64,000 bases of DNA from Deltaproteobacteria bacterium (GTDB taxonomy: Bacteria > Bdellovibrionota > Bdellovibrionia > Bdellovibrionales > JAMPXM01): NCBI GenBank assembly GCA_017302795.1, contig JAFLCB010000010.1:34065-98064 (forward strand). Reading direction: 5' to 3'. The translations under genes were made by a program, and so were the position numbers. Under the pieces are notes generated by a model. That model had not been told where the DNA came from, did no database searches, and saw only the letters and a list, made by a program, of their open reading frames with translations. Below are positions 1 to 64,000 of the stretch, one piece after another (within the stretch, counting starts at the first letter, position 1; each line of letters begins with the position of its first letter).

Positions 1-2
1 CA

Positions 3-446
3 TTCGAACTTCAAGCACAGAAAAAAGTCCTGTTCTATGCGGCGCAAGAGTTAGATTCGCTGGCGCGAGATCTAGGCCTGAACTACGGGCAGTTGCGAAG
101 TAAGCCAGAGATGTGGACCAAGTTTTATCTGAAGTGGAAAACCAAAGTTTCGGCGGTCGAGAGATCGATTGCTGAGGTTTCCAATCGCGCGATCGAAGAC
201 CAGGCATACCCAGAAGAGGCGGTAAGGCTTTCCAGTCTTCTTGCTTCGCTGAAAGAAACGTCAGGTATGTTTGAGCAAGGAGTGGGAGCCCAGCGTGACG
301 TTGCAAGCGATTCGCTAACCGATTTAATCTCGGAGCTTGCGCGTCAAAAAGAAGAGATTGGAAGTGCGACATCTCGTGGAGTGCCTGAGGCCGGAAAGGG
401 CGCCTCTCCAGCTACATCGACGGGTGCTACTTCAAAAGCTCTTTAA
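3..446 (+). CDS. hypothetical protein, 5' end cut by window edge
   Basis: The frame of the listed 93..446 ORF stays open back to nt 3, so the gene probably starts upstream of the window. No motif recognised. The last 20 nt overlap the convergent HU gene. Confidence 0.45.
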   Translation, partial: FELQAQKKVLFYAAQELDSLARDLGLNYGQLRSKPEMWTKFYLKWKTKVSAVERSIAEVSNRAIEDQAYPEEAVRLSSLLASLKETSGMFEQGVGAQRDVASDSLTDLISELARQKEEIGSATSRGVPEAGKGASPATSTGATSKAL

Positions 447-699
447 AGTCTTTTCCTGGCTTAAATTTAGGCACCTTGGCGGCCGGAATCACAAGTTTGG
501 TTCCAGTTTTTGGGTTTCTTCCTGTACGAGACCTTCGCGAGGTCATGGAGAACGTCCCGAAGCCAACAAGTTTGACCTCGTCGCCCTTTGCCACAGTCTT
601 TGAAATGATCTCAAGAGCGGCATCAATCACGCCCTCCGACTGAACCTTCGTAAGCTTTGTTTTCGTTGCAACTTTTTCGATGAGCTCAGCTTTGTTCAC
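427..699 (-). CDS. hup: HU/IHF-family nucleoid-associated DNA-binding protein
   Basis: 90 aa. MNKAELIEKVA...GFGTFS...RTGRNPKTG...VPKFKPGK is the canonical HU pattern, including the beta-arm RNPxTG. Confidence 0.92.
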   Translation of the reverse strand: MNKAELIEKVATKTKLTKVQSEGVIDAALEIISKTVAKGDEVKLVGFGTFSMTSRRSRTGRNPKTGTKLVIPAAKVPKFKPGKDFKELLK

Positions 700-783
700 T
701 TACGGGCCCCCCTCGCAAGAACTGAAGCGCTGTATTTAGGTTCGGTCTGGTTTATCGTCAAGGCTTCTGATATTTTATCAAGT

Positions 784-2550
784 ATGCTGCGACAGCTTCG
801 ACAACAAACCGCCGAATTTTTAACTAACGAGTTGCGAAATCTCTTGCCGACCGAATTTTCGGGAGAAATTTCGCAATCTAAACTTGAGCTTGTTTTGGAA
901 CAGCCAAAAAGTCTCGATCACGGGCATTTGGCTTTTCCAGTTTTTCCTCTAGCTAAAATTATGCGCCAACCACCTCCGGCGATTGCGGCTAAAATTGCAA
1001 TGCATCTGCAAGAAGTGATCGCAAAAGGTGCAAACGCGCAATCGAGTTCACTTGGTCTCGAGCGCGTGCTGCCTGCTGGTGGATATGTCAATTTGACGTT
1101 TCGAAATGATTTGTTTCAGGCTCGTTTATTTAAATCCATCCTCGAGGATGGCGAAAAATTGGGCTACGCAAGCACGGGGAAGGGTAAGCGAATTGTTATC
1201 GATTATTCATCTCCTAACGTTGCGAAACCGATGCACGTCGGCACCCTTCGAGCGACCGTCATCGGACAAGCCATTCGCAACATCGCTGAAACTCAAGGCT
1301 ACGAAGTTATCGGATTAAATCACCTTGGCGACTGGGGTGTTCAGTTTGGAAAATTGGCGTGGGCCTACCGCAAGTGGGGCCATGAGTATGACTTTAAGGG
1401 AGCTCCATTCCAAAGTCTGTTTGATCTTTATGTGCGCTTTCACGACGAAGCGACAAAGGATCCAGCATTGGATGCGGAAGGTTCGCTGGTCTTTAAGCGG
1501 CTCGAGCAGGGCGATAAAGAGATTGAAAAAATTTGGAAAATGTTTGTCGATATCACTTTAGTGGAAGACCAAAAGCTTTGGGATCTACTCGGTGTGAAGC
1601 ACGATTTGGTTCGCGGGGAATCTTTCTACAACGATCGATTGAAATCAGTTGAAGACCTGCTTGAAAAAAAGGGGCTTTTGACTGCTAGCGAAGGTGCGAT
1701 GGTTGTTCACCTCGGCGATGAAATGCCGCCGTGTTTGATTCGAAAAAGTGACGGTGCATCCCTTTACGCAACTCGTGATTTGGCGTCGGCGATTTACCGT
1801 AAGAACGAATTGAAAGCAGACCTTTGTCTTTATGTCGTCGGGGTCGATCAGACTCTCCACTTTAAGCAAGTCTTCAAAGTGTTGGAGATGTCGGGCTTTG
1901 ATTGGGCCAGGGAATGTCATCATATTAGTTTTGGACTTTATCGTTTCAAAGATGGCGTTAAGATGTCGACACGAAAAGGAAATGTCATTTTTCTGGAAGA
2001 TATTTTAAAGCAGGCGATCGAAAGAACGGCGGAAGTGATCGCGACCAAAAATCCTGGATTAAGCAGCGAAGAGCGCGCCAAGATCGCGCAGGACGTCGGT
2101 GTCGGCGCTGTGATATTTGGTGATTTGGTTTTTGATAGAGTTAAGAACGTTGAGTTTGATTGGGATCGAATTTTGAGTTTCGAAGGCGATAGCGGTCCCT
2201 ATGTTCAATACATGCATGTCCGTTGTCAGAGCCTTTTGCGCAAGTTCGGGAGGGTCCCTAACTTAAGTCAGGTTTCTCCGTTGATTGAAAAAGATGAACG
2301 TGAGCTTGTGCGTCTATTGATGTCCTACGACGAAACATTGGAAGCTTCGTTTCGCGGATTTAAACCAAACATTTTGGCTCAATATCTGCTTGAGGTCTGC
2401 GGTGTATTCTCGCGGTTCTACCATAATAATCGAATCCTCGGTGAAGCGAGAGACCTCGAGGAATCCCGTATGGCCTTGGTGGCGGCAACTCAAGCAGTGC
2501 TAAAGCAGGGGCTAAATAAGCTTTCGATTCAAGCGCCCGACTATATGTAG
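784..2550 (+). CDS. argS: arginine--tRNA ligase
   Basis: 588 aa. Class I synthetase segments SSPNVAKPMHVGTLR, HLGDWG and MSTRKG, plus a C-terminal anticodon-binding region ending in M, typical of ArgRS. Confidence 0.95.
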   Translation: MLRQLRQQTAEFLTNELRNLLPTEFSGEISQSKLELVLEQPKSLDHGHLAFPVFPLAKIMRQPPPAIAAKIAMHLQEVIAKGANAQSSSLGLERVLPAGGYVNLTFRNDLFQARLFKSILEDGEKLGYASTGKGKRIVIDYSSPNVAKPMHVGTLRATVIGQAIRNIAETQGYEVIGLNHLGDWGVQFGKLAWAYRKWGHEYDFKGAPFQSLFDLYVRFHDEATKDPALDAEGSLVFKRLEQGDKEIEKIWKMFVDITLVEDQKLWDLLGVKHDLVRGESFYNDRLKSVEDLLEKKGLLTASEGAMVVHLGDEMPPCLIRKSDGASLYATRDLASAIYRKNELKADLCLYVVGVDQTLHFKQVFKVLEMSGFDWARECHHISFGLYRFKDGVKMSTRKGNVIFLEDILKQAIERTAEVIATKNPGLSSEERAKIAQDVGVGAVIFGDLVFDRVKNVEFDWDRILSFEGDSGPYVQYMHVRCQSLLRKFGRVPNLSQVSPLIEKDERELVRLLMSYDETLEASFRGFKPNILAQYLLEVCGVFSRFYHNNRILGEARDLEESRMALVAATQAVLKQGLNKLSIQAPDYM

Positions 2551-2648
2551 CCATTGGTCGAGGTGCGGCTGGCAGAAAGCACATCTCATTTTGAGGCGTG
2601 CTTAGCCAGCTCAATTTTGCCGTCCAAATTGCCGATAAAGGCAATGGA

Positions 2649-3341
2649 ATGAAGCGTCTTTCACCAGCACTTTTTTCGTCGGTTATTTTGCTGATCTGCC
2701 TTGGGCTTATCGGTTTGCGTGCGGCTGTTTCGAAAGACGATACAGAAGCGCAAGCGCTGAGATCTCGACTGGCAATGGCAGAGAAAGAAACAGCTGAAGC
2801 TAGATTTCGCGAGCGCTTAGCGCTGGAAGAAAATCGAGAAACTCGCGAAGTCGTCGCTAAGCAACTTCCCGGAGTTTTAAAGGGCGTCCCATCGGACTCG
2901 CGATCTTATCAAATACGAACTGTTGCGAGCGTTATCAATTCGACCTCTAAACATTTGAAAATTGAACGTGCATCAAGCCTTCTTGAGCGAGCGAAAGAAG
3001 AATTTCGACTTCGCAATTACGAGGAATCAAACTTACGTTTGGAAGCGCTTTTAAATTCTTATCCGGACTCCTTGCACGGCCCAGAAGCACGATTTCTTTT
3101 GGTGGAAGGCTACTTTCAGTCGAAAGACTTCGAGGCGTGCATTGAAATTGTTGAGCAAATGATTCGCCTCTATCCAGAGAGCGAGCTTACTGGTTTTGCG
3201 CTTCTGCGCTTGGGTAAGATCTACGAGGGAAGAGATCGAATTGAAGACGCTGCCGAAATTTATCGGTCAGTGGTCTTTAACTTTACTCAAGCAGAACTCA
3301 AGCGGCAGGCTGAAGTTTCACTTAAGGCAGTCGAGCTATGA
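2649..3341 (+). CDS. membrane-anchored TPR protein with CpoB/YbgF-like C-terminal domain
   Basis: ATG at 2649 (MKRLSPALF...) followed by a hydrophobic anchor and a coiled segment. The C-terminal TPR-like part (NYEESNLRLEALLNSYPDS...YFQSKDFEACIEIVEQMIRLYPESE) resembles YbgF. The listed ORF starts earlier, at 2598. Confidence 0.6.
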   Translation: MKRLSPALFSSVILLICLGLIGLRAAVSKDDTEAQALRSRLAMAEKETAEARFRERLALEENRETREVVAKQLPGVLKGVPSDSRSYQIRTVASVINSTSKHLKIERASSLLERAKEEFRLRNYEESNLRLEALLNSYPDSLHGPEARFLLVEGYFQSKDFEACIEIVEQMIRLYPESELTGFALLRLGKIYEGRDRIEDAAEIYRSVVFNFTQAELKRQAEVSLKAVEL

Positions 3342-4165
3342 CGCGGACGCCTTTCCAGAAATTGATTTTCCTGTTTGGTTTTTTTTTAGGATTCACCATA
3401 GAAGTCCAAGTGGAGGCCGCAGAACGAGTTCAGCTTCGGCCGATTGAAGTAGTAGCCGAACGTTTAATCAAGACATCCTCTGCAGTTCTTGAAGAACCAG
3501 CAAAATGCTTGGATCAAGAAGCTAGTGTTTGTGCAATTCGTGTCGGACACAGTCGAAAATTAACCATCGGACAAACGGGAAGTCGCGAACTAGTTTTTGG
3601 CGATGGCGCCATCGCCATTAGGCTAGCGCCAGATCGCTTTCGATTGATTGAAGGGTTCGTCCGCGTTCGTGGAGAAGGTCTGACGACCGTCGAGATCACT
3701 TCGCGCACGTCGATCACCGTTTCTGGCGAAGCATTTGTCGAAAGATTTGGGGATTCCGTCACGGTGACGAACACAGGTGCAAGAAGAGTCGTTTTGAAAA
3801 CCGTCGGAGAAGAGGGCGGGCTAATCGCATCTGGTCTAGAGATTTACTTTGATCGCCCAGATGTTCGTACAGGAGAAATCGAGTCCGGGGCCCCCTTACC
3901 ACTTGATCTAGAACGGCAGGTGGTCCGAGAGGCGAAACTACACGATGGATCAAAAGAGTCGTTCCAAGCCCGCGTCGGAATTCTTCTAGCGCTAAGAAAA
4001 CAAGCGGCATTTAAAGCTGCAGAAATTCACGAAGAAATCGTCAATAGAAAACTTGCTTCTATCGAATCGGCTAGGCAGGAGCGCATTCGAAATGCGCAAA
4101 TTCAGGAAGCTCGCGATCGTGAACTTCGTGCGATGTTTCGCCGAAAAGTTTTAAACGTCGAGTAA
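3338..4165 (+). CDS. secreted protein with FecR-like beta-sandwich segment and basic coiled C-terminus
   Basis: ATGA overlap with the upstream gene and an N-terminal signal/anchor. The central segment (LVFGDGAIAIRLAPDRFRLIEGFVRVRGEG...ITVSGEAFVERFGDSVTVTNTGARRVVL) follows the FecR-domain pattern. The domain call is weak. Confidence 0.55.
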   Translation: MTRTPFQKLIFLFGFFLGFTIEVQVEAAERVQLRPIEVVAERLIKTSSAVLEEPAKCLDQEASVCAIRVGHSRKLTIGQTGSRELVFGDGAIAIRLAPDRFRLIEGFVRVRGEGLTTVEITSRTSITVSGEAFVERFGDSVTVTNTGARRVVLKTVGEEGGLIASGLEIYFDRPDVRTGEIESGAPLPLDLERQVVREAKLHDGSKESFQARVGILLALRKQAAFKAAEIHEEIVNRKLASIESARQERIRNAQIQEARDRELRAMFRRKVLNVE

Positions 4166-4285
4166 TTCCTCCTCGACCTAGGTCGAAAGACGAAATCATA
4201 ATATGGCAAGTCATCTACCTATCCCATTAAGTTTGCTATCCTGAAGAAGTGATTTTCAGTGTCGTATTCTCATGGAGGAGAAGAC

Positions 4286-5953
4286 ATGTCTTCAGTTGGA
4301 TCCGCTGACAAGCGTTCGCAGCAGGATGAAGCACTTCGTCGCGCTCGCGAAACCTATCAAGATAAAGAAGTTGATCAAGCAAAGAAGCACTCTCAAGACT
4401 TAAAACGTCTTACAGAGGTTCACCAATCTGAACTTCGGGAAATGGAAGAAGCGCACACGCGGCAAATGGAGGACTTGAAAGTTCGTACCCGCGAAGCAAT
4501 CTCCGCCAGAGATATGCGCTATCAAAAAGAAATTGAAGACCTCCGGTCTATGCATCAGAACCAGGCCCGAAGATCAGCCCAAGAGGCCGACATAAAGCAA
4601 AAGCAGACGCAAGAGTTCATGAAAGGTCAGCTGCAAACCACCGTAGCTATTAAAGATCGGCAATCTGAGGAGCAAAAAGCTCAGTACGAAGCTCAACTTG
4701 GGGATAAGACAAAGCGCTTCACGGAAGGTTTAGACGAAAATCGTCAGATGGCCAAAAAGTCCATCGATTCTGAAAAGCAAAAGCTGGCCGAGTCTCATAA
4801 AAGAGAAGTCGATGCCATCGTTCAAGACCGAAACCGACAAATCGATCAAAGTCAGCGCTCGTTCCATTCTTTGAGAAAAACGAAAGAACAGCAGATTAAG
4901 AACTTGGAAGAAGCCTCTCGCCAGAATCAAGACCGACTTTCCCAAGCTCATATGTTGACACTGCGCGAGCAGGCGGCAGATCACGATAGTGGCTTGACCC
5001 GCGCTCGGGCCGGTCTATCAGAGGGCCTGCAGCAAAATAGAACCCGCTATGAAAAAGCGCTGGAAGAAAATGTCGATCGTTCCTCGATGAATTCGGAAGC
5101 GTTTAAAAGTTCAATTCAAGACAGGATTGATAACCGAATCAATGTTCGGGAAGCGGAAAATAGAACGCTGAAAAACGATCTCAACCGGCAAAAAGCTGAC
5201 CTTCTAAATCAAAAAAATCGGGAAGTGGCCAATGTACGGTCGGCCATGGGCGAAAATGTCGATCAGCTTGAAAAAGCTCGCGTTGCGACTGTTGAAGCTT
5301 CGAACACGCGAAATGCTAAAGTCATTAAAAATGTGGTCGAAGAAAAAGATCAGCACCTGATGAAAACTAATCGCCTTTTCCAAGACAAAATAATGGTCGA
5401 GAAGTCCAAAGCTGACGAACATCTTGGAAACACCAAACTTGGTTATGAGCGCGAACTGGCGATGAAGGATTTGCAAGCAAATACCCGAGAAGAAAGAATC
5501 AAAGGGATTAACCAGAGAGAAGAAGAATACTTAAAAACTTTTTATAGCGAATCCCTCAATGCAAATCGAGACAATTTCGAGACGTCCCTAATGGAAATTC
5601 GGGATAAAAACAAGCGCGATCAGGACTTAATTTTTCAAAATTTTTCTAAGCAATCCACAGAACGCGAAGTCAAATTTCAGGCAAAGCTAACCGAACTGAA
5701 CGACCGCCACCAAGAGCAGTTGCAAAAGATTAAAGCTGAGCAAGCCAATGTGATGAAAAGCCAGGTGAATATTTCGGCTAAAGAAAAGAAAGTGATTGTC
5801 GAGCAAAAGAACGTCGAAATGCAGCGCCAAGCGGCCCAATTTGAAAATCGTATTGCAAAATTAGAAGAGACGCATCGCCGCGAAGTAGAGTCTCTTAATC
5901 GACGTCACGAGGAATCTCTTGTAAGTATGACCCGAGCAAAACCTAAGGCTTAA
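4286..5953 (+). CDS. long coiled-coil protein (K/E/Q/R-rich), possible filament-forming or structural protein
   Basis: The ORF 4259..5953 starts at GTG. GGAGGAG lies 5 nt before the ATG at 4286, which favours that start. About 555 aa of almost uninterrupted charged heptad-like sequence, with no enzymatic motif. Confidence 0.7.
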   Translation: MSSVGSADKRSQQDEALRRARETYQDKEVDQAKKHSQDLKRLTEVHQSELREMEEAHTRQMEDLKVRTREAISARDMRYQKEIEDLRSMHQNQARRSAQEADIKQKQTQEFMKGQLQTTVAIKDRQSEEQKAQYEAQLGDKTKRFTEGLDENRQMAKKSIDSEKQKLAESHKREVDAIVQDRNRQIDQSQRSFHSLRKTKEQQIKNLEEASRQNQDRLSQAHMLTLREQAADHDSGLTRARAGLSEGLQQNRTRYEKALEENVDRSSMNSEAFKSSIQDRIDNRINVREAENRTLKNDLNRQKADLLNQKNREVANVRSAMGENVDQLEKARVATVEASNTRNAKVIKNVVEEKDQHLMKTNRLFQDKIMVEKSKADEHLGNTKLGYERELAMKDLQANTREERIKGINQREEEYLKTFYSESLNANRDNFETSLMEIRDKNKRDQDLIFQNFSKQSTEREVKFQAKLTELNDRHQEQLQKIKAEQANVMKSQVNISAKEKKVIVEQKNVEMQRQAAQFENRIAKLEETHRREVESLNRRHEESLVSMTRAKPKA

Positions 5954-5966
5954 GGGGTACCGAGAG

Positions 5967-7442
5967 ATGTTAGCAGACCGAAGGACTAAAATTGTCGCGA
6001 CTATTGGGCCGGCAGTTCGTGGAAAAGAAAACTTACGAAAAGCGATTGCTTCCGGAATGAATGTTGCGCGCCTCAACTTCTCCCACGGAAATCATGCCGA
6101 CCACTTGCAGGTTATTCAAGACCTTAGGGCGCTTTCAGAGGAAATGCGGGCGCCGCTGACCGTTCTTCAGGATCTACAGGGTCCTAAGATTCGAGTTGGA
6201 CGATTTGAAAATGGTGCCATTGAGATCGAAGAAGGCGAACAGGTCGTCATCACCGTTCGGGATGTGCTAGGAAAAAAAGGCCTGATTCCATCGGATTTCA
6301 AGGCTCTTCCGCAAAGCTGTCAGCCAGGCGGACGGATCATGTTAGATGACGGTCTGCTAGAGTTAAAGATAGATAAAGTCACGACAGACGAAGTTCATTG
6401 CACAGTTATCTACGGCGGCGTTTTGAAGGATCGCAAAGGTATGAACGTACCAGGCGGAGAGCTGTCGGTGGATTGTCTGACGCCAAAAGACATGGCCGAT
6501 CTTGAGTTTGGCCTCAAGCATGACGTGGATTACATCGCATTGAGTTTTGTTAGGCACGGAGATGATATCCGGAAATTGCGCGAACTGATACAGGCCAAGG
6601 GGTCGACTGCTAGAATCGTTGCGAAGATTGAGATGCTTGAGGCGATCGACAACCTCGAAGAAATCGTTCGACTGTCGGATGGCGTGATGGTTGCCCGTGG
6701 GGATCTTGCCGTTGAAATAGGCCAAACTCGACTGCCGCAGATTCAAAAGCAGATCGTGAAACTTTGCAATTCTATTGGCCGTCCCGTTATCACTGCTACC
6801 CAAATGTTGGACTCGATGACCGAGAATCCGAGGCCAACCCGCGCCGAAATCACTGATGTTGCGAATGCGGTTTTGGACGGATCCGATGCGCTGATGCTGT
6901 CGGCTGAATCAGCAAGCGGGAAATTTCCGTTTCGCTGCATTCAGACAATGCACGACATCATTCTCGAGGTTGAACGCAACGGCGACTATTTCTACGATAT
7001 GCGGATGGATGAGCAGTTCTCCTCCGTGGCTGATGGAATAGGTGCAGCAAGCGCGCTGACGGCATTAAAGTTAAACGCCACGGCGATTGTTTGCCTAACG
7101 ACTTCAGGAAAAACGGCCACGATTATTTCAGGCTATCGACCCAAAGCTCGCATCATCGCAGTGACCCATATTTTGCCAACGTTGAATAGAATCGAGCTTG
7201 TATGGGGGATACAAACTTTGAAAATTGACCCCTACAAGTCCTCTGAAGAAGCCATGCAACAGATTGAAAAAATGCTGCTCGAATATGGACTGGTAAAACC
7301 GGGCGATAAAGTCATTCTGACTTTAGGAGTGCCGGTACTCGAACGGGGCACAACAAACGCGCTTCGCGTTTATACGATTGAACGTGAAGACTTTCATCGT
7401 CTTCCTGAGGCGGAGCTACCGACTCGATGTAGGACAATTTAA
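5967..7442 (+). CDS. pyk: pyruvate kinase
   Basis: 491 aa. TKIVATIGPA, MNVARLNFSHG, MVARGDLAVEIG and the C-terminal allosteric domain. Confidence 0.95.
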   Translation: MLADRRTKIVATIGPAVRGKENLRKAIASGMNVARLNFSHGNHADHLQVIQDLRALSEEMRAPLTVLQDLQGPKIRVGRFENGAIEIEEGEQVVITVRDVLGKKGLIPSDFKALPQSCQPGGRIMLDDGLLELKIDKVTTDEVHCTVIYGGVLKDRKGMNVPGGELSVDCLTPKDMADLEFGLKHDVDYIALSFVRHGDDIRKLRELIQAKGSTARIVAKIEMLEAIDNLEEIVRLSDGVMVARGDLAVEIGQTRLPQIQKQIVKLCNSIGRPVITATQMLDSMTENPRPTRAEITDVANAVLDGSDALMLSAESASGKFPFRCIQTMHDIILEVERNGDYFYDMRMDEQFSSVADGIGAASALTALKLNATAIVCLTTSGKTATIISGYRPKARIIAVTHILPTLNRIELVWGIQTLKIDPYKSSEEAMQQIEKMLLEYGLVKPGDKVILTLGVPVLERGTTNALRVYTIEREDFHRLPEAELPTRCRTI

Positions 7443-8425
7443 GTCCGCGTGATCTTTCTGCAAGCGTGGATCAGTTCCCAGTAGGGAAACTGTGTTTCAA
7501 GATCGGCGAGATTGAACGACATCGCGAGCGCGCCGTCGAGGGAGAACTTTTCGCCGACAAGCTTCTTTTCTCCTAGGGAATTGACATCGTCGACGTTGAA
7601 CAGCGAACCAAGATCTCGCATCGAATCATTCTGCATTTGGGTGAGATTGAGTTTTATCTCGCCTTTTTCGTTGGCTTTTCCTTTGCGACCGTAAAACAAA
7701 AGTGCCTTCACGGTTTTCATTTCTTTTTCTTCAATCGAAGTGCGTTTGTCTTCACTCTTGAATAAAAAGTCATTGTAGAAGTCGACAAAACGAACGAGGA
7801 AGTCGGGATTAAAGACGGTGATTCGCTGTTTGCCTTCGCCAAGATCCTCGATTTTTAGATGGCCAAGACCCTGCAGTACTTCCATGAGGGTCTGCATCTT
7901 ATTTGTAGGCTGCTGGAAAATTTGAATTGTGTATTTCCTGAGGGTTCCTGGAGGCACGAGGGTCGCGCCATCAGGTGACTTCTCGCCGTAGATTTTTGCC
8001 ACTGTCGCGAGGATTGCACAAAGGCGTGTTACTGTGTGTGGTGGAAAAACAGCATTCGACTCTTCATCTGACTTTTCGAGTGATTTGATTTTTTGATTGG
8101 CATTACGCAAATGGTTATTAACAGTTCGCATGATCGCTTTCGACCATTCTGGAAAAGTCTTGAACTGCGCATTCAAAGCTTTGAAGGGGAGTTCAATCAC
8201 CGCGGTGTCAGCCAATGCCCGCGCAGACGCAGATCTCGGCTTCTGGTCAAAAAACGCCATTTCGCCAAGCATATCGCCCGGACCCAGTTCGGCGAGTGTG
8301 ATTTCGGAATTTCCTTTTGATTTTAGAATTCCAAGTTTTCCGGACTTGATCACATACATTGCTAGCGAAGGATCGCCTTCGCGAAACAGATACTCGCCTT
8401 TTTTAACAATTCGCGGGTCACCCAA
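7439..8425 (-). CDS. cyclic-nucleotide-binding (Crp/Fnr-like) protein with extended C-terminal domain
   Basis: N-terminal cNMP-binding signature YLFREGDPS...GPGDMLGEMAFF...RSASARA. A possible winged-helix segment (NKMQTLMEVLQGLGHLKIE) is followed by about 130 extra residues. Confidence 0.8.
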   Translation of the reverse strand: MGDPRIVKKGEYLFREGDPSLAMYVIKSGKLGILKSKGNSEITLAELGPGDMLGEMAFFDQKPRSASARALADTAVIELPFKALNAQFKTFPEWSKAIMRTVNNHLRNANQKIKSLEKSDEESNAVFPPHTVTRLCAILATVAKIYGEKSPDGATLVPPGTLRKYTIQIFQQPTNKMQTLMEVLQGLGHLKIEDLGEGKQRITVFNPDFLVRFVDFYNDFLFKSEDKRTSIEEKEMKTVKALLFYGRKGKANEKGEIKLNLTQMQNDSMRDLGSLFNVDDVNSLGEKKLVGEKFSLDGALAMSFNLADLETQFPYWELIHACRKITRT

Positions 8426-8511
8426 AGCGTCTGGCTCCTAGTTTCCCTATGATAGCAGCGAGAACTTCTAAAATGGCAGCAGCGAGAAGCTAATGTGAGA
8501 CATAGATAGAC

Positions 8512-9687
8512 CTAAGGCTTGAATTCCAGATCGGCGCGCATCAGACGGCCAGAATCAGTTCCAAAGTAAATTTCGCCGCTCGGTGTTTCACCGACGGATC
8601 TGATTCGCTCTCCCAGATTATCAAACACGCGGGTTTCCGTAGCAGCCGAATAGTTGGAGGGCTCTTTTTTCAATGAAACGATATTTAAATGCTGAAGCAC
8701 CAACGCGCCAATTAGGAGATGGTCTTTCAGTTTTGGATATTTCTTGCCAGAGTAAAAGTGCAGCGAACTAGGAGCGATAGATGGAACATAATACTTCACA
8801 GGATCCTGAATCCCGTCTTTAACAGGCTTGCTACTGATCGACGGACCCCAGTATTCGCGACCATAAGAAACTAGCGGCCAACCATAGTTGAGTGTCGGTT
8901 TCACATGATTGATCTCATCGCCGCCCCGTGGTCCGTGTTCGACGACAAACAGATCACTAGTGGACGGATGGATTGCTATGCCTTGCGGATTGCGGTGGCC
9001 AAAACTGTGAATCTCAATCAAAGCGCCGGGAATCACTGGAGCACCGTTAAAGGGAGTGCCATCCAGTTTTAAGCGGAGTACCTTTCCCCAGTGTTGTTTT
9101 AGGTCTTGAGCGCGCTCGCGTTCGTTTCTCTCGCCGAGGGAAAGGTAGAGTGAACTGTCTTTGTCGATTTTGTCGATTTTGTCGATAGCAATCCGCGAAC
9201 CAAAATGTTGACCCGAATCGACAGCCGGCTGAGCTTCAAATATCCGCTTTAGATTTTCTAGTCGGCCTGTGCTTGAGTTTCCTACCCATTCACCTCGGAA
9301 TAAGCCGGTTGTCTGTCCCTCGTCTCGTTCAGCTTCGGTGCCTTTTTCAGGTCGTACAGAAGCCGTCAAATAGATCCAGGTCTTCGAATTCGCTCGGTGA
9401 ATTCTAAGATCCAACAATCCGCCTTGGCCCAAGGCGATCACTGGTGGCGCGCCAGGGATCTGTCTTATTGCTTTAGTCTTTAGGTTGAGGTGATGAATTT
9501 CACCCGACCTCAAAGTCAAAAGGGCGTGATCCTCATCGAGAAAGTCAAAACCCCAGATGACGTCCTTGAATTTTGAAACCTCAACAGCCTTGGCGTCGAT
9601 TTTCCCTGGGTCGGCGAGTGCAGAAAATGGTTTTGAAAACAAAACTAGAACGAAGGAAACAACAACGAGGCGAGTGATCGCTTTCAT
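8512..9687 (-). CDS. PQQ-dependent (soluble) sugar dehydrogenase, YliI/sorbosone dehydrogenase family
   Basis: Signal peptide. HFGSRIA, FGHRNPQGIA, EHGPRGGDEIN and NYGWP beta-propeller motifs. Confidence 0.8.
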   Translation of the reverse strand: MKAITRLVVVSFVLVLFSKPFSALADPGKIDAKAVEVSKFKDVIWGFDFLDEDHALLTLRSGEIHHLNLKTKAIRQIPGAPPVIALGQGGLLDLRIHRANSKTWIYLTASVRPEKGTEAERDEGQTTGLFRGEWVGNSSTGRLENLKRIFEAQPAVDSGQHFGSRIAIDKIDKIDKDSSLYLSLGERNERERAQDLKQHWGKVLRLKLDGTPFNGAPVIPGALIEIHSFGHRNPQGIAIHPSTSDLFVVEHGPRGGDEINHVKPTLNYGWPLVSYGREYWGPSISSKPVKDGIQDPVKYYVPSIAPSSLHFYSGKKYPKLKDHLLIGALVLQHLNIVSLKKEPSNYSAATETRVFDNLGERIRSVGETPSGEIYFGTDSGRLMRADLEFKP

Positions 9688-9689
9688 GC

Positions 9690-10349
9690 CTAAACCTGCA
9701 TCGGTTTTGCGTCGGCTGCGACTTCAACCGGCGCACCTGTAGCTTTGATGATCGCTTCTGGAGTCAGATCTGGAGCCCATTCAATCAGGCGAAAACCTCG
9801 GCCTTTTATGACATCCAATACACCAAAGTCAGAAACAATACGGTCAATGCAGTTTTGTCCGGTCAATGGAAGAGTGCATTTTTTTAGAATTTTATGCGAG
9901 CCATCTTTCGCGACATGTTCCATCGCCACAATAACTCTTCTCGCACCGGCAACCAAATCCATGGCGCCGCCCATTCCTTTGACCATCTTTCCTGGAATCA
10001 TCCAGTTGGCAATTGATCCATCTTGGTCCACTTGCATAGCGCCGAGAACCGTTAGATCAATGTGGCCACCGCGAATCATTGCAAAACTATCCGCACTTGA
10101 AAAGAAAGAGGCGCCTTTGACCGCAGTGACGGTTTGCTTACCGGCGTTGATCAGGTCGGCGTCGACCTCCGTTTCAAGTGGAAACTGGCCCATGCCAAGA
10201 AGTCCATTTTCACTTTGCAGCATGACATTCATGGACTCGGGAATAAAATTAGCGACCAAAGTTGGAATTCCAATTCCAAGGTTCACACAAAATCCCGATT
10301 GAACTTCTTTTGAAATACGCTTCGCGATTTGATCTCGTGAAAGTGGCAT
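9690..10349 (-). CDS. scoB: 3-oxoacid CoA-transferase subunit B
   Basis: 219 aa. LQSENGLLGMG contains the catalytic-Glu SENG motif. Adjacent to subunit A and a thiolase. Confidence 0.9.
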   Translation of the reverse strand: MPLSRDQIAKRISKEVQSGFCVNLGIGIPTLVANFIPESMNVMLQSENGLLGMGQFPLETEVDADLINAGKQTVTAVKGASFFSSADSFAMIRGGHIDLTVLGAMQVDQDGSIANWMIPGKMVKGMGGAMDLVAGARRVIVAMEHVAKDGSHKILKKCTLPLTGQNCIDRIVSDFGVLDVIKGRGFRLIEWAPDLTPEAIIKATGAPVEVAADAKPMQV

Positions 10350-10362
10350 GAGCGGTTTCCTT

Positions 10363-11061
10363 CTATTTCAGTCGGGTCGTTCGTTGTTCGATTCGTTTCT
10401 CAAGTTTTTGCGCTTTGATGATTCGTTGAACATACACTCCGGGAGTGTGGATCTGATCGGGATCCAATTCACCGACGGGAACGATTTCTTCAACTTCCGC
10501 AATCGTGATTTTACCGGCGGTTGCCATCATAGGATTAAAGTTACGAGCAGTTTTACGATAAACGAGGTTGCCGAACGTGTCCGCTTTCCAGGCTCTAACG
10601 AGTGCGAATTCGCCGGTAATTCCTCGCTCCATAACATATGGTCGACCGTCGAACTCACGAACGTCTTTGCCTTCGGCGACAAGAGTTCCCACACCAGTAG
10701 GTGTGTAGAACGCCGGAATTCCTGCTCCGCCGGCACGCACGCGTTCGGCCAGTGTTCCCTGAGGGCAAAACTCGAGTTCGAGTTCGCCGGACAAATAAAG
10801 TTTTTCGAATGTCGCGTTTTCGCCAACGTAGCTAGAAACCATTTTTTTAATTTGTCGGGTGTGCAAAAGAAGACCTAGGCCGAAGTCATCAATTCCCGCA
10901 TTATTTGAAACGCAGGTAAGCCCCTTCACTCCGCTATCGCGAAGTGCAAGTATTAAGTTCTCTGGAATTCCGCATAGGCCAAAGCCTCCCACAAGTATGG
11001 TCATTCCATCTTTGACACCTTGAAGGGCTTGAGCCGCATCGGTGTAAATCTTTGTTGCCAT
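10363..11061 (-). CDS. scoA: 3-oxoacid CoA-transferase subunit A
   Basis: MATKIYTD...[12 protein letters not shown]. The listed ORF (to 11154) runs into the thiolase gene. The ATG at 11061 abuts the thiolase stop at 11063. Confidence 0.9.
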
Positions 11062-11062
11062 T

Positions 11063-12244
11063 TTAAACTCGTTCCACGATGAGAGCAACGGCTTCGCCAC
11101 CGCCGATACAGAGGGTCGCCAAACCATAGCGCTTTTGATGCAAATGCAGGGCATGGACGAGAGTTGTTAAAATTCGTGCGCCCGACGCCCCGATCGGGTG
11201 ACCGATTGCAACAGCACCGCCGTGTACATTCACTTTTTCGCTCGATAATTTAAGGTCTTTCATCGCCACCATTGTTACAGCAGCAAAAGCTTCGTTAATT
11301 TCGAATAAATCAATCTGGTTCATTTCGAGTCCGGCGGCCTTGACAGCTTTCAGCATGGCTCCCGCAGGAGCTGTTGTGAACCATTTCGGATCATGGGCAT
11401 GGGTTGCATAGCTGATAATTTTCGCGAGAGGTTTTGATCCTTGGGCTTTCATTGCAACTTCGCTCATCAACACTAGCGCTGCCGCGCCGTCATTGATTTT
11501 TGATGCATTGGCCGCTGTGATGGAACCGGTTTTATCGAAGGCTGGTTTCAAAGTCGGAATCTTTGAAAGGTCCGATTTCATTGGTTCTTCATCGGCATCG
11601 ACTTTGATCGCACCCTTTTTAGACGCGACCTCGACAGCCGCGATTTCATTTTTAAAATAACCTTCGGCCTGCGCTTTCTGTGCTTTTTTATAGGAGGAAA
11701 CTGCGAATTCATCCTGAGCTTCTCGCGAGAACGTGTTTTCCTTTACGCAGAGCTCGGCAGCCACACCCATGTGGAAATCATTGTACGGATCCCAAAGTCC
11801 GTCCGTGATCATCGAATCAACGAGATTTGTGTTTCCCATTCGAAAGCCAGTGCGGGCTTTCAGTAGTAAATGTGGCGCGAGAGTCATGTTTTCTTGGCCA
11901 CCGGCAATTGCGATGTTGGTGTTACCTAATCGAATGCCGTCAGCGGCCATCATCACAGCTTTCAGACCAGATCCACATACCTTATTAATAGTGAGGCAAG
12001 GTGTTTTGTTCGGGAGTCCGGCGAACAGAGCCGCTTGCCGGGCCGGCGCCTGACCAACGCCCGCCGCGAGCACTTCACCCATGATTACTTCGTCGATCGT
12101 ATCTGCTTTGAGATTCGATTTCGCCAACGCTTCTCGGATCGCGATCGCACCAAGACGCGGCGCAGGAATATCGCTGAATGCACCTTGGAAAGAACCGACG
12201 GGCGTACGGGCAGCTGCTGTAATAAAGACGGCTTGAGTGCTCAT
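11063..12244 (-). CDS. acetyl-CoA C-acetyltransferase (thiolase II)
   Basis: 393 aa. [12 protein letters not shown] (nucleophilic Cys), [28 protein letters not shown]. Confidence 0.95.
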
Positions 12245-12428
12245 TTGATTGCTCCAATCGAAAACTCATCGAAAAATAACCGTGAAATGTTGTCGACCAA
12301 AGGTGACTCGCCGTCACCTCATGACACTTAAGGCCAAGATATGTCGGTAAAAATCAAATGCCGAAGCCCCAAAAACTTGAGACGATTCGTTTTCGTCGTT
12401 GGGCCCTTTGCAGGATGGGATTTCTTTT

Positions 12429-13487
12429 ATGTTAAACCGAGTTCGTGCTCTATTCGTGGCTACAATTGCGATCGCGTTTGGAGGAAGTTTTTTTTCGCTC
12501 CCTGCGCTTGCTGCCAAAGAAGTCAAATTTAAGGATTATCCTTTTGAAATTTCTAAGGGCGATCGACTGGTGATCACAGGAATTCGCGGGTCGGTTAAAC
12601 TCATTCATCTTCCGCCGGGTAAATCACCTGTCGTGCGGGCAAAAAAGATTCTTCCCACCGCTGCAAAGACGACTGGTTCGCAACTTTTTGAGAACCTCAG
12701 TTTTCAAGTTCGCAAAGAAGGTACCATTGTAACTGTTGAAACGAAGGGTCCTACCTCTCGCCAAGAATATATCGATGCAGCAGGGGCCAATCAGCCGGAA
12801 CTCAGTTTTGAAATCGAAGCACCTTCCACGTTAGCAGAAGTTCATTTTCATTCCGGTCAGGTTATTGCCGTTGGCTGGAAAGATGGGCTGTCTGTTTCAT
12901 TGATCGACGGAAAAATCAGTTCTACCGACGGTGAGGGTGTCTTGCGGGCGATTCTGACCCGCGGCGAGATCAAAGTTGATAAGCAAAAAGGCAACGTTGA
13001 AGTCGAGAATCATGGCGGAAAGGTCATGTTGTCCAACGTCGAAGGCGACGTGCGGCTCTACAGCTTTTCCGGAGATGCTACGCTGACGGCTGTGAGTGGG
13101 AAAGTGCGGTTTAGAGCAAAAGCCGGTAGCTTGAATCTGAACAAGCTCACCGGTGACTTTTTTTTTGAAAACGGTCGTGGCGGAATCTCTGGAACAGCCA
13201 TCGACGGCTCTGTTCGCGGAACCACAGAAGATGGGGCAGTCAACCTACAGCTGGCGGGGGATGCTGATCTTTCTGTCGAAACAGAGGACGGCTCGGTAAC
13301 CGTGAAGGCGCCCGGTGGCTCTGGAGCCTTGCTTAAACTTTCATCCGAAGATGGTCCAATTTTAGCGCCAGAGTCGGTAAGAGTGCCGAAGGTCTCGGGG
13401 CCGAAATCGGTTGTCGCGCGGCTGGACGGAGCTCCCAAAGGACAAATCATTGTGCGGTCGAAGCGCGGTGTGATTCGTATTCGGTAA
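12429..13487 (+). CDS. secreted beta-helix protein (DUF4097-like putative adhesin repeats)
   Basis: MLNRVRALF... signal peptide. The C-terminal half has reiterated G-D/S-V/I strands (GDVRLYSFSGDATLTAVSGKVRFRAKAGSLNL...). The start is chosen at the ATG 30 nt inside the listed ORF. Confidence 0.6.
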   Translation: MLNRVRALFVATIAIAFGGSFFSLPALAAKEVKFKDYPFEISKGDRLVITGIRGSVKLIHLPPGKSPVVRAKKILPTAAKTTGSQLFENLSFQVRKEGTIVTVETKGPTSRQEYIDAAGANQPELSFEIEAPSTLAEVHFHSGQVIAVGWKDGLSVSLIDGKISSTDGEGVLRAILTRGEIKVDKQKGNVEVENHGGKVMLSNVEGDVRLYSFSGDATLTAVSGKVRFRAKAGSLNLNKLTGDFFFENGRGGISGTAIDGSVRGTTEDGAVNLQLAGDADLSVETEDGSVTVKAPGGSGALLKLSSEDGPILAPESVRVPKVSGPKSVVARLDGAPKGQIIVRSKRGVIRIR

Positions 13488-13544
13488 AAAAGACGGTTTT
13501 GTGGCTTTGACAAATCGTGCGAATGTGGGCGAGTTTAGCCACCT

Positions 13545-14429
13545 ATGAAAAAGCAAAAGCCTAAAGCAAAGCCAGGTTCTGCAAAGAAACCGACAGCGGT
13601 TAAAGCTGTGAAAGCTGACAAAAAAGTTCAACCTGCTGCGAAGGCGGCAAAGCCGGTCGCAAAAACGGCAAAGCCCCTCGCTGCCAAGCCTGCGGCGAAA
13701 GCTGGTGTGGTTAAAAACGTAAAAGCTCAAGTAGCGAAAATACCACCGGCAAAAAACCCAGCTGCAAAAAACGCAACGGCAAAGCCGGCCGCAGCCTTCA
13801 AAGCTGGGGCGAAAACGCCAGTCGCCAAAGGGAAAGCTAGCGACAAACCTACTGCGAAGCCTCAAGCGCTTGCGCCAGTTAAGACCGGTGCGGCCGTAAA
13901 GCCTGACTCTGCAAAGCCAGCGGCGAAGGCGGAAAAAGCCCAAAAACCAGCAGCGGATAAAGCTCAGACGGCGCCGAAAGTTACTCAGGCGAAAACTGAG
14001 CCTAAGCCGATTATTGTCGAAGAACCCGATCAGGCCGAAGACGTCGTTCTAACGGATGCAGATGGACGGCGCTATTGCCGGGTCAAGGATTGTGATCGTT
14101 TGGCTGAGGTCGATGCCTATTGCCGCTATCATTACATCCTCCTATGGAAGAACATCCAAACGCGTCGTCACATTCTTCAAGAGGGAAAGCTCGAGCGCTA
14201 CATTGAAGAGCTCACTGCTCGGTACCCAGATAAGTTCCTTGAAATTCTTAAAAAGGATTTGCGCAGCGAGAAAGACTTCTTGGCGGCGATTCAAGAGCTT
14301 GAAATTGACGAGTCGGCAGTTGAAGCAGAATTTGATGACGAAGAATCGCAATCTGATCTCTTCGAAATTCAACGAGTTTCAGATTCCGGCGGCGGCGGTG
14401 CCCGGTCGGAAGAAGACGATCGCTTTTAA
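13545..14429 (+). CDS. Lys/Ala/Pro-rich histone-H1-like protein with C-terminal Cys/His motif and acidic tail
   Basis: About 150 aa of KPAAK/AKPxA repeats, then CRVKDCDRLAEVDAYCRYHY (C-x4-C-x9-C-x2-H), a helical region and an acidic tail. A strong terminator follows. Confidence 0.7.
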   Translation: MKKQKPKAKPGSAKKPTAVKAVKADKKVQPAAKAAKPVAKTAKPLAAKPAAKAGVVKNVKAQVAKIPPAKNPAAKNATAKPAAAFKAGAKTPVAKGKASDKPTAKPQALAPVKTGAAVKPDSAKPAAKAEKAQKPAADKAQTAPKVTQAKTEPKPIIVEEPDQAEDVVLTDADGRRYCRVKDCDRLAEVDAYCRYHYILLWKNIQTRRHILQEGKLERYIEELTARYPDKFLEILKKDLRSEKDFLAAIQELEIDESAVEAEFDDEESQSDLFEIQRVSDSGGGGARSEEDDRF

Positions 14430-14458
14430 GAATCAATTCGCGAAGTCATAGTAAAGGC

Positions 14459-14878
14459 CTATAGCTGACAGGAAAGTTCGGAAACGACTTTCCTGTCTCT
14501 TTTTTTCCTCACTGCAAACAAATCATCCGGAAAGCTAAACAGGATTTCAAACGAAACTGCGCGACTGATTTTGAATTCAAGTGATCGAATCGAAAGCCCG
14601 TTCCAGCGAACACGCTTTTCAGTTGCCATTCCACCAAATCGGCTTGTTTTGGCGCCGTCCTTCCATTCGACCGAGATCATCGTCGGTTGACCGGTTTGTG
14701 CCTTTTGTTCATCAAAAGAAACGGTCGCGACTTCGCCGAGCCCCGAGGGGTCTCCAGTTTCGCACCATAGCTCGATCTCACTTGCACGCGCTGTTTCGGA
14801 AATGAACATGGACGCGACAAGTGCGCCGATGAAGACAAGAATGAGTCCGATGAAGTACAGCCGAAGAATCCGTGGCAT
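14459..14878 (-). CDS. hypothetical membrane-anchored protein
   Basis: 139 aa with an N-terminal TM/signal segment (YFIGLILVFIGALVASMF). No family recognised. Confidence 0.5.
   Translation of the reverse strand: MPRILRLYFIGLILVFIGALVASMFISETARASEIELWCETGDPSGLGEVATVSFDEQKAQTGQPTMISVEWKDGAKTSRFGGMATEKRVRWNGLSIRSLEFKISRAVSFEILFSFPDDLFAVRKKRDRKVVSELSCQL
14467..14508 (+). terminator. rho-independent terminator of the 13545..14429 gene
   Basis: GACAGGAAAGT (14467-14477) pairs with ACTTTCCTGTC (14487-14497) around a 9-nt loop, followed by TCTTTTTTTCC. The hairpin lies inside the last codons of the convergent minus-strand ORF. Confidence 0.75.
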
Positions 14879-14989
14879 GTGTTCTCTCCCTTGATAAGAT
14901 TAATCAAGGGCAGTCATACCCAGCCGCTCTAAAACCGTGCAACCAGGCTTGTTCAAATTGAAAATTCGAAAGCGGGGAGCATCGTTGCT

Positions 14990-15619
14990 CTAGTGTACGT
15001 CGCTATCTTGCTGGGGTGCATCGAGGTCCATTTTCGGTTTGTACCGACCATCACGGATAGCCTGGCTGACATCCTTGGCGAGGTCCGAGTCGATTTCAGC
15101 GCGAGTCATCGCATCCGTTGACGCCTCATGATCTTCGTTGAAAAGGCCAGGAGCACCTTGACCTAGTATCCGATCTGCTTCGTCCTCAAGATGGGTGTTG
15201 ACGGTCGAAAAGCGCAAGTGGACTTTGTGGTCATCAAATTCAAATTCTTCCCAAGTGTAGGGATATTCCACGTCGTCCGATTCTTCTTCGCTTAGGTGCT
15301 CGAAATGCGTTTCAAAAACACTGCCGAGGACGTCAATTCCTAAAAAAAGCTGGTCCATTGAGCTCTTATCGGCGCCCTGATCCGCTGCCATGCCTGAATT
15401 AAGATCGATAGAAACTTCAAAGTTGGTCTGCTTCAGACGGCCTTTTTCAGTGTAGCCAGCCCGCAGAATGATCTCCGTCGGATAGATGCGGCCGTCGATG
15501 AAAAAGTCGCCCTTGACACTTTCTTTGCGAAAATTTTGAGCGAAGACTTGCGCAGCTTTTTCGCGGAATTCCCGAGGAAGAGATGTCCATGTTTTCAGAG
15601 TCGATAAGCGTGGATTCAT
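14990..15619 (-). CDS. hypothetical acidic protein
   Basis: The ORF is open to 15721. The ATG at 15619 (MNPRLSTLK...) is preceded by AGAGG. Asp/Glu-rich C-terminal half. No family recognised. The start is uncertain. Confidence 0.5.
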   Translation of the reverse strand: MNPRLSTLKTWTSLPREFREKAAQVFAQNFRKESVKGDFFIDGRIYPTEIILRAGYTEKGRLKQTNFEVSIDLNSGMAADQGADKSSMDQLFLGIDVLGSVFETHFEHLSEEESDDVEYPYTWEEFEFDDHKVHLRFSTVNTHLEDEADRILGQGAPGLFNEDHEASTDAMTRAEIDSDLAKDVSQAIRDGRYKPKMDLDAPQQDSDVH

Positions 15620-15745
15620 GCGTAAAAAACCTCTAGGCTCGGCGTCATATGGCTTTAACCTAATTTGACTTGGTAGAACGGTGGGGACTATAACGCGAAG
15701 CGGTTCAAAGCGAAAGGGCAAAGCTCTTTATTAGAAAGCAGAATT

Positions 15746-17074
15746 GTGATGATTGAGGACATTGGGCGCGGCCGGGGCGTTTATATTTCAACCTACGGCT
15801 GTCAGATGAACGAGAACGACACGGAAAGAATGCTTTCGCTTCTTGAGATGGTGAATTTTGTTCCCGTCGAGTCGCCTGAAAAGGCCACTTTGATCATTAT
15901 AAACTCCTGTTCGGTCCGTGAAAAACCAGTGCATAAGGTTTGGTCGGAAGTTGGTAAATACAAGGAAATGAAGACTAAAAACCCGGATCTCAAGATCGGG
16001 GTTGGGGGCTGTGTTGCCCAGCAAGAAAAGCAGAAGCTACTGAAAGACATTCCGGTCCTCGATTTCGCGTTTGGAACAGATGCTATCGATCAGCTACCGG
16101 AAATCGTCATGCGAGCTTATCAAACTGGCGAAAAGCAACTGAGCGCTCGTTTTGAAAACGATCGTCCGTATTCGGTCGAAACTATGATTCGAAATCCTGG
16201 CGTCTCGGCTTTTGTTAACATCATGAAGGGCTGCGACAATTTCTGTACATTCTGTGTTGTACCCTTTACCCGTGGGAGAGAGCGGAGCCGGGATCTAAAT
16301 GAGCTTCTTTCCGACATTCAAAAACTCGTTGCCCGCGGAGTAAAAGAAGTCACATTGCTTGGACAAAATGTAAACAGCTACAAAAGTAGCTGTGGAGCGG
16401 ATTTTGGTCAACTTCTTCGGGTGTTAGCGGAAGACACCGACATTCAGCGGATTCGGTACACGACTTCACATCCAAAAGATTTTAATCAAGAGCTTGTTGA
16501 TATTTCCGCTAAATACAGAAGTAAGATTTGCGACTATATTCACTTGCCCGCACAAAGCGGAAACTCGGAAGTATTAAAGAGAATGAATCGCGGTTATACG
16601 CGGGAAGAGTATCTCGACAAGGTACAAATGATTCGTGATGGAATTCCAGGTGTTGTGTTATCGACGGACCTCATCGTCGGTTTTCCCGGCGAAACTGAGG
16701 CGCAATTCATGGATACTTTTAGTCTTATCGAAGAAGTGCGCTACGAAAATATCTACGCGTTTCGCTACAGCCCGCGTCCCTTCACAAAAGCAGCTCGCTT
16801 TGAAGACCAGGTTCCAGAGGATGAAAAGCAACGGCGCTTAAAAATGCTTCTCGATCGTCAGCGCGAAATCAGTTTTGAATTAGCTAAGTCTTCGGCAGGC
16901 TTGCTTGTTGACGTTCTTTTTGAAAACAAAGCCGAGCTTGATGGTCAGATGCGCGGAAGAACATCGCAGAACAAACTTGTTTACGCGCCCGGTCCTGAAA
17001 CGTTGATTGGACAGACAGCAAAGGTAAAAGTCGTGACCGCCTTTCCGTCCGTGCTTCGTGGGGAGATTCATTGA
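15746..17074 (+). CDS. miaB: tRNA-2-methylthio-N6-dimethylallyladenosine synthase
   Basis: 442 aa. N-terminal YGCQMN, the radical-SAM motif CDNFCTFCVVP, and a TRAM C-terminus. Confidence 0.95.
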   Translation: MMIEDIGRGRGVYISTYGCQMNENDTERMLSLLEMVNFVPVESPEKATLIIINSCSVREKPVHKVWSEVGKYKEMKTKNPDLKIGVGGCVAQQEKQKLLKDIPVLDFAFGTDAIDQLPEIVMRAYQTGEKQLSARFENDRPYSVETMIRNPGVSAFVNIMKGCDNFCTFCVVPFTRGRERSRDLNELLSDIQKLVARGVKEVTLLGQNVNSYKSSCGADFGQLLRVLAEDTDIQRIRYTTSHPKDFNQELVDISAKYRSKICDYIHLPAQSGNSEVLKRMNRGYTREEYLDKVQMIRDGIPGVVLSTDLIVGFPGETEAQFMDTFSLIEEVRYENIYAFRYSPRPFTKAARFEDQVPEDEKQRRLKMLLDRQREISFELAKSSAGLLVDVLFENKAELDGQMRGRTSQNKLVYAPGPETLIGQTAKVKVVTAFPSVLRGEIH

Positions 17075-17076
17075 GC

Positions 17077-17775
17077 ATGAAGTCGAAAGTCTCTCGAAAA
17101 GCGTTGTCGCCAAAGACTTTGCCGAAGAAGCTCACGAAAAAGGCGTCTAACGCACGTGCGAAAACAACCGTTGTTTCCGATCAATTTGCGGTGCAGCCGA
17201 CTGTAGCGACGGGAGTCGGGGCAGTTTCTGCTTCGCTTACGGAAGCAGGTTTGGACGCACCAACGGCGGAATGGATGCCACTCATTCCATCTGGCGTGAT
17301 GGTCATGCCCGGTTCCGCGAGACCAGTCTTCTTGCTTAAACATGAAGCCAGTGGCGACACGTTGCCGGTGTGGATGCATCCGCTGGATGCTTCTGTGGCT
17401 CTTCAGGAACTCGGCCAGGGTGAGCTGGGATCGCCGCATGCGGTCACCAGGCAAATTCTTGGTCGGTTAGGAATAACCCATGGTCGATGCTACTTCGTTG
17501 ACCGGGTCGGACATCACCAATACGCCCTTTTGCATCTGACCACGGCTGCCGGGCTTGAACTGCCCGGAGGGGCGATTCGAGTTCGTGCGGACGAAGTCAT
17601 TAGTTTCTGTTTGGCGCTCAAAGTGCTTTTTTTCAGTACAAAAGAGTTTATTGCACAGTGCCGAGTGCTGAATCAGGAACTCGAGAAACTCCAGGAGGGT
17701 CTTTTGACAGGGACTGCGGGAGAAGCGTTCCCAGATCTCGAAATTGATTCCAAGAAGACCGGCTACATGATGTAA
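17077..17775 (+). CDS. bifunctional nuclease (DUF151/BFN)-like protein with basic N-terminal extension
   Basis: The ATG at 17077 lies just after the miaB stop. The core (RPVFLLKHEASGDTLPVWMHPLDASVALQEL...PHAVTRQIL) follows the BFN-domain pattern. The first ~60 aa are basic and low-complexity. Confidence 0.6.
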   Translation: MKSKVSRKALSPKTLPKKLTKKASNARAKTTVVSDQFAVQPTVATGVGAVSASLTEAGLDAPTAEWMPLIPSGVMVMPGSARPVFLLKHEASGDTLPVWMHPLDASVALQELGQGELGSPHAVTRQILGRLGITHGRCYFVDRVGHHQYALLHLTTAAGLELPGGAIRVRADEVISFCLALKVLFFSTKEFIAQCRVLNQELEKLQEGLLTGTAGEAFPDLEIDSKKTGYMM

Positions 17776-17784
17776 TGCCGAGGG

Positions 17785-18342
17785 ATGAAGCCCAATCATC
17801 CCGCGCCTTGTGTGATTCCACTTCTTGGCTCTTTTCCTGAAGTTGGAGAAGGAACCTTTCTCGCCCCCACATCTGCTTTGATCGGCCAGGTTAAACTTGG
17901 GAAAAACTGTTCTGTTTGGTTTTCGACAGTTCTCCGTGGTGACGTTGGACCGATCGAAATTGGTGATGAAACAAATATTCAAGACGGATCTGTCATTCAC
18001 GGCACTTTCAAAAAAGCTTTTGCGAAAATCGGTCGCCGAGTGACGATCGGGCATATGGTGACGATTCATGGATGCACCATTGGTAATCTTTGCTTGATAG
18101 GTATGGGCGCCATCATCATGGACGGAGCACATATTCCAAACAGGTCCATCGTCGGAGCAGGTAGCTTGGTGACTGAAGGTTCGACGTTCGAAGAGGGGTT
18201 GCTGATTCTGGGCCGTCCAGCAAAAGCGGTGCGTCCTCTCAACGAAAAGGAACTCGCGTTCCTTGATAAATCTGCTGACAACTATCTCATGTACAAAGAC
18301 TGGTATCAGAACCCCGAAAAACATCAGGAGCGACCTTCATGA
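17785..18342 (+). CDS. gamma-class carbonic anhydrase / hexapeptide-repeat (YrdA/PaaY-like) protein
   Basis: 185 aa. Left-handed beta-helix hexapeptide repeats (IGDETNIQDGSVIHG, IGHMVTIHGCTIG) and a C-terminal helix. Confidence 0.85.
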   Translation: MKPNHPAPCVIPLLGSFPEVGEGTFLAPTSALIGQVKLGKNCSVWFSTVLRGDVGPIEIGDETNIQDGSVIHGTFKKAFAKIGRRVTIGHMVTIHGCTIGNLCLIGMGAIIMDGAHIPNRSIVGAGSLVTEGSTFEEGLLILGRPAKAVRPLNEKELAFLDKSADNYLMYKDWYQNPEKHQERPS

Positions 18343-19802
18343 GTCTCGATAAACCCATGCTTGCACTAACCTTTGACGATATCTTGTTGGTCCCGCAGTA
18401 CTCCGAAGTGATTCCATCGTCGGTCACGACGAGATCTCACTTCGCTAGAGGGATTACCCTTAACTCGCCGGTGATTTCAGCCGCGATGGACACCGTGACT
18501 GGCCACAAAATGGCGCGAGTGATGGCCCAGCAAGGTGGCCTCGGAATCATTCATAAGAATATGTCTATCGAAGAGCAGGCGATGGATGCCGAGAAAGTAA
18601 AAAAATATGAATCGGGAATGATTCGCGATCCGATCACTATCGGACCTGATAAAAAAGTTGCTGATGCGCTCGAAATCATGCGGAAGTATTCGATCTCCGG
18701 TGTACCGATCACGGTCGACATGAAGTTAGTTGGCATTTTGACAAATCGAGATCTGCGCTTTGAAACCAACACGAAGCAACTAATCAAGGATGTGATGACG
18801 AAGGAGCGCCTGGTGACGGCTGAGGTCGGAACCACTTTAGAAAAAGCAAAAGAGATTTTACAGCGCCACAGAATCGAAAAGCTTCCGATCGTCGATAAAG
18901 AGGGCCGTCTAAAAGGCCTCATCACAATTAAAGATATTGAAAAAGCAAAAGAGTACCCGCTAGCGACTAAAGATTCTCACGGACGTTTGGTGGCGGGCGC
19001 TGCGGTCGGCATTGATGCAACTTCACGCGACCGCGTGCAAGCCCTTGTGGCTGCGGGTTGTGACGTGATTTGTGTGGATACAGCGCACGGTCATTCGAAG
19101 AACGTGCTGGACATGGTTGAATGGGTTTCCAAGACCTTCAAAGATACAATCGTTGTTGCCGGCAACGTCGTTACGAAAGATGGCACTGAGGCGTTAATTG
19201 GACGCGGAGCCGAAGTTGTTAAGGTTGGAATTGGACCCGGCTCGATTTGTACGACTCGCGTTGTTGCGGGCGTCGGGATGCCGCAAATTTCTGCAGTGAT
19301 CGAATGTTCGCTGGCCGCAAAAAAACTCGGCAAAACCATTATTGCCGATGGCGGGATCAAGTACTCCGGTGACGTCACAAAAGCGCTCGCACTTGGAGCC
19401 TCCTGCGTGATGATCGGAAATCTTTTGGCCGGAGCAGATGAAAGTCCTGGCGAATCGCTGCTGTACCAGGGACGCACTTATAAAGTTTATCGAGGAATGG
19501 GGTCGCTTGGTGCAATGGCACTTGGTTCGAAAGATCGTTACTTCCAGAGCGACGTAAATGACTTCGAGAAGCTAGTGCCGGAAGGAATCGAAGGAAAAGT
19601 TCCGTACAAAGGAAGTGCCTCGGCGATTCTTCACCAGCTAGTCGGCGGACTAAAAAGCGGTATGGGATATATGGGTTCCCAGTCGATCGCAGAATTACAA
19701 GCAAAAGCTAAATTCGTTCAGATTTCTTCTTCGGGTCTTCGAGAGTCTCATGTCCATGACGTCAGCATCACCAAAGAAGCACCTAACTACCGGTTAGAAT
19801 AG
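18339..19802 (+). CDS. guaB: IMP dehydrogenase
   Basis: 487 aa. CBS pair and the catalytic loop GIGPGSICTTR. ATGA overlap with the upstream gene. Confidence 0.97.
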   Translation: MSLDKPMLALTFDDILLVPQYSEVIPSSVTTRSHFARGITLNSPVISAAMDTVTGHKMARVMAQQGGLGIIHKNMSIEEQAMDAEKVKKYESGMIRDPITIGPDKKVADALEIMRKYSISGVPITVDMKLVGILTNRDLRFETNTKQLIKDVMTKERLVTAEVGTTLEKAKEILQRHRIEKLPIVDKEGRLKGLITIKDIEKAKEYPLATKDSHGRLVAGAAVGIDATSRDRVQALVAAGCDVICVDTAHGHSKNVLDMVEWVSKTFKDTIVVAGNVVTKDGTEALIGRGAEVVKVGIGPGSICTTRVVAGVGMPQISAVIECSLAAKKLGKTIIADGGIKYSGDVTKALALGASCVMIGNLLAGADESPGESLLYQGRTYKVYRGMGSLGAMALGSKDRYFQSDVNDFEKLVPEGIEGKVPYKGSASAILHQLVGGLKSGMGYMGSQSIAELQAKAKFVQISSSGLRESHVHDVSITKEAPNYRLE

Positions 19803-19813
19803 AGGAGCAGGCG

Positions 19814-21388
19814 ATGGCACAAGCATCAGAAAATTCGAAAAGTGGTTGGGATCAAAAAATCGAAGGTGGGTTTGTCGTCCTAGATTTTGGAAGTCAACTA
19901 ACGCAGTTGATCGCAAGGCGATTACGAGAACTTCATTATTACTCAGAACTTTTGCCTTTCAATACACCGATCGAAGAGATTGCGAAACGAAAGCCCAAGG
20001 GGATTATTCTTTCAGGCGGCCCATCGTCGGTTCACGAAGATGGAAGTCCGAAAGCTGATGTTAAAGCTTTGCGGGAAATAGCACCGCTTTTGGGAATCTG
20101 CTACGGCATGCAGCTAATCGCGCAAGAGCTTGGTGGCAAAGTCGAAGCGGCCAGCAGTAGAGAGTACGGACACAGCTATGTATCGTGGAGCCAAGCTCTT
20201 GCACCAAAGGTACCGGTTTCACAAAAAGTTTGGATGAGCCACGGGGATGTTGTTCGTGTGCCACCACCGGGATTTAAAATTGTTGGCAAAAGCGATTCGG
20301 ATCATGCCGCGGCAATGCGCGGTGATCGCGTCTGGGCTGTGCAGTTTCATCCCGAAGTCGCACACACGGATCATGGAATCGAAATTTTGCGTGAATTTGC
20401 TTTCGAGTTCTGCAAAGCGACTCCGGCTTGGAGTTCAGTTTCGATCGTCGAGCATCTTATAACAGGCATTCGCGAACGTGTTGGTCCAAAAGATAAGGTA
20501 CTTTGTGGGCTGTCGGGCGGCGTTGATTCGTCGGTTGTCGCAGCTCTTTTGACGAGAGCGCTTGAGCCGAACCGCGTCCACTGCGTTTTCGTTAACAATG
20601 GACTGCTTAGAAAAAATGAATACGATGAGGTCTTGCGTCAGTACAAACTCATAGGCCTCAATGTCACGGGCGTTGACGCAGAAGACGATTTTTTAGATGC
20701 GTTAAAAGATCTCGACGATCCAGAGGCGAAACGGAAAGCGATCGGCAGGGTTTTTATTGATGTCTTCGTCGAAGCCGCAAAGAAAACGGGCAACTCCTAC
20801 GAATGGCTGGCGCAAGGAACGCTTTATCCAGACGTGATCGAAAGTGTTTCGCCCCGTGGAGCGTCAGTAACAATCAAATCCCACCACAACGTGGGCGGTT
20901 TGCCAGAAAAAATGAACATGAAGCTCGTCGAACCTCTTCGGGAGCTTTTTAAAGATGAGGTTCGTCAAATTGGGCGCGAGTTAGATCTCCCGCAAGACAT
21001 ATTGGGTCGTCATCCGTTCCCAGGTCCAGGGCTTGCGATTCGCTGCATGGGCGATGTTACAAGAGAAAAGCTGAACGTAATCAGAGATGCAGACGCTATT
21101 TTTATTTCAGCACTTCGAGAAAAGGGACTATACGATAAAATTTGGCAGGCGTTCTGCGTTTTGCTTCCAGTTCGCACAGTCGGGGTCCAGGGTGATGCCA
21201 GGACCTATGATCGTGTTCTCGCGTTGCGCGCTGTTACATCCTCGGATGGAATGACGGCCGATTGGTATCCATTTGAGTTTCAATTTTTACGCGAGGTATC
21301 GAATCGCATCACAAACCAGGTCAAAGGTGTGAATAGAGTCGTCTATGACGTGACGTCAAAGCCTCCTGGCACGATAGAATGGGAATAA
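19814..21388 (+). CDS. guaA: GMP synthase (glutamine-hydrolysing)
   Basis: 524 aa. GATase motif GICYGMQL, PP-loop SGGVDSSV, C-terminus ...GTIEWE. Confidence 0.97.
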   Translation: MAQASENSKSGWDQKIEGGFVVLDFGSQLTQLIARRLRELHYYSELLPFNTPIEEIAKRKPKGIILSGGPSSVHEDGSPKADVKALREIAPLLGICYGMQLIAQELGGKVEAASSREYGHSYVSWSQALAPKVPVSQKVWMSHGDVVRVPPPGFKIVGKSDSDHAAAMRGDRVWAVQFHPEVAHTDHGIEILREFAFEFCKATPAWSSVSIVEHLITGIRERVGPKDKVLCGLSGGVDSSVVAALLTRALEPNRVHCVFVNNGLLRKNEYDEVLRQYKLIGLNVTGVDAEDDFLDALKDLDDPEAKRKAIGRVFIDVFVEAAKKTGNSYEWLAQGTLYPDVIESVSPRGASVTIKSHHNVGGLPEKMNMKLVEPLRELFKDEVRQIGRELDLPQDILGRHPFPGPGLAIRCMGDVTREKLNVIRDADAIFISALREKGLYDKIWQAFCVLLPVRTVGVQGDARTYDRVLALRAVTSSDGMTADWYPFEFQFLREVSNRITNQVKGVNRVVYDVTSKPPGTIEWE

Positions 21389-21428
21389 CTTTTTCCGTCA
21401 CCTTTTATGAGTGGCAGAGGTTATTCAA

Positions 21429-21770
21429 ATGAAAGTTTCTAATTTTGTATTGGCAGCGTTATCGGCGGCTCTGATGACTTCGGCCGCTTTCGCTCAAGAC
21501 GCGGCTACGCCTGCTGCTGGTGGACCTGCAGCAGGTGGTGATTTTAGTTCTCGCAAAGCTGAAGTTATTGCGCACATGGACACGCGCATTGCTGCAATCA
21601 ATGAGGCGAAAGCTTGTGTATCGACTGCGGCTGATAAAGAGGCCATGAAGAAGTGTCATGAGGGCCTCAAAGAAGATCGTATGGCCATGAAAATGGAGCA
21701 TATGGAAAAGAAAATGAACCGCATGGAGATGCGCAAACAAAAGCTCGAAGCAAAAAAGAACGCGCCATAG
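21429..21770 (+). CDS. small periplasmic Met/Lys-rich protein
   Basis: GAGG lies 8 nt before the ATG at 21429. Signal peptide ending AFAQD. The C-terminus is MAMKMEHMEKKMNRMEMRKQ. Confidence 0.6.
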   Translation: MKVSNFVLAALSAALMTSAAFAQDAATPAAGGPAAGGDFSSRKAEVIAHMDTRIAAINEAKACVSTAADKEAMKKCHEGLKEDRMAMKMEHMEKKMNRMEMRKQKLEAKKNAP

Positions 21771-21803
21771 TAAAAACGATGAGTTATGCGTTATCCCGTA
21801 AAA

Positions 21804-21835
21804 TAAAAAACCGAGCCCGAGAGCTCGGTTTTTAT
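21804..21835. terminator. bidirectional rho-independent terminator
   Basis: AAAAAA-CCGAGC-ccgaga-GCTCGG-TTTTT lies between convergent genes, with A/T runs on both sides. Confidence 0.85.
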
Positions 21836-21853
21836 TTCTCGCAATGAGGGAGC

Positions 21854-22354
21854 TTACTTTTTAGACTTTTCGACGCTTGCTGGTTTACGTCCTTGAGCGA
21901 GGTCTTCGATCGTCACTGGTGACGGTGATTTTCCGGGTGCAGTGTACAAAAACGGAGGTACATCAGCGACTGGGCAACCAGTCAACATTGCGACGTTTGC
22001 GAAAACGCGAGAACCGGTGCGAACGTAGATGTAAGCAAGATCTTGATTTTTTCCGTTTACTTTAACTTCGCGGTACGCCGGTTTTCCAGCCGAACCGTTG
22101 TAGACATCGTTCCCCATTTTCGCGAAATCAATTTGCGAATCTTCAACTTTTTGGACGGTTCCTGGTTTCTCACCACAAGGGGCGCAAAATTCAACGAACT
22201 CAGCATCTGGATTCAAAAGTTTTTTTGCTGATTTCACGACGTACTTGTCGCCATTTTCAATCCAAGCGCATTGATCGGCATTTGCTGTTGAGATCTGCAA
22301 AGTGACTGACGCTGCGATTAGTAACAACGAGATCTTTATAGAATTTTGAGTCAT
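21854..22354 (-). CDS. hypothetical secreted protein
   Basis: 166 aa. AAGAGGA RBS and a signal peptide (LLLIAASVTLQISTANA). Contains Cys residues. No family recognised. Confidence 0.6.
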   Translation of the reverse strand: MTQNSIKISLLLIAASVTLQISTANADQCAWIENGDKYVVKSAKKLLNPDAEFVEFCAPCGEKPGTVQKVEDSQIDFAKMGNDVYNGSAGKPAYREVKVNGKNQDLAYIYVRTGSRVFANVAMLTGCPVADVPPFLYTAPGKSPSPVTIEDLAQGRKPASVEKSKK

Positions 22355-22627
22355 TGGTTTTCATCCTCTTAAGCTATTTTGCCTTCCGATATTATGGTTG
22401 AGATTTTTCAAAAACAGTAGCCGAGCGAGGTCCGGAATTATCAAAACTGGTTCTGCCTGATCGGGTGTCTTGAAGACGGTGACTGGGCATCCTCTCTGGT
22501 CGATAATGCACCGAGCAAAATACAGGAAATACGGTCGCTTAACGCAAGGCAGTTGAGGCTTCAAATGATCACTGACCTTGTGCCAATAGTCGTTCCGAAA
22601 CCTGCCGAACCAAGCTAGATTCGCGAG

Positions 22628-25600
22628 ATGTCCTTTGTTCATCTACACGTGCACTCGCAGTATTCGCTTTTGGAATCCACGATTCGGATTAAAAAGCTTT
22701 GCGAACGAGCGCAGAAATTAGAAATGCCAGCTGTCGCACTTACTGATAGCGGCAACCTTTTCGGTGCGGCCGAGTTTTATTTCACTGCCAAAGATTACGA
22801 TGTAAAGCCGCTGATTGGTCTTGATGCGTATATCGCGCCAAAGGGGCGAACGGTAAAGGGCGAGGATCGCGACGCGGCTCAAATGCCCAATCGACGAATT
22901 GTGCTTTTGGCTCAGAATCACAAGGGGTACCAAAACCTCTGTAAGCTTTCGTCCATCGGATATCAGGAAGGATTTTACTACAAGCCTCGACTTGATTGGG
23001 ATGTCATCAAAGAATATAGCGAAAATTTGATTGCTTTGACCGGCGGATCAATGGGCGAAGCCGCCTACGCTTTCACCCGGTTTGGCGCCGACGCCGCCCT
23101 TCAAAAGATTCGCGACATGAAGGAAGTTTTCGGCGATCGCTTGTATTTGGAACTCAACCGCACTGGCACTCCGGAATGGAATGAAGTTGTTCCCTTTCTG
23201 GTTGAAGCTTCAAAAATTACGGGCGTGCCGCTGGTAGCGGCCAACAACATCCATTACCTAGATCAAGCTGATCAAATTGGCCAAGAAGTTTTGATTTGTA
23301 TTGGATCCAACAAAACGCTTCACGACGAAAGTCGCTATCGTCTAGGAAGCGATCAGTTCTATTTCAAAACGCCGGGCGAGATGAAGGCGCTCTTCAAAGA
23401 CCTCCCTGAAGCTTGTTCGCGAACACTCGAAGTTGCTGAGCGCTGTGATGTTAAATTTAAAATCAAAGATGAAGCTGGAAAAGCGATTTACCATCTTCCG
23501 TATTTTACGAGTGATGACGGTCAGGCACCGTCGGATCTGATCTTAAAAATGACAGAAGAAGGTCTCAAAGAGCGGTTTCTGGAAGCGGAGAAAATCGGAA
23601 CGCCTGTCCCCGAAGAAAAGAAACCTGAATATCACAAGCGAATGGCTTACGAGCTTGGCGTCATCGATAAGATGGGATTCACATCCTATTTTCTGATCGT
23701 CCAGGACTTTATCAATTGGGCGAAAAATAACGGGATTCCGGTTGGACCTGGGCGAGGCTCGGGTGCTGGGTCGCTTGTGGCTTATTGTTTAAGAATTACG
23801 GATTTGGATCCAGTTCCATACTCGCTTCTTTTCGAAAGGTTTTTAAATCCTGAACGGATTTCGATGCCCGACTTTGACATCGATTTCTGTCAAGACCGTC
23901 GCCAAGAGGTCATTCAGTACGTCACCAAGCGTTACGGCGACGAGAATGTTTCGCAGATTATTACTTACGGAAAACTACAAACTCGTGCCGCCATCAAAGA
24001 TGTGGGCCGAGTTTTGGGAATGACTTTTGCCGAAGTTGACGTCATCACAAAGCTGATACCTGAAAAGCTTGGCATCACGATTGATGAAGCGATCGCAGAT
24101 GAGCCGCGCCTTCGAGAGCAAATTGATCAGAACCCACAAATTGCGAACCTGATTGATCTTGCCAAAAAAATTGAAGGTCTAGTTCGAAACGCCGGCATTC
24201 ATGCCGCCGGAGTTGTAATCGGCGATGCGCCACTTGTCACCTATGCACCGATGTACAGAGGTGCTGCCGACGAACGCGTTGTTCAATATGACATGAAGTG
24301 GGCCGAGAAAATTGGCCTCATAAAGTTCGACTTTCTTGGATTAAAGACCCTGACTCATATCAAAAACTGCCTGGATTTGATTCGCGAAAATCGATCAAAA
24401 ACTATTACCTCGCGAGAAATTCCAATTCATGATCCTGGGATTTATGAATTGATGTCCAAGGGCGATCTCCTAGGAGTTTTCCAGTTTGAAGGTGATGGAA
24501 TCACCGGCGCAGTGAAATCCATAAAGCCAAATTGCTTTGAAGACATCACCGCGATCAACGCACTTTATCGACCTGGTCCGATGGATATGATTCCTGACTA
24601 CACAAGAAAAATGCACGGCGAAGAAGAGGTTGAATACCTTTTCCCAGAGCTCGAGCCAATTTTAAAGGAGACTTACGGGATCATCGTTTACCAAGAGCAG
24701 GTAATGGCGATTGCATCTAGGATCGCCAGCTACACTCTCGGCGAAGCCGATTTGCTTCGTCGAGCGATGGGAAAGAAAATCGCAGCCGAAATGATGCAGC
24801 AAAAAGAGCGCTTCATGAACGGTGCGGCGAAGAATGGATTCGACGCAAAAAAGGCTGATGAGCTTTTCGAGTTGATGGCAAAATTCGCCAACTACGGATT
24901 TAACAAATCTCATGCGGCTGCCTACTGTGTTGTCAGTGCACAGACGGCGTGGTTGAAACGATATTATCCGGTTGAATTTTACGCGGCACTTTTGTCGACG
25001 GAAATGTCGAATACAGATAACATCGTACGATACGTCAAAAATGCTCAATCGCGGGGAATAGAAGTTCGTCCTCCCCACGTCAACCACTCGGAATATAAGT
25101 TCACCGTCAAAGGAGATACGATATTCTTTTCTCTTGGCGCTATTAAAGGCGTAGGCGAGGGTGCTGTGGATGCCATCGTGCAAGCACGAAACACTGCTGG
25201 CGGTAAATTTAATTCCCTGGAGCAATTTTTTGAATCTGTCGACATTAAAAAGATCAATAAAAAAGTAGTTGAGTGTTTAATCAAAGCCGGCGCTTTCGAA
25301 GGCTTTGGATATCACCAAGCTCAGCTGATGGACGGTTATGAACGATTCTTTAAGCGTGCCGAAGGCGCGCGCAGAGACCGCGAAGTAGGACAAGGTTCCT
25401 TATTCTCGATGCTCGAAACAAATGAAGCCGGCGAGAATTCAGAAAAAGTCGTCCTTGAAAATCGCAGGCAGTGGCCCCGCGCTCTGAAGCTTCAAAATGA
25501 AAAGGAAGTTTTGGGTTTTTACCTGAGTGACCACCCATTGACAGGCTTGGATAAGCTATTCCGGATCTGGGTCACCCGAGAAATCGCAGGTCTTGCGCAA

Positions 25601-26140
25601 GAACCCCCAGATAAGCGCGTGGTGGTCGCAGGACTGGTGACAAGTTTCCGCGAGATCATAAGTAAAAAAGGCGCCAGGATGGCGTTTGCTAGTCTTGAAG
25701 ACTTAACCGGTCAAATTGAACTCATTGTTTTTCCGGAAGCCTACGTTAAGGGCGAAATTGCTTTGAAAGGTGACCAACCATTGCTCGTGGGTGGTCAGCT
25801 AAAAAAGGAAAATGATTCGCTTAAAATTTTGGTAGATCGAGTTGCTCCACTCGAAGACGTTTTGGCGAAATCGAAAGCCATTACATTTAAAATCGATTCT
25901 ACAATGACGGATAAACTTCCAGAGTTGCAAAATTTGATGGCGAGATTTCCTGGATCTACAGGAGTGGAGTTACAGATGGAAATCGACGTTGAACTTAGCG
26001 AAAAACAAGGTTCGAATCCCATAAAGAAGATGGTCACAATGGAAGTAGAAGAACCTAAGGGAATCCAAGTAACCAACGCCTTCTTTGAAGATTTGCATGG
26101 GCTTTTTGGACAAACGGATTTTGTCGAAATTCGAGGCTAA
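22628..26140 (+). CDS. dnaE: DNA polymerase III alpha subunit
   Basis: 1170 aa. PHP domain FVHLHVHSQYSLLES, palm segment GPGRGSGAGSLVAYCLRITDLDP, and an OB-fold C-terminus. Confidence 0.97.
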   Translation: MSFVHLHVHSQYSLLESTIRIKKLCERAQKLEMPAVALTDSGNLFGAAEFYFTAKDYDVKPLIGLDAYIAPKGRTVKGEDRDAAQMPNRRIVLLAQNHKGYQNLCKLSSIGYQEGFYYKPRLDWDVIKEYSENLIALTGGSMGEAAYAFTRFGADAALQKIRDMKEVFGDRLYLELNRTGTPEWNEVVPFLVEASKITGVPLVAANNIHYLDQADQIGQEVLICIGSNKTLHDESRYRLGSDQFYFKTPGEMKALFKDLPEACSRTLEVAERCDVKFKIKDEAGKAIYHLPYFTSDDGQAPSDLILKMTEEGLKERFLEAEKIGTPVPEEKKPEYHKRMAYELGVIDKMGFTSYFLIVQDFINWAKNNGIPVGPGRGSGAGSLVAYCLRITDLDPVPYSLLFERFLNPERISMPDFDIDFCQDRRQEVIQYVTKRYGDENVSQIITYGKLQTRAAIKDVGRVLGMTFAEVDVITKLIPEKLGITIDEAIADEPRLREQIDQNPQIANLIDLAKKIEGLVRNAGIHAAGVVIGDAPLVTYAPMYRGAADERVVQYDMKWAEKIGLIKFDFLGLKTLTHIKNCLDLIRENRSKTITSREIPIHDPGIYELMSKGDLLGVFQFEGDGITGAVKSIKPNCFEDITAINALYRPGPMDMIPDYTRKMHGEEEVEYLFPELEPILKETYGIIVYQEQVMAIASRIASYTLGEADLLRRAMGKKIAAEMMQQKERFMNGAAKNGFDAKKADELFELMAKFANYGFNKSHAAAYCVVSAQTAWLKRYYPVEFYAALLSTEMSNTDNIVRYVKNAQSRGIEVRPPHVNHSEYKFTVKGDTIFFSLGAIKGVGEGAVDAIVQARNTAGGKFNSLEQFFESVDIKKINKKVVECLIKAGAFEGFGYHQAQLMDGYERFFKRAEGARRDREVGQGSLFSMLETNEAGENSEKVVLENRRQWPRALKLQNEKEVLGFYLSDHPLTGLDKLFRIWVTREIAGLAQEPPDKRVVVAGLVTSFREIISKKGARMAFASLEDLTGQIELIVFPEAYVKGEIALKGDQPLLVGGQLKKENDSLKILVDRVAPLEDVLAKSKAITFKIDSTMTDKLPELQNLMARFPGSTGVELQMEIDVELSEKQGSNPIKKMVTMEVEEPKGIQVTNAFFEDLHGLFGQTDFVEIRG

Positions 26141-26142
26141 CA

Positions 26143-27381
26143 GTGAAACATAATTTCTTTGCTACATTCTTAACTTGCCTCACATGTCTAACGATCTGCG
26201 CTAGCTCAATGGCTCAAGACATTGAAGACGAACTGCTAACAATCACCGAGGAAGGGACCTCGAAAGCGACCTCACAAGTGGAAGCAGCTCGCGAAATCCA
26301 AGCAAAAGCTGTCAGCGGCTCGGCGCGAGATCAAGTGATCGAAATCATCGGCGAAAAACGCTACGCAAAAAATCGAGCCTTGGTGGAAAATCGCATTGTC
26401 CGAGAAGCGGCTAAGTTCATTCCGTTTGTTCAACCCCACGACGTTCAAAAACAGTCCGACGGTTCTTGGAAGATGAAGGTCGATCTCAAGGTTTCAATCG
26501 GTAGCCTTAGGAAAATGGTTATCGACACAGGCCTATTAACCGACGCAGACACTCCAGTGACGATGCTCCCTATGATTACTTTCACCGATCGATTTAAATC
26601 GGTCAGCTTTCGGTGGTGGATGGGTGATTCGCAGGACGAAATTCGAAAAACAATCGTTGATTGGTCGAGAGCTTTTGATTCTGGTTTGCACAAAGAACTT
26701 ATGCGTCAAGGTTTTCACCTGTTGCTGCCGCTAGATGAAACCATTTCGAACCAAATTCCACTGGTATTCAGAACAGACCGCGCTTCGGGTCAGGATTTGA
26801 AAGCGCTGGGCGACTATCTTGGAATATCGATGATCGTCCGAGGCGACGTTCGTATCAAGGACTCTAAAGACGTCCCAGGATCTTGGCAAATTCAGATCAA
26901 GCTTGAGGTTCTTCCGGTTCAGGGCGGGCGTACAGTCGCCGAAATTAGTCGCACACTTGATACGGACGTCGGCCCAGCTGCAATCGTTGTTAAAAAGACA
27001 ATTGAAAAAGAAATTGCCGATATCTCGAAGGATCTTGCCACACAAGTTTTTGAAGCTTGGACCCGAGGAACGCTTGCGGCCACCACACTCCGCCTAGCAG
27101 TGAGAGGTAATTTGTCTCCACGGCAGCTCTCCGAGTTTCGGAGTCAGCTAATGAAAGCTAAGGCGATGCGCGATATAAAAGCGATGCGTGAACGCATGTT
27201 CGAACCTGGTCGAGTCGTTTACGAGGTGGACTACGCCGCTTCGGCGGAAGAGTTTCGCGATAAACTGAAGGCTTTGGAGTTCGCGGGATTTCACAGCAAA
27301 CACGTTGTGGATAGTGAACTGGGAGAGGCTGACGGAATCACTGTGCCTTACACTTTAGAAGTAAAGGCGAAGAGCCTCTAG
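26143..27381 (+). CDS. hypothetical secreted envelope protein
   Basis: GTG start 3 nt after the dnaE stop. 412 aa with an N-terminal signal sequence. No family recognised. Confidence 0.6.
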   Translation: MKHNFFATFLTCLTCLTICASSMAQDIEDELLTITEEGTSKATSQVEAAREIQAKAVSGSARDQVIEIIGEKRYAKNRALVENRIVREAAKFIPFVQPHDVQKQSDGSWKMKVDLKVSIGSLRKMVIDTGLLTDADTPVTMLPMITFTDRFKSVSFRWWMGDSQDEIRKTIVDWSRAFDSGLHKELMRQGFHLLLPLDETISNQIPLVFRTDRASGQDLKALGDYLGISMIVRGDVRIKDSKDVPGSWQIQIKLEVLPVQGGRTVAEISRTLDTDVGPAAIVVKKTIEKEIADISKDLATQVFEAWTRGTLAATTLRLAVRGNLSPRQLSEFRSQLMKAKAMRDIKAMRERMFEPGRVVYEVDYAASAEEFRDKLKALEFAGFHSKHVVDSELGEADGITVPYTLEVKAKSL

Positions 27382-27445
27382 ACATAAGTCGAACCCGGAC
27401 CTCGAGTTTCAGACGAGAATTCTAGCGTCAGGTTATTATTAACAA

Positions 27446-28408
27446 ATGGAAATCAAAATTAAATCCATCCTAGCAATCATTGGCTTGATCGCGGTTTTTA
27501 GCACGGGATGCTCGTTGATTGGCGCGAATCGCCAAGTGGGAATACAAAAATCGGCGGCGCCAGAGGTCAGAGACGTACCGTTTGAGGCCCGGGAAACGAA
27601 GGAAGCCCCGTTGCGAAAGCGGGTCCTTGTTCTACCATTTATCGATGGTGGACAGACGCAATCGGATGCAGCGAGTATGGTTGCGCGAGAGACTTTTCTG
27701 AAGCTTTTGCGGAAGACGGATGAGTTCGTGGTAGTCGCTAACTCCGATTTTCCTAAAGATGTTAACGCGTTTTTAAAAGGACCAGAGTATGACCTCGAAG
27801 CCATGGCAAAAATCGCATCGGGCATGGGGATTTCTGCGATCATAGAAGGTCGCATTATTGAAGTTCGCGCGCGGCGGGTGGGCGATGAGGTCGGCCTAGT
27901 ACGGAAGGTTCGGGCCAGAATGAATGCTCGCGTGCAGATCCGCATGGTCAATACGCGAAACGGTAGCGTCATCCTCAATGAAAATCGGGAGGCCGAGACG
28001 GAAGAATCAACCACTCGCTTGGCTGAAAGATCAAACACCGATCGAGATCTCGAGGATGATCCAGTATTAATTCAGTCGGTCGTGAATCGCGCGTTTGTGG
28101 CGACGATCCCACGGATTGTGAACGCTGTCGAAAAGCTTTCCTGGGAGGGCCGCGTTGCACTTGTTAAAGGTGAGCGCGTTTACCTGAATGCAGGCCGCCT
28201 ATCGGGCCTTCAAGTGGGGGATATTTTGCGGATTTCTGAAGAGGGCGAAGACGTTCACGACCCGGAGACCGGAAACTACATTGGACGAGTTCCGGGGCGA
28301 TTAAAAGGTACTGTGGAAATTGTATCCTATTTTGGACGCGACGGAGCGATTGCGATCCTTCACTCGGGATCCGGCTTTCGCGAAAATGACCTCGTCGAGC
28401 TGTACTAA
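27446..28408 (+). CDS. lipoprotein, weak CsgG/LpoB-like alpha-beta periplasmic domain
   Basis: Lipobox FSTGCS. The VLVLPFIDGG...ISAIIEGRI pattern is typical of small periplasmic lipoprotein scaffolds. The family call is weak. Confidence 0.65.
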   Translation: MEIKIKSILAIIGLIAVFSTGCSLIGANRQVGIQKSAAPEVRDVPFEARETKEAPLRKRVLVLPFIDGGQTQSDAASMVARETFLKLLRKTDEFVVVANSDFPKDVNAFLKGPEYDLEAMAKIASGMGISAIIEGRIIEVRARRVGDEVGLVRKVRARMNARVQIRMVNTRNGSVILNENREAETEESTTRLAERSNTDRDLEDDPVLIQSVVNRAFVATIPRIVNAVEKLSWEGRVALVKGERVYLNAGRLSGLQVGDILRISEEGEDVHDPETGNYIGRVPGRLKGTVEIVSYFGRDGAIAILHSGSGFRENDLVELY

Positions 28409-28436
28409 TCTGCTTTAAGAAGCTATCTGTGGGTCA

Positions 28437-29099
28437 ATGTCGAACGAGCTTTTTCAGTCAGATTATTTGGGCCGCATCAGTTATGACGCTGGCCTGATAG
28501 CCCAAGAAGAAGCTCTGGCCGGGCTTGAGAAAAGTGGTAAATTAGCATTTATTTTGGGGCTCGAGCACGATCCGGTCATCACTCTCGGTGTTCGCGGAAA
28601 AAAAGAAGTCGATCTTTTGGAATCAGAAGCGCGAATACGAGAGCGCGGATTTTCTATTCGACAGATTCAACGCGGCGGACAAGCTACACTTCACGTTCCT
28701 GGCCAGCTGGTTATTTATCCGATTTGCGATCTTCGGAAATTGAAGCTAGGAGCCAGGGACTATGTTTGCGCCATCGAGAAGGCGACTGGTCGCTGGTTAA
28801 CGTCTTTAGGAGTTCAGTGGCAGCGGTCAGAAGTAGAACCTGGAATTTTTGTTGGCTCTGAAAAGCTGGTCGCCTTTGGCTTTAGAATCGCCCACGGCAA
28901 GTCCTCCCATGGTCTCGCAATCAATGTGACCAACTCACCAACAGATTTTAACCTGATTCGAACATGTGGCGTCGGGGGCCAACTTGCGACAAATTTAAAG
29001 GCTCAGGGAGCACCGACAGAGCTTCCAAAGTTGTTCGCCAGCTGGCTAGCGCAATTTTACCTAACTCTTGACGACCCGGCTTGCCGGGGATTAGCTTGA
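28437..29099 (+). CDS. lipB: lipoyl(octanoyl) transferase
   Basis: 220 aa. RGGQATLHVPGQLVIYP and KLVAFGFRIAHGKSSHGLAINV (catalytic Lys region). Confidence 0.9.
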   Translation: MSNELFQSDYLGRISYDAGLIAQEEALAGLEKSGKLAFILGLEHDPVITLGVRGKKEVDLLESEARIRERGFSIRQIQRGGQATLHVPGQLVIYPICDLRKLKLGARDYVCAIEKATGRWLTSLGVQWQRSEVEPGIFVGSEKLVAFGFRIAHGKSSHGLAINVTNSPTDFNLIRTCGVGGQLATNLKAQGAPTELPKLFASWLAQFYLTLDDPACRGLA

Positions 29100-29114
29100 A
29101 ACTTCTTTCGATTT

Positions 29115-29190
29115 GGTCGCTTGGCGCAGTTGGTAGCGCGTTTCCTTGACATGGAAGAGGTCGCAGGTTCGAGTCCTGCAGCGACCACCA
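29115..29190 (+). tRNA. tRNA-Val (anticodon GAC), CCA encoded
   Basis: Manual cloverleaf fold. Acceptor GGTCGCT pairs with AGCGACC; D stem GCGC/GCGC; anticodon stem TTTCC/GGAAG with loop TTGACAT; T arm GCAGG-TTCGAGT-CCTGC; ends in ACCA. Confidence 0.9.
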
Positions 29191-29263
29191 AATTCCCCCG
29201 ATTGAGTAATTTCAAATAATTACGGTGAGATCAAATAGCAGTCAATTTTATCGATACTGCTTA

Positions 29264-29680
29264 TCAATCACAGCAGTTCTTGTGAATAATAATTTTTTTT
29301 ACGAGCCGATCGTCATCAAGAAGAAAAACGATCTGCCAAGTATCTTCGGAGTGCGATTTGCCGATTTGAATGAGATAGGTTGGATAAGCGTCAGTAAAGT
29401 AGAAGCCATCAAAAGGGCCAAGCAATTCTCTTATCTCTAGCGCAGATTTTCCTTTGAATTGGTTTTCATGTTTCTGCAAAGATGAAGTCATTAAAGCGCG
29501 GATTTTTGTGTCGCCCGTTTTAAACTTGCTCGAATCAAATTCAACCGAACCCCACCGTTTCGCCGCGCCATCTGCGGTCATCGCAGATCCTCGCCAAAGT
29601 TTATCGGCGCCAAATGCCGAGGCTGAAAACACGCCCAAAATGATCGTTAATGCGAAAATGAATTTTATTTGAGTTTTCAA
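29264..29680 (-). CDS. hypothetical secreted protein
   Basis: 138 aa. Signal peptide (FALTIILGVFSASAFG) and C-terminus ...HKNCCD. No family recognised. Confidence 0.6.
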   Translation of the reverse strand: MKTQIKFIFALTIILGVFSASAFGADKLWRGSAMTADGAAKRWGSVEFDSSKFKTGDTKIRALMTSSLQKHENQFKGKSALEIRELLGPFDGFYFTDAYPTYLIQIGKSHSEDTWQIVFLLDDDRLVKKIIIHKNCCD

Positions 29681-30682
29681 TTAGACTTCGCTTTTTTTAG
29701 GATGGCTTCCGTAATAGAAGATCGTGCCCTTTTAGAAACTTGGCTTTAGGGCGCTCATTTTTACTACTGAACTTTGAGGATCTTGTTGGATGAAAGGTTC
29801 TGTCGAGGTTTTTGGAGACATCACGAAGCCTCTCGATGAAAAATGGTCGGCCGATGAGTAGGGTGCTACTCGACACGCACTCTTGGATTTGGCCCATGAA
29901 TGGCGAAAGTAGACAAGGCTGTCAGCAAAGTTGATCCACATACAGGGGCGCTGATCCGAGAAGTTGCCATCTCTAGCGCGGTCGATAAATCTTCGGTCGA
30001 ACTTAGCGTTACATATGATGCCAGATGCTTCGTGTCGGGTTTGTTCAAAACGGTCCGCCCCGGCCACTACAATGAAGTCTGCAATTTAAAAGCTCATTCC
30101 ACTGCAAGATTTTAGAATTCAGTTTTCGGCTTTCCAGCCTTCCTGCCTCCAGATTCGCGCAACCGTAGAACGATGTCAGAAAAACTTAAAACAAAGATGT
30201 CGGGCGGTATCGCAGATCACATGCCACATCGGAAATAGTGGTTACTGCCTGTGGCCCTGAGAAAAGCCACTGCTTTACAGAGCGCGGCTTCAACCCCAAA
30301 GCTCTGCCAATATGGGGTCGAGCTTTTCGTTTCCGGCGCCGGAAATGATCGCAATGGCTTACGTCGTACGCGCGACAGGCGAACGCAGGGCCTAAAATCC
30401 GCTCGATATTTTAACTCATGATTCGCTTTGGCAAATTGAAAATTCGATTGACGACGGTGCTCGACCAAAACGAACGGTGTCGTTTCTTCCGCCGACATGG
30501 CGACTCTTGTGGACTTTGTCGAAGCTATAGAACAGCGGGATGCACGCTTCAACGTTCGATGATCGCGATCGCGGCGGCTTCGACTTGCGCCTCATAGTGA
30601 GCATTTTGGTGCGAAAAAATTCGATCTAAAACCAGTGGTAAAGATTCTTGGTGAACCAAGCACTTTCGGAGAAGGGAAAACC

Positions 30683-31660
30683 ATGCAAGACCTCAAATCG
30701 CGACCGGATCAAAATATCCTTTCTGAACTTCGCCTGGCGATTCAGGAAGAACGAAAGATCACGCTTCAGATTCTTCAACTCATCAACGAAGCGCACACTC
30801 GACGCTTGTACGCTAGCGCTGGTTACTCGACTCCATTTGAATGGCTAACCAAAGAGTTTGGCTATTCGGCGGCAGCCGCGATGCGCCGACTTGATTCTGC
30901 TCGCGCACTTCGCGAAGTTCCATCGATCGAAAACAAAATTGAAACGGGCGAAGTGAATTTAACGAATATAGCAAAAGTTCAAAGCGTGATTCGTTCTGAA
31001 GAAAAAAGAACCGGCCAACGAATGGATGTAACAGACAAAGAAAAAGCGTTTGAAATGATTGAAAACAAGTCTTCGCGTGAAACCGAGGACTTACTGGCTC
31101 ACGCCTTTCCCAAGGCCGCACTAAAAAAGTCCGAATCGATTCGCACCATCAACGAAACCGAAGTTCGAGTACAGGTGACTTTGACCAAGCTGCAACTAGC
31201 TGCACTTGAACGCGTTCGCGAAGTCGCATCACACTCGAACTTAGGCAGCTCACTTTCTGAAATAATCGACATGCTTGCAAACACGTATCTAGAAAAGAAC
31301 GATCCACTTCGGCGCGAAGTAAAACCGAGGAAACCTTCAGTCGATCACATTGACAAAACCCCAATCACTCCGGCGCCGGAAGCTGCGGCACAAATGGACT
31401 TTCGCCAGCGAAAGCCAATCGCGCCAGCTCTCCGAAACGCCGTAGTCCGGCAGGCCGAAGCTAGATGCCAGTTTGTCGACCCAAGAAAGGGTCACAGATG
31501 CGAAAGCCGAAGTTTGCTTCAGATCGATCACATCGTTCCCGTTTCGCTCGGCGGAACGAACGATTCACGCAATCTTCGAGTTCTTTGTCGAACGCATAAC
31601 TTGGCAGCCGCCGAAGACATCTTAGGAAAAGCAAAGATGCAGCCCTTTCGCCGGGTGTAG
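30683..31660 (+). CDS. HNH endonuclease with DUF222-like N-terminal domain
   Basis: GGAGAAGGGA lies before the ATG at 30683. The C-terminal HNH motif is CQFVDPRKGHRCESRSLLQIDHIVPVSLGGTNDSRNLRVLCRTHN. The N-terminal helical region (YASAGYSTPFEWLTKEFGYSAAAAMRRLDSARAL) resembles DUF222. Confidence 0.85.
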   Translation: MQDLKSRPDQNILSELRLAIQEERKITLQILQLINEAHTRRLYASAGYSTPFEWLTKEFGYSAAAAMRRLDSARALREVPSIENKIETGEVNLTNIAKVQSVIRSEEKRTGQRMDVTDKEKAFEMIENKSSRETEDLLAHAFPKAALKKSESIRTINETEVRVQVTLTKLQLAALERVREVASHSNLGSSLSEIIDMLANTYLEKNDPLRREVKPRKPSVDHIDKTPITPAPEAAAQMDFRQRKPIAPALRNAVVRQAEARCQFVDPRKGHRCESRSLLQIDHIVPVSLGGTNDSRNLRVLCRTHNLAAAEDILGKAKMQPFRRV

Positions 31661-31803
31661 CATTGGTTACTCGCGCTGTGGTCGTTTCGATTCCGCTAAA
31701 GATTTTGTGACGGCTTTTGAAAACACTGTTCTCCTGACCGAACATTAGTCAGGAAGGCACAGCGCAGATGACGCGCCTCTGCTTCCGCGCCGGAGTCAGT
31801 TAT

Positions 31804-32747
31804 TCAGTACGGAAGATGCAGCCAGCGCAATATGTAGCCCGACTTCAGCTCGCTTCCGGCGTGCTGAAAGTAAAGCGTTTCATCTTGGTAGCGACTAGCG
31901 GCAAATTCTGACTCCGTGATGATGCGGCCGATTCGTTTAATCGGCGAACCCTTCGCTTCTGATTCTTTTCCGAAAACTTCGTAAATGGCAGTGCCAGTTG
32001 GCACTTTCGCTAGCTCCAAGCGAAAATCGCTCGCGTTCTCAGACAGCGCGACTCCTTCGGCGGGCACGAAAAGCAGCTGATACGGAGCCTTAACGACTTC
32101 CGAAGCGGCACCGCTAGCGGAAACTGAAGCGACATGATCGACCGCGAGGTGGATCGCATCATTCACGAAACCTTCAAAGCCCAAGTTCCGAACTTGGTTG
32201 TAAGATCTTCTGGATCAGGAAGAATGTTGGTGAAGACGGATTTGAAGTAGTTGGTATTCGTACCTTGGCCCTCGAACCGCTCCATCACTGTCAGATTTTT
32301 CGACGGCTGCCCATCCACAAGGAATTTCAAAGCCAACCCCGGTACAAAATTTCCGTCATGTGCAAATGGGAGAGCAAGAGACATGCGTGCGATTCCGACG
32401 GCACCAGTTTTAAAAATGCCGGAGTAGGGGGATGTAGGATCGGTCTCAAGTCTAATCTTTACCGCACTTCCCCATTTGTGAATGATCTTGGTACGATTTG
32501 AAGCCATTTCGTCGGACGCACTCGTGAAGGAGTGCTTTATTCCCGAAAAGAATATGGCGCGAAGTGTGGCACCTGATTCTCCGTCGAGTGATGGCAGATT
32601 GCTGTAAGGATTGGCCGAGATGTTCCGCCAGAGAACGTCCTGTTTTTCTCTTGCACTCAAGAGTTGATAGGCGTCCTGAGCGTCCGCTTGGGCGGGAGAC
32701 GAATTGAGGGACAATAGACTCGCAAGCGCGATTATTAAACTTCTCAT
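31804..32747 (-). pseudogene. secreted protein gene split by a frameshift (or sequencing indel)
   Basis: ORF 32163..32747 (signal peptide plus N-terminal part) and ORF 31804..32184 (TTG start) overlap by 22 nt in different frames. The downstream frame is open for 12 codons above its TTG. One indel within about 32163-32220 would fuse them into a protein of roughly 315 aa. Confidence 0.5.
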
Positions 32748-32974
32748 TCAAAGCGCGTAACGAGAATTCAACCGGGTGTCACGATTTATAGCCATCTAGG
32801 TAATTTCGCCAGTAAAAGGTCACAGGCGAACGGTAACGGGGCTTGTCCATATGACATTGGTTTTTTTTCTCACGAATGCCTCTAGAATTTGACTTCGTCT
32901 AAATAGGAATTCAATTTGCTCCAAAAGGCTAAATGCATTTCAAATTTAATTGAAATCAAACCCAAGGAGTATTT

Positions 32975-33307
32975 ATGAAAAAAAAGATTTCCGCAATTTG
33001 TCTTCTGGCCATTTCGTCTACATCAACTGCTTTCGCTAACTCTAGTGAATATGTGGTCGAAGTAGGTGCTGTGGTCATACGTGGTCAAGCCGCTATGGAT
33101 CTTTACGAAGATGTGGAAGCGAAAGAAGTGACGCTTGATGCGGTAACCCGCCAAGAATCACGCCAGAAACTGAACGGACCTGTTCGTTGCACGGCTGAAT
33201 TTATCCGCGGTTTAAGCGAAAAAGAAAATGAAATGGGCGAGTGGTCAATGGTAGATGCTGAATGCTTAATAGAACTTCCTGCTAAAGCGATTGGCCCTCG
33301 CTACTAA
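32975..33307 (+). CDS. small hypothetical secreted protein
   Basis: AAGGAG RBS. 110 aa with signal peptide LLAISSTSTAFA. Confidence 0.6.
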   Translation: MKKKISAICLLAISSTSTAFANSSEYVVEVGAVVIRGQAAMDLYEDVEAKEVTLDAVTRQESRQKLNGPVRCTAEFIRGLSEKENEMGEWSMVDAECLIELPAKAIGPRY

Positions 33308-33725
33308 TCAAAATTGTAAAACCCTTCATTCTGAAAATTTTTAGCTACAGACGCGACCAAAGGCCAACGGTTCGAAGGCTGCGCGAGTTCAAGATTGCTG
33401 TGTCATTCTGACCATCGGACTTTGATCACAGTCGCCGTCGAAAGGCCTCGATCTTTTCACGCCCGAAAGTCTGCTCGGCCATCAAGAGATTTTGCGTGCG
33501 ACAAAGAATTCGAAGGTTACTAGGTGCGTTCGTTCCACGGCGTTACACCCTTCGCGGGAGTCACGACCGTCGCAGACGGTGGAATTCTTTGGGTATTCAC
33601 CTCAAAGCTTAATGCTTAATGACCCGCTTCTTGCAGAGTATTCCTACCATTAGCTATCTATTGTCAGAACTCCGGACTTCGGTTAATCATCTCGCGCTGT
33701 TCATTGCACTTCCAGGGGGTTATTT

Positions 33726-34256
33726 GTGAAGTCGAAGTTTTTTGTTTCTTTTGCTAGCGCGGTTGCCATGACGTTTTTGGCTGTTTCCAGTTTCGCAAGC
33801 GATCAAAATTCGAGTCTCGAGAAACACCAAAATGCCGATGGAAGAGTGATTGTTTGGGCCGTTGGCGAGATGAATAGTCGTTTTAAGGATGGTTCTTACG
33901 ATCAGTTTGAAGGAATTCGTAAATCCATCATCTTTCAAATTGGGGCTTACCCAAACAGGCTCGGAAATTCACCCATCAGACGAGTTGGTTTTCAAGGAAC
34001 TGCTATTCGAAGTTGGTCTACAGGAACAGAAACAGTTGCTTTCAATCTTGAAAAGGCGGCGGACCAAGGAAAGAACCTCATCTGGGAATTTTCCTTCAAT
34101 ACAAGAACACAGCTTATGGGTCAGTCTTCGACCACTTATAAAGGTGCTTTCTTCGTTGAGACTCAGAATGGAATCTACTATTGGTTAAAGAACAAGGACG
34201 GAAAAGATTTTGAATTTGGAGCCGATAGTTCGATAGATCTCGCAAGTATTGAATAA
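33726..34256 (+). CDS. hypothetical secreted protein
   Basis: AGGGGG RBS and a GTG start. 176 aa with signal peptide AVAMTFLAVSSFA. Confidence 0.6.
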   Translation: MKSKFFVSFASAVAMTFLAVSSFASDQNSSLEKHQNADGRVIVWAVGEMNSRFKDGSYDQFEGIRKSIIFQIGAYPNRLGNSPIRRVGFQGTAIRSWSTGTETVAFNLEKAADQGKNLIWEFSFNTRTQLMGQSSTTYKGAFFVETQNGIYYWLKNKDGKDFEFGADSSIDLASIE

Positions 34257-34752
34257 TATCGCGGAACTTGTCTATCGGGCCTATTGCCGAGAAGGTGCAG
34301 GATGCTCGATAGCACAAGACTCCGTGATAAAAGATCGCCCATCGCGCGCTGCATACGCTTTCTGCGCCTTCTGCGAATTCGGGCGCTAAGATTGTGTCCT
34401 TCCTGTCTTTGTACGGAGATGCACAATCTCAAACTTTTGCACCTGTGGCCAAAATGCTTTTCGCCTAATAGATACGACGGGGAGACTCGAAGACGGCAGC
34501 TACCAGCTGCTCATTGCTGAGGATGTATTTCGCGATTATCAGTTCAACACCGACAACAGGATCGCGTTGCCGGTATAGTTCTGACCGGCCGGGAATTGGC
34601 TTTTTTTCAATAGCAGTTCGAACTGCAGTAAAAGTTAACTTCGTCGATTAGCTTTCACCGGGATCAATCACACTTTTAAGTTTCGCTTTTGGTGTCAATG
34701 ACTGAAAATGGGTTCCGTCATTTTGGGAGATGATCAAGGTAGGGAGAAAAAT

Positions 34753-35544
34753 ATGTTGAATACGAAAGCCACTCTGTTTTTAGCGGCGGTATTGCTTAAT
34801 TGCTTCTTTGTAGGCAGTCAGTCGCAGGCTTCTGAGACAAATGAAGATGTGAAAATCTTGAGTTCACGTTCAAGGTTGGTGACTTTCTTGCCTGTCGATT
34901 CCACAGAACGGATTATTAACAATCCGCGTGGTCCGGGGGAAGTCCTCAATACAAAATTCTGTAAAGAAGAAAGCTCGACAGTATATGGCTCGACAACTGA
35001 ATTGTTGTTCGATTGCAACTCAGCATACGCAGAGGCCCTCGGCAAACCATTGCTAAACTATTCGTCATGGTCCGCGGAAGTTCACAAATATGAAAAAGAG
35101 GGCGTTTCATATTATTCTCGCAATGGAGCCTATATTTACGAAGTCACAGCTCTGATAAAGGCGGCGGCTTTTGATTCCGAAGTGTTCACCGGCATGGGCC
35201 TTCACGCAAATACGGTGACCTGGACGGAGGCCATCTACAACAGACACTGGGGTTTCTTAGTCGGCGAGAACGATGCGAACGGCGGCTTCATTTCTAAATC
35301 GGATATCGAGAAGATGAAACGCACGGTTACTCTGAAAAACGGTGAGAAAGCCTACGCCTTTGATTTTATTCTTGCGCAAATGAGCTTTGTGGCCGGCGCA
35401 AGTAAGCCAAGCTATGTTGGTTTAACGATTCGCCCGAATGCGAAATACGAAGTTAACGGGCAAACCTACGTTCAATGGGACAATGTGCAGTTTGATTATT
35501 TCACCGGACGAAGCTTTGATCTTTCGACTGTTTTGCTTCAATAG
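34753..35544 (+). CDS. hypothetical secreted protein
   Basis: GGGAG RBS before the ATG at 34753 (MLNTKATLFLAAVLL...). About 263 aa. No family recognised. Confidence 0.6.
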   Translation: MLNTKATLFLAAVLLNCFFVGSQSQASETNEDVKILSSRSRLVTFLPVDSTERIINNPRGPGEVLNTKFCKEESSTVYGSTTELLFDCNSAYAEALGKPLLNYSSWSAEVHKYEKEGVSYYSRNGAYIYEVTALIKAAAFDSEVFTGMGLHANTVTWTEAIYNRHWGFLVGENDANGGFISKSDIEKMKRTVTLKNGEKAYAFDFILAQMSFVAGASKPSYVGLTIRPNAKYEVNGQTYVQWDNVQFDYFTGRSFDLSTVLLQ

Positions 35545-35791
35545 GAACCGTGATAGGGCCAGAGTAGATCTGGCCCCGTTTGCCCAATCTGCGCTGCAAA
35601 AGTTAGCGCATGCAGTTTCTGCGATTAGCGTAAAAGTGCAGTTGCATCTACGATCTTCACAACAGCCTCCTGAGCTTTCCCTGGCAAAGTGTCAGAACGA
35701 GGTCGCGGTGACACTTAAAACTCAGATGACTTTTTAATGGGATAAATTTCCCTAAGTAAAAAACTGCCGAATCAAATCAGCATAAATTTGT

Positions 35792-36319
35792 TTAACCGGA
35801 AGTTTCCCTGCGGTCGCTAAGAGCAAGGTCTTCTTCATGAATGCGAAACGCAAGGATTCCGATATTCAATAGTCCCCAGATCGCGGAAATTTGCCAGAAT
35901 CCGAATATCATCGGTACGACGAAAATCTCGCAGACAACTAAAGCATAGTTTGGATGTTTGATGAACTTGTAAGGACCAGTTTTCCTTAGAGGTGCACCTG
36001 GGAGCGAAATGATCTTGGTTGTAAAGTAGCTTCCGAGTGTCACGAGTATCCAAGCTCGAAATGCGGTCAGGATCGCAAAAAAGGTCAAATACATCGCCGA
36101 GATTTCGACTGCAGGATTTTGTAAAATCAAAACGAGAATCGCCACAATCCAGGTCGTGTGAAGTGCCACGATGAGTGAATAGTGTTTGGGCGAAAATTCC
36201 TTTCCACCAAGCGAAACTAGACGTTTTGTGTTTCGATTTGCCCACCAAAGTTCGACAAGCCGCTGGGAAATGATAAAAGCCATAAGGCCTAAAGCTGGAA
36301 TACTGAGTTCCATGCTCAC
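35792..36319 (-). CDS. isoprenylcysteine carboxyl methyltransferase (ICMT)-family membrane methyltransferase
   Basis: 175 aa with several TM helices and GPYKFIKHPNY (GxYxxxRHPxY-type motif). 4-nt overlap with the upstream type III PKS gene, as in bpsA-bpsB and srsA-srsB pairs. Confidence 0.75.
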   Translation of the reverse strand: MSMELSIPALGLMAFIISQRLVELWWANRNTKRLVSLGGKEFSPKHYSLIVALHTTWIVAILVLILQNPAVEISAMYLTFFAILTAFRAWILVTLGSYFTTKIISLPGAPLRKTGPYKFIKHPNYALVVCEIFVVPMIFGFWQISAIWGLLNIGILAFRIHEEDLALSDRRETSG

Positions 36320-37398
36320 GTGCCTTCCAAAAGCGTCATCGCCGTTGTGAATCCAGGGCCAAATGTCGACAAAAGAGCTCGTCCCTTAAGTCCTTCGTCC
36401 ATGGCTTTTTCAAGAACAAACAGGACAGTGGGTGCCGACATGTTGCCAAAGTTTTTTAGAATTTCACGCGATTCTTTCATTTGGCCTTCAGGCAACTGAA
36501 ATACTGACTCAAGTTCATCTATGACTTTTGCGCCACCGGGGTGACTGAGGAAGTTTTGTATATCAGAAAGTGCCAGTTTTTCTTCATCCAAAAATAAGTG
36601 CATCACTGGTCGAAAATCATTTTTAACAAGACCCGGAATTTTTCGAGAAAAAATAACTTTCAAGCCTTCGTCCGCAACGTCCCAGCCCATGATATCTAAG
36701 GAGTTCGCCCACCGATGTTCAGTTTGTGCTGATACACATAACCGGTTAGGCCCATTCGCCGCGAGATCTGAGGACTGGATAACCGCAGCTGCGGCGCCAT
36801 CAGCGAATAGCGCCGTCGCGATGATATTTTGTTTTGATAGTTCGTCGCGCATGAAATTGAGCGTGCAGAGCTCGACGACGAGAGTAAGAACCGTCCGTCC
36901 AGGTTGGGAGGCGAGTTCGGCTGCGCGATTGAGTCCGATCAATCCACCAGCGCAACCCAGTCCAAAAATCGGCGTGCGGCGAACATTACTTTTAAAAGGG
37001 ATTCGGTCCATCAATTGGGCTTCAAGGCTGGGCGTTGAGATCCCGGTGGTCGACAACATCAAGATGTCGGTGACGTCTTGCGGGCCGACCGATGCTTTCT
37101 TCATCGCTTTTCGCGCTGCTGTTTCAAGTAGATCCAATGATGTACTTACGTAGACAGCATTTCGGTCAGTCCAGGTGTGTTTTTCAAAAAACCAACTCAA
37201 TGGCACTGCAGAGTAACGGGACTCAATTGCGGTGTTGATGAATGCATTTTTAAAGGGCGAAAGGTCTTGACCGCGTTCGGCGAACAACGCTTTAGCCGCA
37301 TCGTAAACATCTAACTGCAAATGTTTGTAAACCGGGACTGCCGACGCCACAGAACGGATGACCGGTCGGTCCATCGATCGAGTTGTTTCTACTGACAC
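36316..37398 (-). CDS. type III polyketide synthase (chalcone/stilbene synthase family)
   Basis: 360 aa. Cys-His-Asn triad contexts FGLGCAGG, FLSHPGGAKV and NFGNMSAPTV, plus C-terminal FGPGFT. Confidence 0.9.
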   Translation of the reverse strand: MSVETTRSMDRPVIRSVASAVPVYKHLQLDVYDAAKALFAERGQDLSPFKNAFINTAIESRYSAVPLSWFFEKHTWTDRNAVYVSTSLDLLETAARKAMKKASVGPQDVTDILMLSTTGISTPSLEAQLMDRIPFKSNVRRTPIFGLGCAGGLIGLNRAAELASQPGRTVLTLVVELCTLNFMRDELSKQNIIATALFADGAAAAVIQSSDLAANGPNRLCVSAQTEHRWANSLDIMGWDVADEGLKVIFSRKIPGLVKNDFRPVMHLFLDEEKLALSDIQNFLSHPGGAKVIDELESVFQLPEGQMKESREILKNFGNMSAPTVLFVLEKAMDEGLKGRALLSTFGPGFTTAMTLLEGT

Positions 37399-37407
37399 GA
37401 AACCCTC

Positions 37408-38841
37408 CTACCTCAAAGGTTCAACTTCGACGTATTTTTCCCAACGACCATCCATAGATCGAAGAATCTCGTAGTATCGCGATCTTTCTCGACTCGTCAC
37501 CTGTTTCGGCTCGATTATCTGAATGACGTCGTGGGGATAGGGTAGTGACTTCAATGTTCGGTCAATTCGCTCAAGGCTCTCATTCACCCTTTTTTTGAAG
37601 CGGGCGACAAACACCTCGTAGGGCTGCTTGGCTCGATCTTCAATTGCGGACTTCAAAGCTTCACTCGCGCGGTTACCGTAAATTGCTTCAAATGCCTTTA
37701 GAGCGCCCCCATACCGATTTCCTGGGATCATTAACATGTCGAGGCCCGATGTAAATGCATTCAAATAGACCGCGTAAAGCGCGTCGCCAGACAGAGCCCC
37801 GTAGCCTCCCATCCACATTGCGTCGGACAAGCGAATACCTTTGAACCCAATTTCATCGCGAAGCATCGTCTCTAAAAGTTTCGGCGACTCGGTCGTCAAA
37901 TTCACAGAATCGTAAATCGGGAACTTTCCATGTGAGGCCATAATAGAGAATCGGTTTTCAAGTCCGTTTCGATTTACAAACTTGACGGTTTCGCGAAATG
38001 GGAAAAGGTGGCGCTCGGCTTCGCTTTCACTTTTTGCAGTTGAAACGCTTACGACGTCATGAGTATCGCCAGAATTCTGCCCAAGACCGGGGTAGTGCTT
38101 GGTCACTGCGATCACTGGCCCTGCCTCAGCCATTGCCATTGTGAAATCTGAAACGCACTTAGCCACTTCCATCGGGTCTGTCGAAACACCGCGAAGCTTA
38201 AACAAGCGACTTGCAAGATCGCCTACCAGTGTCAGGGGGTAGTTGATTCCGGCAATGGCGAGCTCCTTCCCCATGATTCGGCCGTGCAAGCGGCAAAGTT
38301 CAGTGCCATGTTTTCCCATCGATTGACCAAGCCACGCGCCATGAGCGAGATCACTAAAGCCTACGCGAAATCTTTGAATCCCAGAAATCTCCGCACCAGA
38401 TGGCGAAAGCCTTAGGCCACCACCTTCGTAATCGATTGCAAATAGAGCGGGGAGGTGGCCGTTGTTTTTTAAAATTCGTGAATATCGCGCCACGGTTTCG
38501 GCCAATTCCTTGGCACCGACTTTACTCGAGTTCCAAAAAACTAGACCGCCTGGAGGATCTCTGCGAAACGCTTCGCCGATTTGTTTTGAGTACTGAACAC
38601 TCGGTTGCTCAACGAGAAAAAGTCGCGACAATCTGCTGGAAGGTACTGCGGCAGAGCCCTGTTCATCGACAGGTGACTTCGTTAGGGACTGAGACCCGAC
38701 GTACTCTTCTGTCGGCGGAGCATCGGGCGGACTTGGAGTTAACTCGATTGTCTCTGATGAGTTCGAACACGCCGCAAAAATGAGGGGCAAAAGACCTAAA
38801 CAAACACCAAGGGTGAACCGTTGAGCAGACATACCCGGCAT
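37408..38841 (-). CDS. glycoside hydrolase family 3 lipoprotein (NagZ-like beta-N-acetylhexosaminidase)
   Basis: Lipobox IFAACS. KHYPGLGQNSGDTHD resembles the GH3 KHFPGHG motif. The stop lies 9 nt before the PKS start. Confidence 0.7.
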   Translation of the reverse strand: MPGMSAQRFTLGVCLGLLPLIFAACSNSSETIELTPSPPDAPPTEEYVGSQSLTKSPVDEQGSAAVPSSRLSRLFLVEQPSVQYSKQIGEAFRRDPPGGLVFWNSSKVGAKELAETVARYSRILKNNGHLPALFAIDYEGGGLRLSPSGAEISGIQRFRVGFSDLAHGAWLGQSMGKHGTELCRLHGRIMGKELAIAGINYPLTLVGDLASRLFKLRGVSTDPMEVAKCVSDFTMAMAEAGPVIAVTKHYPGLGQNSGDTHDVVSVSTAKSESEAERHLFPFRETVKFVNRNGLENRFSIMASHGKFPIYDSVNLTTESPKLLETMLRDEIGFKGIRLSDAMWMGGYGALSGDALYAVYLNAFTSGLDMLMIPGNRYGGALKAFEAIYGNRASEALKSAIEDRAKQPYEVFVARFKKRVNESLERIDRTLKSLPYPHDVIQIIEPKQVTSRERSRYYEILRSMDGRWEKYVEVEPLR

Positions 38842-38922
38842 AGTACCGAAGTTTTCGGAGGATTACGCCTAAGCTGCGAGGGGGATTAAAAAGATGAAAG
38901 GGTCGTCAAAGCTTTCGACAGT

Positions 38923-39786
38923 TTATGTTCTCGATCTGAGCCCTAGGATGACCGCGGCGAAAAACTGAAAAAATATGATAGCCGGTGTGGTGGGGATTTC
39001 ATGAAACGCCAATGAGACTAGGAAACCTGCGAGCGTGCCACAAACGGAAACCGCACACAGTTTTCTCCTGAAATCGAGCAAGCGACTTCTTCTCTTGCCA
39101 AATGCCATAAGAACTGATGACGGGATGAACAACGAACCGACCACAAATAATACCCCGAGAGAATGCATCGATAGGGCCATTGCAAACAAAGCGACTAACG
39201 AAAACAGAAACTCATGTTTGGCTGGTGTTTTAAGAAGAACTGTTTTTTCAAAAGCGATCTTTGATAATCCAAACCAATTCAGCCAGATCCAGCCAAAAAC
39301 ACCCAATGAAAAGGCCAGAGTGAGCCGAGATTCCAGATCGGAGGCAGTTGATAAATCGCCAGTGAATGCACTGGCTAGATGAGATTCCAAATGGGGCGAC
39401 AGAGCCATAATAGCGGCAGTTGCAGCCATTAACATTGCGTAAAGCGCAACGGCAAATCCCGTACGGTTGGGATCGGCTTCTCGAATAAGCCCTGCTTCCA
39501 TCTTTACGGACAGTCCACCTAACAGAGCTGCAACAGAAACTGAAATCAGCAAAACTATGACATATTGGAGGACATCGTCCGATGGATTTCCCGTGTCGTG
39601 AACAACACCTAGCAACGAAATTAAAAGGAGACCGACATAGGTCCCTAGTGAAGCGGCCTGCCCGACGATGAGTGCTCGCAAAGTCCAGCTTCTGGCAAGC
39701 GTTTGAGCGCCGACAAGCGCCAAGGCTGGAGCGATCACCAACGAACTAATGACGGCCCATTTATAAAGTAACACCGCCTCGATCAT
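38923..39786 (-). CDS. ABC transporter permease, metal (ABC-3/ZnuB-like) type
   Basis: 287 aa, with roughly 8 hydrophobic helices throughout. 4-nt overlap with the upstream ATPase. The family call rests on size and architecture. Confidence 0.6.
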   Translation of the reverse strand: MIEAVLLYKWAVISSLVIAPALALVGAQTLARSWTLRALIVGQAASLGTYVGLLLISLLGVVHDTGNPSDDVLQYVIVLLISVSVAALLGGLSVKMEAGLIREADPNRTGFAVALYAMLMAATAAIMALSPHLESHLASAFTGDLSTASDLESRLTLAFSLGVFGWIWLNWFGLSKIAFEKTVLLKTPAKHEFLFSLVALFAMALSMHSLGVLFVVGSLFIPSSVLMAFGKRRSRLLDFRRKLCAVSVCGTLAGFLVSLAFHEIPTTPAIIFFQFFAAVILGLRSRT

Positions 39787-40433
39787 TTCTCAGCTGCCTC
39801 GAGCTTTACTAAAACACTCGGACTCCAAACTTCGGGATCATGAGTCACAACAACCACACACCGATTTGGATTTTCTGAAAGCCATTGCCTGGTCTGGCTG
39901 TACAATTCTTCTCGATTTCTGGAATCCAAATGATTTCCAGGCTCATCTAACAAAAGAATCTCGAACGGCACTTTGTCGTGTTTTCCTTTGCCATCCGAAA
40001 AGATCCCAGCCAGCAGCACTCGTTGCTTTTCTCCGCCTGAAGCAGAGTCCCAGGGCCTAAGCAAATCAAGATCCCGGATCAATTCGGGCATTGAATCTTC
40101 GGGAGATCGGTACCAGTCAAGCACGTCGCCAAGACTTAGAGGGAGCGCAAACATGGGGGCAGAAAATTGAGGATGAAGGCGCACTTTAAAACTCTTGTCT
40201 CCTAAGACTTCCTTACGGGTGCGAACGATTCCCTTCACGCGAGAAGCTGGATTCGAAGTCGAAAGAAAATCCGCCATTCCGTGCAGCAGAGTCGATTTCC
40301 CAACTCCGTTCGGGCCTGTGATCACACAGAGATCACCCAAAGAAAGGGAAAACGAAACCGGGCGCGATACACTTCGGCGTGTTTCCGGATCATATACTTC
40401 CAAATCAATAGCTTCAATGACCGAAGGTTTCAT
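39783..40433 (-). CDS. ABC transporter ATP-binding protein (ZnuC-like)
   Basis: Walker A GPNGVGKSTLLH, signature SGGEKQR, Walker B LLLDEPGNHLD. The ATG at 40433 lies 1 nt after the stop of the upstream OMP gene. The listed ORF extends to 40535. Confidence 0.85.
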   Translation of the reverse strand: MKPSVIEAIDLEVYDPETRRSVSRPVSFSLSLGDLCVITGPNGVGKSTLLHGMADFLSTSNPASRVKGIVRTRKEVLGDKSFKVRLHPQFSAPMFALPLSLGDVLDWYRSPEDSMPELIRDLDLLRPWDSASGGEKQRVLLAGIFSDGKGKHDKVPFEILLLDEPGNHLDSRNREELYSQTRQWLSENPNRCVVVVTHDPEVWSPSVLVKLEAAEK

Positions 40434-40434
40434 A

Positions 40435-41586
40435 CTAAAAATCGTGCGCCGGATGGGCGCCGAAAATAGCAAGGAGTTGGAGCTCGATTTTTTGCTCAAC
40501 ACGTGGATCTTCACCTTGGCGGGTGTCGACGGCATAACCGTACGTTAATCGAAAAGTCGAGAACTCGCTTACCCGGTAAGAGAAATTTGGAACCACGGCA
40601 TAATCGAGATTTGATTTGGTATCGCCATTCAAAAATCGCAAACTGAGGCTTGAGAAGGCATCGATGCGAACTCCTACGCTCAATTCGCCCAAATCATCAA
40701 CCGACTGGCTATAAAAAAAGTAGCCACCGACGTCTTCCGACAACGGCAGATACGATGAAGTTTGAAGGCGATGGTACCATTCAGTTTGAATCAACCTGCG
40801 AAGGGATTTACCTTCTCGTTTTTTATACGTGAGATCCACTCCAGCAAGTTGCGTCTTCACGCTGTCGGCGTCCGTTCGTCCCAAATAGTTGAGACCTATC
40901 ATAATGCCCGCGCCGTCAGTGAGATCGCGATATACGGTAGGGCGAAGGTAATGGGTTGCTGCCAAAGGTCGACGACCACCAGTGTGCGTGTGACCATAGG
41001 TCCAACCGTTGGTCACTCCCGCAACAAGATCGTAAACCCAGCCACTAGAATCATTCCCGGAATCTTCGGCCGACGGAGAAAATAAGTGGCCAATCTCAAG
41101 ACCTGTATCAATAGCGGCTTCTTCTGCGAAAAACTGCTGATGAGATTTCGGGGGAGAAGTGAAGGGCCATTCGTGCGAATGGAACTGATTGAGTCGACCG
41201 ATTCCTAGCAGATAGCGTCCGGCTTTGAACCGAGTTCCAGCAAGAAATTTAGAAAGCACAACGTCGGAAGCGATATAAGCTTCATGAAGCTCGAGTTCGA
41301 TCGTCCCAGCCTCGTCGTGGCCTGCGATATTAACAGCGGCATCAAACAGCGGGTCGACGGGACCAAACGTTGCCAGCTCGAAACCTCGGACTCTTAGCCG
41401 GCTCGAATCGGCAGGGGCGTTTTCAAAACCAAGATCTCCGACGAGATCAACGGCCGAAAATACTTTTAATCCACCAAGGTCAGGCGAATTCGGTGCAGCC
41501 TTGGATTGCGGGATCGGAGCGAGGAAGATCACCAGTAAAGACGCGGCGGAAATAAATTTGAGACCTTGTCGAATACTTTTTTGCAT
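40435..41586 (-). CDS. outer-membrane beta-barrel (porin-like) protein
   Basis: The ATG at 41586 (MQKSIRQGLKFISAASLLVIFLAP...) gives a signal peptide. Alternating beta-strand pattern with a C-terminal ...HPAHDF ending in Phe. The listed ORF extends to 41766. Confidence 0.55.
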   Translation of the reverse strand: MQKSIRQGLKFISAASLLVIFLAPIPQSKAAPNSPDLGGLKVFSAVDLVGDLGFENAPADSSRLRVRGFELATFGPVDPLFDAAVNIAGHDEAGTIELELHEAYIASDVVLSKFLAGTRFKAGRYLLGIGRLNQFHSHEWPFTSPPKSHQQFFAEEAAIDTGLEIGHLFSPSAEDSGNDSSGWVYDLVAGVTNGWTYGHTHTGGRRPLAATHYLRPTVYRDLTDGAGIMIGLNYLGRTDADSVKTQLAGVDLTYKKREGKSLRRLIQTEWYHRLQTSSYLPLSEDVGGYFFYSQSVDDLGELSVGVRIDAFSSLSLRFLNGDTKSNLDYAVVPNFSYRVSEFSTFRLTYGYAVDTRQGEDPRVEQKIELQLLAIFGAHPAHDF

Positions 41587-41693
41587 TGATCGTCCCCGGA
41601 GAATGCCCAATTGGCCGTTTTCGCGTATTGCGAATAGATCGCAATAAACTACAGACCTTTTGTGCGTTGAAGCAAATAAAAAAGAACGAAACT

Positions 41694-43550
41694 TCAGGAG
41701 TGTGCTTCGCTTGTAACAGCGTCCAAGCGACGTTTTGCATCCTGCGCCTCGGCTTGGAGCTTCCACATCCGCGAATACTCCCCACCAATCTTTAACAATT
41801 CATCGTGGCGACCGCGCTCCACAATTTCGCCGTCCTTCAGTACTAAAATTAAGTCGGCATCCACAACGGTAGACAGCCTATGCGCAATCACGAGCGCCGT
41901 GCGATCGCGCGCCACTTCTCTTAAACTCGCCTGAATACCTTGCTCGGTTTGGGTATCAAGTGCGGAGGTAGCTTCATCAAAAACTAAAATCTTAGGATTT
42001 TTTAAAATCGTACGAGCAATTGCAACCCGCTGTTTCTCGCCCCCCGAAAGTTTTAAACCCCGCTCGCCGACCATCGATTTATAGCCCTGAGGCAGCCGGG
42101 CAACAAACGAATCAATTTTTGCGAGCCTCGCCGCTTCCTTCATCTCTTTTTCTGTTGCCTCTGGTCGACCGTACTGAATGTTGTAGCCAATGGTATCGTT
42201 AAACAGAACTGTGTCTTGCGGAACAATGCCAATTGCTCTCCTCACGGACGCCTGCTCAACTTCCCGGAGATCCTGCTTATCAATTAGAACGGCTCCCACA
42301 GTAGGGTCGTAAAAGCGAAACAACAGACGCGACAATGTCGACTTGCCCGATCCGGAGGGGCCTACGATCGCCACAGTCTTACCGGGCTGCACCTCAAAAC
42401 TGACGTTTTTTAAAATCGGCCGGTCTGCTGAGTAATGGAACGAGACATTTTTAAATTCAATTCCCCCAGCAGCTAGTTTGAGTGCTCTGGCTCCCGGAAT
42501 GTCTTTAATGTCTCTTTCGACCGACAGGAGTTCAAACATCTTGTCCATTTCGACGAGACTTTGAGTTGTTTCACGGTAAGCAAATCCGAGAATATTAAGC
42601 GGCAAATAAAGTTGAATGAGGAAAGTGTTGATCGCAACAAAGTCGCCGATCGTCATGGTCTTTTGGACAACTCCCTGTGCAGCGAGGACCATAACAGCAA
42701 CCAACCCGACTGCGATAATGACGCCCTGTCCACAATTTAGAATCGATAGGGAAGTCTGACTTTGAATCGCGGCGGCCTCATAGCCCTCAAGCGCGCGATC
42801 GAACCTCTTGTGTTCATGAGTTTCATTGCCAAAGTATTTAACTGTTTCAAAGTTTAGTAAGCTATCGATGGCTTTGGTATTTGCCTCAGTGTCTTTTTGC
42901 ATCATCTCTTTGCGAAACTTCACTCGCCAGTTCGTGATCGAAATCGTGTACCAAACATAAATGCCAATGGTTCCCATTGTGATCAGCGCGAACTTCCAGC
43001 CAAACGTAAAAAATAGAACAATCGAAACAATCACCACTTCGACGATTGTTGGGAGAATATTAAAAAGCATAAATTGAAGGACGGTTTGAATCCCGCGGGT
43101 ACCTCGCTCGATAACGCGCGATAGCCCTCCCGTTTGACGATCCAAATGAAACGCTAACGACAAAGAATGAAGGTGTTCAAAAGTCCTCAGGCCAATTTGG
43201 CGCTGTGTGAATTGTGTCACACGGGCAAAAATAAAGTCGCGGAACTCTGAAAAGAGCTGCTGGCCGATTCGCGCGGCTGCATAGGCCACTGTTAATCCAA
43301 TGGCTGCGCTAACATAGACAGTTTCTCCCTGAACGACCAGCGACAGCTTGTCGATCGCTCCTTTCAAAAAGAAGGGAACAGAGACGTTGACCGATTTGGC
43401 GATCAAAAGCGAAAGCATGGCGACAAGTACCCGCCACTTTAAGTCGATTCGGCCGGCAGGCCAGAGATAGGGCAGGAGGGATTTCAGCGTCTGCCAGGAA
43501 GAGTCTGATTTGCTCTCCGCGGCAGGGTTAAACTGTTTTGCTGGTGTCAT
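41694..43550 (-). CDS. ABC exporter, fused permease/ATPase (Atm1/HMT1-like)
   Basis: 618 aa with an N-terminal six-TM domain. GPSGSGKST, LSGGEKQRVAIAR, ILVFDEATSALD. Confidence 0.9.
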   Translation of the reverse strand: MTPAKQFNPAAESKSDSSWQTLKSLLPYLWPAGRIDLKWRVLVAMLSLLIAKSVNVSVPFFLKGAIDKLSLVVQGETVYVSAAIGLTVAYAAARIGQQLFSEFRDFIFARVTQFTQRQIGLRTFEHLHSLSLAFHLDRQTGGLSRVIERGTRGIQTVLQFMLFNILPTIVEVVIVSIVLFFTFGWKFALITMGTIGIYVWYTISITNWRVKFRKEMMQKDTEANTKAIDSLLNFETVKYFGNETHEHKRFDRALEGYEAAAIQSQTSLSILNCGQGVIIAVGLVAVMVLAAQGVVQKTMTIGDFVAINTFLIQLYLPLNILGFAYRETTQSLVEMDKMFELLSVERDIKDIPGARALKLAAGGIEFKNVSFHYSADRPILKNVSFEVQPGKTVAIVGPSGSGKSTLSRLLFRFYDPTVGAVLIDKQDLREVEQASVRRAIGIVPQDTVLFNDTIGYNIQYGRPEATEKEMKEAARLAKIDSFVARLPQGYKSMVGERGLKLSGGEKQRVAIARTILKNPKILVFDEATSALDTQTEQGIQASLREVARDRTALVIAHRLSTVVDADLILVLKDGEIVERGRHDELLKIGGEYSRMWKLQAEAQDAKRRLDAVTSEAHS

Positions 43551-43997
43551 TCGGACCTCCTAGAACAGAAACTGTGTAGAACCTCCTACCTCAGGAGTGA
43601 AGAAGTGACACCGTTATCATTGACTACTATATGTGTTTTTATCTCGAAATTGCCGCGGTGCGCTTGCCCGGAGAATTAGATTTTACAAGATTTTGTCAGC
43701 GTTTTAAGACCGAGCGGGGGTAAATGAGCTCGGGACTGTTCCTAATCAGACTTCATCGATTCATTTTTTGAATTCGGTAAAGAATGAATTTTTCGGCACA
43801 GCCTTTGCTGACCTTTCCTTCGGTCGGAATGCGGATTTTGTTTTCTCTGAACAAGCTTTGAACCTTAAGGGGTTACGGTTCTTTGCTTATTAAAAGTTCA
43901 ACGGAAGCGCGCAAGCCACGACTAATCGTTTAAACGGTTTTGGAAAGTATTAAAATTTCAGCAGCTAATGTTGCTGAACCATTTAGGGGGATCTTCT

Positions 43998-45014
43998 ATG
44001 TCTGCAGGCTACTTGGCTCAAGTCGCGATGTTTGCAACAGCAATGTCATTGACTGGCGCTGCTTTTGCTCAAACTTCGACGACGGCAACAGCATCATCGA
44101 CAGCTACAACTACCGCGACAACAGCGACTGCACCAGCCTCGGGCGAATCAGCAACGAAGCTAAGTGATGTAACACCACAAAATACGGATGTTAAAAAAGA
44201 AGGCGACGTCGACACCGACGAAGTCATCACCAACCGCAAACTTCGCGCTGAAACCGGAGCAAAGAAGAAGTACAGCTTCTCTTCAGCTGTCACTTATAGC
44301 GGTGGAACTATCAACAACCCAATGTCGGATGTTCGTCCAAACATAACGGCTGGAATCGGTACCCAGATCGCGCCACGCCTTAGCGGCTCGGTTGGGATGA
44401 AGTATCGCCTCTCGCCACTGCAAACTCTTTCGGCATCTGTAGGTGTCGGCGTCGATAAACCCTTCCATAGCGACGACAAAAAAAGCTTCCGTGAGCGAAG
44501 TTCGGCTTCAAACCCTGGCGTTAGCTACACGACTATGTACAAAGCTCTCGGTATCCAAAACGTTTCGTCTGTATCGGCATCAGCGTACACGACAGATTTC
44601 TTGCGAACCAACGGCTATATCGCTGGCTTCGGCTTCACTCAAACCATGGTCTATGACTTTGGCGGATCGAAAACTTCGGTTGGCTTGAGCGCTTCGCTCA
44701 GCACTTCAATCTTCGATAAAGACGACGCTCGATTGGCCGCAAATCAAGGTGATTATGGAGTGGGCGCGTTCCCATTCTTTGAATATGTCATCAACGACAA
44801 ACTAAACTTCCGTACGTTGATCGGCTTTATGGCAGATCATTCGCGTGCGACTGGCGACTTCTGGACTTGGACTGCGAACAAGGTTTATCAGTCAGCTGGC
44901 CTCGGAATTTCTGTGACTCGTGACTTGTACTTGTATCCAAACGTTCAGTTCATTCCAGAAGATATTCGCGCTGATCGAACAAACGTTGGAATCACTGCAA
45001 ACATCAATCTTTAA
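43998..45014 (+). CDS. outer-membrane beta-barrel protein, paralog A
   Basis: AGGGGG RBS. Signal peptide ...GAAFAQ, a Thr/Ala-rich linker, then the block DVTPQNTDVKKEGDVDTDEVITNRKLRAETG shared with the downstream gene. Alternating-strand C-terminal part. Confidence 0.65.
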   Translation: MSAGYLAQVAMFATAMSLTGAAFAQTSTTATASSTATTTATTATAPASGESATKLSDVTPQNTDVKKEGDVDTDEVITNRKLRAETGAKKKYSFSSAVTYSGGTINNPMSDVRPNITAGIGTQIAPRLSGSVGMKYRLSPLQTLSASVGVGVDKPFHSDDKKSFRERSSASNPGVSYTTMYKALGIQNVSSVSASAYTTDFLRTNGYIAGFGFTQTMVYDFGGSKTSVGLSASLSTSIFDKDDARLAANQGDYGVGAFPFFEYVINDKLNFRTLIGFMADHSRATGDFWTWTANKVYQSAGLGISVTRDLYLYPNVQFIPEDIRADRTNVGITANINL

Positions 45015-45170
45015 GGATCGATGCTTGCGCAGGAGTGATCCCGTAAGTGGGTGATCACTTTCTTGGCCTTGATTGGGCATCGACACGGTGGCGATCAAGG
45101 CTTTCGCTTTCAAATAGGTTTAGAAAAGGGCATTTGCCTACAAACAGATCGAACAAAGGGAATTTACTAC

Positions 45171-46130
45171 ATGAAAGTCCAATCAACTAAGTATCTCGTT
45201 TTGGCCGGCCTCTTGGCGGTTTCAACTTCAGCTTTTGCTGAGACAACAGAAACTCCAGCTGCAGAGACAACTACGAAAATTGAAGATGTGACGCCAAATA
45301 CGCCAGTTAAAAAAGATGGCGAAGCTGATGTTGACGAAGTCATCACCAACCGCAAACTTCGCGCTGAAACTGGCTCGAAGAATCTCTACAGCTTCTCGGC
45401 AGCTCTCGGTTACAACGGCGGAACTATCAATAATCCAATGTCAGATGTTCGACCAAACATTGCGTCGGCAGTTTTCGATCCAGCTCAACCAGCTCTTTCG
45501 GGATCGATCGGTGGAAAATATAAGATCAGTGCCCTTCAGTCGCTTTCCGTCGACGTAGGTGTTTTAGTTCGTAAGCCGTTTCATGGCGACGACAAGAAGA
45601 CTTTCCGTGAACGCACAACTGTCAGCAATCCGTCGCTGACTTATCAGGTTGTTTACCAAGCTGCAGGCATTCAAAACGTAACTGCTGTTTCTGGAACATG
45701 GACAACAGATGAAGCTTACCGCGCAATCGGTGATTTAGGAACAATCGGCTTTGGTCAGACTGCAATCTATGACTTCGGCGGTTCGAAGTTCTCGGCGGGC
45801 TTAGCTTTCGACGCGTCTTACACGGTGTTTGATAAGAACGACGAAGCACTTCGTGGCGATCAATCTGACTATCAGTTTGGTTTCTATCCCTTCGCAGAGC
45901 TCGTTCTTAACGACACGCTCAACCTGCGCACTGTCTTCCGTCCATTCACATTCCAACACGTTCGCGCAGAACCGTTTGGCAATGTCGTTCGCAACGTGAA
46001 CACACAGTCCTTCGGGCTAGGCATTTCGGTTACTCGCGATATTTACCTTTATCCAAACATCCAGTTCGTTCTTGAGGACGCACGTGCTGAACGCACGAAC
46101 GTGGCTTTGAGCGCTAACATCAACATTTAG
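45171..46130 (+). CDS. outer-membrane beta-barrel protein, paralog B
   Basis: AAGGGA RBS and signal peptide ...TSAFAE. Colinear with paralog A (DEVITNRKLRAETG, GGTINNPMSDVRPNI, GISVTRD.YLYPN.QF). Followed by a terminator. Confidence 0.65.
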   Translation: MKVQSTKYLVLAGLLAVSTSAFAETTETPAAETTTKIEDVTPNTPVKKDGEADVDEVITNRKLRAETGSKNLYSFSAALGYNGGTINNPMSDVRPNIASAVFDPAQPALSGSIGGKYKISALQSLSVDVGVLVRKPFHGDDKKTFRERTTVSNPSLTYQVVYQAAGIQNVTAVSGTWTTDEAYRAIGDLGTIGFGQTAIYDFGGSKFSAGLAFDASYTVFDKNDEALRGDQSDYQFGFYPFAELVLNDTLNLRTVFRPFTFQHVRAEPFGNVVRNVNTQSFGLGISVTRDIYLYPNIQFVLEDARAERTNVALSANINI

Positions 46131-46170
46131 TTGGAATGTTCCATCACTGCTATTAGCAGTGATTCAATGA

Positions 46171-46205
46171 CCCCGAAGCCGCATGGTTTCGGGGTTTTTT
46201 GTTTT
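46171..46205 (+). terminator. rho-independent terminator after the OMP pair
   Basis: CCCCGAAGCC-gcat-GGTTTCGGGG followed by TTTTTTGTTTTTT. Confidence 0.85.
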
Positions 46206-46247
46206 TTGGGGCATCAATGTTTGTTTGACCTAGCGATTTTGTAGCGA

Positions 46248-48743
46248 ATGCGATATCGACAGGTCATCGTGAAATCAAAACGTAACGCCTTGATAGTTCT
46301 TAAGGGACTTGTCAGCCTCCTCGTGCTAGCGGCGCTATGTGTAGGGCTAGGGAAGTCCTTTGCTGATCTAGGTCCTCTAGGCCAATTGTTAGCGCCCAGC
46401 ACAGGCGTATGGCGTCACAAGCCCACCTCGGCAGAAGATCTCCTAAAAAATTTCGGCACAGCTGTGGCTTCGGCTGGGATGAAGCCAGTGTCACTCACCA
46501 TTGATTCTGACGGCGTGCCACATCTCGCCTCTGAGGACGAGGCTGCGCTCTACTTCGCCCAAGGTTACATCACGGCCTATTACCGAATGTGGCAAATGGA
46601 CTTTATGGCTCGAATCACGGCCGGACGAGTGGCCGAGCTACTTGGTGAAAAGGCGCTACCGATTGATCGCTTTTTCCGCCGACTCAGAGTTCCCGCAGCA
46701 GCCGAAGCATCCGCGGATCTCATGATGAACGATCTTGCCACCCGCAATTCTCTTGTCGCTTACTCGAACGGCGTTAATTCCCGGCTTCAGCAGATTGTAA
46801 TTACGAATTTGCCGTTTGAGTACCGGCTTTTCGGGACGTTTCCTGAACCGTGGGAGCCAAGACGTGCAGCCTATCTCTTAAAGTTTATGACTTGGCAGCT
46901 GACGGGTTACATGTACGATTTCCGTCTATCGTCGGCAAAGACCAAGCTTTCGTCCGAGTTGTTTGATTTACTGTTTCCGATTGCCCCCCGGATACCCGGC
47001 ACCGTTATAAGCGACAAAGATCGTCCGCTAACTTCCAGATCAACTGAGGGCCGAACGCCACAAAACCAAGCTAGCTACGCGCAACGCAACTTCAAGCTGT
47101 TCGATCAGAAGATTCCAGATATGGTGCGCCCCGATCCAACCAATGGAAGTAACAACTGGGCCATTGCCGGGAAGCACATGTCCAATGGACGGCCAGCACT
47201 TTCCAATGATCTTCATCTTAGCTACACGCTTCCGGCGCTGTGGTTTCCCATTCAGTTGACTGGGCCTGGTTTCAATGTTTATGGCGCAAGCCTGCCCGGC
47301 TCTCCTGGCGTTATTGTCGGCTTCAATGAGACTATGGGGTGGGCAGTCACAAACGGAACCAATGATGTTCTCGATTGGTACTCGCTTCAGTTTCGGGATG
47401 AAACTCGTCGTGAATATCTATTTGAAGATTCGTGGCGACCGGTGATCTTGGCCGAAGAAAAAGTTCTTTTGCCCGACGGACGCTATGAAACAGTTCAAAC
47501 AAGAGAGACGCACATCGGTCCAATTTTATTCGAAGAAGGTGAAGCAACAGCCGTTGCTCAAACCCCGTCGGGTCTCGCTCTGCAATGGACTGGTTTGATT
47601 CCGTCCAATGAACTGAAATCATTTTTAACTCTCAATCGCGCCAAAAAAGCATCAGACTGCCGAGATGCATTGAAGGGATACGTCGCACCAGGGCAGAATT
47701 TTGTCTGTGCCGACCAGAAAGGGACTATCACTTATCGGCTTGCCGGGCTTTTTCCCGATCGTCGAAATCGCGATGGTCGCTTGGTCAGCGAAGCCTCAAA
47801 GTCATCCGATGTGTGGCAGGGCTTTCTATCTCCTGAGGAAAATCCAGCAATTGAAAATGTAAGAGACTTTGTTGTTACTGCCAATCAGGCACCTTTCAAT
47901 GGAACACGCCAATCTGACTATGGATGGTTTTTTGCGACCCCTTACCGAGCCATGCAAATTGAGCGACTTATCAGTGCCAAGCTGAAAGGAACAAAGAGAA
48001 AAGGTAAACTTAACCCCGAGGATCTCATTGAAATTCAGGCGGACACCGGGAGCCTTTTATCTCTGGCATTTAAAGACTTGGTTTTAAAAGAGTCCAAAGC
48101 TTCACCACTAGCCGAGCAGATTTCCAATTTCAGATGCCGCCCGGTAGAAAACCTAGCACTTGAAATTAAAAACTGGGCAGGAATCCACAACTCCGATTCT
48201 GTCATTGCGACGTTGATGTCTGAATGGCTGGCACGTTACGAATTTGAACTTTGGCAAAGCCGGCTTGGAACTTCGTTTGAATCCTATTGGCCAAGTCGGT
48301 GGCGACTTCTTGAAATCAGCCAAAACCAAAGTCAGTGGTCAAGTTTATGGAAAGAGTCACAAAAATCTGTGGCCGACGTTCTCTCGAGCTCACTATCTCA
48401 AGCTTGCGCCGCACTTCTAGAATCTCATGCAAGCGTACCGAGCTGGTCAAAGTACCAAGAAACCTATGTCCAACACTCTGGACGAATACCCGGCCTTGGC
48501 CGAAGGAATTTGCAAACCGGCGGTTCTGCGGAGTCTATTTTTGCCAACAAGGGCGGTCACGGTCCCACCTGGAAAATGGTTGTTACATTTGAAGATACAC
48601 CGCGAGCTTGGTTTATGATTCCAGGTGGTCAAAGTGGTGATCCTGGTTCGGTTGAATACGATCGCCACCTCACGGAATGGGGAACCGGAAAAATGCGCCA
48701 GGCCCAGTTTTTAAAACGTTCCGCAAAGAGTGGTTCGCAATGA
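46248..48743 (+). CDS. penicillin/acyl-homoserine-lactone acylase family Ntn-hydrolase
   Basis: 831 aa with an N-terminal signal/anchor. The GSNNWAIAG motif (the Ser that becomes the beta-chain N-terminal nucleophile), plus overall size and architecture, fit the penicillin amidase family. Confidence 0.85.
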   Translation: MRYRQVIVKSKRNALIVLKGLVSLLVLAALCVGLGKSFADLGPLGQLLAPSTGVWRHKPTSAEDLLKNFGTAVASAGMKPVSLTIDSDGVPHLASEDEAALYFAQGYITAYYRMWQMDFMARITAGRVAELLGEKALPIDRFFRRLRVPAAAEASADLMMNDLATRNSLVAYSNGVNSRLQQIVITNLPFEYRLFGTFPEPWEPRRAAYLLKFMTWQLTGYMYDFRLSSAKTKLSSELFDLLFPIAPRIPGTVISDKDRPLTSRSTEGRTPQNQASYAQRNFKLFDQKIPDMVRPDPTNGSNNWAIAGKHMSNGRPALSNDLHLSYTLPALWFPIQLTGPGFNVYGASLPGSPGVIVGFNETMGWAVTNGTNDVLDWYSLQFRDETRREYLFEDSWRPVILAEEKVLLPDGRYETVQTRETHIGPILFEEGEATAVAQTPSGLALQWTGLIPSNELKSFLTLNRAKKASDCRDALKGYVAPGQNFVCADQKGTITYRLAGLFPDRRNRDGRLVSEASKSSDVWQGFLSPEENPAIENVRDFVVTANQAPFNGTRQSDYGWFFATPYRAMQIERLISAKLKGTKRKGKLNPEDLIEIQADTGSLLSLAFKDLVLKESKASPLAEQISNFRCRPVENLALEIKNWAGIHNSDSVIATLMSEWLARYEFELWQSRLGTSFESYWPSRWRLLEISQNQSQWSSLWKESQKSVADVLSSSLSQACAALLESHASVPSWSKYQETYVQHSGRIPGLGRRNLQTGGSAESIFANKGGHGPTWKMVVTFEDTPRAWFMIPGGQSGDPGSVEYDRHLTEWGTGKMRQAQFLKRSAKSGSQ

Positions 48744-49129
48744 ACCAAGCAATTCAGAAATTTATTTTGGCGACAGCATTGATAACAGCGACCGCGTTTT
48801 GGACACCGTGGTGGGGCACGGTATTGGTCGCACTTACTCTTGCTTTATTGTCAGGTTTTGGCACTGGACTGCTGTGGATAGCATCATTTTTAGGATGGGT
48901 CATTGCGCTGACTTTGCGAGACCTGTTGAACGATCACGGACCAAGCCGAACATTGGTTCGGGTATTTTCGCTCACAGAGTTAGGCAACTCTCTTGCTCAG
49001 CCAGCAGTGATCGGGGTTGTCGCAGTGATAGGCGCATGCTTGGGTGGCTCAACTGCAGGCTTCGTCAATGCAGTCAAAGAGTGGCGGCAATCGAAAAGTA
49101 GCGCCAACAAAGTTAGCCAGAATAATTAA
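48740..49129 (+). CDS. small integral membrane protein (about 4 TM)
   Basis: ATGA overlap with the acylase stop. MNQAIQKFILATALITATAFW... is hydrophobic throughout. No family recognised. Confidence 0.55.
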   Translation: MNQAIQKFILATALITATAFWTPWWGTVLVALTLALLSGFGTGLLWIASFLGWVIALTLRDLLNDHGPSRTLVRVFSLTELGNSLAQPAVIGVVAVIGACLGGSTAGFVNAVKEWRQSKSSANKVSQNN

Positions 49130-49686
49130 AAGCCCTGTGGCAAATACATCAGCGGGTTAACAGGCTGACGATTGTACCGAATTTCAAAATGCAAGTGCAC
49201 GCCGCTCGCTCTTCCTGTGCGGCCCATCTCACCAATTTTTTGACCGCGTGTCACTCGCTCACCCTCTTCAACGCTGAACTTGTTGAGGTGAGAGTAGAGT
49301 GTCGCCCAATTTTCGTCATGCTCGACCACAATGAGCTTTCCATATCCAGAAAATCCGCGACCCACGTAAATTACGACGCCAGGTGCGCTCGCCAAAATAG
49401 GAGTTCCTTTTTTGGCAGCCAAATCCAAACCATAGTGCCAGCGCTTTCCTAGAAGAAATCCGCGGCTCATACTTGCGTTGTCTACCGGCCAATCAAACTC
49501 AAGCCCTGACGTTGGCGCTGACTGACTGTACCTCTCACCACTCCATGAAAGGGTGGGGCCGACTGGTGCTGCGGCCGGTGAGGATTCTTCCAGGACCCCT
49601 TCCGGAGTCGATAGTTCGCCCGGTCCTTTAAACGAAGAACACGACAGCACCATAAAAACTGCAGGTAACAAACATGCGATGCGCAC
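49126..49686 (-). CDS. M23 family metallopeptidase lipoprotein
   Basis: Lipobox VLSCSS. HYGLDLAA, PGVVIYVG and HLHFEIR motifs. Confidence 0.85.
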   Translation of the reverse strand: MRIACLLPAVFMVLSCSSFKGPGELSTPEGVLEESSPAAAPVGPTLSWSGERYSQSAPTSGLEFDWPVDNASMSRGFLLGKRWHYGLDLAAKKGTPILASAPGVVIYVGRGFSGYGKLIVVEHDENWATLYSHLNKFSVEEGERVTRGQKIGEMGRTGRASGVHLHFEIRYNRQPVNPLMYLPQGF

Positions 49687-49699
49687 AGCTTTTTCGACC

Positions 49700-51016
49700 T
49701 TACGATTTCAAGCCGTAAACGGGGTATGCCTGACATAGCTCAGCGACTTGAGCTTTGATTTTCTCCAAGCGACCGGCGTCACCAGGAGATTCGAGGACCT
49801 CAGAAATCCAACCACCGATCAGTTTCATTTCTGACTCCTTCATTCCGCGAGTCGTCAATGCAGGTGTTCCTATTCGTACGCCGCTAGTAACGAACGGTGA
49901 GCGCTTTTCGTTAGGTACAGTATTTTTATTCACAGTGATTCCGGCGTGGTCCAATGCGATTTCCGCGTCCTTACCCGTCACCGAGCGATTTGATAGGTCA
50001 ACCAGCACTAGGTGGTTGTCGGTTCCACCTGTCACAAGATTCAATCCACTTGATAAAAGTGCATCAGCAAGGGCGGCGGAATTTACGACAACTTGTTTTG
50101 CATATTCCTTAAATTGCGGCTGAAGGGCTTCGTGAAATGCGACGGCTTTGGCTGCAATGACATGCTCAAGGGGTCCGCCTTGAAGACCGGGGAAAATTCT
50201 GGAATTCACTTTTTTCGCTGCTTCCTCTGCATTTTCGTTCGACGAGCCAGATAAAATAATTCCGCCTCTCGGGCCGCGCAGAGTTTTATGCGTGGTGGAT
50301 GTAATATAATGCGCGTACGGAGCTGGGGACGGGTGAACCCCGCCAGCAACTAGACCTGCAAAGTGAGCCATATCAACAAGCAATGTTGCGCCAACCTCAT
50401 CGGCGATTTCGCGAAACTTTGCGAAATCGAGCAGTCGTGGGTAGGCGGAATAGCCCGCTATCAGTATTCGTGGCTTTGATTCACGTGCTACGGCTCGAAT
50501 GGTGTCATAGTTGATTCGACCAGTCGCCGGATCAATCCCATAGCTAGCTGCTTTAAACAATATTCCGCTAAAATTGACGGGGCTGCCATGTGTAAGATGT
50601 CCACCATGCGAGAGATCCATTCCTAAGATGGTGTCGCCTGCTTTCGCAGCCGCCAAGAAAACCGCTTGATTCGCTTGGGAACCAGAGTGGGGTTGAACAT
50701 TGGCGAAAGGAACACCGAATAACTTTTTGAGGCGATCGATCGCGAGCTGTTCGATCTTGTCGACAAATTCACAGCCGCCGTAATAGCGTTTTCCTGGATA
50801 CCCTTCGGCATATTTGTTTGTCAGAATCGAACCCTGCGCTTCCATCACTGCTTGCGAAGCATAGTTTTCGCTAGCAATCATTTCTAACCCGGAGAACTGT
50901 CTTGCCGTTTCTAACTTTAAATAGGCATTGAGTTCAGGATCGACGCTGCTTAAAAACTTTGTCGAAGTCGGTGATGCGACATTTTTCGAACTGCTAATTT
51001 CTGTTGAGTACTGCAT
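49700..51016 (-). CDS. glyA: serine hydroxymethyltransferase
   Basis: [10 protein letters not shown] and [14 protein letters not shown] (PLP Lys). AAGGAG lies 6 nt before the ATG at 51016. The listed ORF starts at TTG 51031. Confidence 0.95.
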
Positions 51017-51027
51017 CTGGCTCTCCT

Positions 51028-51459
51028 TCAAAATTTTTCTAGTCGTGCAGAATGACGACCGCCTTCAAACACTGACCGAAGAAATGATATTAAAATGTTT
51101 CCTGCAAGCTGAGTATCAATCATACGTGAACCTAGGCATAGGACATTGGCATTATTGTGCTCTCGTGAAAGCTTCGCCGATTCCTCGTTCCACGCAAGCG
51201 CAGCGCGAATACCTTTGTTGCGATTTGCTGACATCGCCATCCCTTGCCCGGAACCGCAGATTAAAAGGCCTAAAGAGCTTTGATCCTTTAAAACGGCATT
51301 CACAACTTTAGTGGAAAAATCGGGATAGTCGACCCGTTCAGAATTTCCTGGCCCCAGATCTACAAATTCAAATCCGTGCTGGGCTGCAATTGCGCTTTGA
51401 AAAAGTGATTCTTTTAGATCGTAGCCTGCATGGTCGCTTGCAACGTAAAGTTTCTTCAA
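51028..51459 (-). CDS. rpiB: ribose-5-phosphate isomerase B
   Basis: (M)[15 protein letters not shown]..., [15 protein letters not shown]. The TTG at 51459 lies directly after the fabF stop. The listed ORF extension to 51711 lies inside fabF. Confidence 0.85.
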
Positions 51460-51461
51460 GC

Positions 51462-52751
51462 CTACACCTTTGTGAAAACGAGGCATGAGTTCGTGCCGCC
51501 GAACCCAAAGCTGTTGTTCATCACGGCACTGAACTTTCCTTCTCGGGCGACGTGCGGAACATAGTCGAGGTCGCAGTCGTCGCTCGGATTGTCGAGATTG
51601 ATCGTAGGCGGTGCCGTGTTGGTGGCCATGGCCATCAACGAGAAGGCACTTTCGATCGCTCCAGCCGCTCCCAAAGAGTGTCCCATGACAGACTTCGTAC
51701 TGCTGACCCATACGGATTTGGCAGACGAGCCGAACACCGACTTAATCGCGCCGGTTTCTTGGCCATCTCCTGCGGGAGTACTGGTGCCGTGAGCATTAAC
51801 GTACTGGATGTCTGAGGCATTCAAATGCGCATCTTGAAGTGCGTAGGACATTGCCAAAGCTGCACCTGTTCCGCCTGGAGCAGGGTTAGTCATGTGATGC
51901 GCATCGGAGGACGAACCGTATCCGGCGACTTCACCAAAAATTCGTGCACCTCTTCGGCTTGCACGCTCGTAATCCTCCAAAATTAAAATCGCTGCTGCCT
52001 CACTAAGTACGAATCCGTCGCGATCCCGGTCAAACGGCCGGCTAGCCATCGTCGGTTGATCGTTTCGAGTGGAAAGAGCTTTCATCGCGCCAAAGCCACC
52101 AAGGCCCAAAGGACCTATTGCTGCTTCGGCACCTCCTGCGACCATAACGTCGGCGATCCCTCGGCGAATATAAAGCGCCGCTTCGCCGATCGAGTGTGCA
52201 CCTGACGAGCATGCAGATGTGACAGAATAGTTCACTCCGCGAAGTCCAAACTTGATGGTCAGTTGTCCGCTGGCCATGTTGGCGATGACCGATGGAATGA
52301 GAAACGGGGAAATGCGTCCAGGGCCGCGCTCTTTGACAACGGCACCGGCTTGTTCAAGTTCGTTGATCCCGCCGATCCCAACACCTACAAGCGCGCCGAC
52401 TCGAGCACGCAACTCATCATCAAATTGTGAAGGATCCAATCCAGCACTTTTAAAGGCCTCACTGGCCGCGGCAATCGCAAGGTGAATAAACCTCGCCATT
52501 TTCTTTTGTTCTTTTTTTTCGATATATGCCGACGGATCGAAGCCTTTTACTTCGCCAGCAAACCGTACGTCATAATTGGTGACATCAAAGTGCGTCACGG
52601 GCCCAATTCCGCTCTTCCCAGCGACGGCGTTGGCCCATGAAGTAGGGAGATCCAAGCCAAGCGGTGATACGCAACCAATTCCAGTTACCACCACGCGGCG
52701 CTCAGGTCTTGTGACGCGTTCAAATCGATTCGAAGTGGAAGCGAGTTTCAT
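51462..52751 (-). CDS. fabF: beta-ketoacyl-ACP synthase II
   Basis: 429 aa. SACSSGAHSIGEA (active Cys), NAHGTSTPAGD, GHSLGAAGAIE. Confidence 0.95.
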   Translation of the reverse strand: MKLASTSNRFERVTRPERRVVVTGIGCVSPLGLDLPTSWANAVAGKSGIGPVTHFDVTNYDVRFAGEVKGFDPSAYIEKKEQKKMARFIHLAIAAASEAFKSAGLDPSQFDDELRARVGALVGVGIGGINELEQAGAVVKERGPGRISPFLIPSVIANMASGQLTIKFGLRGVNYSVTSACSSGAHSIGEAALYIRRGIADVMVAGGAEAAIGPLGLGGFGAMKALSTRNDQPTMASRPFDRDRDGFVLSEAAAILILEDYERASRRGARIFGEVAGYGSSSDAHHMTNPAPGGTGAALAMSYALQDAHLNASDIQYVNAHGTSTPAGDGQETGAIKSVFGSSAKSVWVSSTKSVMGHSLGAAGAIESAFSLMAMATNTAPPTINLDNPSDDCDLDYVPHVAREGKFSAVMNNSFGFGGTNSCLVFTKV

Positions 52752-52848
52752 GCTTAGCCTACCTTTAACAATGCCATTGAAATAGTGGTCCTAGCTTACC
52801 GGAACATTTGGTTACGTATAGGGATAGGACTTCGCGGCGATAATACAT

Positions 52849-52878
52849 AAAAGCCCCCCTGTTCGACAGGAAGGCTTT
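52849..52878 (-). terminator. hairpin between acpP and fabF (attenuator or partial terminator)
   Basis: On the minus strand, AAAGCCTTCCTGT-cga-ACAGGGGGGCTTTT is followed by ATG-less U-rich sequence. acpP-fabF intergenic hairpins are common. Confidence 0.4.
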
Positions 52879-52906
52879 AGAAAAACCGTTCGATTTTTAC
52901 GAAAGT

Positions 52907-53149
52907 TTAGGCTTTGCCTTTTCCCTGAAGATAAGTGCAGAAATCGCCAACAGTTTTAAGTTTTTCAGCGTCTTCATCTGGGATCTCGATGCCAAATTCT
53001 TCTTCGACCGCCATAACGAGCTCGACAATGTCTAAGCTGTCTGCGCCAAGATCATCGATAAACGATGCTTCAACTTTTACGCGGTCTGGATCAACACCGA
53101 GCTGATCGGCAATTACTTCACGAACTTTGGGTTGTACTGTTGCTACCAT
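52907..53149 (-). CDS. acpP: acyl carrier protein
   Basis: 80 aa. [20 protein letters not shown] contains the phosphopantetheine Ser. Confidence 0.95.
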
Positions 53150-53253
53150 TGAGACACCTCCTGGGAGTCGATTTTCATTTTTTTAAACTTCAAATTTAGG
53201 TCGATGATACAGGCTCGCATGATTCCCCACCGAAGTTAGGAATCAAACAAGTC

Positions 53254-54036
53254 TTAGATATAAAGTCCACCATTAACACTCAAAGTATGGCCTGTTATAT
53301 AACGCGCCTCATCGCTAAGCAAGAACGCTGTCGCCGCTGCTATATCTTCGGTCGTTCCCATCGCTCCTAATGGAACGCCAGACAAAATTTTCGCCTTTTG
53401 TTCTTCTGACATCTTTTTAGTCATGTCGGTATCTATAAAACCGGGCGCTACACAGTTGAGGCGGATTCCGCGTGAGGCGACCTCTTTTGCCAGCGATTTT
53501 GACATAGCTTCAACGCCCGCTTTGGAGGCCGCATAGTTACTTTGACCTGGATTTCCCATTTCGCCGATCACCGAGGTAATGTTGACAATGGAACCCGGGA
53601 CTTTGGCTTTGAACATCATTTTAATCGCCGTTCGGGCACACAAAAACGAGCCACGAAGATTTGTCCCAATCACCGCATCAAACTCTTCGACTTTCATCCT
53701 CAATATGAGCTGATCTTTCTCGATGCCCGCGTTGTTAACGAGTCCGTGTAACGGGCCCGATTCCGCCACTTTGGCAAAAAATGAATCGACCGACGCCTCA
53801 TCCGCTACATTCAACGGCAGACACAAGTGGCCGGAACCTGCCAAAGATTTCACAACCGCCTGAGCAGCTGATTCATTGGAAGAGTAGGTGACTACGACTT
53901 GGGCGCCCTCTGTCGCAAGCCAGGAGGCAATCCCGGCACCAATTCCCCGGGAAGAACCCGTAACGACGATTCGCTTGCCAGCCAACCGCTTTGCCGAAGG
54001 TACCAACCGAGGACTTTCCACTGATTGAACTGACAT
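53254..54036 (-). CDS. fabG: 3-oxoacyl-ACP reductase
   Basis: SDR motifs TGSSRGIGAGIA and NYAASKAG. GGAG lies 6 nt before the ATG at 54036. Confidence 0.9.
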   Translation of the reverse strand: MSVQSVESPRLVPSAKRLAGKRIVVTGSSRGIGAGIASWLATEGAQVVVTYSSNESAAQAVVKSLAGSGHLCLPLNVADEASVDSFFAKVAESGPLHGLVNNAGIEKDQLILRMKVEEFDAVIGTNLRGSFLCARTAIKMMFKAKVPGSIVNITSVIGEMGNPGQSNYAASKAGVEAMSKSLAKEVASRGIRLNCVAPGFIDTDMTKKMSEEQKAKILSGVPLGAMGTTEDIAAATAFLLSDEARYITGHTLSVNGGLYI

Positions 54037-54046
54037 CGAATTCTCC

Positions 54047-55033
54047 TTAAGTAAGTGCGGTCTCGAGGGCCTTAATATCTGCAATTGAATTCAATCCGAA
54101 CACCTGTGCTCGATCGCCAGCAATTTTTTTCGCCAAGCCCTGCAGCACCTTGCCAGTCCCGCACTCAACGAACTTAGTAATCCCTCGATGAAGCATCTCT
54201 TCCTGGCATTGAGTCCAGAGTACTGCACCAGAAATTTGACCAATTAATCTCTCGCGGATGACGTTTGCATCTTTCGACGACTGTGCATTCAAGTTTTGAA
54301 TGACATCAAACTTTGGACTAGAAAAAGAAATTCCTTCAAGCACTGTGCGCATCGCGTTTTCTGCCGGCTTCATTAGCTGACAATGAAAAGGGGCTGATAC
54401 TGAAAGAGGAATAAACTTTGGTTTGCCGGAATCAGGACCAAGCTTTTCAGCCAGCCATTCCGCTTTGGCGTTGGCCCGCATCCATTCAACTGCCTTCGCT
54501 GAACCACTGACCACGACCTGCCCAGGGCAATTGAAATTCGCCGGCTCGAGGGGTGTCTGGTCCGATGCAGATTCGACCTCTTTACAAAGCTTGCGAGCCA
54601 TTTCATCTGTCATGCCGAGAACAGCGCACATGGCACCCTCGCCAACGGGAACAGCTTTTTGCATTTCTCGGCCGCGCTCGCGAACGGCCGCGATCGCCTC
54701 TGGAAAAGCAAGAACACCTGCGTGCACAAGAGCCGCGTATTCACCAACGGAGTGCCCGCACGATGCGGTAATTTTTAAATCAATAAGCTCGTGAACTACT
54801 TTTTGTGTCACTGTTGATACCAAAAGCAAAGCCGGCTGAGTGTTCTCGGTCATCTGAAGGTCCGACTCGGGACCTTCGAAGCAGAGCTTTTTCATATCAG
54901 TTTTTAAGCGTTCGCTGGCTTCCTCAAACAAAAGACGAGCTGTTTGGAATTCTTCGAAAAGAAACTTTCCCATACCGATCGTTTGACTGCCTTGCCCGGG
55001 GAATAGTGCTCCCCACGCGTTCGATTGACTCAT
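54047..55033 (-). CDS. fabD: malonyl CoA-ACP transacylase
   Basis: 328 aa. FPGQGSQ and GHSVGEYAAL (active Ser). Confidence 0.92.
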   Translation of the reverse strand: MSQSNAWGALFPGQGSQTIGMGKFLFEEFQTARLLFEEASERLKTDMKKLCFEGPESDLQMTENTQPALLLVSTVTQKVVHELIDLKITASCGHSVGEYAALVHAGVLAFPEAIAAVRERGREMQKAVPVGEGAMCAVLGMTDEMARKLCKEVESASDQTPLEPANFNCPGQVVVSGSAKAVEWMRANAKAEWLAEKLGPDSGKPKFIPLSVSAPFHCQLMKPAENAMRTVLEGISFSSPKFDVIQNLNAQSSKDANVIRERLIGQISGAVLWTQCQEEMLHRGITKFVECGTGKVLQGLAKKIAGDRAQVFGLNSIADIKALETALT

Positions 55034-55050
55034 TTCTATGACTCCAAAAT

Positions 55051-56130
55051 TTAGAATTTTAAGAGCAAGCTTCCAGATGTAAGGCCCGATCCAAAGGCCG
55101 TCAAAAGGACGTTATCTCCACGTTTAATTCGACCGTCGCGGATAGCTTCATCAAACGCGATTGGAACTGTTGCGGCGCTTGTGTTTCCTGTTTCATCAAC
55201 ATTGATGACGACTTTTTCCGCCGGGATCCCAAAATGTTTACCGACCGCATCGATGATCCGAAGATTGGCTTGGTGCGGGATCAACCATTGAATTTGATCC
55301 ATTACGAGCCCGTTTGCGTCGAGCGCCTCTTGGCAAACATCTGACATCGTTCGCACTGCGTGTTTAAAAATCTCGCGCCCTTTCATCGACAGGAAATTGA
55401 ATCCGCTTTCGATAGCTTCAACGCTCATTGGAATAGCCGAACCTCCAGCTTTCAGCATGAAGAGCTCCCCAAGGCTTCCATCGGCTCGCATGTGCACACT
55501 GTACACTTTAGAATCCGATTTCGGCTCTGCTCGACTTGCGATAACCGCACCGGCACCGTCACCAAACAGAATGCAAGTTTCACGATCTTTGTAGTTTACA
55601 AAGGGATGAAGAACTTCTGCACCGACGACTAGTACGTGCTTGTAAAGTCCGGTGCGAATAAATTGATCGGCGATTCCTAAGCCGTAGACAAACCCCGAGC
55701 AGGCAGCGTTCAAATCAAAGCTCATTACATTGCGCGCACCGAGCTTGTGCTGCAAAACACAAGCTGTCGAAGGTGTCGGCTGATCGCCGCTCACAGTGCA
55801 GAAAATGATCATATCAATATCTTGAGCGCTAAGACCGGCAGCCTCAAGGGCCCGTTGAGAAGCAATCAACCCGATGTCACTTGTAAATTGCCCTTCAGCG
55901 GCGATGTGACGGCGTTTAATTCCTGTGCGCTCAACAATCCATGCATCGTTAGTTTCAACCATTTTCTCGAGGTCGGTATTGCTCAAAACCTTTTCTGGAA
56001 GATAAGAGCCGGTACCACTGATGCGCGTGTAGTAGGGCGTCTCAGCAGGCCTCCCGACAGCATGCCGGATTTTTCCTGCTGAAACATTCGTCGGGACCGA
56101 GGCTTTGGGATCAGAAGCAATGGTTGACAT
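55051..56130 (-). CDS. fabH: beta-ketoacyl-ACP synthase III, with about 35-aa N-terminal extension
   Basis: AACSGFVYGL (Cys), PHQANLRII (His), GNTSAATVP (Asn). The ATG at 56130 is preceded by AAAGGA. The listed ORF starts at GTG 56187. Confidence 0.9.
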   Translation of the reverse strand: MSTIASDPKASVPTNVSAGKIRHAVGRPAETPYYTRISGTGSYLPEKVLSNTDLEKMVETNDAWIVERTGIKRRHIAAEGQFTSDIGLIASQRALEAAGLSAQDIDMIIFCTVSGDQPTPSTACVLQHKLGARNVMSFDLNAACSGFVYGLGIADQFIRTGLYKHVLVVGAEVLHPFVNYKDRETCILFGDGAGAVIASRAEPKSDSKVYSVHMRADGSLGELFMLKAGGSAIPMSVEAIESGFNFLSMKGREIFKHAVRTMSDVCQEALDANGLVMDQIQWLIPHQANLRIIDAVGKHFGIPAEKVVINVDETGNTSAATVPIAFDEAIRDGRIKRGDNVLLTAFGSGLTSGSLLLKF

Positions 56131-56186
56131 AAATCGCCGTCCTTTGGTGTAAGCCCGCAATATAAAGCGACTCTCGCTGCAATTCA

Positions 56187-56282
56187 CATCGCTCCGTGGC
56201 GATGTGGATGATCAGTCATCGCTCCGTGGCGATGTGGATGATCAGTCATCGCTCCGTGGCGATGTGGATGATCAGTCATCGC
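56187..56282. repeat. perfect 30-bp tandem repeat, 3.2 copies
   Basis: CATCGCTCCGTGGCGATGTGGATGATCAGT occurs at 56187-56216, 56217-56246 and 56247-56276, with CATCGC again at 56277-56282. Each unit contains the inverted repeat CATCGC/GCGATG. Confidence 0.98.
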
Positions 56283-56311
56283 CAAACATTACGACACGCA
56301 GTCGACGCAGA

Positions 56312-56344
56312 AAAACCTCCCGGCTAATCTAGCGAGGAGGTTTT
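56312..56344 (-). terminator. rho-independent terminator downstream of rpmF
   Basis: AAAACCTCC pairs with GGAGGTTTT around a 14-nt loop. On the minus strand the stem is followed by TTTTTC. Confidence 0.75.
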
Positions 56345-56389
56345 CAAATTTCTCTAAGTCGCGGCTAGGTAAATTGAAAGGTTCAATAC

Positions 56390-56569
56390 CTAGTTTTTTG
56401 CGACCACAACTTCTTCACCTTTGTAGTAGCCGCATGAGCTACAAACAGTGTGAGGAAGTTTTAGCGAACCGCAGTTAGCACACTTATTAGTCGTCTTTGG
56501 GACTGCGAAATCGTGCGAGCGACGCATGTCGCGCTTCGAGCGAGTAGTCCGTTTCTTGGGCGTTGGCAT
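56390..56569 (-). CDS. rpmF: 50S ribosomal protein L32
   Basis: MPTPKKRTTRSKRDMRRSH...CANCGSLKLPHTVCSSCGYY. The listed ORF is extended upstream to 56647. Confidence 0.9.
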   Translation of the reverse strand: MPTPKKRTTRSKRDMRRSHDFAVPKTTNKCANCGSLKLPHTVCSSCGYYKGEEVVVAKN

Positions 56570-56863
56570 AGTGACTCCGTAAATAGAAACAAGGGGCCTT
56601 ACAAACAAGGGGCCTAAAATACCTGATGAAACCATAAAATCAAGCATTTAGACCGGTCCAAGCGGGAATAGCTCCAACCTATGTCCAAACTTGAGGCATG
56701 TGCTCATCATTTTTTGGACAGGTGGCAGTCTCCCGTCAGACGATTTACGTCAGATCGAACCATTTCGATTTGGGACGGCGCGAATCTTTCAATAGGTGTT
56801 CATTAGGTGAATCCGTGAAGAATGACGGGTCCGCTCGACTATAAAATTTTAAGGAGCCTTTAA

Positions 56864-57358
56864 ATGATCTCAACAAACCGACATGTGTTTGCAGCTACCG
56901 CGACAATGCTTTTAGGCCTCGCGCTGGTAGTACCGATGAGTTCGTTTAGTGCCGCTTATCCCGCCGCCTATCCCACTGAGGAAAAGGCAGCGCGAGGCCC
57001 TGCAGGGGCAGAGATGGATCCAGTCACTAAAGCCCTCTACCAGGCATTGGACGAAAGAGCACGAAGCCAAAGCGATTTCGAACGCAATGAAGCGGCTGGG
57101 CGCCCAAAGGAGAACGGAACCAAGAAGCAGCTTCGGATCGAGCTGGGAGATGAACTTGGCGGCGGAGTATATTCGAATGATCGACGTGAGCGTTTCGCAG
57201 TTCGACAGCAAGAACGGGATAAGGAGTCCGAAATTCCGACCATCGAATCGAAATTAGATGCAGAATCTCGAGAAGTTCGTTCGCAAATTCGCAACGAAAG
57301 AAGCGAGAACCGGCGCCGGGCCAAATCGTCACGCCGTGGACACTGGATCGACGAATAA
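56864..57358 (+). CDS. hypothetical secreted, highly charged protein
   Basis: AAGGAG RBS. 164 aa with a signal peptide and an Arg/Glu-rich C-terminal half. Confidence 0.55.
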   Translation: MISTNRHVFAATATMLLGLALVVPMSSFSAAYPAAYPTEEKAARGPAGAEMDPVTKALYQALDERARSQSDFERNEAAGRPKENGTKKQLRIELGDELGGGVYSNDRRERFAVRQQERDKESEIPTIESKLDAESREVRSQIRNERSENRRRAKSSRRGHWIDE

Positions 57359-57360
57359 AG

Positions 57361-58317
57361 TTATTTTATCGCGCGAATCTGATTGGCCACTAATCCAGTG
57401 GCTGCTTTGTTTCCTGACCAAGCTCCATAGCTAGCAACAGTCACCAGCGCCGAAACACTGAGGTTTTGTTTTTTTGCGGTCGCAAAATGAGCGGATTTTT
57501 CAGCCCACTTGTATCCGTTTGCAATCGGGGAGCGAAGCTTCAAAGCGAAAAGCGAATCTCTAAGAGCTAAACCTTGAAGCGACTCAAGAGTGTCTAGTTG
57601 CGCTTGAAATGCTGCTTTCGACTGCGGCGGAAATCCCGACGGAAAAAAGCCCGTTCCTTCTTGGCGATTCAAGGCCTCGTTGAGCCATACATCTGCCGTT
57701 TTACCCAACCCCGGATTAACTAGCAACTGGCCAATCCAATAGGCCGCAGCCGCGGCCTGCACTCGCTGGTGGGTGACCCACGATTTCATTTCTTCGCCGT
57801 TCCATCGACGCTCTCCGAGGAGGGACCGCGAACTTCGGAGGGACGCTTCGAGGCGGGGACTGAGGCGAGCGAGGCGGGCGGCCCGGTCTTCAAATTTTGC
57901 ACTTCTCAACATCAAAACTGAACGAGCGTAAAGCCCAAGAAAATGGGAAATTTCGACTGTTTTTGAATCTCCGAAAGAACCATCATCGCCCATTCTTGCG
58001 AACGCCCATTCGAAGGCCATAATTCCGCGATCGATGATGAAACCATTTCCCAGCGCGACTCCTGCTCGGATCCAGTTCCATCCTTCAAGCTGGTGACTGA
58101 CTAAGACGCGATCTGGAAATCGCCGATTCAAACCGAGCGCGCCGTCGCCAGCAGGGCGCGCCAATGGATTGATTTTTTTTGCGATCTGCTGCAGCTGAAC
58201 GTTGGCTCGCCAAAGCTTGATTTCATCTGTTTTCAAGCTCGCGGCCATGGAATCGTCGGGAGCTGAAGCGCAATTGAATGCAAAAACTAAAATCAAACAT
58301 CCGACCAGAGATTTCAT
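57361..58317 (-). CDS. hypothetical lipoprotein or secreted helical protein
   Basis: 318 aa. N-terminus LILVFAFNCAS (lipobox-like). ATGA overlap with the upstream recombinase gene. No family recognised. Confidence 0.6.
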   Translation of the reverse strand: MKSLVGCLILVFAFNCASAPDDSMAASLKTDEIKLWRANVQLQQIAKKINPLARPAGDGALGLNRRFPDRVLVSHQLEGWNWIRAGVALGNGFIIDRGIMAFEWAFARMGDDGSFGDSKTVEISHFLGLYARSVLMLRSAKFEDRAARLARLSPRLEASLRSSRSLLGERRWNGEEMKSWVTHQRVQAAAAAYWIGQLLVNPGLGKTADVWLNEALNRQEGTGFFPSGFPPQSKAAFQAQLDTLESLQGLALRDSLFALKLRSPIANGYKWAEKSAHFATAKKQNLSVSALVTVASYGAWSGNKAATGLVANQIRAIK

Positions 58318-58856
58318 AGAATCAACTTTCGTAGTTCTTGCTGCGAATAAACATAGTCGGCATAAATCATCGTATTTGTGATGTTGCGATGTCCGAGCGC
58401 GACCTGCACTAAGCGAAGATCTTTGGTCTTACGGTACAATCGAATAGCGAAAGTGTGGCGAAGTGCGTGAAACTTCTTTCCCGTTGGTCGGTACCAAACC
58501 CAAACTTGGCGAAGGCGATGATACCCAATCGGAAATAAATCTCCAGATGCCCCGGATACATGTCGATCCGAATACTCTCTTAGTCTTTCGAAAAGCCATG
58601 GAGCCAACGGGAGTTCTCGATCATTGGAACCTTTTATTCCGCGAATGAAAAGTGTTTTGTCGTAGGGATTTATATCCACTTTTCTTAAACCCAAGAGCTC
58701 GGTCGCGCGCGCACCAGTTTTTAACGCCAACCAAATCAATAAGACGTCGCGACTTTCCTCAGCAGGCCCTCTGCCCAGTAGAGCTTCGAGGCGCTCTACT
58801 TCGGGATCCAGAAGGTATTTGTTCTTATTTAGAGCATATCGTGTCGACGTTGCCAT
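58314..58856 (-). CDS. small tyrosine recombinase, catalytic domain only (FimB/FimE-like size)
   Basis: 180 aa. TGARATELLGL (Arg I), HALRHTFA (H-x-x-R) and LGHRNITNTMIYADY (His/Tyr nucleophile). No N-terminal core-binding domain. Confidence 0.8.
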   Translation of the reverse strand: MATSTRYALNKNKYLLDPEVERLEALLGRGPAEESRDVLLIWLALKTGARATELLGLRKVDINPYDKTLFIRGIKGSNDRELPLAPWLFERLREYSDRHVSGASGDLFPIGYHRLRQVWVWYRPTGKKFHALRHTFAIRLYRKTKDLRLVQVALGHRNITNTMIYADYVYSQQELRKLIL

Positions 58857-59414
58857 TGCTCATCATCATGAAAACCACGCGTCGCATTGGTCAACGCGTT
58901 TAATGGAATGGATGACATCGGTCGAATGATTGTTAGGGATGTTGAAAGCCCATTAAATTGCCGGTATCGCGATCGTGAACCAAGACAGCGAAAATCGTGT
59001 CCGAAGGGTTTAAAGCCCGCCAGCGCAGTGGATAGGAACTTGTTCGGTTCCGACCAACATTCACTCAACGCATGTGCTGTTCGTGTCCTGCGGCTAGATC
59101 GCTGTGGTGGAAATGAGTGGCTACGGTGAAATCGATAAATATATCCAACTCCGAGCCAGTCACTGCTCCTTGCGTTCGTTGGCAATTTATCGACGATAAG
59201 CCGGGAGCCGCAGTGTAGCCTCCAAGTCAGTGGCCGCCGAAAGAGGCAAACCACCCGAAGCATTTTGGCCGTTGCTCAATGATAGGCTTGGATCCCCGCC
59301 TGATGGACAGTTTTCGAAAGAAGGGGACCATGAGACACCCCCCAAAGTCCGAAAGCGTGGCAGAACGGCATTTTACGTCGATTTAAGAATAGTAAGTAAT
59401 TATAAATACTTAAT

Positions 59415-59442
59415 AGTCACACTTATAACTATAAGTGTGACT
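59415..59442. repeat. 28-bp palindrome with recombinase-core-site or operator architecture
   Basis: AGTCACACTTA-TAACTA-TAAGTGTGACT reads as 11-bp perfect inverted arms around 6 bp, or 13-bp arms around AC. It sits in an AT-rich patch between the recombinase and HTH genes. Confidence 0.9.
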
Positions 59443-59615
59443 TTGAAACATATGGCAGTCGACATTCGGACAAAACCGAATGGAAACGTGAAAAAAGCTT
59501 GAGATTTCATGGATCTAGACTTGCCAAATCTAACCGAGGCTGATTCGATGTTGTGAAACGCATCGGTTTAAGTTGTGATTTAGATTGTTTCTGATGTGTT
59601 TCACAAGGGGTCCAG

Positions 59616-60272
59616 ATGGATTTGCGAACTGAAGTTTCACCAGATACACACCCAGAAGCGCCAGCAGAAGTACCATTCGATGTGCCATTGGCAGAGGGGG
59701 CCTCATCACCACCTGGCTTCCAGCGAGCCAGATCGAGCCTTCGCCAGCGATATGAAGCAGAGGCTAGGGTCATCGAAAAACGATTGGGCGGCTTGGAATC
59801 CGTTCGGGAATCACTCGGTTTAAGCCAAAGGAAGATGGCGCAACTGCTTTTAGTTGATCCTTCGGCATGGACCAGATGGACAAGCGGGGATACAGCTCCG
59901 CCTCATGTTTGGCGTTCCCTCGCTTGGTACTTAGCACTTCAAGATAAATATCCAGCTTTGGACGCAGCATTTTGGCTTCAAGGCGTTGCACGAGCGGCGG
60001 ATGGTGATCGAATTTCTCAAAACGCAGACGAAATTCGGGCTGGGCGACTTCAAACGCGCAGTCTTGAACTCAAAGTCCAGGAACTGATGAACGAACTCGA
60101 AAGCCTGAAAGCTCGCTCAAAGGACTCAACCGCAGGACCATCGGGCGAACTCGATGAAACACAGCAAAAGGAACGACGCGCTCAGGTAGAAACTCGGGCG
60201 CTAGCCAACTTTTTTCTTGCTGTCACATTCGCGGCGCTCGGCTATGTGATCGCGGTCTATTTGGCGAAGTGA
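59616..60272 (+). CDS. tail-anchored XRE/MqsA-like helix-turn-helix protein
   Basis: 218 aa. HTH segment LGLSQRKMAQLLLVDPSAWTRWTSGDTAPPHVWRSLAWYLAL, a coiled-coil (LELKVQELMNELESLKA) and a C-terminal TM helix (FFLAVTFAALGYVIAVYLAK). Confidence 0.65.
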   Translation: MDLRTEVSPDTHPEAPAEVPFDVPLAEGASSPPGFQRARSSLRQRYEAEARVIEKRLGGLESVRESLGLSQRKMAQLLLVDPSAWTRWTSGDTAPPHVWRSLAWYLALQDKYPALDAAFWLQGVARAADGDRISQNADEIRAGRLQTRSLELKVQELMNELESLKARSKDSTAGPSGELDETQQKERRAQVETRALANFFLAVTFAALGYVIAVYLAK

Positions 60273-60324
60273 CCGGCCTCCTGCGCAGACGAGCCAGTGT
60301 CACTTTCTGGGACGTTCCAGATTG

Positions 60325-60338
60325 CGAATTGCAATTCG
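60325..60338. promoter_or_regulatory. perfect 14-bp palindrome upstream of the large lipoprotein gene (candidate operator)
   Basis: CGAATTGCAATTCG lies about 120 nt upstream of the ATG at 60460. Confidence 0.35.
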
Positions 60339-60459
60339 ATTTCTAATTTTGCATAGAAAGTTTTGTACGATTTTCTCCGATAAGAAAGAAGCCAGAAACC
60401 ATGATTTTCAATGGGGTTTCTGGGGAGTTTCTTCCTCTTGAATTTTTCTGGAGACGTAC

Positions 60460-63111
60460 ATGAAAAAAGAGCTATTCTCTCGAATTGTCTCTCCAACTGT
60501 CAGACTAGCAATGTCGTTCGCACTTTCGATCAGCGCGATCTCTGTTTTCAGCGGCTGCACGCGAAAAGAAGAAACCTCTTCGATCACGGTCGCCATGCCG
60601 GATTGGAACAAATTAACGAGCAAAAAGCAGGGCAAAACCGCGGGCACACTTTCAGGAAGCAAAGCTTCATCCGTTAACACACTTGCAACGGTCACGGTCG
60701 TTAGCCGGGTTATGATCAATGTTTCAGGCCCCGATATTCAAAACCAAATCGTCTACATCTGGGAACTCGGCGATAACTATCAAGGCGGAGCGACCATTCC
60801 GACTCCACCTCCGGAGCACACGCTAATTGTACCGAGAGGGTCTAATCGTTTGATTCAAGTCTTAGCAATTCTAGAAGAGATCGACACGGCTTCTGAAGGC
60901 GGTGGCGGCGGGCCGATGTCATTTTATTACGGTGAAACTGTGAAGTCGATCGCCAACGCGGTCGAGCCGGTGACAATTGCACTCGCTCAGGAGAGCGCTG
61001 CCAGCGCGGGCGATGGCTCGATTTCTGGGCGATACTTTAATGCTGATGGCTCGACACCAACAGGCCCAGTTGATATGTACTATGCGCCCTTTGGCCGACG
61101 ACCAATGATCGTCGAACGTACCAGCATTTTTAGCGGGCACTTTCATTTCTATTTGATGCCGACTGTGCCGTTTACGTTCCGAATGCGCGAAACAGGTACA
61201 CCTCTTTTTGAGAACGTCACAACCGCCAGTTTCGGGACCACAAATCAGTACTCCAACCGTCTTCTTCAAATCGCCGTGCCAGCTGGTTATAGCGAATACA
61301 GTGGAGGCGGACCGCGTAGGCTACGAAGTGCGCGATCGAAAGTCGTCGGCTTCACAGGGCCGGGAGCTGCGCTTGTTGGCCGTGCAACCTGTTATCCAAC
61401 TCCGACTGGACCTCTTCCAGGTTTCTTCGATGCAGCGACCGGCGGCAATGAAATCTTGTGGAATCCGGTGAGTATACTTCCGACCGAGGTTCGCATTCTC
61501 GGCGGCGGCATTGGCACTAGCAATGGCGAATGCAGTGCTTACACGGATGTTGGTGTGAATAGCTTTCCGATTTACATTGATAAACTCATGGATGGCGATT
61601 CGCCGCTTGGCAACCGCGGACCATTTAAAATGTTTGATCTTGGCTCCGGCCTCGGAAGTACATTCCTCGATGTTTCCGTCGCGAACGGAAACCTTGAAAT
61701 CAAATGGGAATATTTGGCAGAAGTTGTCGGCAACAGTGTCGATGGTGTTGGTATCTTCTATAAAATTTTGCCTCCTACTCAAAGCATGGAAGATCGTTGG
61801 CACGACAATGCACCGTGCAATCAACTTCAGGGGCTAGGTTTTACTGAAATCACGCGAGTCCCAACGGGGAGCAATGCTGCAAATCCCGTCGATAGTTATT
61901 CTTGGACCACGCCTAATTTGATAGCTTACAATGCCGGCCGCCTTAAAACAGTCGTATGTCCATATAGAAATTCAAAACCCGGCTATTACGACTATGCCCT
62001 TAGTCACTATCAAAAATCAGGTGGCGGACCAACAGCCACGAAAATCATGGCGACCTCAATTTCCGAGCCAACTACGACATCCGCCGCAGGCAACCCGCAA
62101 CAAATTGTTGAATCCACATGTACAGTTCTTCGGATTGCAACGACCGATGCGACCGGAATTGTCGCTCGTCGAGCCGGCGGCACGGGCACGACACAGCTTT
62201 CGGTTTCAGCTATCGGCGCACCGTCTGGTGTTCGATTCTACAATGACTTTGCGTGCACAGATCCTGGTGGCGGATTAGCCACAATCACGCCATATCTTTT
62301 CAACGACGTAGCCCTCATTGGAATGAAAGCGGACAGTACTGTCACTTCATTTCAATTGGAAGTTATCGATATCACTCCTGGCGGCACGTCGCTTCCCTCA
62401 ACAACGCATTACATGTCGCGTGTTTCACCGATGGCCGCGCAAAACATTCTCACCCTAACAAAGCCAACCATAAAAGCTTGGCAATGCTATCCGATTGCCT
62501 ACTTGCGTGGACGGGTTGCTGGGCCTGTTTTTCTTGGCGAAGGGGGTATCTCTGCATCGCTGACTCTCGCTGGTGCGGCCGACCTCTATCACTACCAAGA
62601 TAGTCAGTGCGACAACCCGGCAAGTCCGTCTGTTCCGCTAGCGGCGGATCAATCCTCGGCTTTGCGGTACTTCAAATATACTGGGAGCGCTGGCACGGTA
62701 AACGTGACCCCTGACATTACGAATTTTAGTCCTCTAACTCAGGGAGTAAGAATTTTGATTGTCAGCCAGCCTGCGGCACCGAATTCGCTTCGCTACGAAA
62801 TACAAGAAAATCTCAACGCCGGCGGGTGTTATCCGTTTAGGCTGGTCGCCGTAAACAGTCTCAAAGAATACTCACCAGTCCCGAACGATCAATTTTTGCT
62901 TTACACATTTAGCAGTGCGGCAGCGGGAATGAGCGGCGTGTACACTGACCCTGGCTGCTCCGCAGCTGCTGGCAGTGCGGTTGGTATTTTGTCTGGCAAC
63001 ACAAAGAGCCCAGTTCACTATCTTCGATGGGATACAACCGGGCCTTTGACGCTTCATGGAAGCGGCACTTCGATTCCCGTCGAATATTTGAACTTGTTCG
63101 TCAATCCGTGA
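60460..63111 (+). CDS. large (883 aa) lipoprotein, beta-rich, probable surface or adhesin-like protein
   Basis: GGAGA RBS and lipobox VFSGCT. Gly/Thr/Ser/Pro-rich composition with no enzymatic motif. No family recognised. Confidence 0.75.
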   Translation: MKKELFSRIVSPTVRLAMSFALSISAISVFSGCTRKEETSSITVAMPDWNKLTSKKQGKTAGTLSGSKASSVNTLATVTVVSRVMINVSGPDIQNQIVYIWELGDNYQGGATIPTPPPEHTLIVPRGSNRLIQVLAILEEIDTASEGGGGGPMSFYYGETVKSIANAVEPVTIALAQESAASAGDGSISGRYFNADGSTPTGPVDMYYAPFGRRPMIVERTSIFSGHFHFYLMPTVPFTFRMRETGTPLFENVTTASFGTTNQYSNRLLQIAVPAGYSEYSGGGPRRLRSARSKVVGFTGPGAALVGRATCYPTPTGPLPGFFDAATGGNEILWNPVSILPTEVRILGGGIGTSNGECSAYTDVGVNSFPIYIDKLMDGDSPLGNRGPFKMFDLGSGLGSTFLDVSVANGNLEIKWEYLAEVVGNSVDGVGIFYKILPPTQSMEDRWHDNAPCNQLQGLGFTEITRVPTGSNAANPVDSYSWTTPNLIAYNAGRLKTVVCPYRNSKPGYYDYALSHYQKSGGGPTATKIMATSISEPTTTSAAGNPQQIVESTCTVLRIATTDATGIVARRAGGTGTTQLSVSAIGAPSGVRFYNDFACTDPGGGLATITPYLFNDVALIGMKADSTVTSFQLEVIDITPGGTSLPSTTHYMSRVSPMAAQNILTLTKPTIKAWQCYPIAYLRGRVAGPVFLGEGGISASLTLAGAADLYHYQDSQCDNPASPSVPLAADQSSALRYFKYTGSAGTVNVTPDITNFSPLTQGVRILIVSQPAAPNSLRYEIQENLNAGGCYPFRLVAVNSLKEYSPVPNDQFLLYTFSSAAAGMSGVYTDPGCSAAAGSAVGILSGNTKSPVHYLRWDTTGPLTLHGSGTSIPVEYLNLFVNP

Positions 63112-63267
63112 TATCGGGGCTTGCTGCATAGCTTCCTAGACTTCAAACGAAAGGATCGAGGGAACTCGATCCCAACAGAGTCTTCACTCTTTCTTCTGTT
63201 GCGTGTTGCACCAACCCACGCTTACTGTCGATCACCAGCGAAAATAGAAACTTTGAGTGAGGTTACG

Positions 63268-64000
63268 ATGAGCAGTACACGAGGAACGTTTGAATTGCTT
63301 GGTCAACACGGCGAACACGAACAAGTTGTTTTCTGCCACAATAAAGATGTGGGCCTGAAAGCCATCATCGCGATTCACAACACGACGCTAGGTCCCGCAC
63401 TTGGGGGCACGCGCATGTGGAACTACCGAAACGAAGAAGAGGCGCTTATCGACGTGTTGCGACTCTCGAAAGGCATGACATATAAAGCCTCCGCTGCTGG
63501 TCTCAATCTTGGTGGCGGAAAAGCAGTCATTATCGGCGACCCGAAAACAATGAAGACTGAAGGGCTCTTTCGTGCATTCGGCCGCTTTGTCAACTCACTG
63601 AACGGACGCTACATCACTGCTGAGGACGTAGGCACGACGGTTCGTGAAATGGAATATGTCTTCATGGAAACCTCTTGGGTTACAGGAATTCCAAAAGCCT
63701 TTGGCGGCTCCGGCGACCCAAGCCCGTACACAGCGCACGGTGTCCTGATGGGGATCAAAGCGTCGGCAAAAGAAAAATTTGGCGCCGATAATCTTAAGGG
63801 CTTGAAAATCGCAGTTCAAGGTCTAGGAAGTGTGGGTTTCCATCTTGTAGAGTATTTGACGACCGAAGGAGCCGAAGTCACGGTTGCCGACATCGATATG
63901 GACAAAGTGAAACGCGTTGCTGATCGATTTAATTGCAAAACAGTTGCGCCCGACCAGATTACTATCACCGAGTGCGATATCCTAGCGCCGTGTGCTCTAG
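63268..64000 (+). CDS. leucine (Glu/Leu/Phe/Val family) dehydrogenase, 3' end beyond window
   Basis: ATG at 63268. [11 protein letters not shown]...[17 protein letters not shown]...[15 protein letters not shown] (catalytic Lys region) and GLGSVG (NAD fold). Not in the ORF track because it runs off the window edge. Confidence 0.9.

Follow-up and report, generated by a model that had tools for sequence, protein, structure and literature searches.

In Escherichia coli, FadR activates the fatty-acid-synthesis promoters of fabA, fabB and fabHDG from a dyad that abuts the -35 element and is centred near -40, and fabH is the first gene of a regulated operon downstream of rpmF, with plsX lying between rpmF and fabH. 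Short inverted repeats, conserved among related species, are also the operators of FapR (Bacillus), FabT (Streptococcus), FabR/DesT (gamma-proteobacteria) and FasR (Streptomyces) in fab-cluster promoters, and the genes for these regulators usually lie within the cluster or next to it, the regulators themselves controlling several targets. Class II and class III (tandem-site) promoters of the CRP-FNR type combine a 14-bp site, exemplified by the 5-4-5 FNR box TTGAT-N4-ATCAA and canonically centred at -41.5, with a weak -35 and further sites about three helical turns upstream. Promoter repeat polymorphisms of the contingency or VNTR kind, as in Neisseria, Haemophilus and mycobacterial MIRU loci, consist of perfect head-to-tail promoter units in strain-variable number; classical contingency loci have units of 1-9 nt and switch frequently and reversibly.

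Here we describe three identical 30-bp units upstream of fabH in 64 kb of Bdellovibrionales DNA (hereafter the window, meaning the whole stretch that was analysed). As in the FadR-activated promoters, a dyad that would bind a regulator abuts the -35 position of a fatty-acid-synthesis promoter, and fabH is the first gene of an operon downstream of rpmF; however, the motif is unrelated, one to three reiterated sites take the place of one, plsX is missing between rpmF and fabH, and no FadR-type gene was identified here. The site is a short inverted repeat conserved among related species, as are the operators of FapR and its counterparts, whereas no transcription-factor gene was found in or beside the fab cluster, and a search of the 64-kb window and ~60 kb of clade loci for a second palindrome site, which could mark a further target, gave nothing above chance level. 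To our knowledge, the core TCGCC-N4-GGCGA is unlike the published consensus sites of FapR, FabT, FabR/DesT and FasR. The locus shares with CRP-FNR-type promoters the 14-bp 5-4-5 geometry and would resemble them in its predicted centre at about -43.5, its weak -35-like hexamer and its additional sites about three turns upstream, but its half-site sequence differs, its centre is 2 bp off the canonical position (within the uncertainty of the inferred start), and no CRP/FNR-family regulator was identified in the window.

Unlike the repeats of Neisseria, Haemophilus and MIRU loci, the unit here is long (30 bp) and carries a complete, putatively protein-binding palindrome, so that variation would add or remove whole operators while the -35/-10 spacing stays unchanged. 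Sister lineages have also retained arrays of two or three units, stable across a divergence of 0.23-0.28 substitutions per site, in contrast to rapidly switching loci. Literature searches returned nothing on Bdellovibrio fab regulation or on comparable arrays. We regard the array as a genuine cis-regulatory element with strain-level copy-number variation, and not as a new kind of system.

The rpmF-fabH locus

The features of the locus, all on the minus strand, are as follows.

56390..56569, minus strand: rpmF, ribosomal protein L32 (59 aa), translation MPTPKKRTTRSKRDMRRSHD...
56308..56345, minus strand: intrinsic terminator of rpmF, GAAAACCTCCTCGCTAGATTAGCCGGGAGGTTTTTCTG; RNA folding gives a 10+4 bp hairpin followed by a U-run
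56277..56283, minus strand: GGCGATG, an orphan right half-site that precedes the first full unit
56247..56264, minus strand: distal palindrome copy, CATCGCCACGGAGCGATG, predicted centre about -103.5
56217..56234, minus strand: middle palindrome copy, predicted centre about -73.5
56187..56204, minus strand: promoter-proximal palindrome copy, predicted centre about -43.5
56184-56285, minus strand: listed open frame MAMTDHPHRHGA(x3)M, in which the repeat open reading frame (MTDHPHRHGA)x3-M occupies 56184..56279 and is judged to be a by-product and no gene
56182..56187, minus strand: weak -35-like hexamer GTGAAT, with a 17-bp spacer; it shares one base with the proximal palindrome, the last of the latter
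56159..56164, minus strand: predicted -10 hexamer TATATT, at the same 22-nt offset in relatives
56140..56144, minus strand: Shine-Dalgarno sequence AAGGA of fabH; AAAGGACGnCGAtTTATG is conserved in cluster-1 relatives
55051..56130, minus strand: fabH (359 aa, ATG at 56130), first gene of fabH-fabD-fabG-acpP-fabF

The minus-strand gene order is rpmF, fabH, fabD, fabG, acpP, fabF, rpiB, glyA. FabH-based searches assign the window to an uncultured lineage of Bdellovibrionales, and the FabH sequence has an exact match on record (MBN8541698.1, a 359-aa ketoacyl-ACP synthase III, from a MAG labelled Deltaproteobacteria). An exact-sequence look-up of the L32 protein found none on record; the protein matches the L32 of L001 at 100% identity, and the orthologous genes carry a Pfam Ribosomal_L32p call. 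Downstream of the last palindrome, the fabH leader runs through 22 nt, TATATT, ~15 nt and AAGGA to the ATG at 56130. The terminator hairpin that an earlier note on this DNA had placed between rpmF and the array is there, as a strong hairpin and T-run at ~56308-56345, and it occurs at the same place in all cluster-1 relatives.

The same note described the array as occupying the slot where plsX normally sits, a framing that proved misleading. L32 is encoded directly upstream of fabH in 73 of 81 Bdellovibrionales loci, including complete B. bacteriovorus genomes, and since the rpmF-fabH gap in all 73 measures only -3 to 692 nt, too short for plsX, none of them has the gene in between. Thus, the absence of plsX between rpmF and fabH is a trait of the whole order Bdellovibrionales and is unrelated to the repeat. 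A plsX remnant was likewise rejected, given the order-wide adjacency and a spacer with no protein-like conservation; a motif test, itself weak, found no PlsX-like signature in the window.

In the nearest lineages without the palindrome (L176-L180, L004 and L006), rpmF and fabH are separated by 24-36 nt and are presumably co-transcribed. The clade with FabH at least 86% identical seems to have acquired the module of terminator, operator and promoter by insertion or innovation. FabH of this clade also carries an N-terminal extension of ~30-35 residues before the conserved core (YTRISGTGSYLP), variable in sequence and length; the extension (residues 1-35) is absent in B. bacteriovorus-type FabH, and alignments begin at query residue 33.

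Other parts of the window held several features that we record in their own right. A minus-strand gene at 7439-8425 encodes a 328-aa protein with an N-terminal cyclic-nucleotide-binding domain, the only such protein in the window, followed by ~240 residues without a Pfam match; a search of it for a helix-turn-helix gave no match. At 35792-37398 on the minus strand, a chalcone-synthase-like type III polyketide synthase (360 aa) and, after it, a methyltransferase of the ICMT family (175 aa) form a pair of the kind usual in the synthesis of alkylresorcinol or alkylpyrone lipids. The minus-strand open reading frame at 8512-9687 contains an in-frame tri-peptide repeat, encoded by three perfect 9-bp tandem copies (TTTGTCGAT; 9160-9186, Tandem Repeats Finder score 54).

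A perfect 30-bp repeat carrying a palindrome

Tandem Repeats Finder, run on the 64-kb window, reported an array at 56187-56282 with a period of 30, 3.2 copies, 100% matches and a score of 192 (consensus CATCGCTCCGTGGCGATGTGGATGATCAGT), bearing out the first description of a perfect 3x30-bp repeat between the rpmF terminator and fabH. It is the sole long perfect array in the window, where the 30-mer occurs three times against zero expected from shuffles. The internal inverted repeat noted earlier in each unit, CATCGC/GCGATG, is present in all three; as CATCGC-N6-GCGATG it is confined to them within the window, against 0.22 occurrences expected.

Read on the coding (minus) strand, each unit consists of the palindrome CATCGCCACGGAGCGATG followed by a 12-nt spacer, ACTGATCATCCA. 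The palindrome has the dyad form CATCGCC-ACGG-GGCGATG, with arms of 7 bp in relatives and 6 bp in the window, and its core is of the 5-4-5 type, TCGCC-ACGG-GGCGA. The centre, ACGG, is not itself palindromic and is invariant, an uncommon property in a simple dyad operator. In its 3' part the spacer reads CATCCA in the window, L171 and L185, but not in L001, L172 or the single-copy lineages.

We consider it not likely that the array is an assembly artefact, a possibility raised when it was first described, although the count of three is assembly-based and should be read as such. Three independent short-read assemblies of the same species all break exactly at the last 30-mer of the array, and simulation of a k=31 (unitig) graph predicts a break there only at 2.2 copies or more, with read-through at 1.2 copies. 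That the assemblies break as simulated, and that relatives have two- and three-copy arrays at the same pitch, speaks for a real array.

Conservation of the palindrome across lineages

We gathered orthologous rpmF-fabH spacers through genome contigs and exact-protein look-ups. The core TCGCCACGGrGCGA lies upstream of fabH in every lineage with FabH at least 86% identical, and in no relative with FabH at most 82% identical; a metagenome scan with FabH found no close relatives (best match 78%). The comparison of copy number in relatives that the earlier note had proposed returned one, two or three copies per lineage, at a pitch of 30 or 32 bp. Three copies at 30-bp pitch are found in the window and L171, two at 30-bp pitch in L172/173/175 and L185/186, two at 32-bp pitch in L001/L085, and one in L181/L183, L082-84, L166-170, L002 and L003. 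The single copy of L181, L082, L166, L002 and L003 has the proximal copy of the window as its orthologue. The orphan half-site also occurs in the single-unit allele of L181/L183 and, with a homologous spacer, in L185/L186.

Conservation is concentrated in the palindrome. Across eight lineages, anchored on the proximal copy, the mean pairwise identity of the 14-bp core is 0.98, compared with 0.74 for the -10 hexamer, 0.61 for the 22-nt spacer between them, 0.30 for the 40 nt upstream and 0.33 for the 29 nt downstream. The fabH-fabD coding DNA of the compared lineages is 0.23-0.39 substitutions per site apart. Within the arrays of L171, L001, L172 and L185, the palindromes are identical or one base apart, while the inter-copy spacers have diverged in sequence and kept their length (12 nt; 14 nt in L001). 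Palindromes that are kept while spacers drift at constant length are the mark of selection on each palindrome copy and on the pitch.

Other short motifs are repeated between rpmF and fabH in further lineages: GAATTCG four times in the predicted 5' leader of L166 (1437-1498) and twice in the spacer of L014 (3937-3960), and, in the spacer of L005 (385-418 and 350-374), three copies of GATGTGGAAC at a 12-nt period together with two of ACTrTGTGATCA. It may be that repeated sites in front of fabH recur across Bdellovibrionales.

A predicted promoter for fabH

Because a conserved rpmF terminator lies just upstream, the fabH operon needs a separate promoter. The palindrome points to where it may be: the distance from the proximal 18-mer to a -10-like hexamer (TATATT, TATAAA or TAAATT) is exactly 22 nt in 10 of 10 lineages, and the offset holds in L002 and L003 although the 22 nt themselves have diverged. 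The -35 position is occupied by GTGAAT or GTGCGT, of which GTGAAT matches at three of six positions, and this poor -35 accounts for a canonical sigma-70 scan calling no promoter on the minus strand. Taking the start as 7 nt after the hexamer, we infer that fabH transcription begins at about 56152 +/- 2, which puts the site centres at about -43.5 (+/- 2), -73.5 and -103.5 in the window, and the second site of L001 at -75.5. The fabH promoter is thus predicted to be independent of rpmF and factor-dependent. Two other candidate elements were rejected, namely a sigma-54 promoter formed by the palindrome and TTGC, whose GG/GC spacing is off by one in a hand alignment, and TTGCAG as a -35, which lies only 12 nt from the -10.

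On these grounds we think it fairly probable that the array consists of three identical operators for a putative dimeric regulator at an independent fabH promoter. Of the possibilities put forward in the earlier note, a reiterated regulator-binding site is supported: orthologous promoters contain one to three copies of the palindrome, which is conserved and stands at a fixed distance from a -10-like element.

Copy-number history of the array

A neighbour-joining tree built from 1.9 kb of fabH-fabD places the multi-copy lineages in a single clade (78% bootstrap) that sits within the single-copy ones, so the duplication is old and has been retained. The tree joins as sisters the window and the two-copy L172 (98%), and likewise the three-copy L171 and the two-copy L085; on this topology the third copy has been gained or lost more than once.

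The units of the window itself look young. They do not differ from one another, and each has a derived G->A change at the inner stem position, whereas the orphan half-site retains the ancestral G, and identity together with a shared derived base marks them as very recent copies of one another. Same-species contigs from other samples, L181 and L183 (98.7-98.8% fabH DNA identity), run from rpmF to fabH with a single unit that carries the same derived A. The contigs of L081, L182 and L184, the three broken assemblies described above, start exactly at the last 30-mer of the array, for which the simulation implies at least 2.2 copies. Within the species (fabH DNA identity 98.7-100% among these contigs), the assembly-based copy number is therefore one in L181/L183, at least two by implication in L081/L182/L184 and three in the window. 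Thus, the 3x30-bp repeat is a young amplification, specific to this strain, of a palindrome of 14-18 bp that is itself conserved, and the window strain, so far as the assemblies can be read, apparently expanded very recently from a one-unit allele that persists in the species. The one-unit allele contains a 6-bp direct repeat, GCGATG, at a distance of 30 bp, which the orphan half-site provides and which can be a ready substrate for slippage. The proposal of a slippage-prone variable spacer finds support in this respect, with copy number varying between lineages and apparently within the species.

A rival view is that the extra copies have no effect on regulation: a single conserved site would do the work, and the added units of the window would be passenger products of slippage. 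The complete identity of the three recently derived units, the one-unit allele in the same species and the mechanical route to duplication offered by the GCGATG direct repeat all fit it. However, sister lineages 0.23-0.28 substitutions per site apart keep the exact distal 18-mer while their spacers drift, which implies purifying selection on additional copies and on pitch, and added sites for a DNA-binding protein beside a promoter are unlikely to be silent. We consider neutrality an unlikely account of the extra copies.

Other readings of the array

Slightly less probable still is that the palindromes act as RNA hairpins, either in rpmF read-through transcripts or in a long fabH 5' leader, where as stabilisers, processing sites or protein-binding stem-loops they would tune the fate of the mRNA and not its initiation. 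Each unit can form a 6-7 bp stem, the invariant ACGG would suit a loop-specific RNA-binding protein, and the region folds far better than shuffles (z = -5.2), but low fold energy is expected of any repeated palindrome. The pattern of substitution argues against a selected stem: four kinds of stem-pair-breaking substitution occur and none is compensated, with three pairs varying only by breaking and zero pairs changed on both sides. Additionally, a strong terminator precedes the array, and the fixed 22-nt distance to a downstream -10-like hexamer would be meaningless for an RNA element. No Rfam match at E <= 1 was found within 55000-57500.

We give very little weight to other DNA-level roles, in which the array is the target of a small tyrosine-recombinase-like protein, a nucleoid or DnaA-type site, or part of a dispersed or mobile repeat. 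A recombinase target is suggested by a gene 2 kb upstream and syntenic with rpmF-fabH that encodes a Phage_integrase domain (58314-58856, 180 aa), but this gene keeps its synteny throughout the order, also in lineages that lack the palindrome, and a typical recombinase core site is longer than 7-bp arms around a 4-bp centre would allow. The spacer-palindrome junction TCATCCACA fits eight of the nine positions of the DnaA-box consensus, yet L001 and L172 do not conserve it and single-copy lineages lack it. A dispersed repeat is contradicted by the palindrome occurring only at fabH, with no other copies in the window or in 180 loci; a search of 2.9 million viral contigs gave three isolated, chance-level matches, and a plasmid search gave no palindrome match.

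Some observations on these features stand apart from that question. The junction TCATCCACA (window 56265-56285 and each spacer-palindrome junction) also contains GATC. The 180-aa protein at 58314-58856 (minus strand) consists of the Phage_integrase catalytic domain alone and is found at 72-92% identity upstream of rpmF-fabH in many Bdellovibrionales, an odd gene for a housekeeping neighbourhood. On the plus strand, 59616-60272 encodes a 218-aa protein with an XRE-type helix-turn-helix (HTH_31) and a C-terminal hydrophobic helix, which looks like a membrane-anchored regulator; as the cognate regulator of the array it was rejected, having no specific link to it and being syntenic also in palindrome-less relatives.

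The least probable reading by our estimate, that the array encodes a His-rich leader peptide, (MTDHPHRHGA)n, coupled through ATGTGA to an N-terminally extended FabH, can be dismissed on cross-lineage frame analysis: the frame is open in the window, L171 and L172, each repeat spans exactly 10 codons and, in the window, the stop codon shares bases with a GTG that is in the fabH frame, but four single-copy lineages have GCGAAG and no ATG, L001 is frame-shifted by its 14-nt spacer, the peptide ranges from 0 to 31 aa with no conserved sequence, its HRHGA segment is dictated by the palindrome read in frame, the SD-like GGAG stands only 2 nt from each ATG, the GTG extension is out of frame or stop-interrupted in six of eight lineages, and the conserved Shine-Dalgarno sequence and ATG of fabH lie instead at 56140-56144 and 56130. 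The observations behind the proposal were accurate, since the open frame, the FabH frame initiated by GTG at 56187 (378 aa) and the GGAG 2 nt before each ATG all exist as described; what the comparison leaves unsupported is the coupled leader peptide, neither frame being conserved across lineages. We interpret both the repeat frame and the GTG-extended FabH as by-products of a 30-bp unit with an ATG-containing palindrome.

Discussion

We return to the reading that we prefer, in which the array is a set of operators at the fabH promoter. Under this model, transcription of rpmF would end at its intrinsic terminator, and fabH-fabD-fabG-acpP-fabF would use its own promoter, with a decent -10 (TATATT) and a poor -35. 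The 5-4-5 palindrome would abut the -35 position, with further copies 30 bp (about three helical turns) upstream on a similar face of the helix; the 30-bp pitch corresponds to 2.86 turns, which is not an exact multiple of the helical repeat. Regulator dimers may occupy the palindromes, probably cooperatively, and so set transcription of the operon, the upstream sites contributing cooperative occupancy or extra contacts with polymerase. The position at about -43 and the weak -35 lead us to lean slightly towards a class II or tandem-site activator over a repressor that occludes the -35. Copy number would shift by replication slippage or unequal recombination between 30-bp units, with whole operators being gained or lost.

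A more specific proposal is possible, and we hold it only tentatively: the palindrome could serve as operator for a new regulator that controls fatty-acid synthesis in Bdellovibrionales and may be an activator of the class II type acting on a 5-4-5 site; gain and loss of units, to one, two or three within a single species, could tune membrane-lipid synthesis heritably; and the window strain could have rebuilt by slippage the three-site layout that L171 has long kept.

These findings have consequences for annotation, as neither the repeat open reading frame nor the long FabH start should be called, and the missing plsX is no local deletion. Additionally, the 18-mer provides a short and concrete DNA bait for a putative regulator of membrane-lipid synthesis in predatory Bdellovibrionales. 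The lineages, which differ in the number of putative operators (one, two or three) while the pitch is fixed, constitute a natural allelic series in which operator number can be compared with promoter output. If the tentative proposal above is true, natural gain and loss of 30-bp operators would act as a heritable gain control on membrane-lipid synthesis.

Follow-up and report, generated by a model that had tools for sequence, protein, structure and literature searches.

Genes and features at the locus

In the window, the 64-kb stretch of DNA that was analysed as a whole, a 759-bp spacer (58857-59615) separates two divergently oriented genes. Its left neighbour encodes a tyrosine recombinase of 180 aa (58314..58856, minus strand) and its right neighbour an XRE-family helix-turn-helix (HTH) protein of 218 aa (59616..60272, plus strand). 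An earlier note made from the letters alone had given the coordinates and sequences of the spacer correctly, and the unusual length to which it drew attention is real: this is the longest gap of the window, in which the median gap between greedily chosen long ORFs is 32.5 nt and four further gaps exceed 300 nt (417-483 nt). The genes fabH and rpmF, the latter encoding ribosomal protein L32, are located a few kb to the left of the spacer. The names fabD and fabH were taken from the translations of the ORFs, and those of L32 and fabH from Pfam labels that their counterparts carry in related loci.

The window derives from a bacterium of the Bdellovibrionales. In the searches listed, close homologues of its genes were confined to MAGs of this order. 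We fetched 80 related loci via homologues of the recombinase; the count of the palindrome described below took in 86 loci. The sequence of the spacer is present in identical form in a second assembly, L001 (Logan SRR13786855), which possibly stems from the same sample as the assembly of the window. Among the 80 loci compared by blastn, a single one, L002, shares most of the spacer, and the recombinase encoded there is 92% identical to that of the window.

The recombinase is composed of a catalytic domain only, which matched PF00589 over residues 19-167 (E = 9.8e-23). Its nearest solved relatives are the catalytic domains of XerA and XerD. The alignments cover exclusively the C-terminal catalytic domains of such proteins (positions 93-257 of 263 in the XerA model, residues 115-263 of 4a8e), a core-binding domain is lacking and all Xer models score the protein far below their cut-offs. 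The idea that a missing N-terminal domain had decayed within the spacer was rejected, because 176-180 aa is likewise the length of most homologues among the 120 best listed. A literature search for a short tyrosine recombinase of Bdellovibrio yielded nothing relevant. By a consensus scan, a putative promoter for the recombinase gene was placed at 58865..58894 on the minus strand (TTGACC, 18 nt, CATGAT), ending 9 nt before the ATG; the hexamers and their spacing, from which promoter activity is predicted, are kept in L002.

The HTH protein matched PF13560 (HTH_31) with E = 5.5e-6 and 27.0 bits, which is exactly the 27-bit cut-off, and the models HTH_3, HTH_19 and MqsA matched the same residues more weakly. 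As read from its sequence, the protein further contains a coiled-coil stretch and a hydrophobic C-terminal tail, a putative membrane anchor.

A decayed gene for a Tat-signal protein occupies about half of the spacer

The spacer had been described as free of ORFs. In fact, no long ORF is intact, and the three short ones pointed out at the time (58829..59263 minus, 58887..59129 plus and 59230..59502 plus) are present and have no Pfam match. However, two broken frames on the minus strand still encode a recognisable protein and had been overlooked because they are interrupted. The key to this finding is the L002 locus, where 1379 nt lie between the same two genes and contain an intact ORF on the recombinase strand. 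It encodes a protein of 334 aa (p334), the N-terminus of which reads as a twin-arginine (Tat) signal, MNSNRRRILKSAGTFVGLAG.... When p334 from L002 was compared with the window by tblastn, 77% identity over 93 residues was found for positions 59223-58945 (E = 3e-43). The translated search that the earlier note had proposed as a check did therefore uncover a degraded protein gene, and of the readings offered for the spacer the decayed gene is the one that stood.

Intact p334 genes are found at the same position in four distinct sister genomes, represented by L002, L082, L083/L084 and L085/L086. These have the order HTH, palindrome, p334, recombinase and p318 in common, and in L082, L083/84 and L085/86 the arrangement reads large protein, HTH, palindrome, p334, recombinase, p318, rpmF and fabH. 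The p334 family comprises seven clusters at 90% identity with lengths of 317-350 aa. Searches of Pfam and NCBIfam for hints at its function gave no match, and an AlphaFold model built on a 7-sequence alignment was all-beta with a mean pLDDT of 50, too poor for a fold search.

Two segments of the remnant can be told apart. Segment A (58933..59223, minus strand) corresponds to residues 53-145 of the Tat-signal protein and closes with MGFQHP-stop, a C-terminal tail acquired by fusion. Its reading frame is interrupted by a TGA at 59065-59067, and it has suffered an internal deletion of ~555 nt, the junction of which is located near 58945-58950. In the protein alignment with the four intact orthologues, residues ~146-327 are missing, and the break points of the deletion sit in two similar motifs, DRDTGNL and DTYNGYL. 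Segment B (59224..59300, minus strand) was detected as a second tblastn segment in frame -3 and represents residues ~32-51; the frameshift near 59224-59225 is the boundary between the two segments. A second deletion, visible as a gap of 93 columns, 1007-1099, in the pairwise DNA alignment with L002, has its junction at ~59291-59300, and the start codon and the Tat signal peptide are gone with it. According to the protein alignment, the remnant as a whole spans only residues about 25-145 of p334. The adjoining stretch 59301..59394 (minus strand) is conserved with L002, where it aligns upstream of the intact gene; it is what was once the 5' leader of the lost gene, including its putative promoter region.

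Where the remnant departs from its orthologues, it does so mostly at third codon positions (17/12/52 for positions 1, 2 and 3). In comparison with the pair L002 and L082 (12/5/48), the remnant shows a modest excess at positions 1 and 2, a pattern that fits recent loss of function. As the remnant is still protein-like at 77% identity, the decay is recent. The ancestor possessed a gene of ~1 kb for a twin-arginine-signal protein of 334 aa, which was located on the recombinase strand between palindrome and recombinase. In the lineage of the window, the 93-nt deletion took the start codon and the signal peptide and the ~555-nt deletion about 185 internal codons, thereby joining the DRDTGNL and DTYNGYL motifs, and one frameshift and one stop codon were gained in addition. 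Judged by translated similarity, shared position and disabling lesions, the region from 58933 to ~59300 is a pseudogene of the p334 family.

A divergent control region upstream of the HTH gene

The remainder of the spacer (~59300-59615) has the appearance of a control region. In most of the 80 loci, HTH and recombinase genes lie next to each other in divergent orientation, usually 250-550 nt apart, and a long control region between them is therefore ancestral. A version of this region, 250-550 nt in length, precedes the HTH gene in every related genome, whichever gene borders it on the opposite side. Within this region, the window contains a single copy of a perfect palindrome of 28 bp, AGTCACACTTATA-AC-TATAAGTGTGACT (59415..59442). 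It is preceded by a conserved flank at 59395..59414, for which an information profile over 56 loci gave the family consensus gTaA.aTCAa..A.TTAAt. An 11-nt motif, TCAAnnACTTA, has its first copy within this flank, in degenerate form in the case of the window. This motif abuts the palindrome in 41 of the 56 loci, and in 30 of them a second direct copy is found ~105 nt away beside the -35 hexamer of the HTH gene.

A putative sigma-70-type promoter of the HTH gene is located at 59521..59549 on the plus strand (TTGCCA, 17 nt, TTCGAT). Its -10 hexamer is weak in the window; as judged by eye, spacing and position of TTGAC/TTGCC and TAnnAT-like hexamers are shared among the loci. The putative -10 is followed, ahead of the HTH gene's ribosome-binding site, by operator-like boxes of the type TTGT-N5-ACAA (59551..59606, plus strand), one at 59551-59562, a degenerate one at 59573-59584 and a third at 59594-59606; the two outer boxes form an inverted repeat (I8). 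Across the family, the density of TGT-N5-ACA is 4.25 per kb on the side of the palindrome that faces the HTH gene versus 0.20 per kb elsewhere, a 21-fold enrichment. The boxes are concentrated at 100-160 nt from the palindrome, and at least one of them is present in 44 of 57 loci. From this arrangement we infer that the HTH protein would repress its own gene via the TGT-N5-ACA boxes, which are placed such that their occupation would block the putative promoter. When the stretch from the palindrome to the start of the HTH gene was analysed with RNAalifold, no conserved RNA structure other than the palindrome emerged.

The 28-bp palindrome is conserved and behaves as a putative DNA-level site

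The palindrome was found in at least 59 of the 86 related loci. In its arms, 83.8% of the cells are paired, as compared to 23-48% in slid controls. Two-sided changes affect 84 cells versus 38.7 in shuffles, and none of 500 shuffles reached 84. The sequence itself is conserved at the inner 10 bp and at the outer ACT/AGT, and arm positions 4-8 vary yet stay complementary. The dinucleotide in the centre is AC in 39 loci and GT in nine.

Wobble pairs are informative with respect to the nature of this element. G-T occurs 21 times when the plus strand is read and 28 times for the minus strand, i.e. there is no strand bias, so the palindrome looks like a site at the level of DNA; 79 of 663 cells hold other mismatches. 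The pattern of wobbles and mismatches argues against an RNA helix formed by one strand and for a constraint acting on DNA. A terminator or RNA reading of the palindrome was rejected on account of the unbiased wobble pairs.

Its genomic association points to the HTH gene. In seven loci (L027, L033, L039, L040, L044, L056 and L057), HTH and recombinase genes are 2-3.7 kb apart with genes of mixed orientation between them, and here the palindrome resides ~150-250 nt upstream of the HTH gene. Conversely, no such palindrome was present within 700 nt upstream of recombinase genes that lack an HTH neighbour (L014, L029 and L060). As the palindrome keeps to the HTH gene upon separation and is absent from recombinases without it, it is part of the upstream region of the HTH gene. 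The suggestion that the spacer serves as a recombination or regulatory region for the neighbouring recombinase is accordingly plausible for the distal ~300 nt only, and even there the conserved palindrome tracks the HTH gene and not the recombinase. We infer that the palindrome would be bound by a symmetric (dimeric) protein acting on the divergent promoters.

The way in which arm positions 4-8 change symmetrically, via many different base pairs, nevertheless exceeds what a simple operator of fixed specificity would predict. Template-switch correction of quasi-palindromes is an established mutational mechanism, and such 'correction', or a hairpin or cruciform, explains positions 4-8 at least as well. 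The drift of the arms could hence have any of three sources, a dimeric protein with which they co-evolve, a hairpin or cruciform under selection, or template-switch correction, and the present data do not separate the three.

The most serious competitor of a protein-bound operator is a palindrome that works as a nucleic-acid hairpin, either as an RNA stem-loop at the 5' end of a divergent transcript or as a DNA cruciform recognised by its shape. Complementary arms that persist despite sequence drift would be explained in this way: arm positions 4-8 each use three or four Watson-Crick pairs with about 72% pairing, the palindrome is the sole conserved structure returned by RNAalifold, and ATTTTGAAAA follows it in many distant loci. 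However, G-T and A-C mismatches without strand preference, together with the further mismatches, are unlike a typical RNA helix, and the innermost 10 bp and the outer ACT/AGT keep their sequence beyond what pairing would demand. Furthermore, the palindrome is positioned between putative divergent promoters and may escape transcription, and symmetric drift can also arise by the two other routes mentioned above. On balance, we regard a hairpin as unlikely.

Additional copies were sought by scanning viral and metagenome contigs with the pattern ACT-N5-CTTATAACTATAAG-N5-AGT. The viral contigs contained one match, which lies inside a phage ORF and looks like chance. Seven matches in the metagenome contigs were also chance-like; they lie in low-GC contigs, their arms are not palindromic and neither HTH nor recombinase homologues accompany them. 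Neither contig set thus yielded signs of further copies or of mobile elements bearing the site.

Is the palindrome a substrate of the recombinase?

The proximity of a recombinase gene raises the possibility that the palindrome is the core site of this minimal Xer-like enzyme and that the variable intervening DNA, here the p334 gene and in other loci different genes, reflects events at that site. If split into two arms of 11 bp and a centre of 6 bp, TAACTA, the palindrome takes on an 11 + 6 + 11 format that matches dif. Gene and site are arranged in a manner resembling single-recombinase XerS/difSL, most loci have the palindrome 60-330 nt ahead of the recombinase gene, several loci contain variable DNA between the two, and the central dinucleotide flips between AC and GT. 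In addition, the catalytic domain is closest to the models for XerA, XerC and XerD, and motifs resembling the conserved catalytic residues are visible. These points are outweighed by the behaviour of the palindrome itself, which accompanies the HTH gene where the latter and the recombinase gene are far apart and was not seen within 700 nt upstream of recombinases without an adjacent HTH gene. The genes that intervene are of mixed orientation and no second site or half-site was found flanking them, the window holds one copy of the palindrome only, and the recombinase is devoid of the N-terminal core-binding domain employed by known Xer proteins. Furthermore, Bdellovibrio bacteriovorus possesses a canonical XerC/XerD pair together with a dif of its own, TCTTCTGATAAGTTATATTATGTAACGG (PMC11318664; PMC2731167), from which the sequence of the palindrome differs. 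A recombinase site is therefore not favoured, and we consider it quite improbable.

A canonical dif site elsewhere in the window was likewise rejected, as no dif-like motif occurs in the 64 kb and the dif of B. bacteriovorus is a different sequence. The sign of the GC skew changes about 23 kb away from the spacer; a stretch of 64 kb is too short to place the terminus.

In a broader version of the same idea, palindrome, membrane-anchored XRE protein and 180-aa recombinase would form one chromosomal module for site-specific recombination (or DNA anchoring) that is conserved across Bdellovibrionales. The recombinase would act on the palindrome, possibly in the form of an extruded hairpin or cruciform, the HTH protein would supply DNA recognition in trans, and the variable genes between palindrome and recombinase, including the decayed p334 gene, would be traces of the activity of the module. 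We judge this proposal very unlikely to be correct.

Complementary segments within the pseudogene do not indicate a structured RNA

The earlier note had called the spacer helix-rich and had put forward a large structured non-coding RNA as one explanation, with nested helices at 59119..59220 stacking into one arm and GNRA-type loops nearby. The complementary segments (GGCTAC with GTAGCC, TCGATAAAT with ATTTATCGA, and CCAAC with GTTGG) are located where they were reported, as are three CGAAAG motifs. The helices, however, lie inside the best-preserved part of the coding remnant, and the stacked arm is not the preferred fold: it reaches -15.9 kcal/mol versus an MFE of -33.3 kcal/mol over the same 102 nt, and the MFE structure does without the proposed helices. 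Nor did 'helix-rich' hold as a description of this spacer in particular, since perfect 9-nt inverted repeats with loops of up to 100 nt number 48 in the window and 26 of its 84 blocks of 759 nt have at least one.

What speaks for a structured RNA, apart from the existence of the segments and motifs, is the somewhat low folding energy of 59100-59260. In comparison with shuffled sequences, folding gave z = -2.3 for the plus strand, for which five of 200 shuffles folded as well, and z = -1.5 for the minus strand. The raw MFE belongs to the lowest 5.6% of the 161-nt pieces of the window. Both values are marginal, the sequence concerned is the coding remnant and its MFE structure is not built on the proposed helices.

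In five orthologous sequences, 64% of the cells in the proposed helices are paired, a value equalled by 37 of 500 shuffles. Thirteen of 20 helix pairs depart by unpaired cells only, compensation across a whole helix does not occur and compensatory changes are almost absent, so that the helices are neither conserved nor compensated. In the five-genome DNA alignment, conservation over the helix region instead has the codon period of 3. The partly conserved TCGAT/ATCGA core coincides with conserved codons, those for IFIDF and for S/T-I-N/D. None of the CGAAAG motifs is kept as such in L002; two of them fall in the former leader, where L002 reads CGGAAG at 59315-59320 and CAAAAG at 59350-59355. 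Rfam returned nothing at gathering scores for the spacer, and a tRNA at 29115-29187 was its sole match in the whole window; for 58600-59800, there was no match even at E <= 10. With RNAalifold, the truly intergenic part of the spacer yielded the palindrome alone. Moreover, the segment in question aligns to a protein with the E-value of 3e-43 given above, and most of the spacer is missing outside the closest relatives. On these alignments, the nested helices are chance complementarity between conserved codons of the remnant, and a structured RNA has become a most improbable explanation. A general trap is apparent here: the conserved codons of a recently decayed gene can give rise to convincing nested helices and slightly low folding energies.

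An invertible promoter element of the fimS type, flipped by the short catalytic-domain-only recombinase, can practically be dismissed: size and single-domain layout of the recombinase are as in FimB/FimE-type invertases and models for tyrosine-type DNA invertases matched weakly (42 and 35.5 bits), but these scores are far below the cut-offs of ~221-222 bits and also below those of the Xer models, no pair of inverted repeats brackets parts of the spacer beyond short, imperfect matches at chance level, and flank, palindrome and promoter have one orientation throughout the related loci, in which only the 2-nt centre flips.

Interpretation of the spacer

Taken together, the spacer is very probably a composite, about half of which is the wreck of a gene for a secreted protein, while the rest is a divergent control region with a conserved 28-bp palindrome. 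The appropriate annotation is a pseudogene plus a promoter/operator region and not an RNA gene. As such, the finding is ordinary.

The part worth following up is the combination of the 28-bp palindrome with a very short recombinase and an HTH protein with a membrane tail. In at least 80 Bdellovibrionales genomes, this trio occurs as a conserved set; the predatory Bdellovibrio belongs to the same order. If its members work together, the trio would constitute an undescribed module for DNA transactions; if they do not, the palindrome would be an ordinary operator. For now, we regard the trio of palindrome, XRE protein and minimal recombinase as an unexplained and modestly interesting by-product of the analysis.

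Comparison with known systems

FimB/FimE invertases and their fimS element have in common with the present locus a short recombinase of the catalytic domain only, encoded beside a non-coding region that bears promoters. They differ in that bracketing inverted repeats are lacking here, the recombinase resembles invertase models less than Xer models, and related loci give no sign of two orientations.

In the single-recombinase Xer systems XerS/difSL, XerH/difH and archaeal XerA/dif, the parallel lies in a chromosomally encoded Xer-like catalytic domain and a nearby 28-bp palindrome of the format 11 + 6 + 11. Unlike in these systems, the recombinase has only 180 aa and no core-binding domain, and the site tracks the HTH gene and has perfectly symmetric arms. 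Furthermore, B. bacteriovorus, a cultured member of the order, is already equipped with XerCD and a canonical dif.

For the remnant, the counterpart is the bacterial unitary pseudogene. The parent p334 family is unusual in this respect, as it is uncharacterised, has neither a Pfam nor an NCBIfam model and consists of seven 90%-identity clusters from close relatives only. In common with such pseudogenes, the remnant has translated similarity to syntenic intact orthologues, its divergence is dominated by third codon positions, and it exhibits a lost start codon, internal deletions, a frameshift and an in-frame stop.

The control region can be compared with autoregulated XRE repressors of the phage cI/Cro and MqsA types. 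Two traits set the locus apart from these, namely the putative coiled coil and hydrophobic C-terminal tail that are read from the sequence of the HTH protein, and the additional presence, about 100 nt upstream of the boxes, of a palindrome that is unrelated to them and much longer. As in these repressors, the HTH gene is divergent from its neighbour and has two or three TGT-N5-ACA dyad boxes downstream of the putative -10 and ahead of its start codon. The locus thus combines the XRE domain and the repeated dyad boxes of an autoregulated XRE repressor with a promoter in a predicted position.

Apparent gene turnover between the palindrome and the recombinase gene

The gene that was lost from the spacer encoded a member of a family of 317-350 aa proteins with a Tat signal (L002, the closest related locus, with an intact copy at 1272-2276; family proteins P0121-P0127). 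This family appears to be made up of two similar halves, carrying the motifs DRDTGNL and DTYNGYL, which were brought together by the large deletion in the window. No model for the family was present in Pfam or NCBIfam, and an AlphaFold model is all-beta, with low confidence (pLDDT 50). In other genomes, too, the interval from the palindrome to the recombinase gene is oversized or has taken up additional genes (L012, L034, L042 and L071, where the recombinase-HTH gap measures 658-1061 nt), and it seems to be a hot spot of gene gain and loss.

Recombinase gene and its surroundings

The tyrosine recombinase (window 58314-58856, minus strand) is conserved in at least 80 Bdellovibrionales genomes with 61-92% identity, and its neighbours usually include rpmF and fabH (loci L002-L086). 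It is only 176-180 aa long and consists of the catalytic domain alone, whose nearest relatives are the catalytic domains of XerA/XerD. A literature search on the short Bdellovibrio tyrosine recombinase returned nothing relevant. The promoter-like sequence TTGACC-18-CATGAT (58865-58894, minus strand), which is kept in L002, has its 3' end 9 nt ahead of the recombinase ATG. Transcription from this putative promoter would yield an almost leaderless mRNA, and expression of the recombinase would then not depend on the gene that has decayed upstream of it.

Between rpmF and the fabH start, the window holds a perfect tandem repeat with 3.2 copies of a 30-nt unit (56187-56282; CATCGCTCCGTGGCGATGTGGATGATCAGT). 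Near 36 kb (~34000-38000) a positive GC skew gives way to a negative one, which could reflect a replication terminus or gene orientation only; a canonical dif-like motif was not found within the 64-kb window.

Palindrome and XRE-type HTH gene

The perfect 28-bp palindrome (window 59415-59442), an element shared by at least 59 of the 86 loci, goes with the HTH gene and not with the recombinase. Positions 4-8 of its arms vary among genomes with complementarity retained. Among 51 distinct variants, 39 carry AC at the 2-nt centre and 9 carry GT. The 11-nt motif TCAAnnACTTA occurs in two direct-orientation copies ~105 nt apart (ten helical turns), one adjoining the palindrome and the other the -35 element of the putative HTH promoter. 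This pair is clear in L037, L053, L064 and L079 and degenerate in the window (59401-59411 and ~59503-59513).

The XRE-type HTH protein itself (window 59616-60272, plus strand) resembles a coiled coil in its middle part, and its C-terminus forms a hydrophobic tail (…FFLAVTFAALGYVIAVYLAK), which suggests a tail-anchored membrane protein. Such a combination of middle and tail is an unusual architecture among transcription regulators.

Follow-up and report, generated by a model that had tools for sequence, protein, structure and literature searches.

A conserved palindrome beside the gene of a catalytic-domain-only Xer-like recombinase in Bdellovibrionota as a probable tyrosine-recombinase core-type site

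The window, by which we mean the whole 64-kb stretch of DNA that was analyzed, carries a 28-bp palindrome in the divergent control region between a gene encoding a small tyrosine recombinase and a gene encoding an HTH protein. The features of this locus are as follows.

57361..58317, minus strand: gene for a secreted or lipoprotein-like protein of 318 aa, its start overlapping the recombinase stop by 4 bases
58314..58856, minus strand: gene for the tyrosine recombinase (REC), 180 aa, Xer-like, catalytic domain only (Pfam PF00589, 9.8e-23, residues 19-167)
58865..58894, minus strand: promoter-like site TTGACC-N18-CATGAT just upstream of the recombinase gene, a consensus match only
58945..59318, minus strand: decayed remnant (pseudogene) of a gene for a Tat-signal lipoprotein of ~350 aa (tblastn identity 81% across 93 aa; a second piece is frameshifted)
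59404..59414, no strand: AT-rich flank AAATACTTAAT on the side of the recombinase gene, conserved; in the direction of that gene its sequence is ATTAAGTATTT
59415..59442, no strand: the 28-bp palindrome, with 13-bp arms at 59415-59427 and 59430-59442 and the asymmetric centre AC at 59428-59429
59421..59436, no strand: inner core ACTTATA-AC-TATAAGT, conserved across all arm classes
59426..59431, no strand: 6-bp centre TAACTA (TAGTTA on the recombinase-direction strand), a candidate overlap or crossover region with 11-bp arms on either side
59545..59606, plus strand: hairpin-forming blocks in the HTH leader, TTGTGAAAC...GTTTCACAA, an inverted repeat and conserved alignment block
59616..60272, plus strand: gene for the divergent partner, an XRE/MqsA-type HTH protein of 218 aa (Pfam HTH_31, 5.5e-6; NCBIfam MqsA-family HTH)

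The sequence AGTCACACTTATAACTATAAGTGTGACT is present at 59415-59442, where a sequence-only reading of this DNA had placed it. It matches its own reverse complement at 26 of 28 positions, with the mismatch confined to the two central bases, and its geometry is 13-2-13, that is, AGTCACACTTATA-AC-TATAAGTGTGACT as printed and AGTCACACTTATA-GT-TATAAGTGTGACT on the recombinase-direction strand. The 11-6-11 layout that had been proposed is an alternative reading of the same sequence, but the arms are 13 bp long and, because the centre is asymmetric, the palindrome is not perfect as had been claimed. The central 12 bases of the inner core (59423-59434) are TTATAACTATAA, and TTATAGTTATAA, on the recombinase-direction strand, was the search core. 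An inverted-repeat scan showed that the arms can be extended to 18 nt at 89%. The palindrome is also the longest perfect inverted repeat within the window, and of 100 simulations with a first-order Markov model of the window not one reached 13-bp arms (the maximum was 12, in 4 of 100). In the 64-kb window, no other copy of the 13-mer arm was found, and the 12-bp inner core has one copy when up to one mismatch is allowed. The distances that had been given from the palindrome to the recombinase start codon at 58856 (559 nt) and to the HTH start at 59616 (174 nt) are correct, and the AT-rich patch is real (GC of 0.36-0.40 at 59300-59600 vs ~0.50 nearby). By comparison, the related half-site reported at 60296-60306 exists as sequence but is a chance match; an 11-mer half-site with up to one mismatch is expected at a simulated mean of 0.98 per window, three were observed outside the palindrome, and the 60296 half-site is missing at the equivalent position in four orthologous loci.

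A search of 185,579 species found the 24-bp core of the palindrome (59417-59440) to be identical in 14 Bdellovibrionota species genomes and gave no match in other phyla; the core is also identical in four further loci (L002, L004, L005 and L018). One site per assembly was found in all 14 species genomes and, as these assemblies are MAGs, the count of one site per genome is an upper-bound observation. The position of the site is constant, between the gene for the 180-aa recombinase and that for the apparently membrane-anchored XRE-type HTH protein, and the 24-bp core is kept although the HTH protein drops to 35-45% identity and the surrounding intergenic DNA becomes unalignable. There is next to no probability that the palindrome arose by chance or belongs to a dispersed REP/MITE-type repeat family, ideas that only its small size favors. 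Chance is excluded by the simulations and by the syntenic position in all loci examined, while the single copy in the window and the single site in each of the 14 species assemblies speak against a REP-like element, the explanation that had been named in advance as fatal to a recombination site.

The recombinase has the complete catalytic set of its family (R-K-H-R-H/W-Y; here R50, K75, H130, R133, H156 and Y165), which is invariant in 23 homologues, and its fold matches Xer catalytic domains. Its best PDB and NCBIfam matches are the catalytic domains of XerA, XerD, XerH and XerS, and in XerA, XerD and XerH the alignment of the full 180 aa is confined to the C-terminal catalytic domain, leaving the protein described here without a core-binding domain. 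The AlphaFold model (pLDDT 84.9) has XerH-difH and XerA as its best Foldseek matches, with a TM-score normalised to the target of ~0.4. More than 1,300 homologues were found at E <= 0.001, and the best 120 of these, all at least 65% identical, are catalytic-domain-only proteins of ~175-260 aa, in most cases 176-190. The recombinase is more conserved than the neighboring genes, and no description of this recombinase family or of the site was found in the literature. In the current classification a core-binding domain is counted in every tyrosine recombinase (PMC8138268). The promoter-like block upstream of the gene, which is also found in L004 and L018, suggests that the recombinase gene is expressed here from this predicted promoter, independently of the palindrome. 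TATAGT within the palindrome is a good match to a sigma-70 -10 element towards the recombinase, but it has no conserved -35, and a promoter there is speculative.

The HTH protein has a coiled-coil region and a C-terminal hydrophobic tail, and it appears from these predicted features to be tail-anchored in the membrane. It has 348 homologues, and many contigs carry its gene together with that for the recombinase. The 318-aa gene downstream of the recombinase gene is syntenic with it in relatives, and its product matched no Pfam or NCBIfam family. The ~350-aa Tat-signal lipoprotein gene is intact in L004 and L018, and its remnant in the window accounts for the 759-bp 'intergenic' gap on the recombinase side. 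In L012 and L029, Ser/Thr kinase genes are inserted in the region. These ordinary inserted genes always lie between the recombinase gene and the palindrome and never between the palindrome and the HTH gene; therefore, the cis-linkage of the site is to the HTH gene. No half-site scars were found beside the recombinase gene at the insertions of the ~350-aa gene or the kinases, which ruled out cassette-style capture by the resident recombinase. An integron platform was likewise rejected, with no repeated palindromes downstream and with inserted genes that lie between recombinase and site without copies of the site. The hairpin-forming blocks in the HTH leader show substitutions across loci that preserve pairing and have no Rfam match; they may represent a leader RNA or a second regulatory site. 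Another conserved block in this leader, ATCTAGACTTGCCAA, was tried as a sigma-54 promoter and set aside, since the required GG is found in only some loci.

This linkage raises the alternative, which the sequence-only reading had also considered, that the palindrome is primarily an operator at which a dimer of the XRE/MqsA-type HTH protein regulates its own gene and perhaps the opposite operon, with mobile elements merely exploiting a conserved, unique sequence. We consider this somewhat unlikely and retain it because it is the HTH gene, rather than the recombinase gene, from which the site keeps a fixed distance; the palindrome lies 150-250 nt upstream of the HTH gene at every locus, even where the recombinase gene has been displaced by 0.6-4.7 kb. 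The location of every non-mobile insertion on the recombinase side, the joint occurrence of the two genes on many contigs, the recombinase promoter-like site that in the clade of the window lies far from the palindrome, and a two-fold symmetry that suits a dimeric regulator, in the control region of that regulator's own gene, all fit an operator. On the other hand, a symmetric site of 28-30 bp with a conserved asymmetric centre exceeds the size of a typical XRE operator, the HTH protein seems to be held in the membrane by its predicted tail anchor, and ~175 nt to the start codon is long for autoregulation unless the leader is long.

Loci were also picked by recombinase homology alone, and 64 of these had enough upstream DNA. 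The frame acT-N5-TTATA-GT-TATAA-N5-Agt is present, with the inner core <=450 nt from the recombinase start, in 45 of the 64, and in most of the remaining loci the core is further off, is a variant, or has an element inserted; by comparison, the background rate of comparable palindromes is 3 in 377 kb. Core positions have an information content of 1.3-2.0 bits (56 distinct sites). In the direction of the recombinase gene the centre is GT at 38 of the 43 loci selected by recombinase homology and at 17 of 18 earlier loci, the exception being L009 (CT). The site thus has the inverted arms and the short asymmetric centre of a core-type site (13-2-13, equivalent to 11-6-11). The N5 arms, in contrast to the conserved positions, are variable yet symmetric, with at least six forms; arm positions 2-5 are paired in 48, 51, 51 and 40 of 57 sites, respectively, vs 20-27 expected, with 2-4 pair types per position, and in L086 even the inner core is altered symmetrically (AAATA/TATTT). 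This symmetric covariation in N5 is unexplained by the C-terminal half of the recombinase, which is nearly invariant. The recognition region of the HTH protein (LGLSQRKMxQLLLVDPSAWTRW) is also nearly invariant across loci and all arm classes, and no covariation of this region with the N5 arms was found; the HTH region is therefore not the reader of the covarying segment. This counts against an operator, although the HTH protein could still read the invariant positions.

The covariation, for which cruciform formation or mutational 'quasi-palindrome correction' might be responsible instead, is also a point in favor of a hairpin selected for base-pairing, either as an RNA stem-loop in a divergent leader (for processing, stability or termination) or as a DNA cruciform. 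The symmetric change in L086 and a predicted single-strand fold of -10.5 to -10.8 kcal/mol (z about -5) agree with such a hairpin, as does the AT-rich centre, which favors extrusion. A hairpin is nevertheless highly improbable as the basis of the palindrome, as sequence itself, beyond mere pairing, is conserved in the inner core, in the centre and in the outer ACT/AGT. Moreover, the non-Watson-Crick arm pairs comprise 14 of G.T type, 10 of A.C type and 31 of transversion type, with G.T enriched on neither strand, and this lack of a G.T excess among mispairs points to duplex DNA, not an RNA hairpin, as the target of selection. The recombinase start of L020 and L021 lies just ~60 nt from the site, which makes it unlikely that the recombinase mRNA includes the site. 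An intrinsic terminator or structured RNA was rejected: the scan called no terminator, the stem is followed by only TTT without a T-run (no U-run in a transcript), wobble pairs are not in excess, and Rfam gave no match at gathering or permissive thresholds. Across the window, the only RNA family found by Rfam was a tRNA-Val at 29 kb, and the intergenic region was empty even at E <= 1. A cruciform-prone site, for its part, is compatible with a recombination site and is no true alternative to one.

Integration junctions provide evidence on the use of the site. Loci L020 and L021, from a near-isogenic pair of genomes, encode the same recombinase protein and have flanks that are 97.6-99.4% identical, and a 9.3-kb insertion in L020, which is phage-derived, splits the palindrome. 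The empty site of this pair is TCTCACTTATA-GT-TATAAATGAGA; attL in L020 consists of the host left arm and the element right arm, and attR of element DNA and the host right arm. The attB, attL, attR and inferred attP sequences are identical only across a 12-bp block, TAGTTATAAGTG, which contains the centre hexamer, and comparison of these sequences places the crossover within TAGTTATAAGTG, inside the palindrome. The integrase of the L020 element is 47% identical to the resident recombinase (E = 7e-48) over the full resident length. L038 and L069 provide further hybrid junctions in hosts of other arm classes, and L022 is possibly another integration event. Strand exchange in the centre is thus seen for the element-borne paralogue, in the L020/L021 pair and in the L038 and L069 junctions, and an operator reading has to contend with recombinase paralogues that demonstrably recombine within the site. 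The recombinase-side AT-rich flank recurs after the right arm in the attP of the element, a homology inferred from the junction sequences.

Viral contigs encode 175-aa relatives of the recombinase that are 39-48% identical and consist of the catalytic domain only, and one of these contigs also has, within 720 nt of non-coding DNA upstream, an exact core site. The full palindrome had no exact match in viral contigs, where the inner core alone was found, in one contig, and deposited phage genomes gave no close relative of the recombinase, every match being below 35% identity. A split core-binding domain in phages was considered and dropped, the small ORFs that overlap the viral recombinase starts having no Pfam match, and a mirror-image module on the element was dismissed, since the first element gene beside attL is not an HTH gene. 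All of the observed crossovers involve elements that bear their own recombinase paralogue. It is also hard to see which intramolecular reaction the resident recombinase could perform on a single site per genome. These points, the missing core-binding domain, the linkage of the site to the HTH gene and the N5 covariation weigh against a core-type site of the resident recombinase.

The palindrome is probably the core-type site of compact, catalytic-domain-only Xer-like recombinases, with the resident member encoded next to it, and the attB for the paralogues of phage-derived elements, because the 24-bp core is conserved, the frame recurs in 45 of the 64 loci and an element has inserted exactly in the palindrome. 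The tyrosine-recombinase core site suggested from the sequence is thereby supported, with junctions inside the palindrome, a 12-bp block that covers the 6-bp centre and an element paralogue 47% identical to the resident enzyme. Two recombinase protomers would bind the inverted arms, reading chiefly the inner CTTATA and TATAAG, would cleave on both sides of the AT-rich, slightly asymmetric centre TAGTTA, and would exchange strands with a partner site that has the same centre. We infer binding and cutting of the site by the resident recombinase itself, and cleavage points that flank exactly the TAACTA hexamer. As the site lies in the divergent control region at a fixed distance to the HTH gene, the palindrome probably also takes part in the regulation of that gene, or the HTH protein acts there as an accessory factor, although both roles are speculative. 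A Fim-type invertible switch was rejected, with no credible second copy of the core in the flanks (~4 kb at most loci, 6-10 kb at some); a second weak core match (6-8 of 14 pairs) was seen in four loci.

Another possibility is that the site is a dif-like chromosome-dimer-resolution site of the adjacent single Xer-like recombinase, comparable to XerS/difSL and XerH/difH, and that the membrane HTH protein may activate the reaction at the septum. The 11-6-11 layout, the single site found in each assembly, the exploitation of the site by mobile elements, as with dif, and the finding that the recombinase has its best relatives, by sequence and by structure, among Xer proteins, including XerH bound to difH, all agree with this, and the recombinase gene lies beside the presumed site, as is described for XerS/difSL (PMC2731167). 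Furthermore, the cumulative GC skew of the window peaks at ~37 kb, 22 kb from the site, where genes converge, and no canonical dif was found in the window. The site itself, however, has no skew change and genes diverge from it, and the terminus call is weak, since a clearly positive GC3 skew is confined to 1-21 kb and the values past 37 kb are mixed; the genes near the skew transition gave no clue to a terminus. The locus is found at 215-235 kb in a 3.26-Mb contig (GCA_019637915.1), a position that is uninformative without an origin. A search of the window for the E. coli or B. bacteriovorus dif (<=9 mismatches) and for a generic RATAA-N6-TTATS core gave no match, the site has no sequence similarity to either dif, and the recombinase lacks a core-binding domain, which every characterised Xer protein has. 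Moreover, the model species of the phylum, B. bacteriovorus, already has canonical XerC/XerD and a dif at the skew terminus (PMC2731167, PMC11318664). A dif function is therefore quite unlikely; the likeness to dif that had been pointed out is one of layout only, and membership among dif sites is unsupported.

The palindrome gives a probable DNA target to a large, so far uncharacterised family of minimal tyrosine recombinases, whose gene belongs to the conserved chromosomal core of predatory Bdellovibrio-like bacteria and is also found in phages. Since current classifications require a core-binding domain, enzymes that can do without it at a 28-bp site would revise ideas of what this chemistry minimally needs. 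Minimal recombinases could provide very small genome-engineering enzymes with a simple target, and the palindrome represents a specific hotspot for the integration of phages and other elements in bacteria for which few genetic tools exist. The recombinase, the unique palindrome and the membrane-anchored HTH protein might even form an undescribed chromosomal system of site-specific recombination in Bdellovibrionota, either a Xer-independent resolution site or a host-controlled phage landing pad, but we regard this as unlikely. If it is a resolution system, the palindrome would be a second site for the resolution of dimers or catenanes suited to filamentous, multi-chromosome growth, and the membrane-tethered HTH protein would supply the missing DNA-binding or activation function; if it is a landing pad, the host would govern the integration and excision of phages with paralogous recombinases.

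Several known systems resemble this locus in part. FimB/FimE-type invertases (NCBIfam PRK09870/PRK09871) are tyrosine recombinases of ~200 aa, essentially a catalytic domain, that need accessory DNA-binding proteins to work on short inverted repeats located close to the genes encoding them. The resident enzyme is similarly very small and essentially a catalytic domain, but it resembles the Fim models weakly, in the C-terminal motif alone (E = 7e-11 and 7e-9, both far under the cut-off), and unlike Fim switches, in which two repeats surround an invertible segment, the locus has a single site with no second copy nearby. The single-recombinase Xer modules XerS/difSL of streptococci and lactococci and XerH/difH of Helicobacter and Campylobacter share with it a unique site with inverted arms, an AT-rich centre and one dedicated Xer-like recombinase gene adjoining, and XerH bound to difH is the closest structural match of the recombinase. 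Related recombinases are found on mobile elements in both cases, as exemplified by XerT of TnPZ. By contrast, XerS and XerH are ~350 aa long and have a core-binding domain, whereas the recombinase here has 180 aa and the catalytic domain only, and no dif resembles the site in sequence.

The Int protein of mycobacteriophage Brujita is a simple, arm-less phage tyrosine integrase, and a subgroup of such integrases has been named (PMC8138268). As in Brujita-type attB/attP cores, two inverted binding arms surround an overlap here and a phage-derived element crosses over in the centre to give hybrid attL and attR sites. Unlike in Brujita-type systems, the host has a resident integrase paralogue beside attB that is conserved clade-wide, the integrases are without even a core-binding domain, and the site lies outside tRNA and protein genes as a dedicated, selectively maintained palindrome. 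The MpsA/MpsB proteins and oriT of SGI1 (PMC6414798) are similar in that a recombinase-like catalytic protein is accompanied by a separate DNA-binding partner and an inverted-repeat site adjoining the gene; they differ in that MpsA is full length (nucleophile Y319) and a proposed relaxase of a mobilisable island acting at a GC-rich oriT (PMC6414798), while the locus described here has no conjugation genes and its site is AT-rich and chromosomal. Finally, IMEX such as CTX-phi and gokushovirus prophages at dif (PMC3091885, PMC7062461) are, like the elements found here, mobile elements that target a unique, highly conserved recombination site; unlike IMEX, which have no recombinase and borrow the host XerCD, the elements in the Bdellovibrionota palindrome encode their own paralogue of the resident enzyme.

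The inverted repeat between the genes for a small tyrosine recombinase and a helix-turn-helix (HTH) protein was found as described by the sequence-only reading, which had also placed it at the correct distances from both genes and in AT-rich surroundings (the local GC content falls to 0.36-0.40). While the 11-6-11 layout proposed there is valid as a sub-reading, the arms are perfect over 13 nt around a 2-nt spacer, extending to 18 nt at 89% with a repeat finder, and the geometry is therefore naturally 13-2-13; the observation of the palindrome is thus confirmed and its geometry corrected. The features concerned are as follows.

Features of the window around the palindrome
58314-58856, minus strand: resident Xer-like recombinase, 180 aa, Phage_integrase catalytic domain throughout (Pfam 9.8e-23, residues 19-167)
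58945-59318, minus strand: pseudogene remnant of a gene for a Tat-signal lipoprotein of ~350 aa (one piece at 81% identity over 93 aa and a second, frameshifted one)
59415-59442: palindrome, AGTCACACTTATAACTATAAGTGTGACT
59616-60272, plus strand: HTH protein, 218 aa, XRE/MqsA-type HTH

The palindrome is identical to its reverse complement except at the central AC (26 of 28 positions agree). It is the longest perfect inverted repeat of the window, and 13-bp arms were reached in none of 100 first-order Markov simulations of the window. Neither a second copy of the arm nor a further copy of the 12-bp inner core (one mismatch allowed) was found elsewhere in the window; the related half-site proposed at 60296-60306 is a chance match.

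An exact-pattern scan for the 24-bp core TCACACTTATA-AC-TATAAGTGTGA, with the two centre bases left free, covered 185,579 species at one genome per species and identified 14 loci in 14 assemblies, one in each and all in Bdellovibrionota. At all 14, the palindrome is located 150-250 nt upstream of an HTH orthologue (HTH identity down to 35%) and a recombinase gene is located on its other side, 86 nt to 4.7 kb off. The single locus per assembly and this constant context rule out a dispersed REP-like element, one of the findings by which the sequence-only reading could have been refuted. In four orthologous loci, with HTH proteins 76-82% identical, the core is identical and its distance from the HTH start constant, while the surrounding DNA has diverged. 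The centre bases are AC in 17 of 18 loci, in constant orientation, and the bases that directly flank the core change in step, keeping the symmetry (AG...CT versus AC...GT).

Rather than a mobile island, the locus is a syntenic part of the chromosome. Several independent assemblies share the gene order fabG, fabD, fabH, rpmF, a ~160-aa gene, a ~320-aa gene, the 180-aa recombinase gene, an optional ~350-aa gene, the HTH gene, a ~880-aa lipoprotein gene, gdh, a TPR gene and a PQQ gene, and the named source organisms are Bdellovibrionota without exception. The optional gene encodes a lipoprotein with a twin-arginine signal, for which no Pfam family was found; it is intact between recombinase and palindrome in L004 and L018 and absent from L002 and L005, and its decayed N-terminal part lies in the 759-bp gap on the palindrome side of the window's recombinase gene. 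Between fabH and rpmF, two overlapping ORFs (56196-56332, plus strand) in which the peptide MAMWMISHRSV is repeated three times indicate a short tandem DNA repeat. Elsewhere in the window, a gene for a 341-aa protein whose C-terminal part is an HNH endonuclease domain (30635-31660, plus strand) lies 1.4 kb from the sole tRNA gene (tRNA-Val, 29115-29190) and may represent a small mobile or defence-related insertion.

Among solved structures, the resident recombinase is closest to the C-terminal domains of XerA, XerD and XerH, and its top NCBIfam models are XerA, XerC, XerD and XerS, every score being far under the full-length cut-offs. Its AlphaFold model (pLDDT 84.9) matches XerH bound to difH, and XerA, with TM-scores of ~0.7 on the query and ~0.4 on the target, so that the match is confined to their catalytic domains. 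R50, K75, H130, R133, H156 and Y165 are invariant across 23 diverse homologues, among which the C-terminal half is nearly unchanged. The family comprises 1,354 matches at E <= 0.001; the best 120 are mostly 176-190 aa long with at least 65% identity, eight of them being called longer (up to 262 aa). Across the compared loci, the recombinase has changed less than the genes beside it, with 64-92% identity where the HTH protein has 35-82%.

A palindrome-independent sample was provided by 80 metagenomic loci picked by recombinase homology alone (identity 55-79%). The inner core TTATAGTTATAA (at most one mismatch) was found within 450 nt of the recombinase start in 45 of the 64 loci that included 350 nt or more of upstream sequence, against three comparable palindromes in the other 377 kb of the same loci. 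Most of the remainder are explained by a more distant core (L023, L028), a variant core (L030, L041, L051, L067 and L086, the last with the symmetric change AAATA/TATTT), an inserted element (L038, L069) or inserted kinases (L029). The consensus is acT-N5-TTATA-GT-TATAA-N5-Agt, in which inner core, centre and outer T/A are essentially invariant (1.3-2.0 bits). The N5 arms are lineage-specific yet complementary (CACAC/GTGTG, AAAGC/GCTTT, ACAGC/GCTGT, ATAAC/GTTAT, GTGAC/GTCAC, GTGAT/ATCAC), with Watson-Crick symmetry at arm positions 2-5 in 48, 51, 51 and 40 of 57 distinct sites, where independent arms would give 20, 26, 23 and 27.

The palindrome is predicted to form a hairpin of -10.5 kcal/mol (z about -5). 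The covariation does not look like that of an RNA: the non-Watson-Crick arm pairs comprise 14 of G.T type, 10 of A.C type and 31 of transversion type. Neither an Rfam family match nor terminator-like features were found for the palindrome. The N5 symmetry could instead reflect a need for cruciform extrusion, contacts co-evolving with variable parts of the recombinase, or mutational quasi-palindrome correction, a caveat on the covariation. Toward the recombinase gene the centre reads GT at 38 of 43 loci; at the other five (L048, L050, L060, L073, L082) it reads AC between arms that are still symmetric, the arrangement expected if the whole palindrome were inverted. In six further loci (L040, L043, L049, L065, L072, L091) the left arms differ while the recombinase-side arm is alike and non-complementary (TATAT-TATTWA), which could be due to replacement by past recombination with elements or to simple decay.

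Natural integration junctions support the proposal that the palindrome is a recombinase-type site. Two closely related assemblies, L020 and L021, encode an identical recombinase protein and have flanks 97.6% and 99.4% identical, with 9.3 kb extra in L020 (about 562-9920 of this locus, which comes from contig JAHBUV010000001.1, GCA_019637915.1) that is missing from its sister.

Sites in the element-containing (L020) and empty (L021) assemblies
L021, empty site: ...GAC TCTCACTTATA GT TATAAATGAGA CTATTAAGT...
L020, left junction: host left arm + GT + TATAAGTGTGA GTATTAAGTACTTGAAATT (element)
L020, right junction: element ...TTTAACAGTA + GT + TATAAGTGAGA CTATTAAGT (host)

The sole block common to all these sites, TAGTTATAAGTG, includes the symmetric 6-bp centre TAGTTA; the 11-6-11 reading is therefore compatible with a crossover somewhere within this block. 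A gene fragment for a terminase or packaging ATPase, together with genes for a lytic transglycosylase and an integrase, marks the insert as phage-derived; it also encodes a possible capsid protein (374 aa) and small membrane proteins, with all genes except the integrase on one strand, and could be a small tailless phage or satellite. The integrase of the element aligns with the whole of the window's recombinase at 47% identity (E = 7e-48). The 63 N-terminal residues called for it look non-coding and are followed by an internal Met, so that it too is probably catalytic-domain-only. In L038, with an integrase-like gene beside the recombinase gene, a left side nearly identical to that of the L020 element (GTTAAAGTATTACTTTAAGACTA) is joined to a host right arm of another class (TATAAGTTATA); in L069, a 47%-identical paralogue lies ~1 kb away and the site is reduced to its right half. 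L022 is possibly a further integration event. Viral contigs from IMG/VR encode 175-aa catalytic-domain-only relatives (48% and 39% identity), and one (L106) carries the exact inner core, in the same frame, inside the 720 nt of non-coding DNA that precede its recombinase gene. A small ORF (116 or 80 aa) overlaps the start codon of the viral recombinase (L102, 5570-6444; L106, 5597-6363); no Pfam match was found for these ORFs, which are candidates for separately encoded DNA-binding partners. Taken together, these integration events show that members of the recombinase family recombine at the palindrome.

That the resident recombinase itself does so is suggested by its paralogy, adjacency and intact active site and by the similarity of the host's recombinase-side flank to the attP flank of the element. 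Alternatively, as an additional or rival role, the palindrome may be an operator of the HTH protein, as the sequence-only reading had also proposed. Several observations favour such a link in cis to the HTH gene: its distance from the palindrome is constant, and in the window's clade a promoter-like site belonging to the recombinase gene itself is found well away from the palindrome. Moreover, all non-mobile insertions lie on the recombinase side, without a half-site scar; they comprise the ~350-aa gene, the two Ser/Thr kinases of L012 and L029, and further genes found in L016 and L028. However, the HTH recognition region is almost invariant across every arm class, and the N5 covariation therefore does not track the HTH reading head. 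In L012 (2552-7013), two tandem Ser/Thr kinase genes (704 and 743 aa) separate recombinase gene and palindrome, which stays with the HTH gene; the same sequence precedes the recombinase in L029, with the kinase N-terminus on the opposite strand in the 4 kb fetched.

The HTH protein also has a coiled-coil stretch and a hydrophobic C-terminal tail, as read from its sequence. Its leader contains hairpin-forming conserved blocks (59545-59606, plus strand; TTGTGAAAC...GTTTCACAA), represented at the same position in other loci of the set L002-L019 by CACAAC-N7-GTTGTG, GCATC-N-GATGC and similar; since the changes preserve pairing, a leader RNA structure or second binding site is suggested, and no Rfam match was found for the blocks. 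The conserved motif GAnACGTTTCAnnTTGCGA (60309-60327, plus strand), located downstream of the HTH gene and ahead of the gene for the ~880-aa lipoprotein, also directly follows the HTH stop codon in L002, L004, L005 and L018, and may be an alternative-sigma-factor promoter or regulator site; its spacing does not fit a sigma-54 promoter.

The layout, single copy, adjacency to an Xer-like gene and use by mobile elements recall XerS/difSL and XerH/difH, but it is very improbable that the palindrome is a dif site, and defining features of one were not found: the resident recombinase is without a core-binding domain, the palindrome is similar to no dif compared, and it shows no skew switch, with genes diverging from it. 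The likeness to dif noted previously is one of layout only. Bdellovibrio bacteriovorus has canonical XerCD and a dif at the terminus (PMC2731167, PMC11318664); no canonical dif was found in the 64-kb window. Cumulative GC skew peaks at ~37 kb, at a point of convergence between genes on the plus strand (to 35544) and on the minus strand (from 36316), and third-codon-position skew is clearly positive at 1-21 kb only and mixed afterwards; the peak may mark a replication terminus or a mere gene-orientation effect.

No description of this recombinase and site was found in the literature searched, and no close relative of the recombinase among deposited phages. Fim-type invertases are the nearest small-recombinase precedent. 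The palindrome behaves as a simple core site, like the attB of arm-less tyrosine integrases, and the arrangement of gene and site resembles a single-recombinase Xer module. Three features set it apart from both: the recombinases are catalytic-domain-only, whereas the least that current classification admits is a core-binding domain with a catalytic one (PMC8138268); a whole clade conserves a resident paralogue beside attB; and the attB is a dedicated, strongly selected palindrome whose arms covary.
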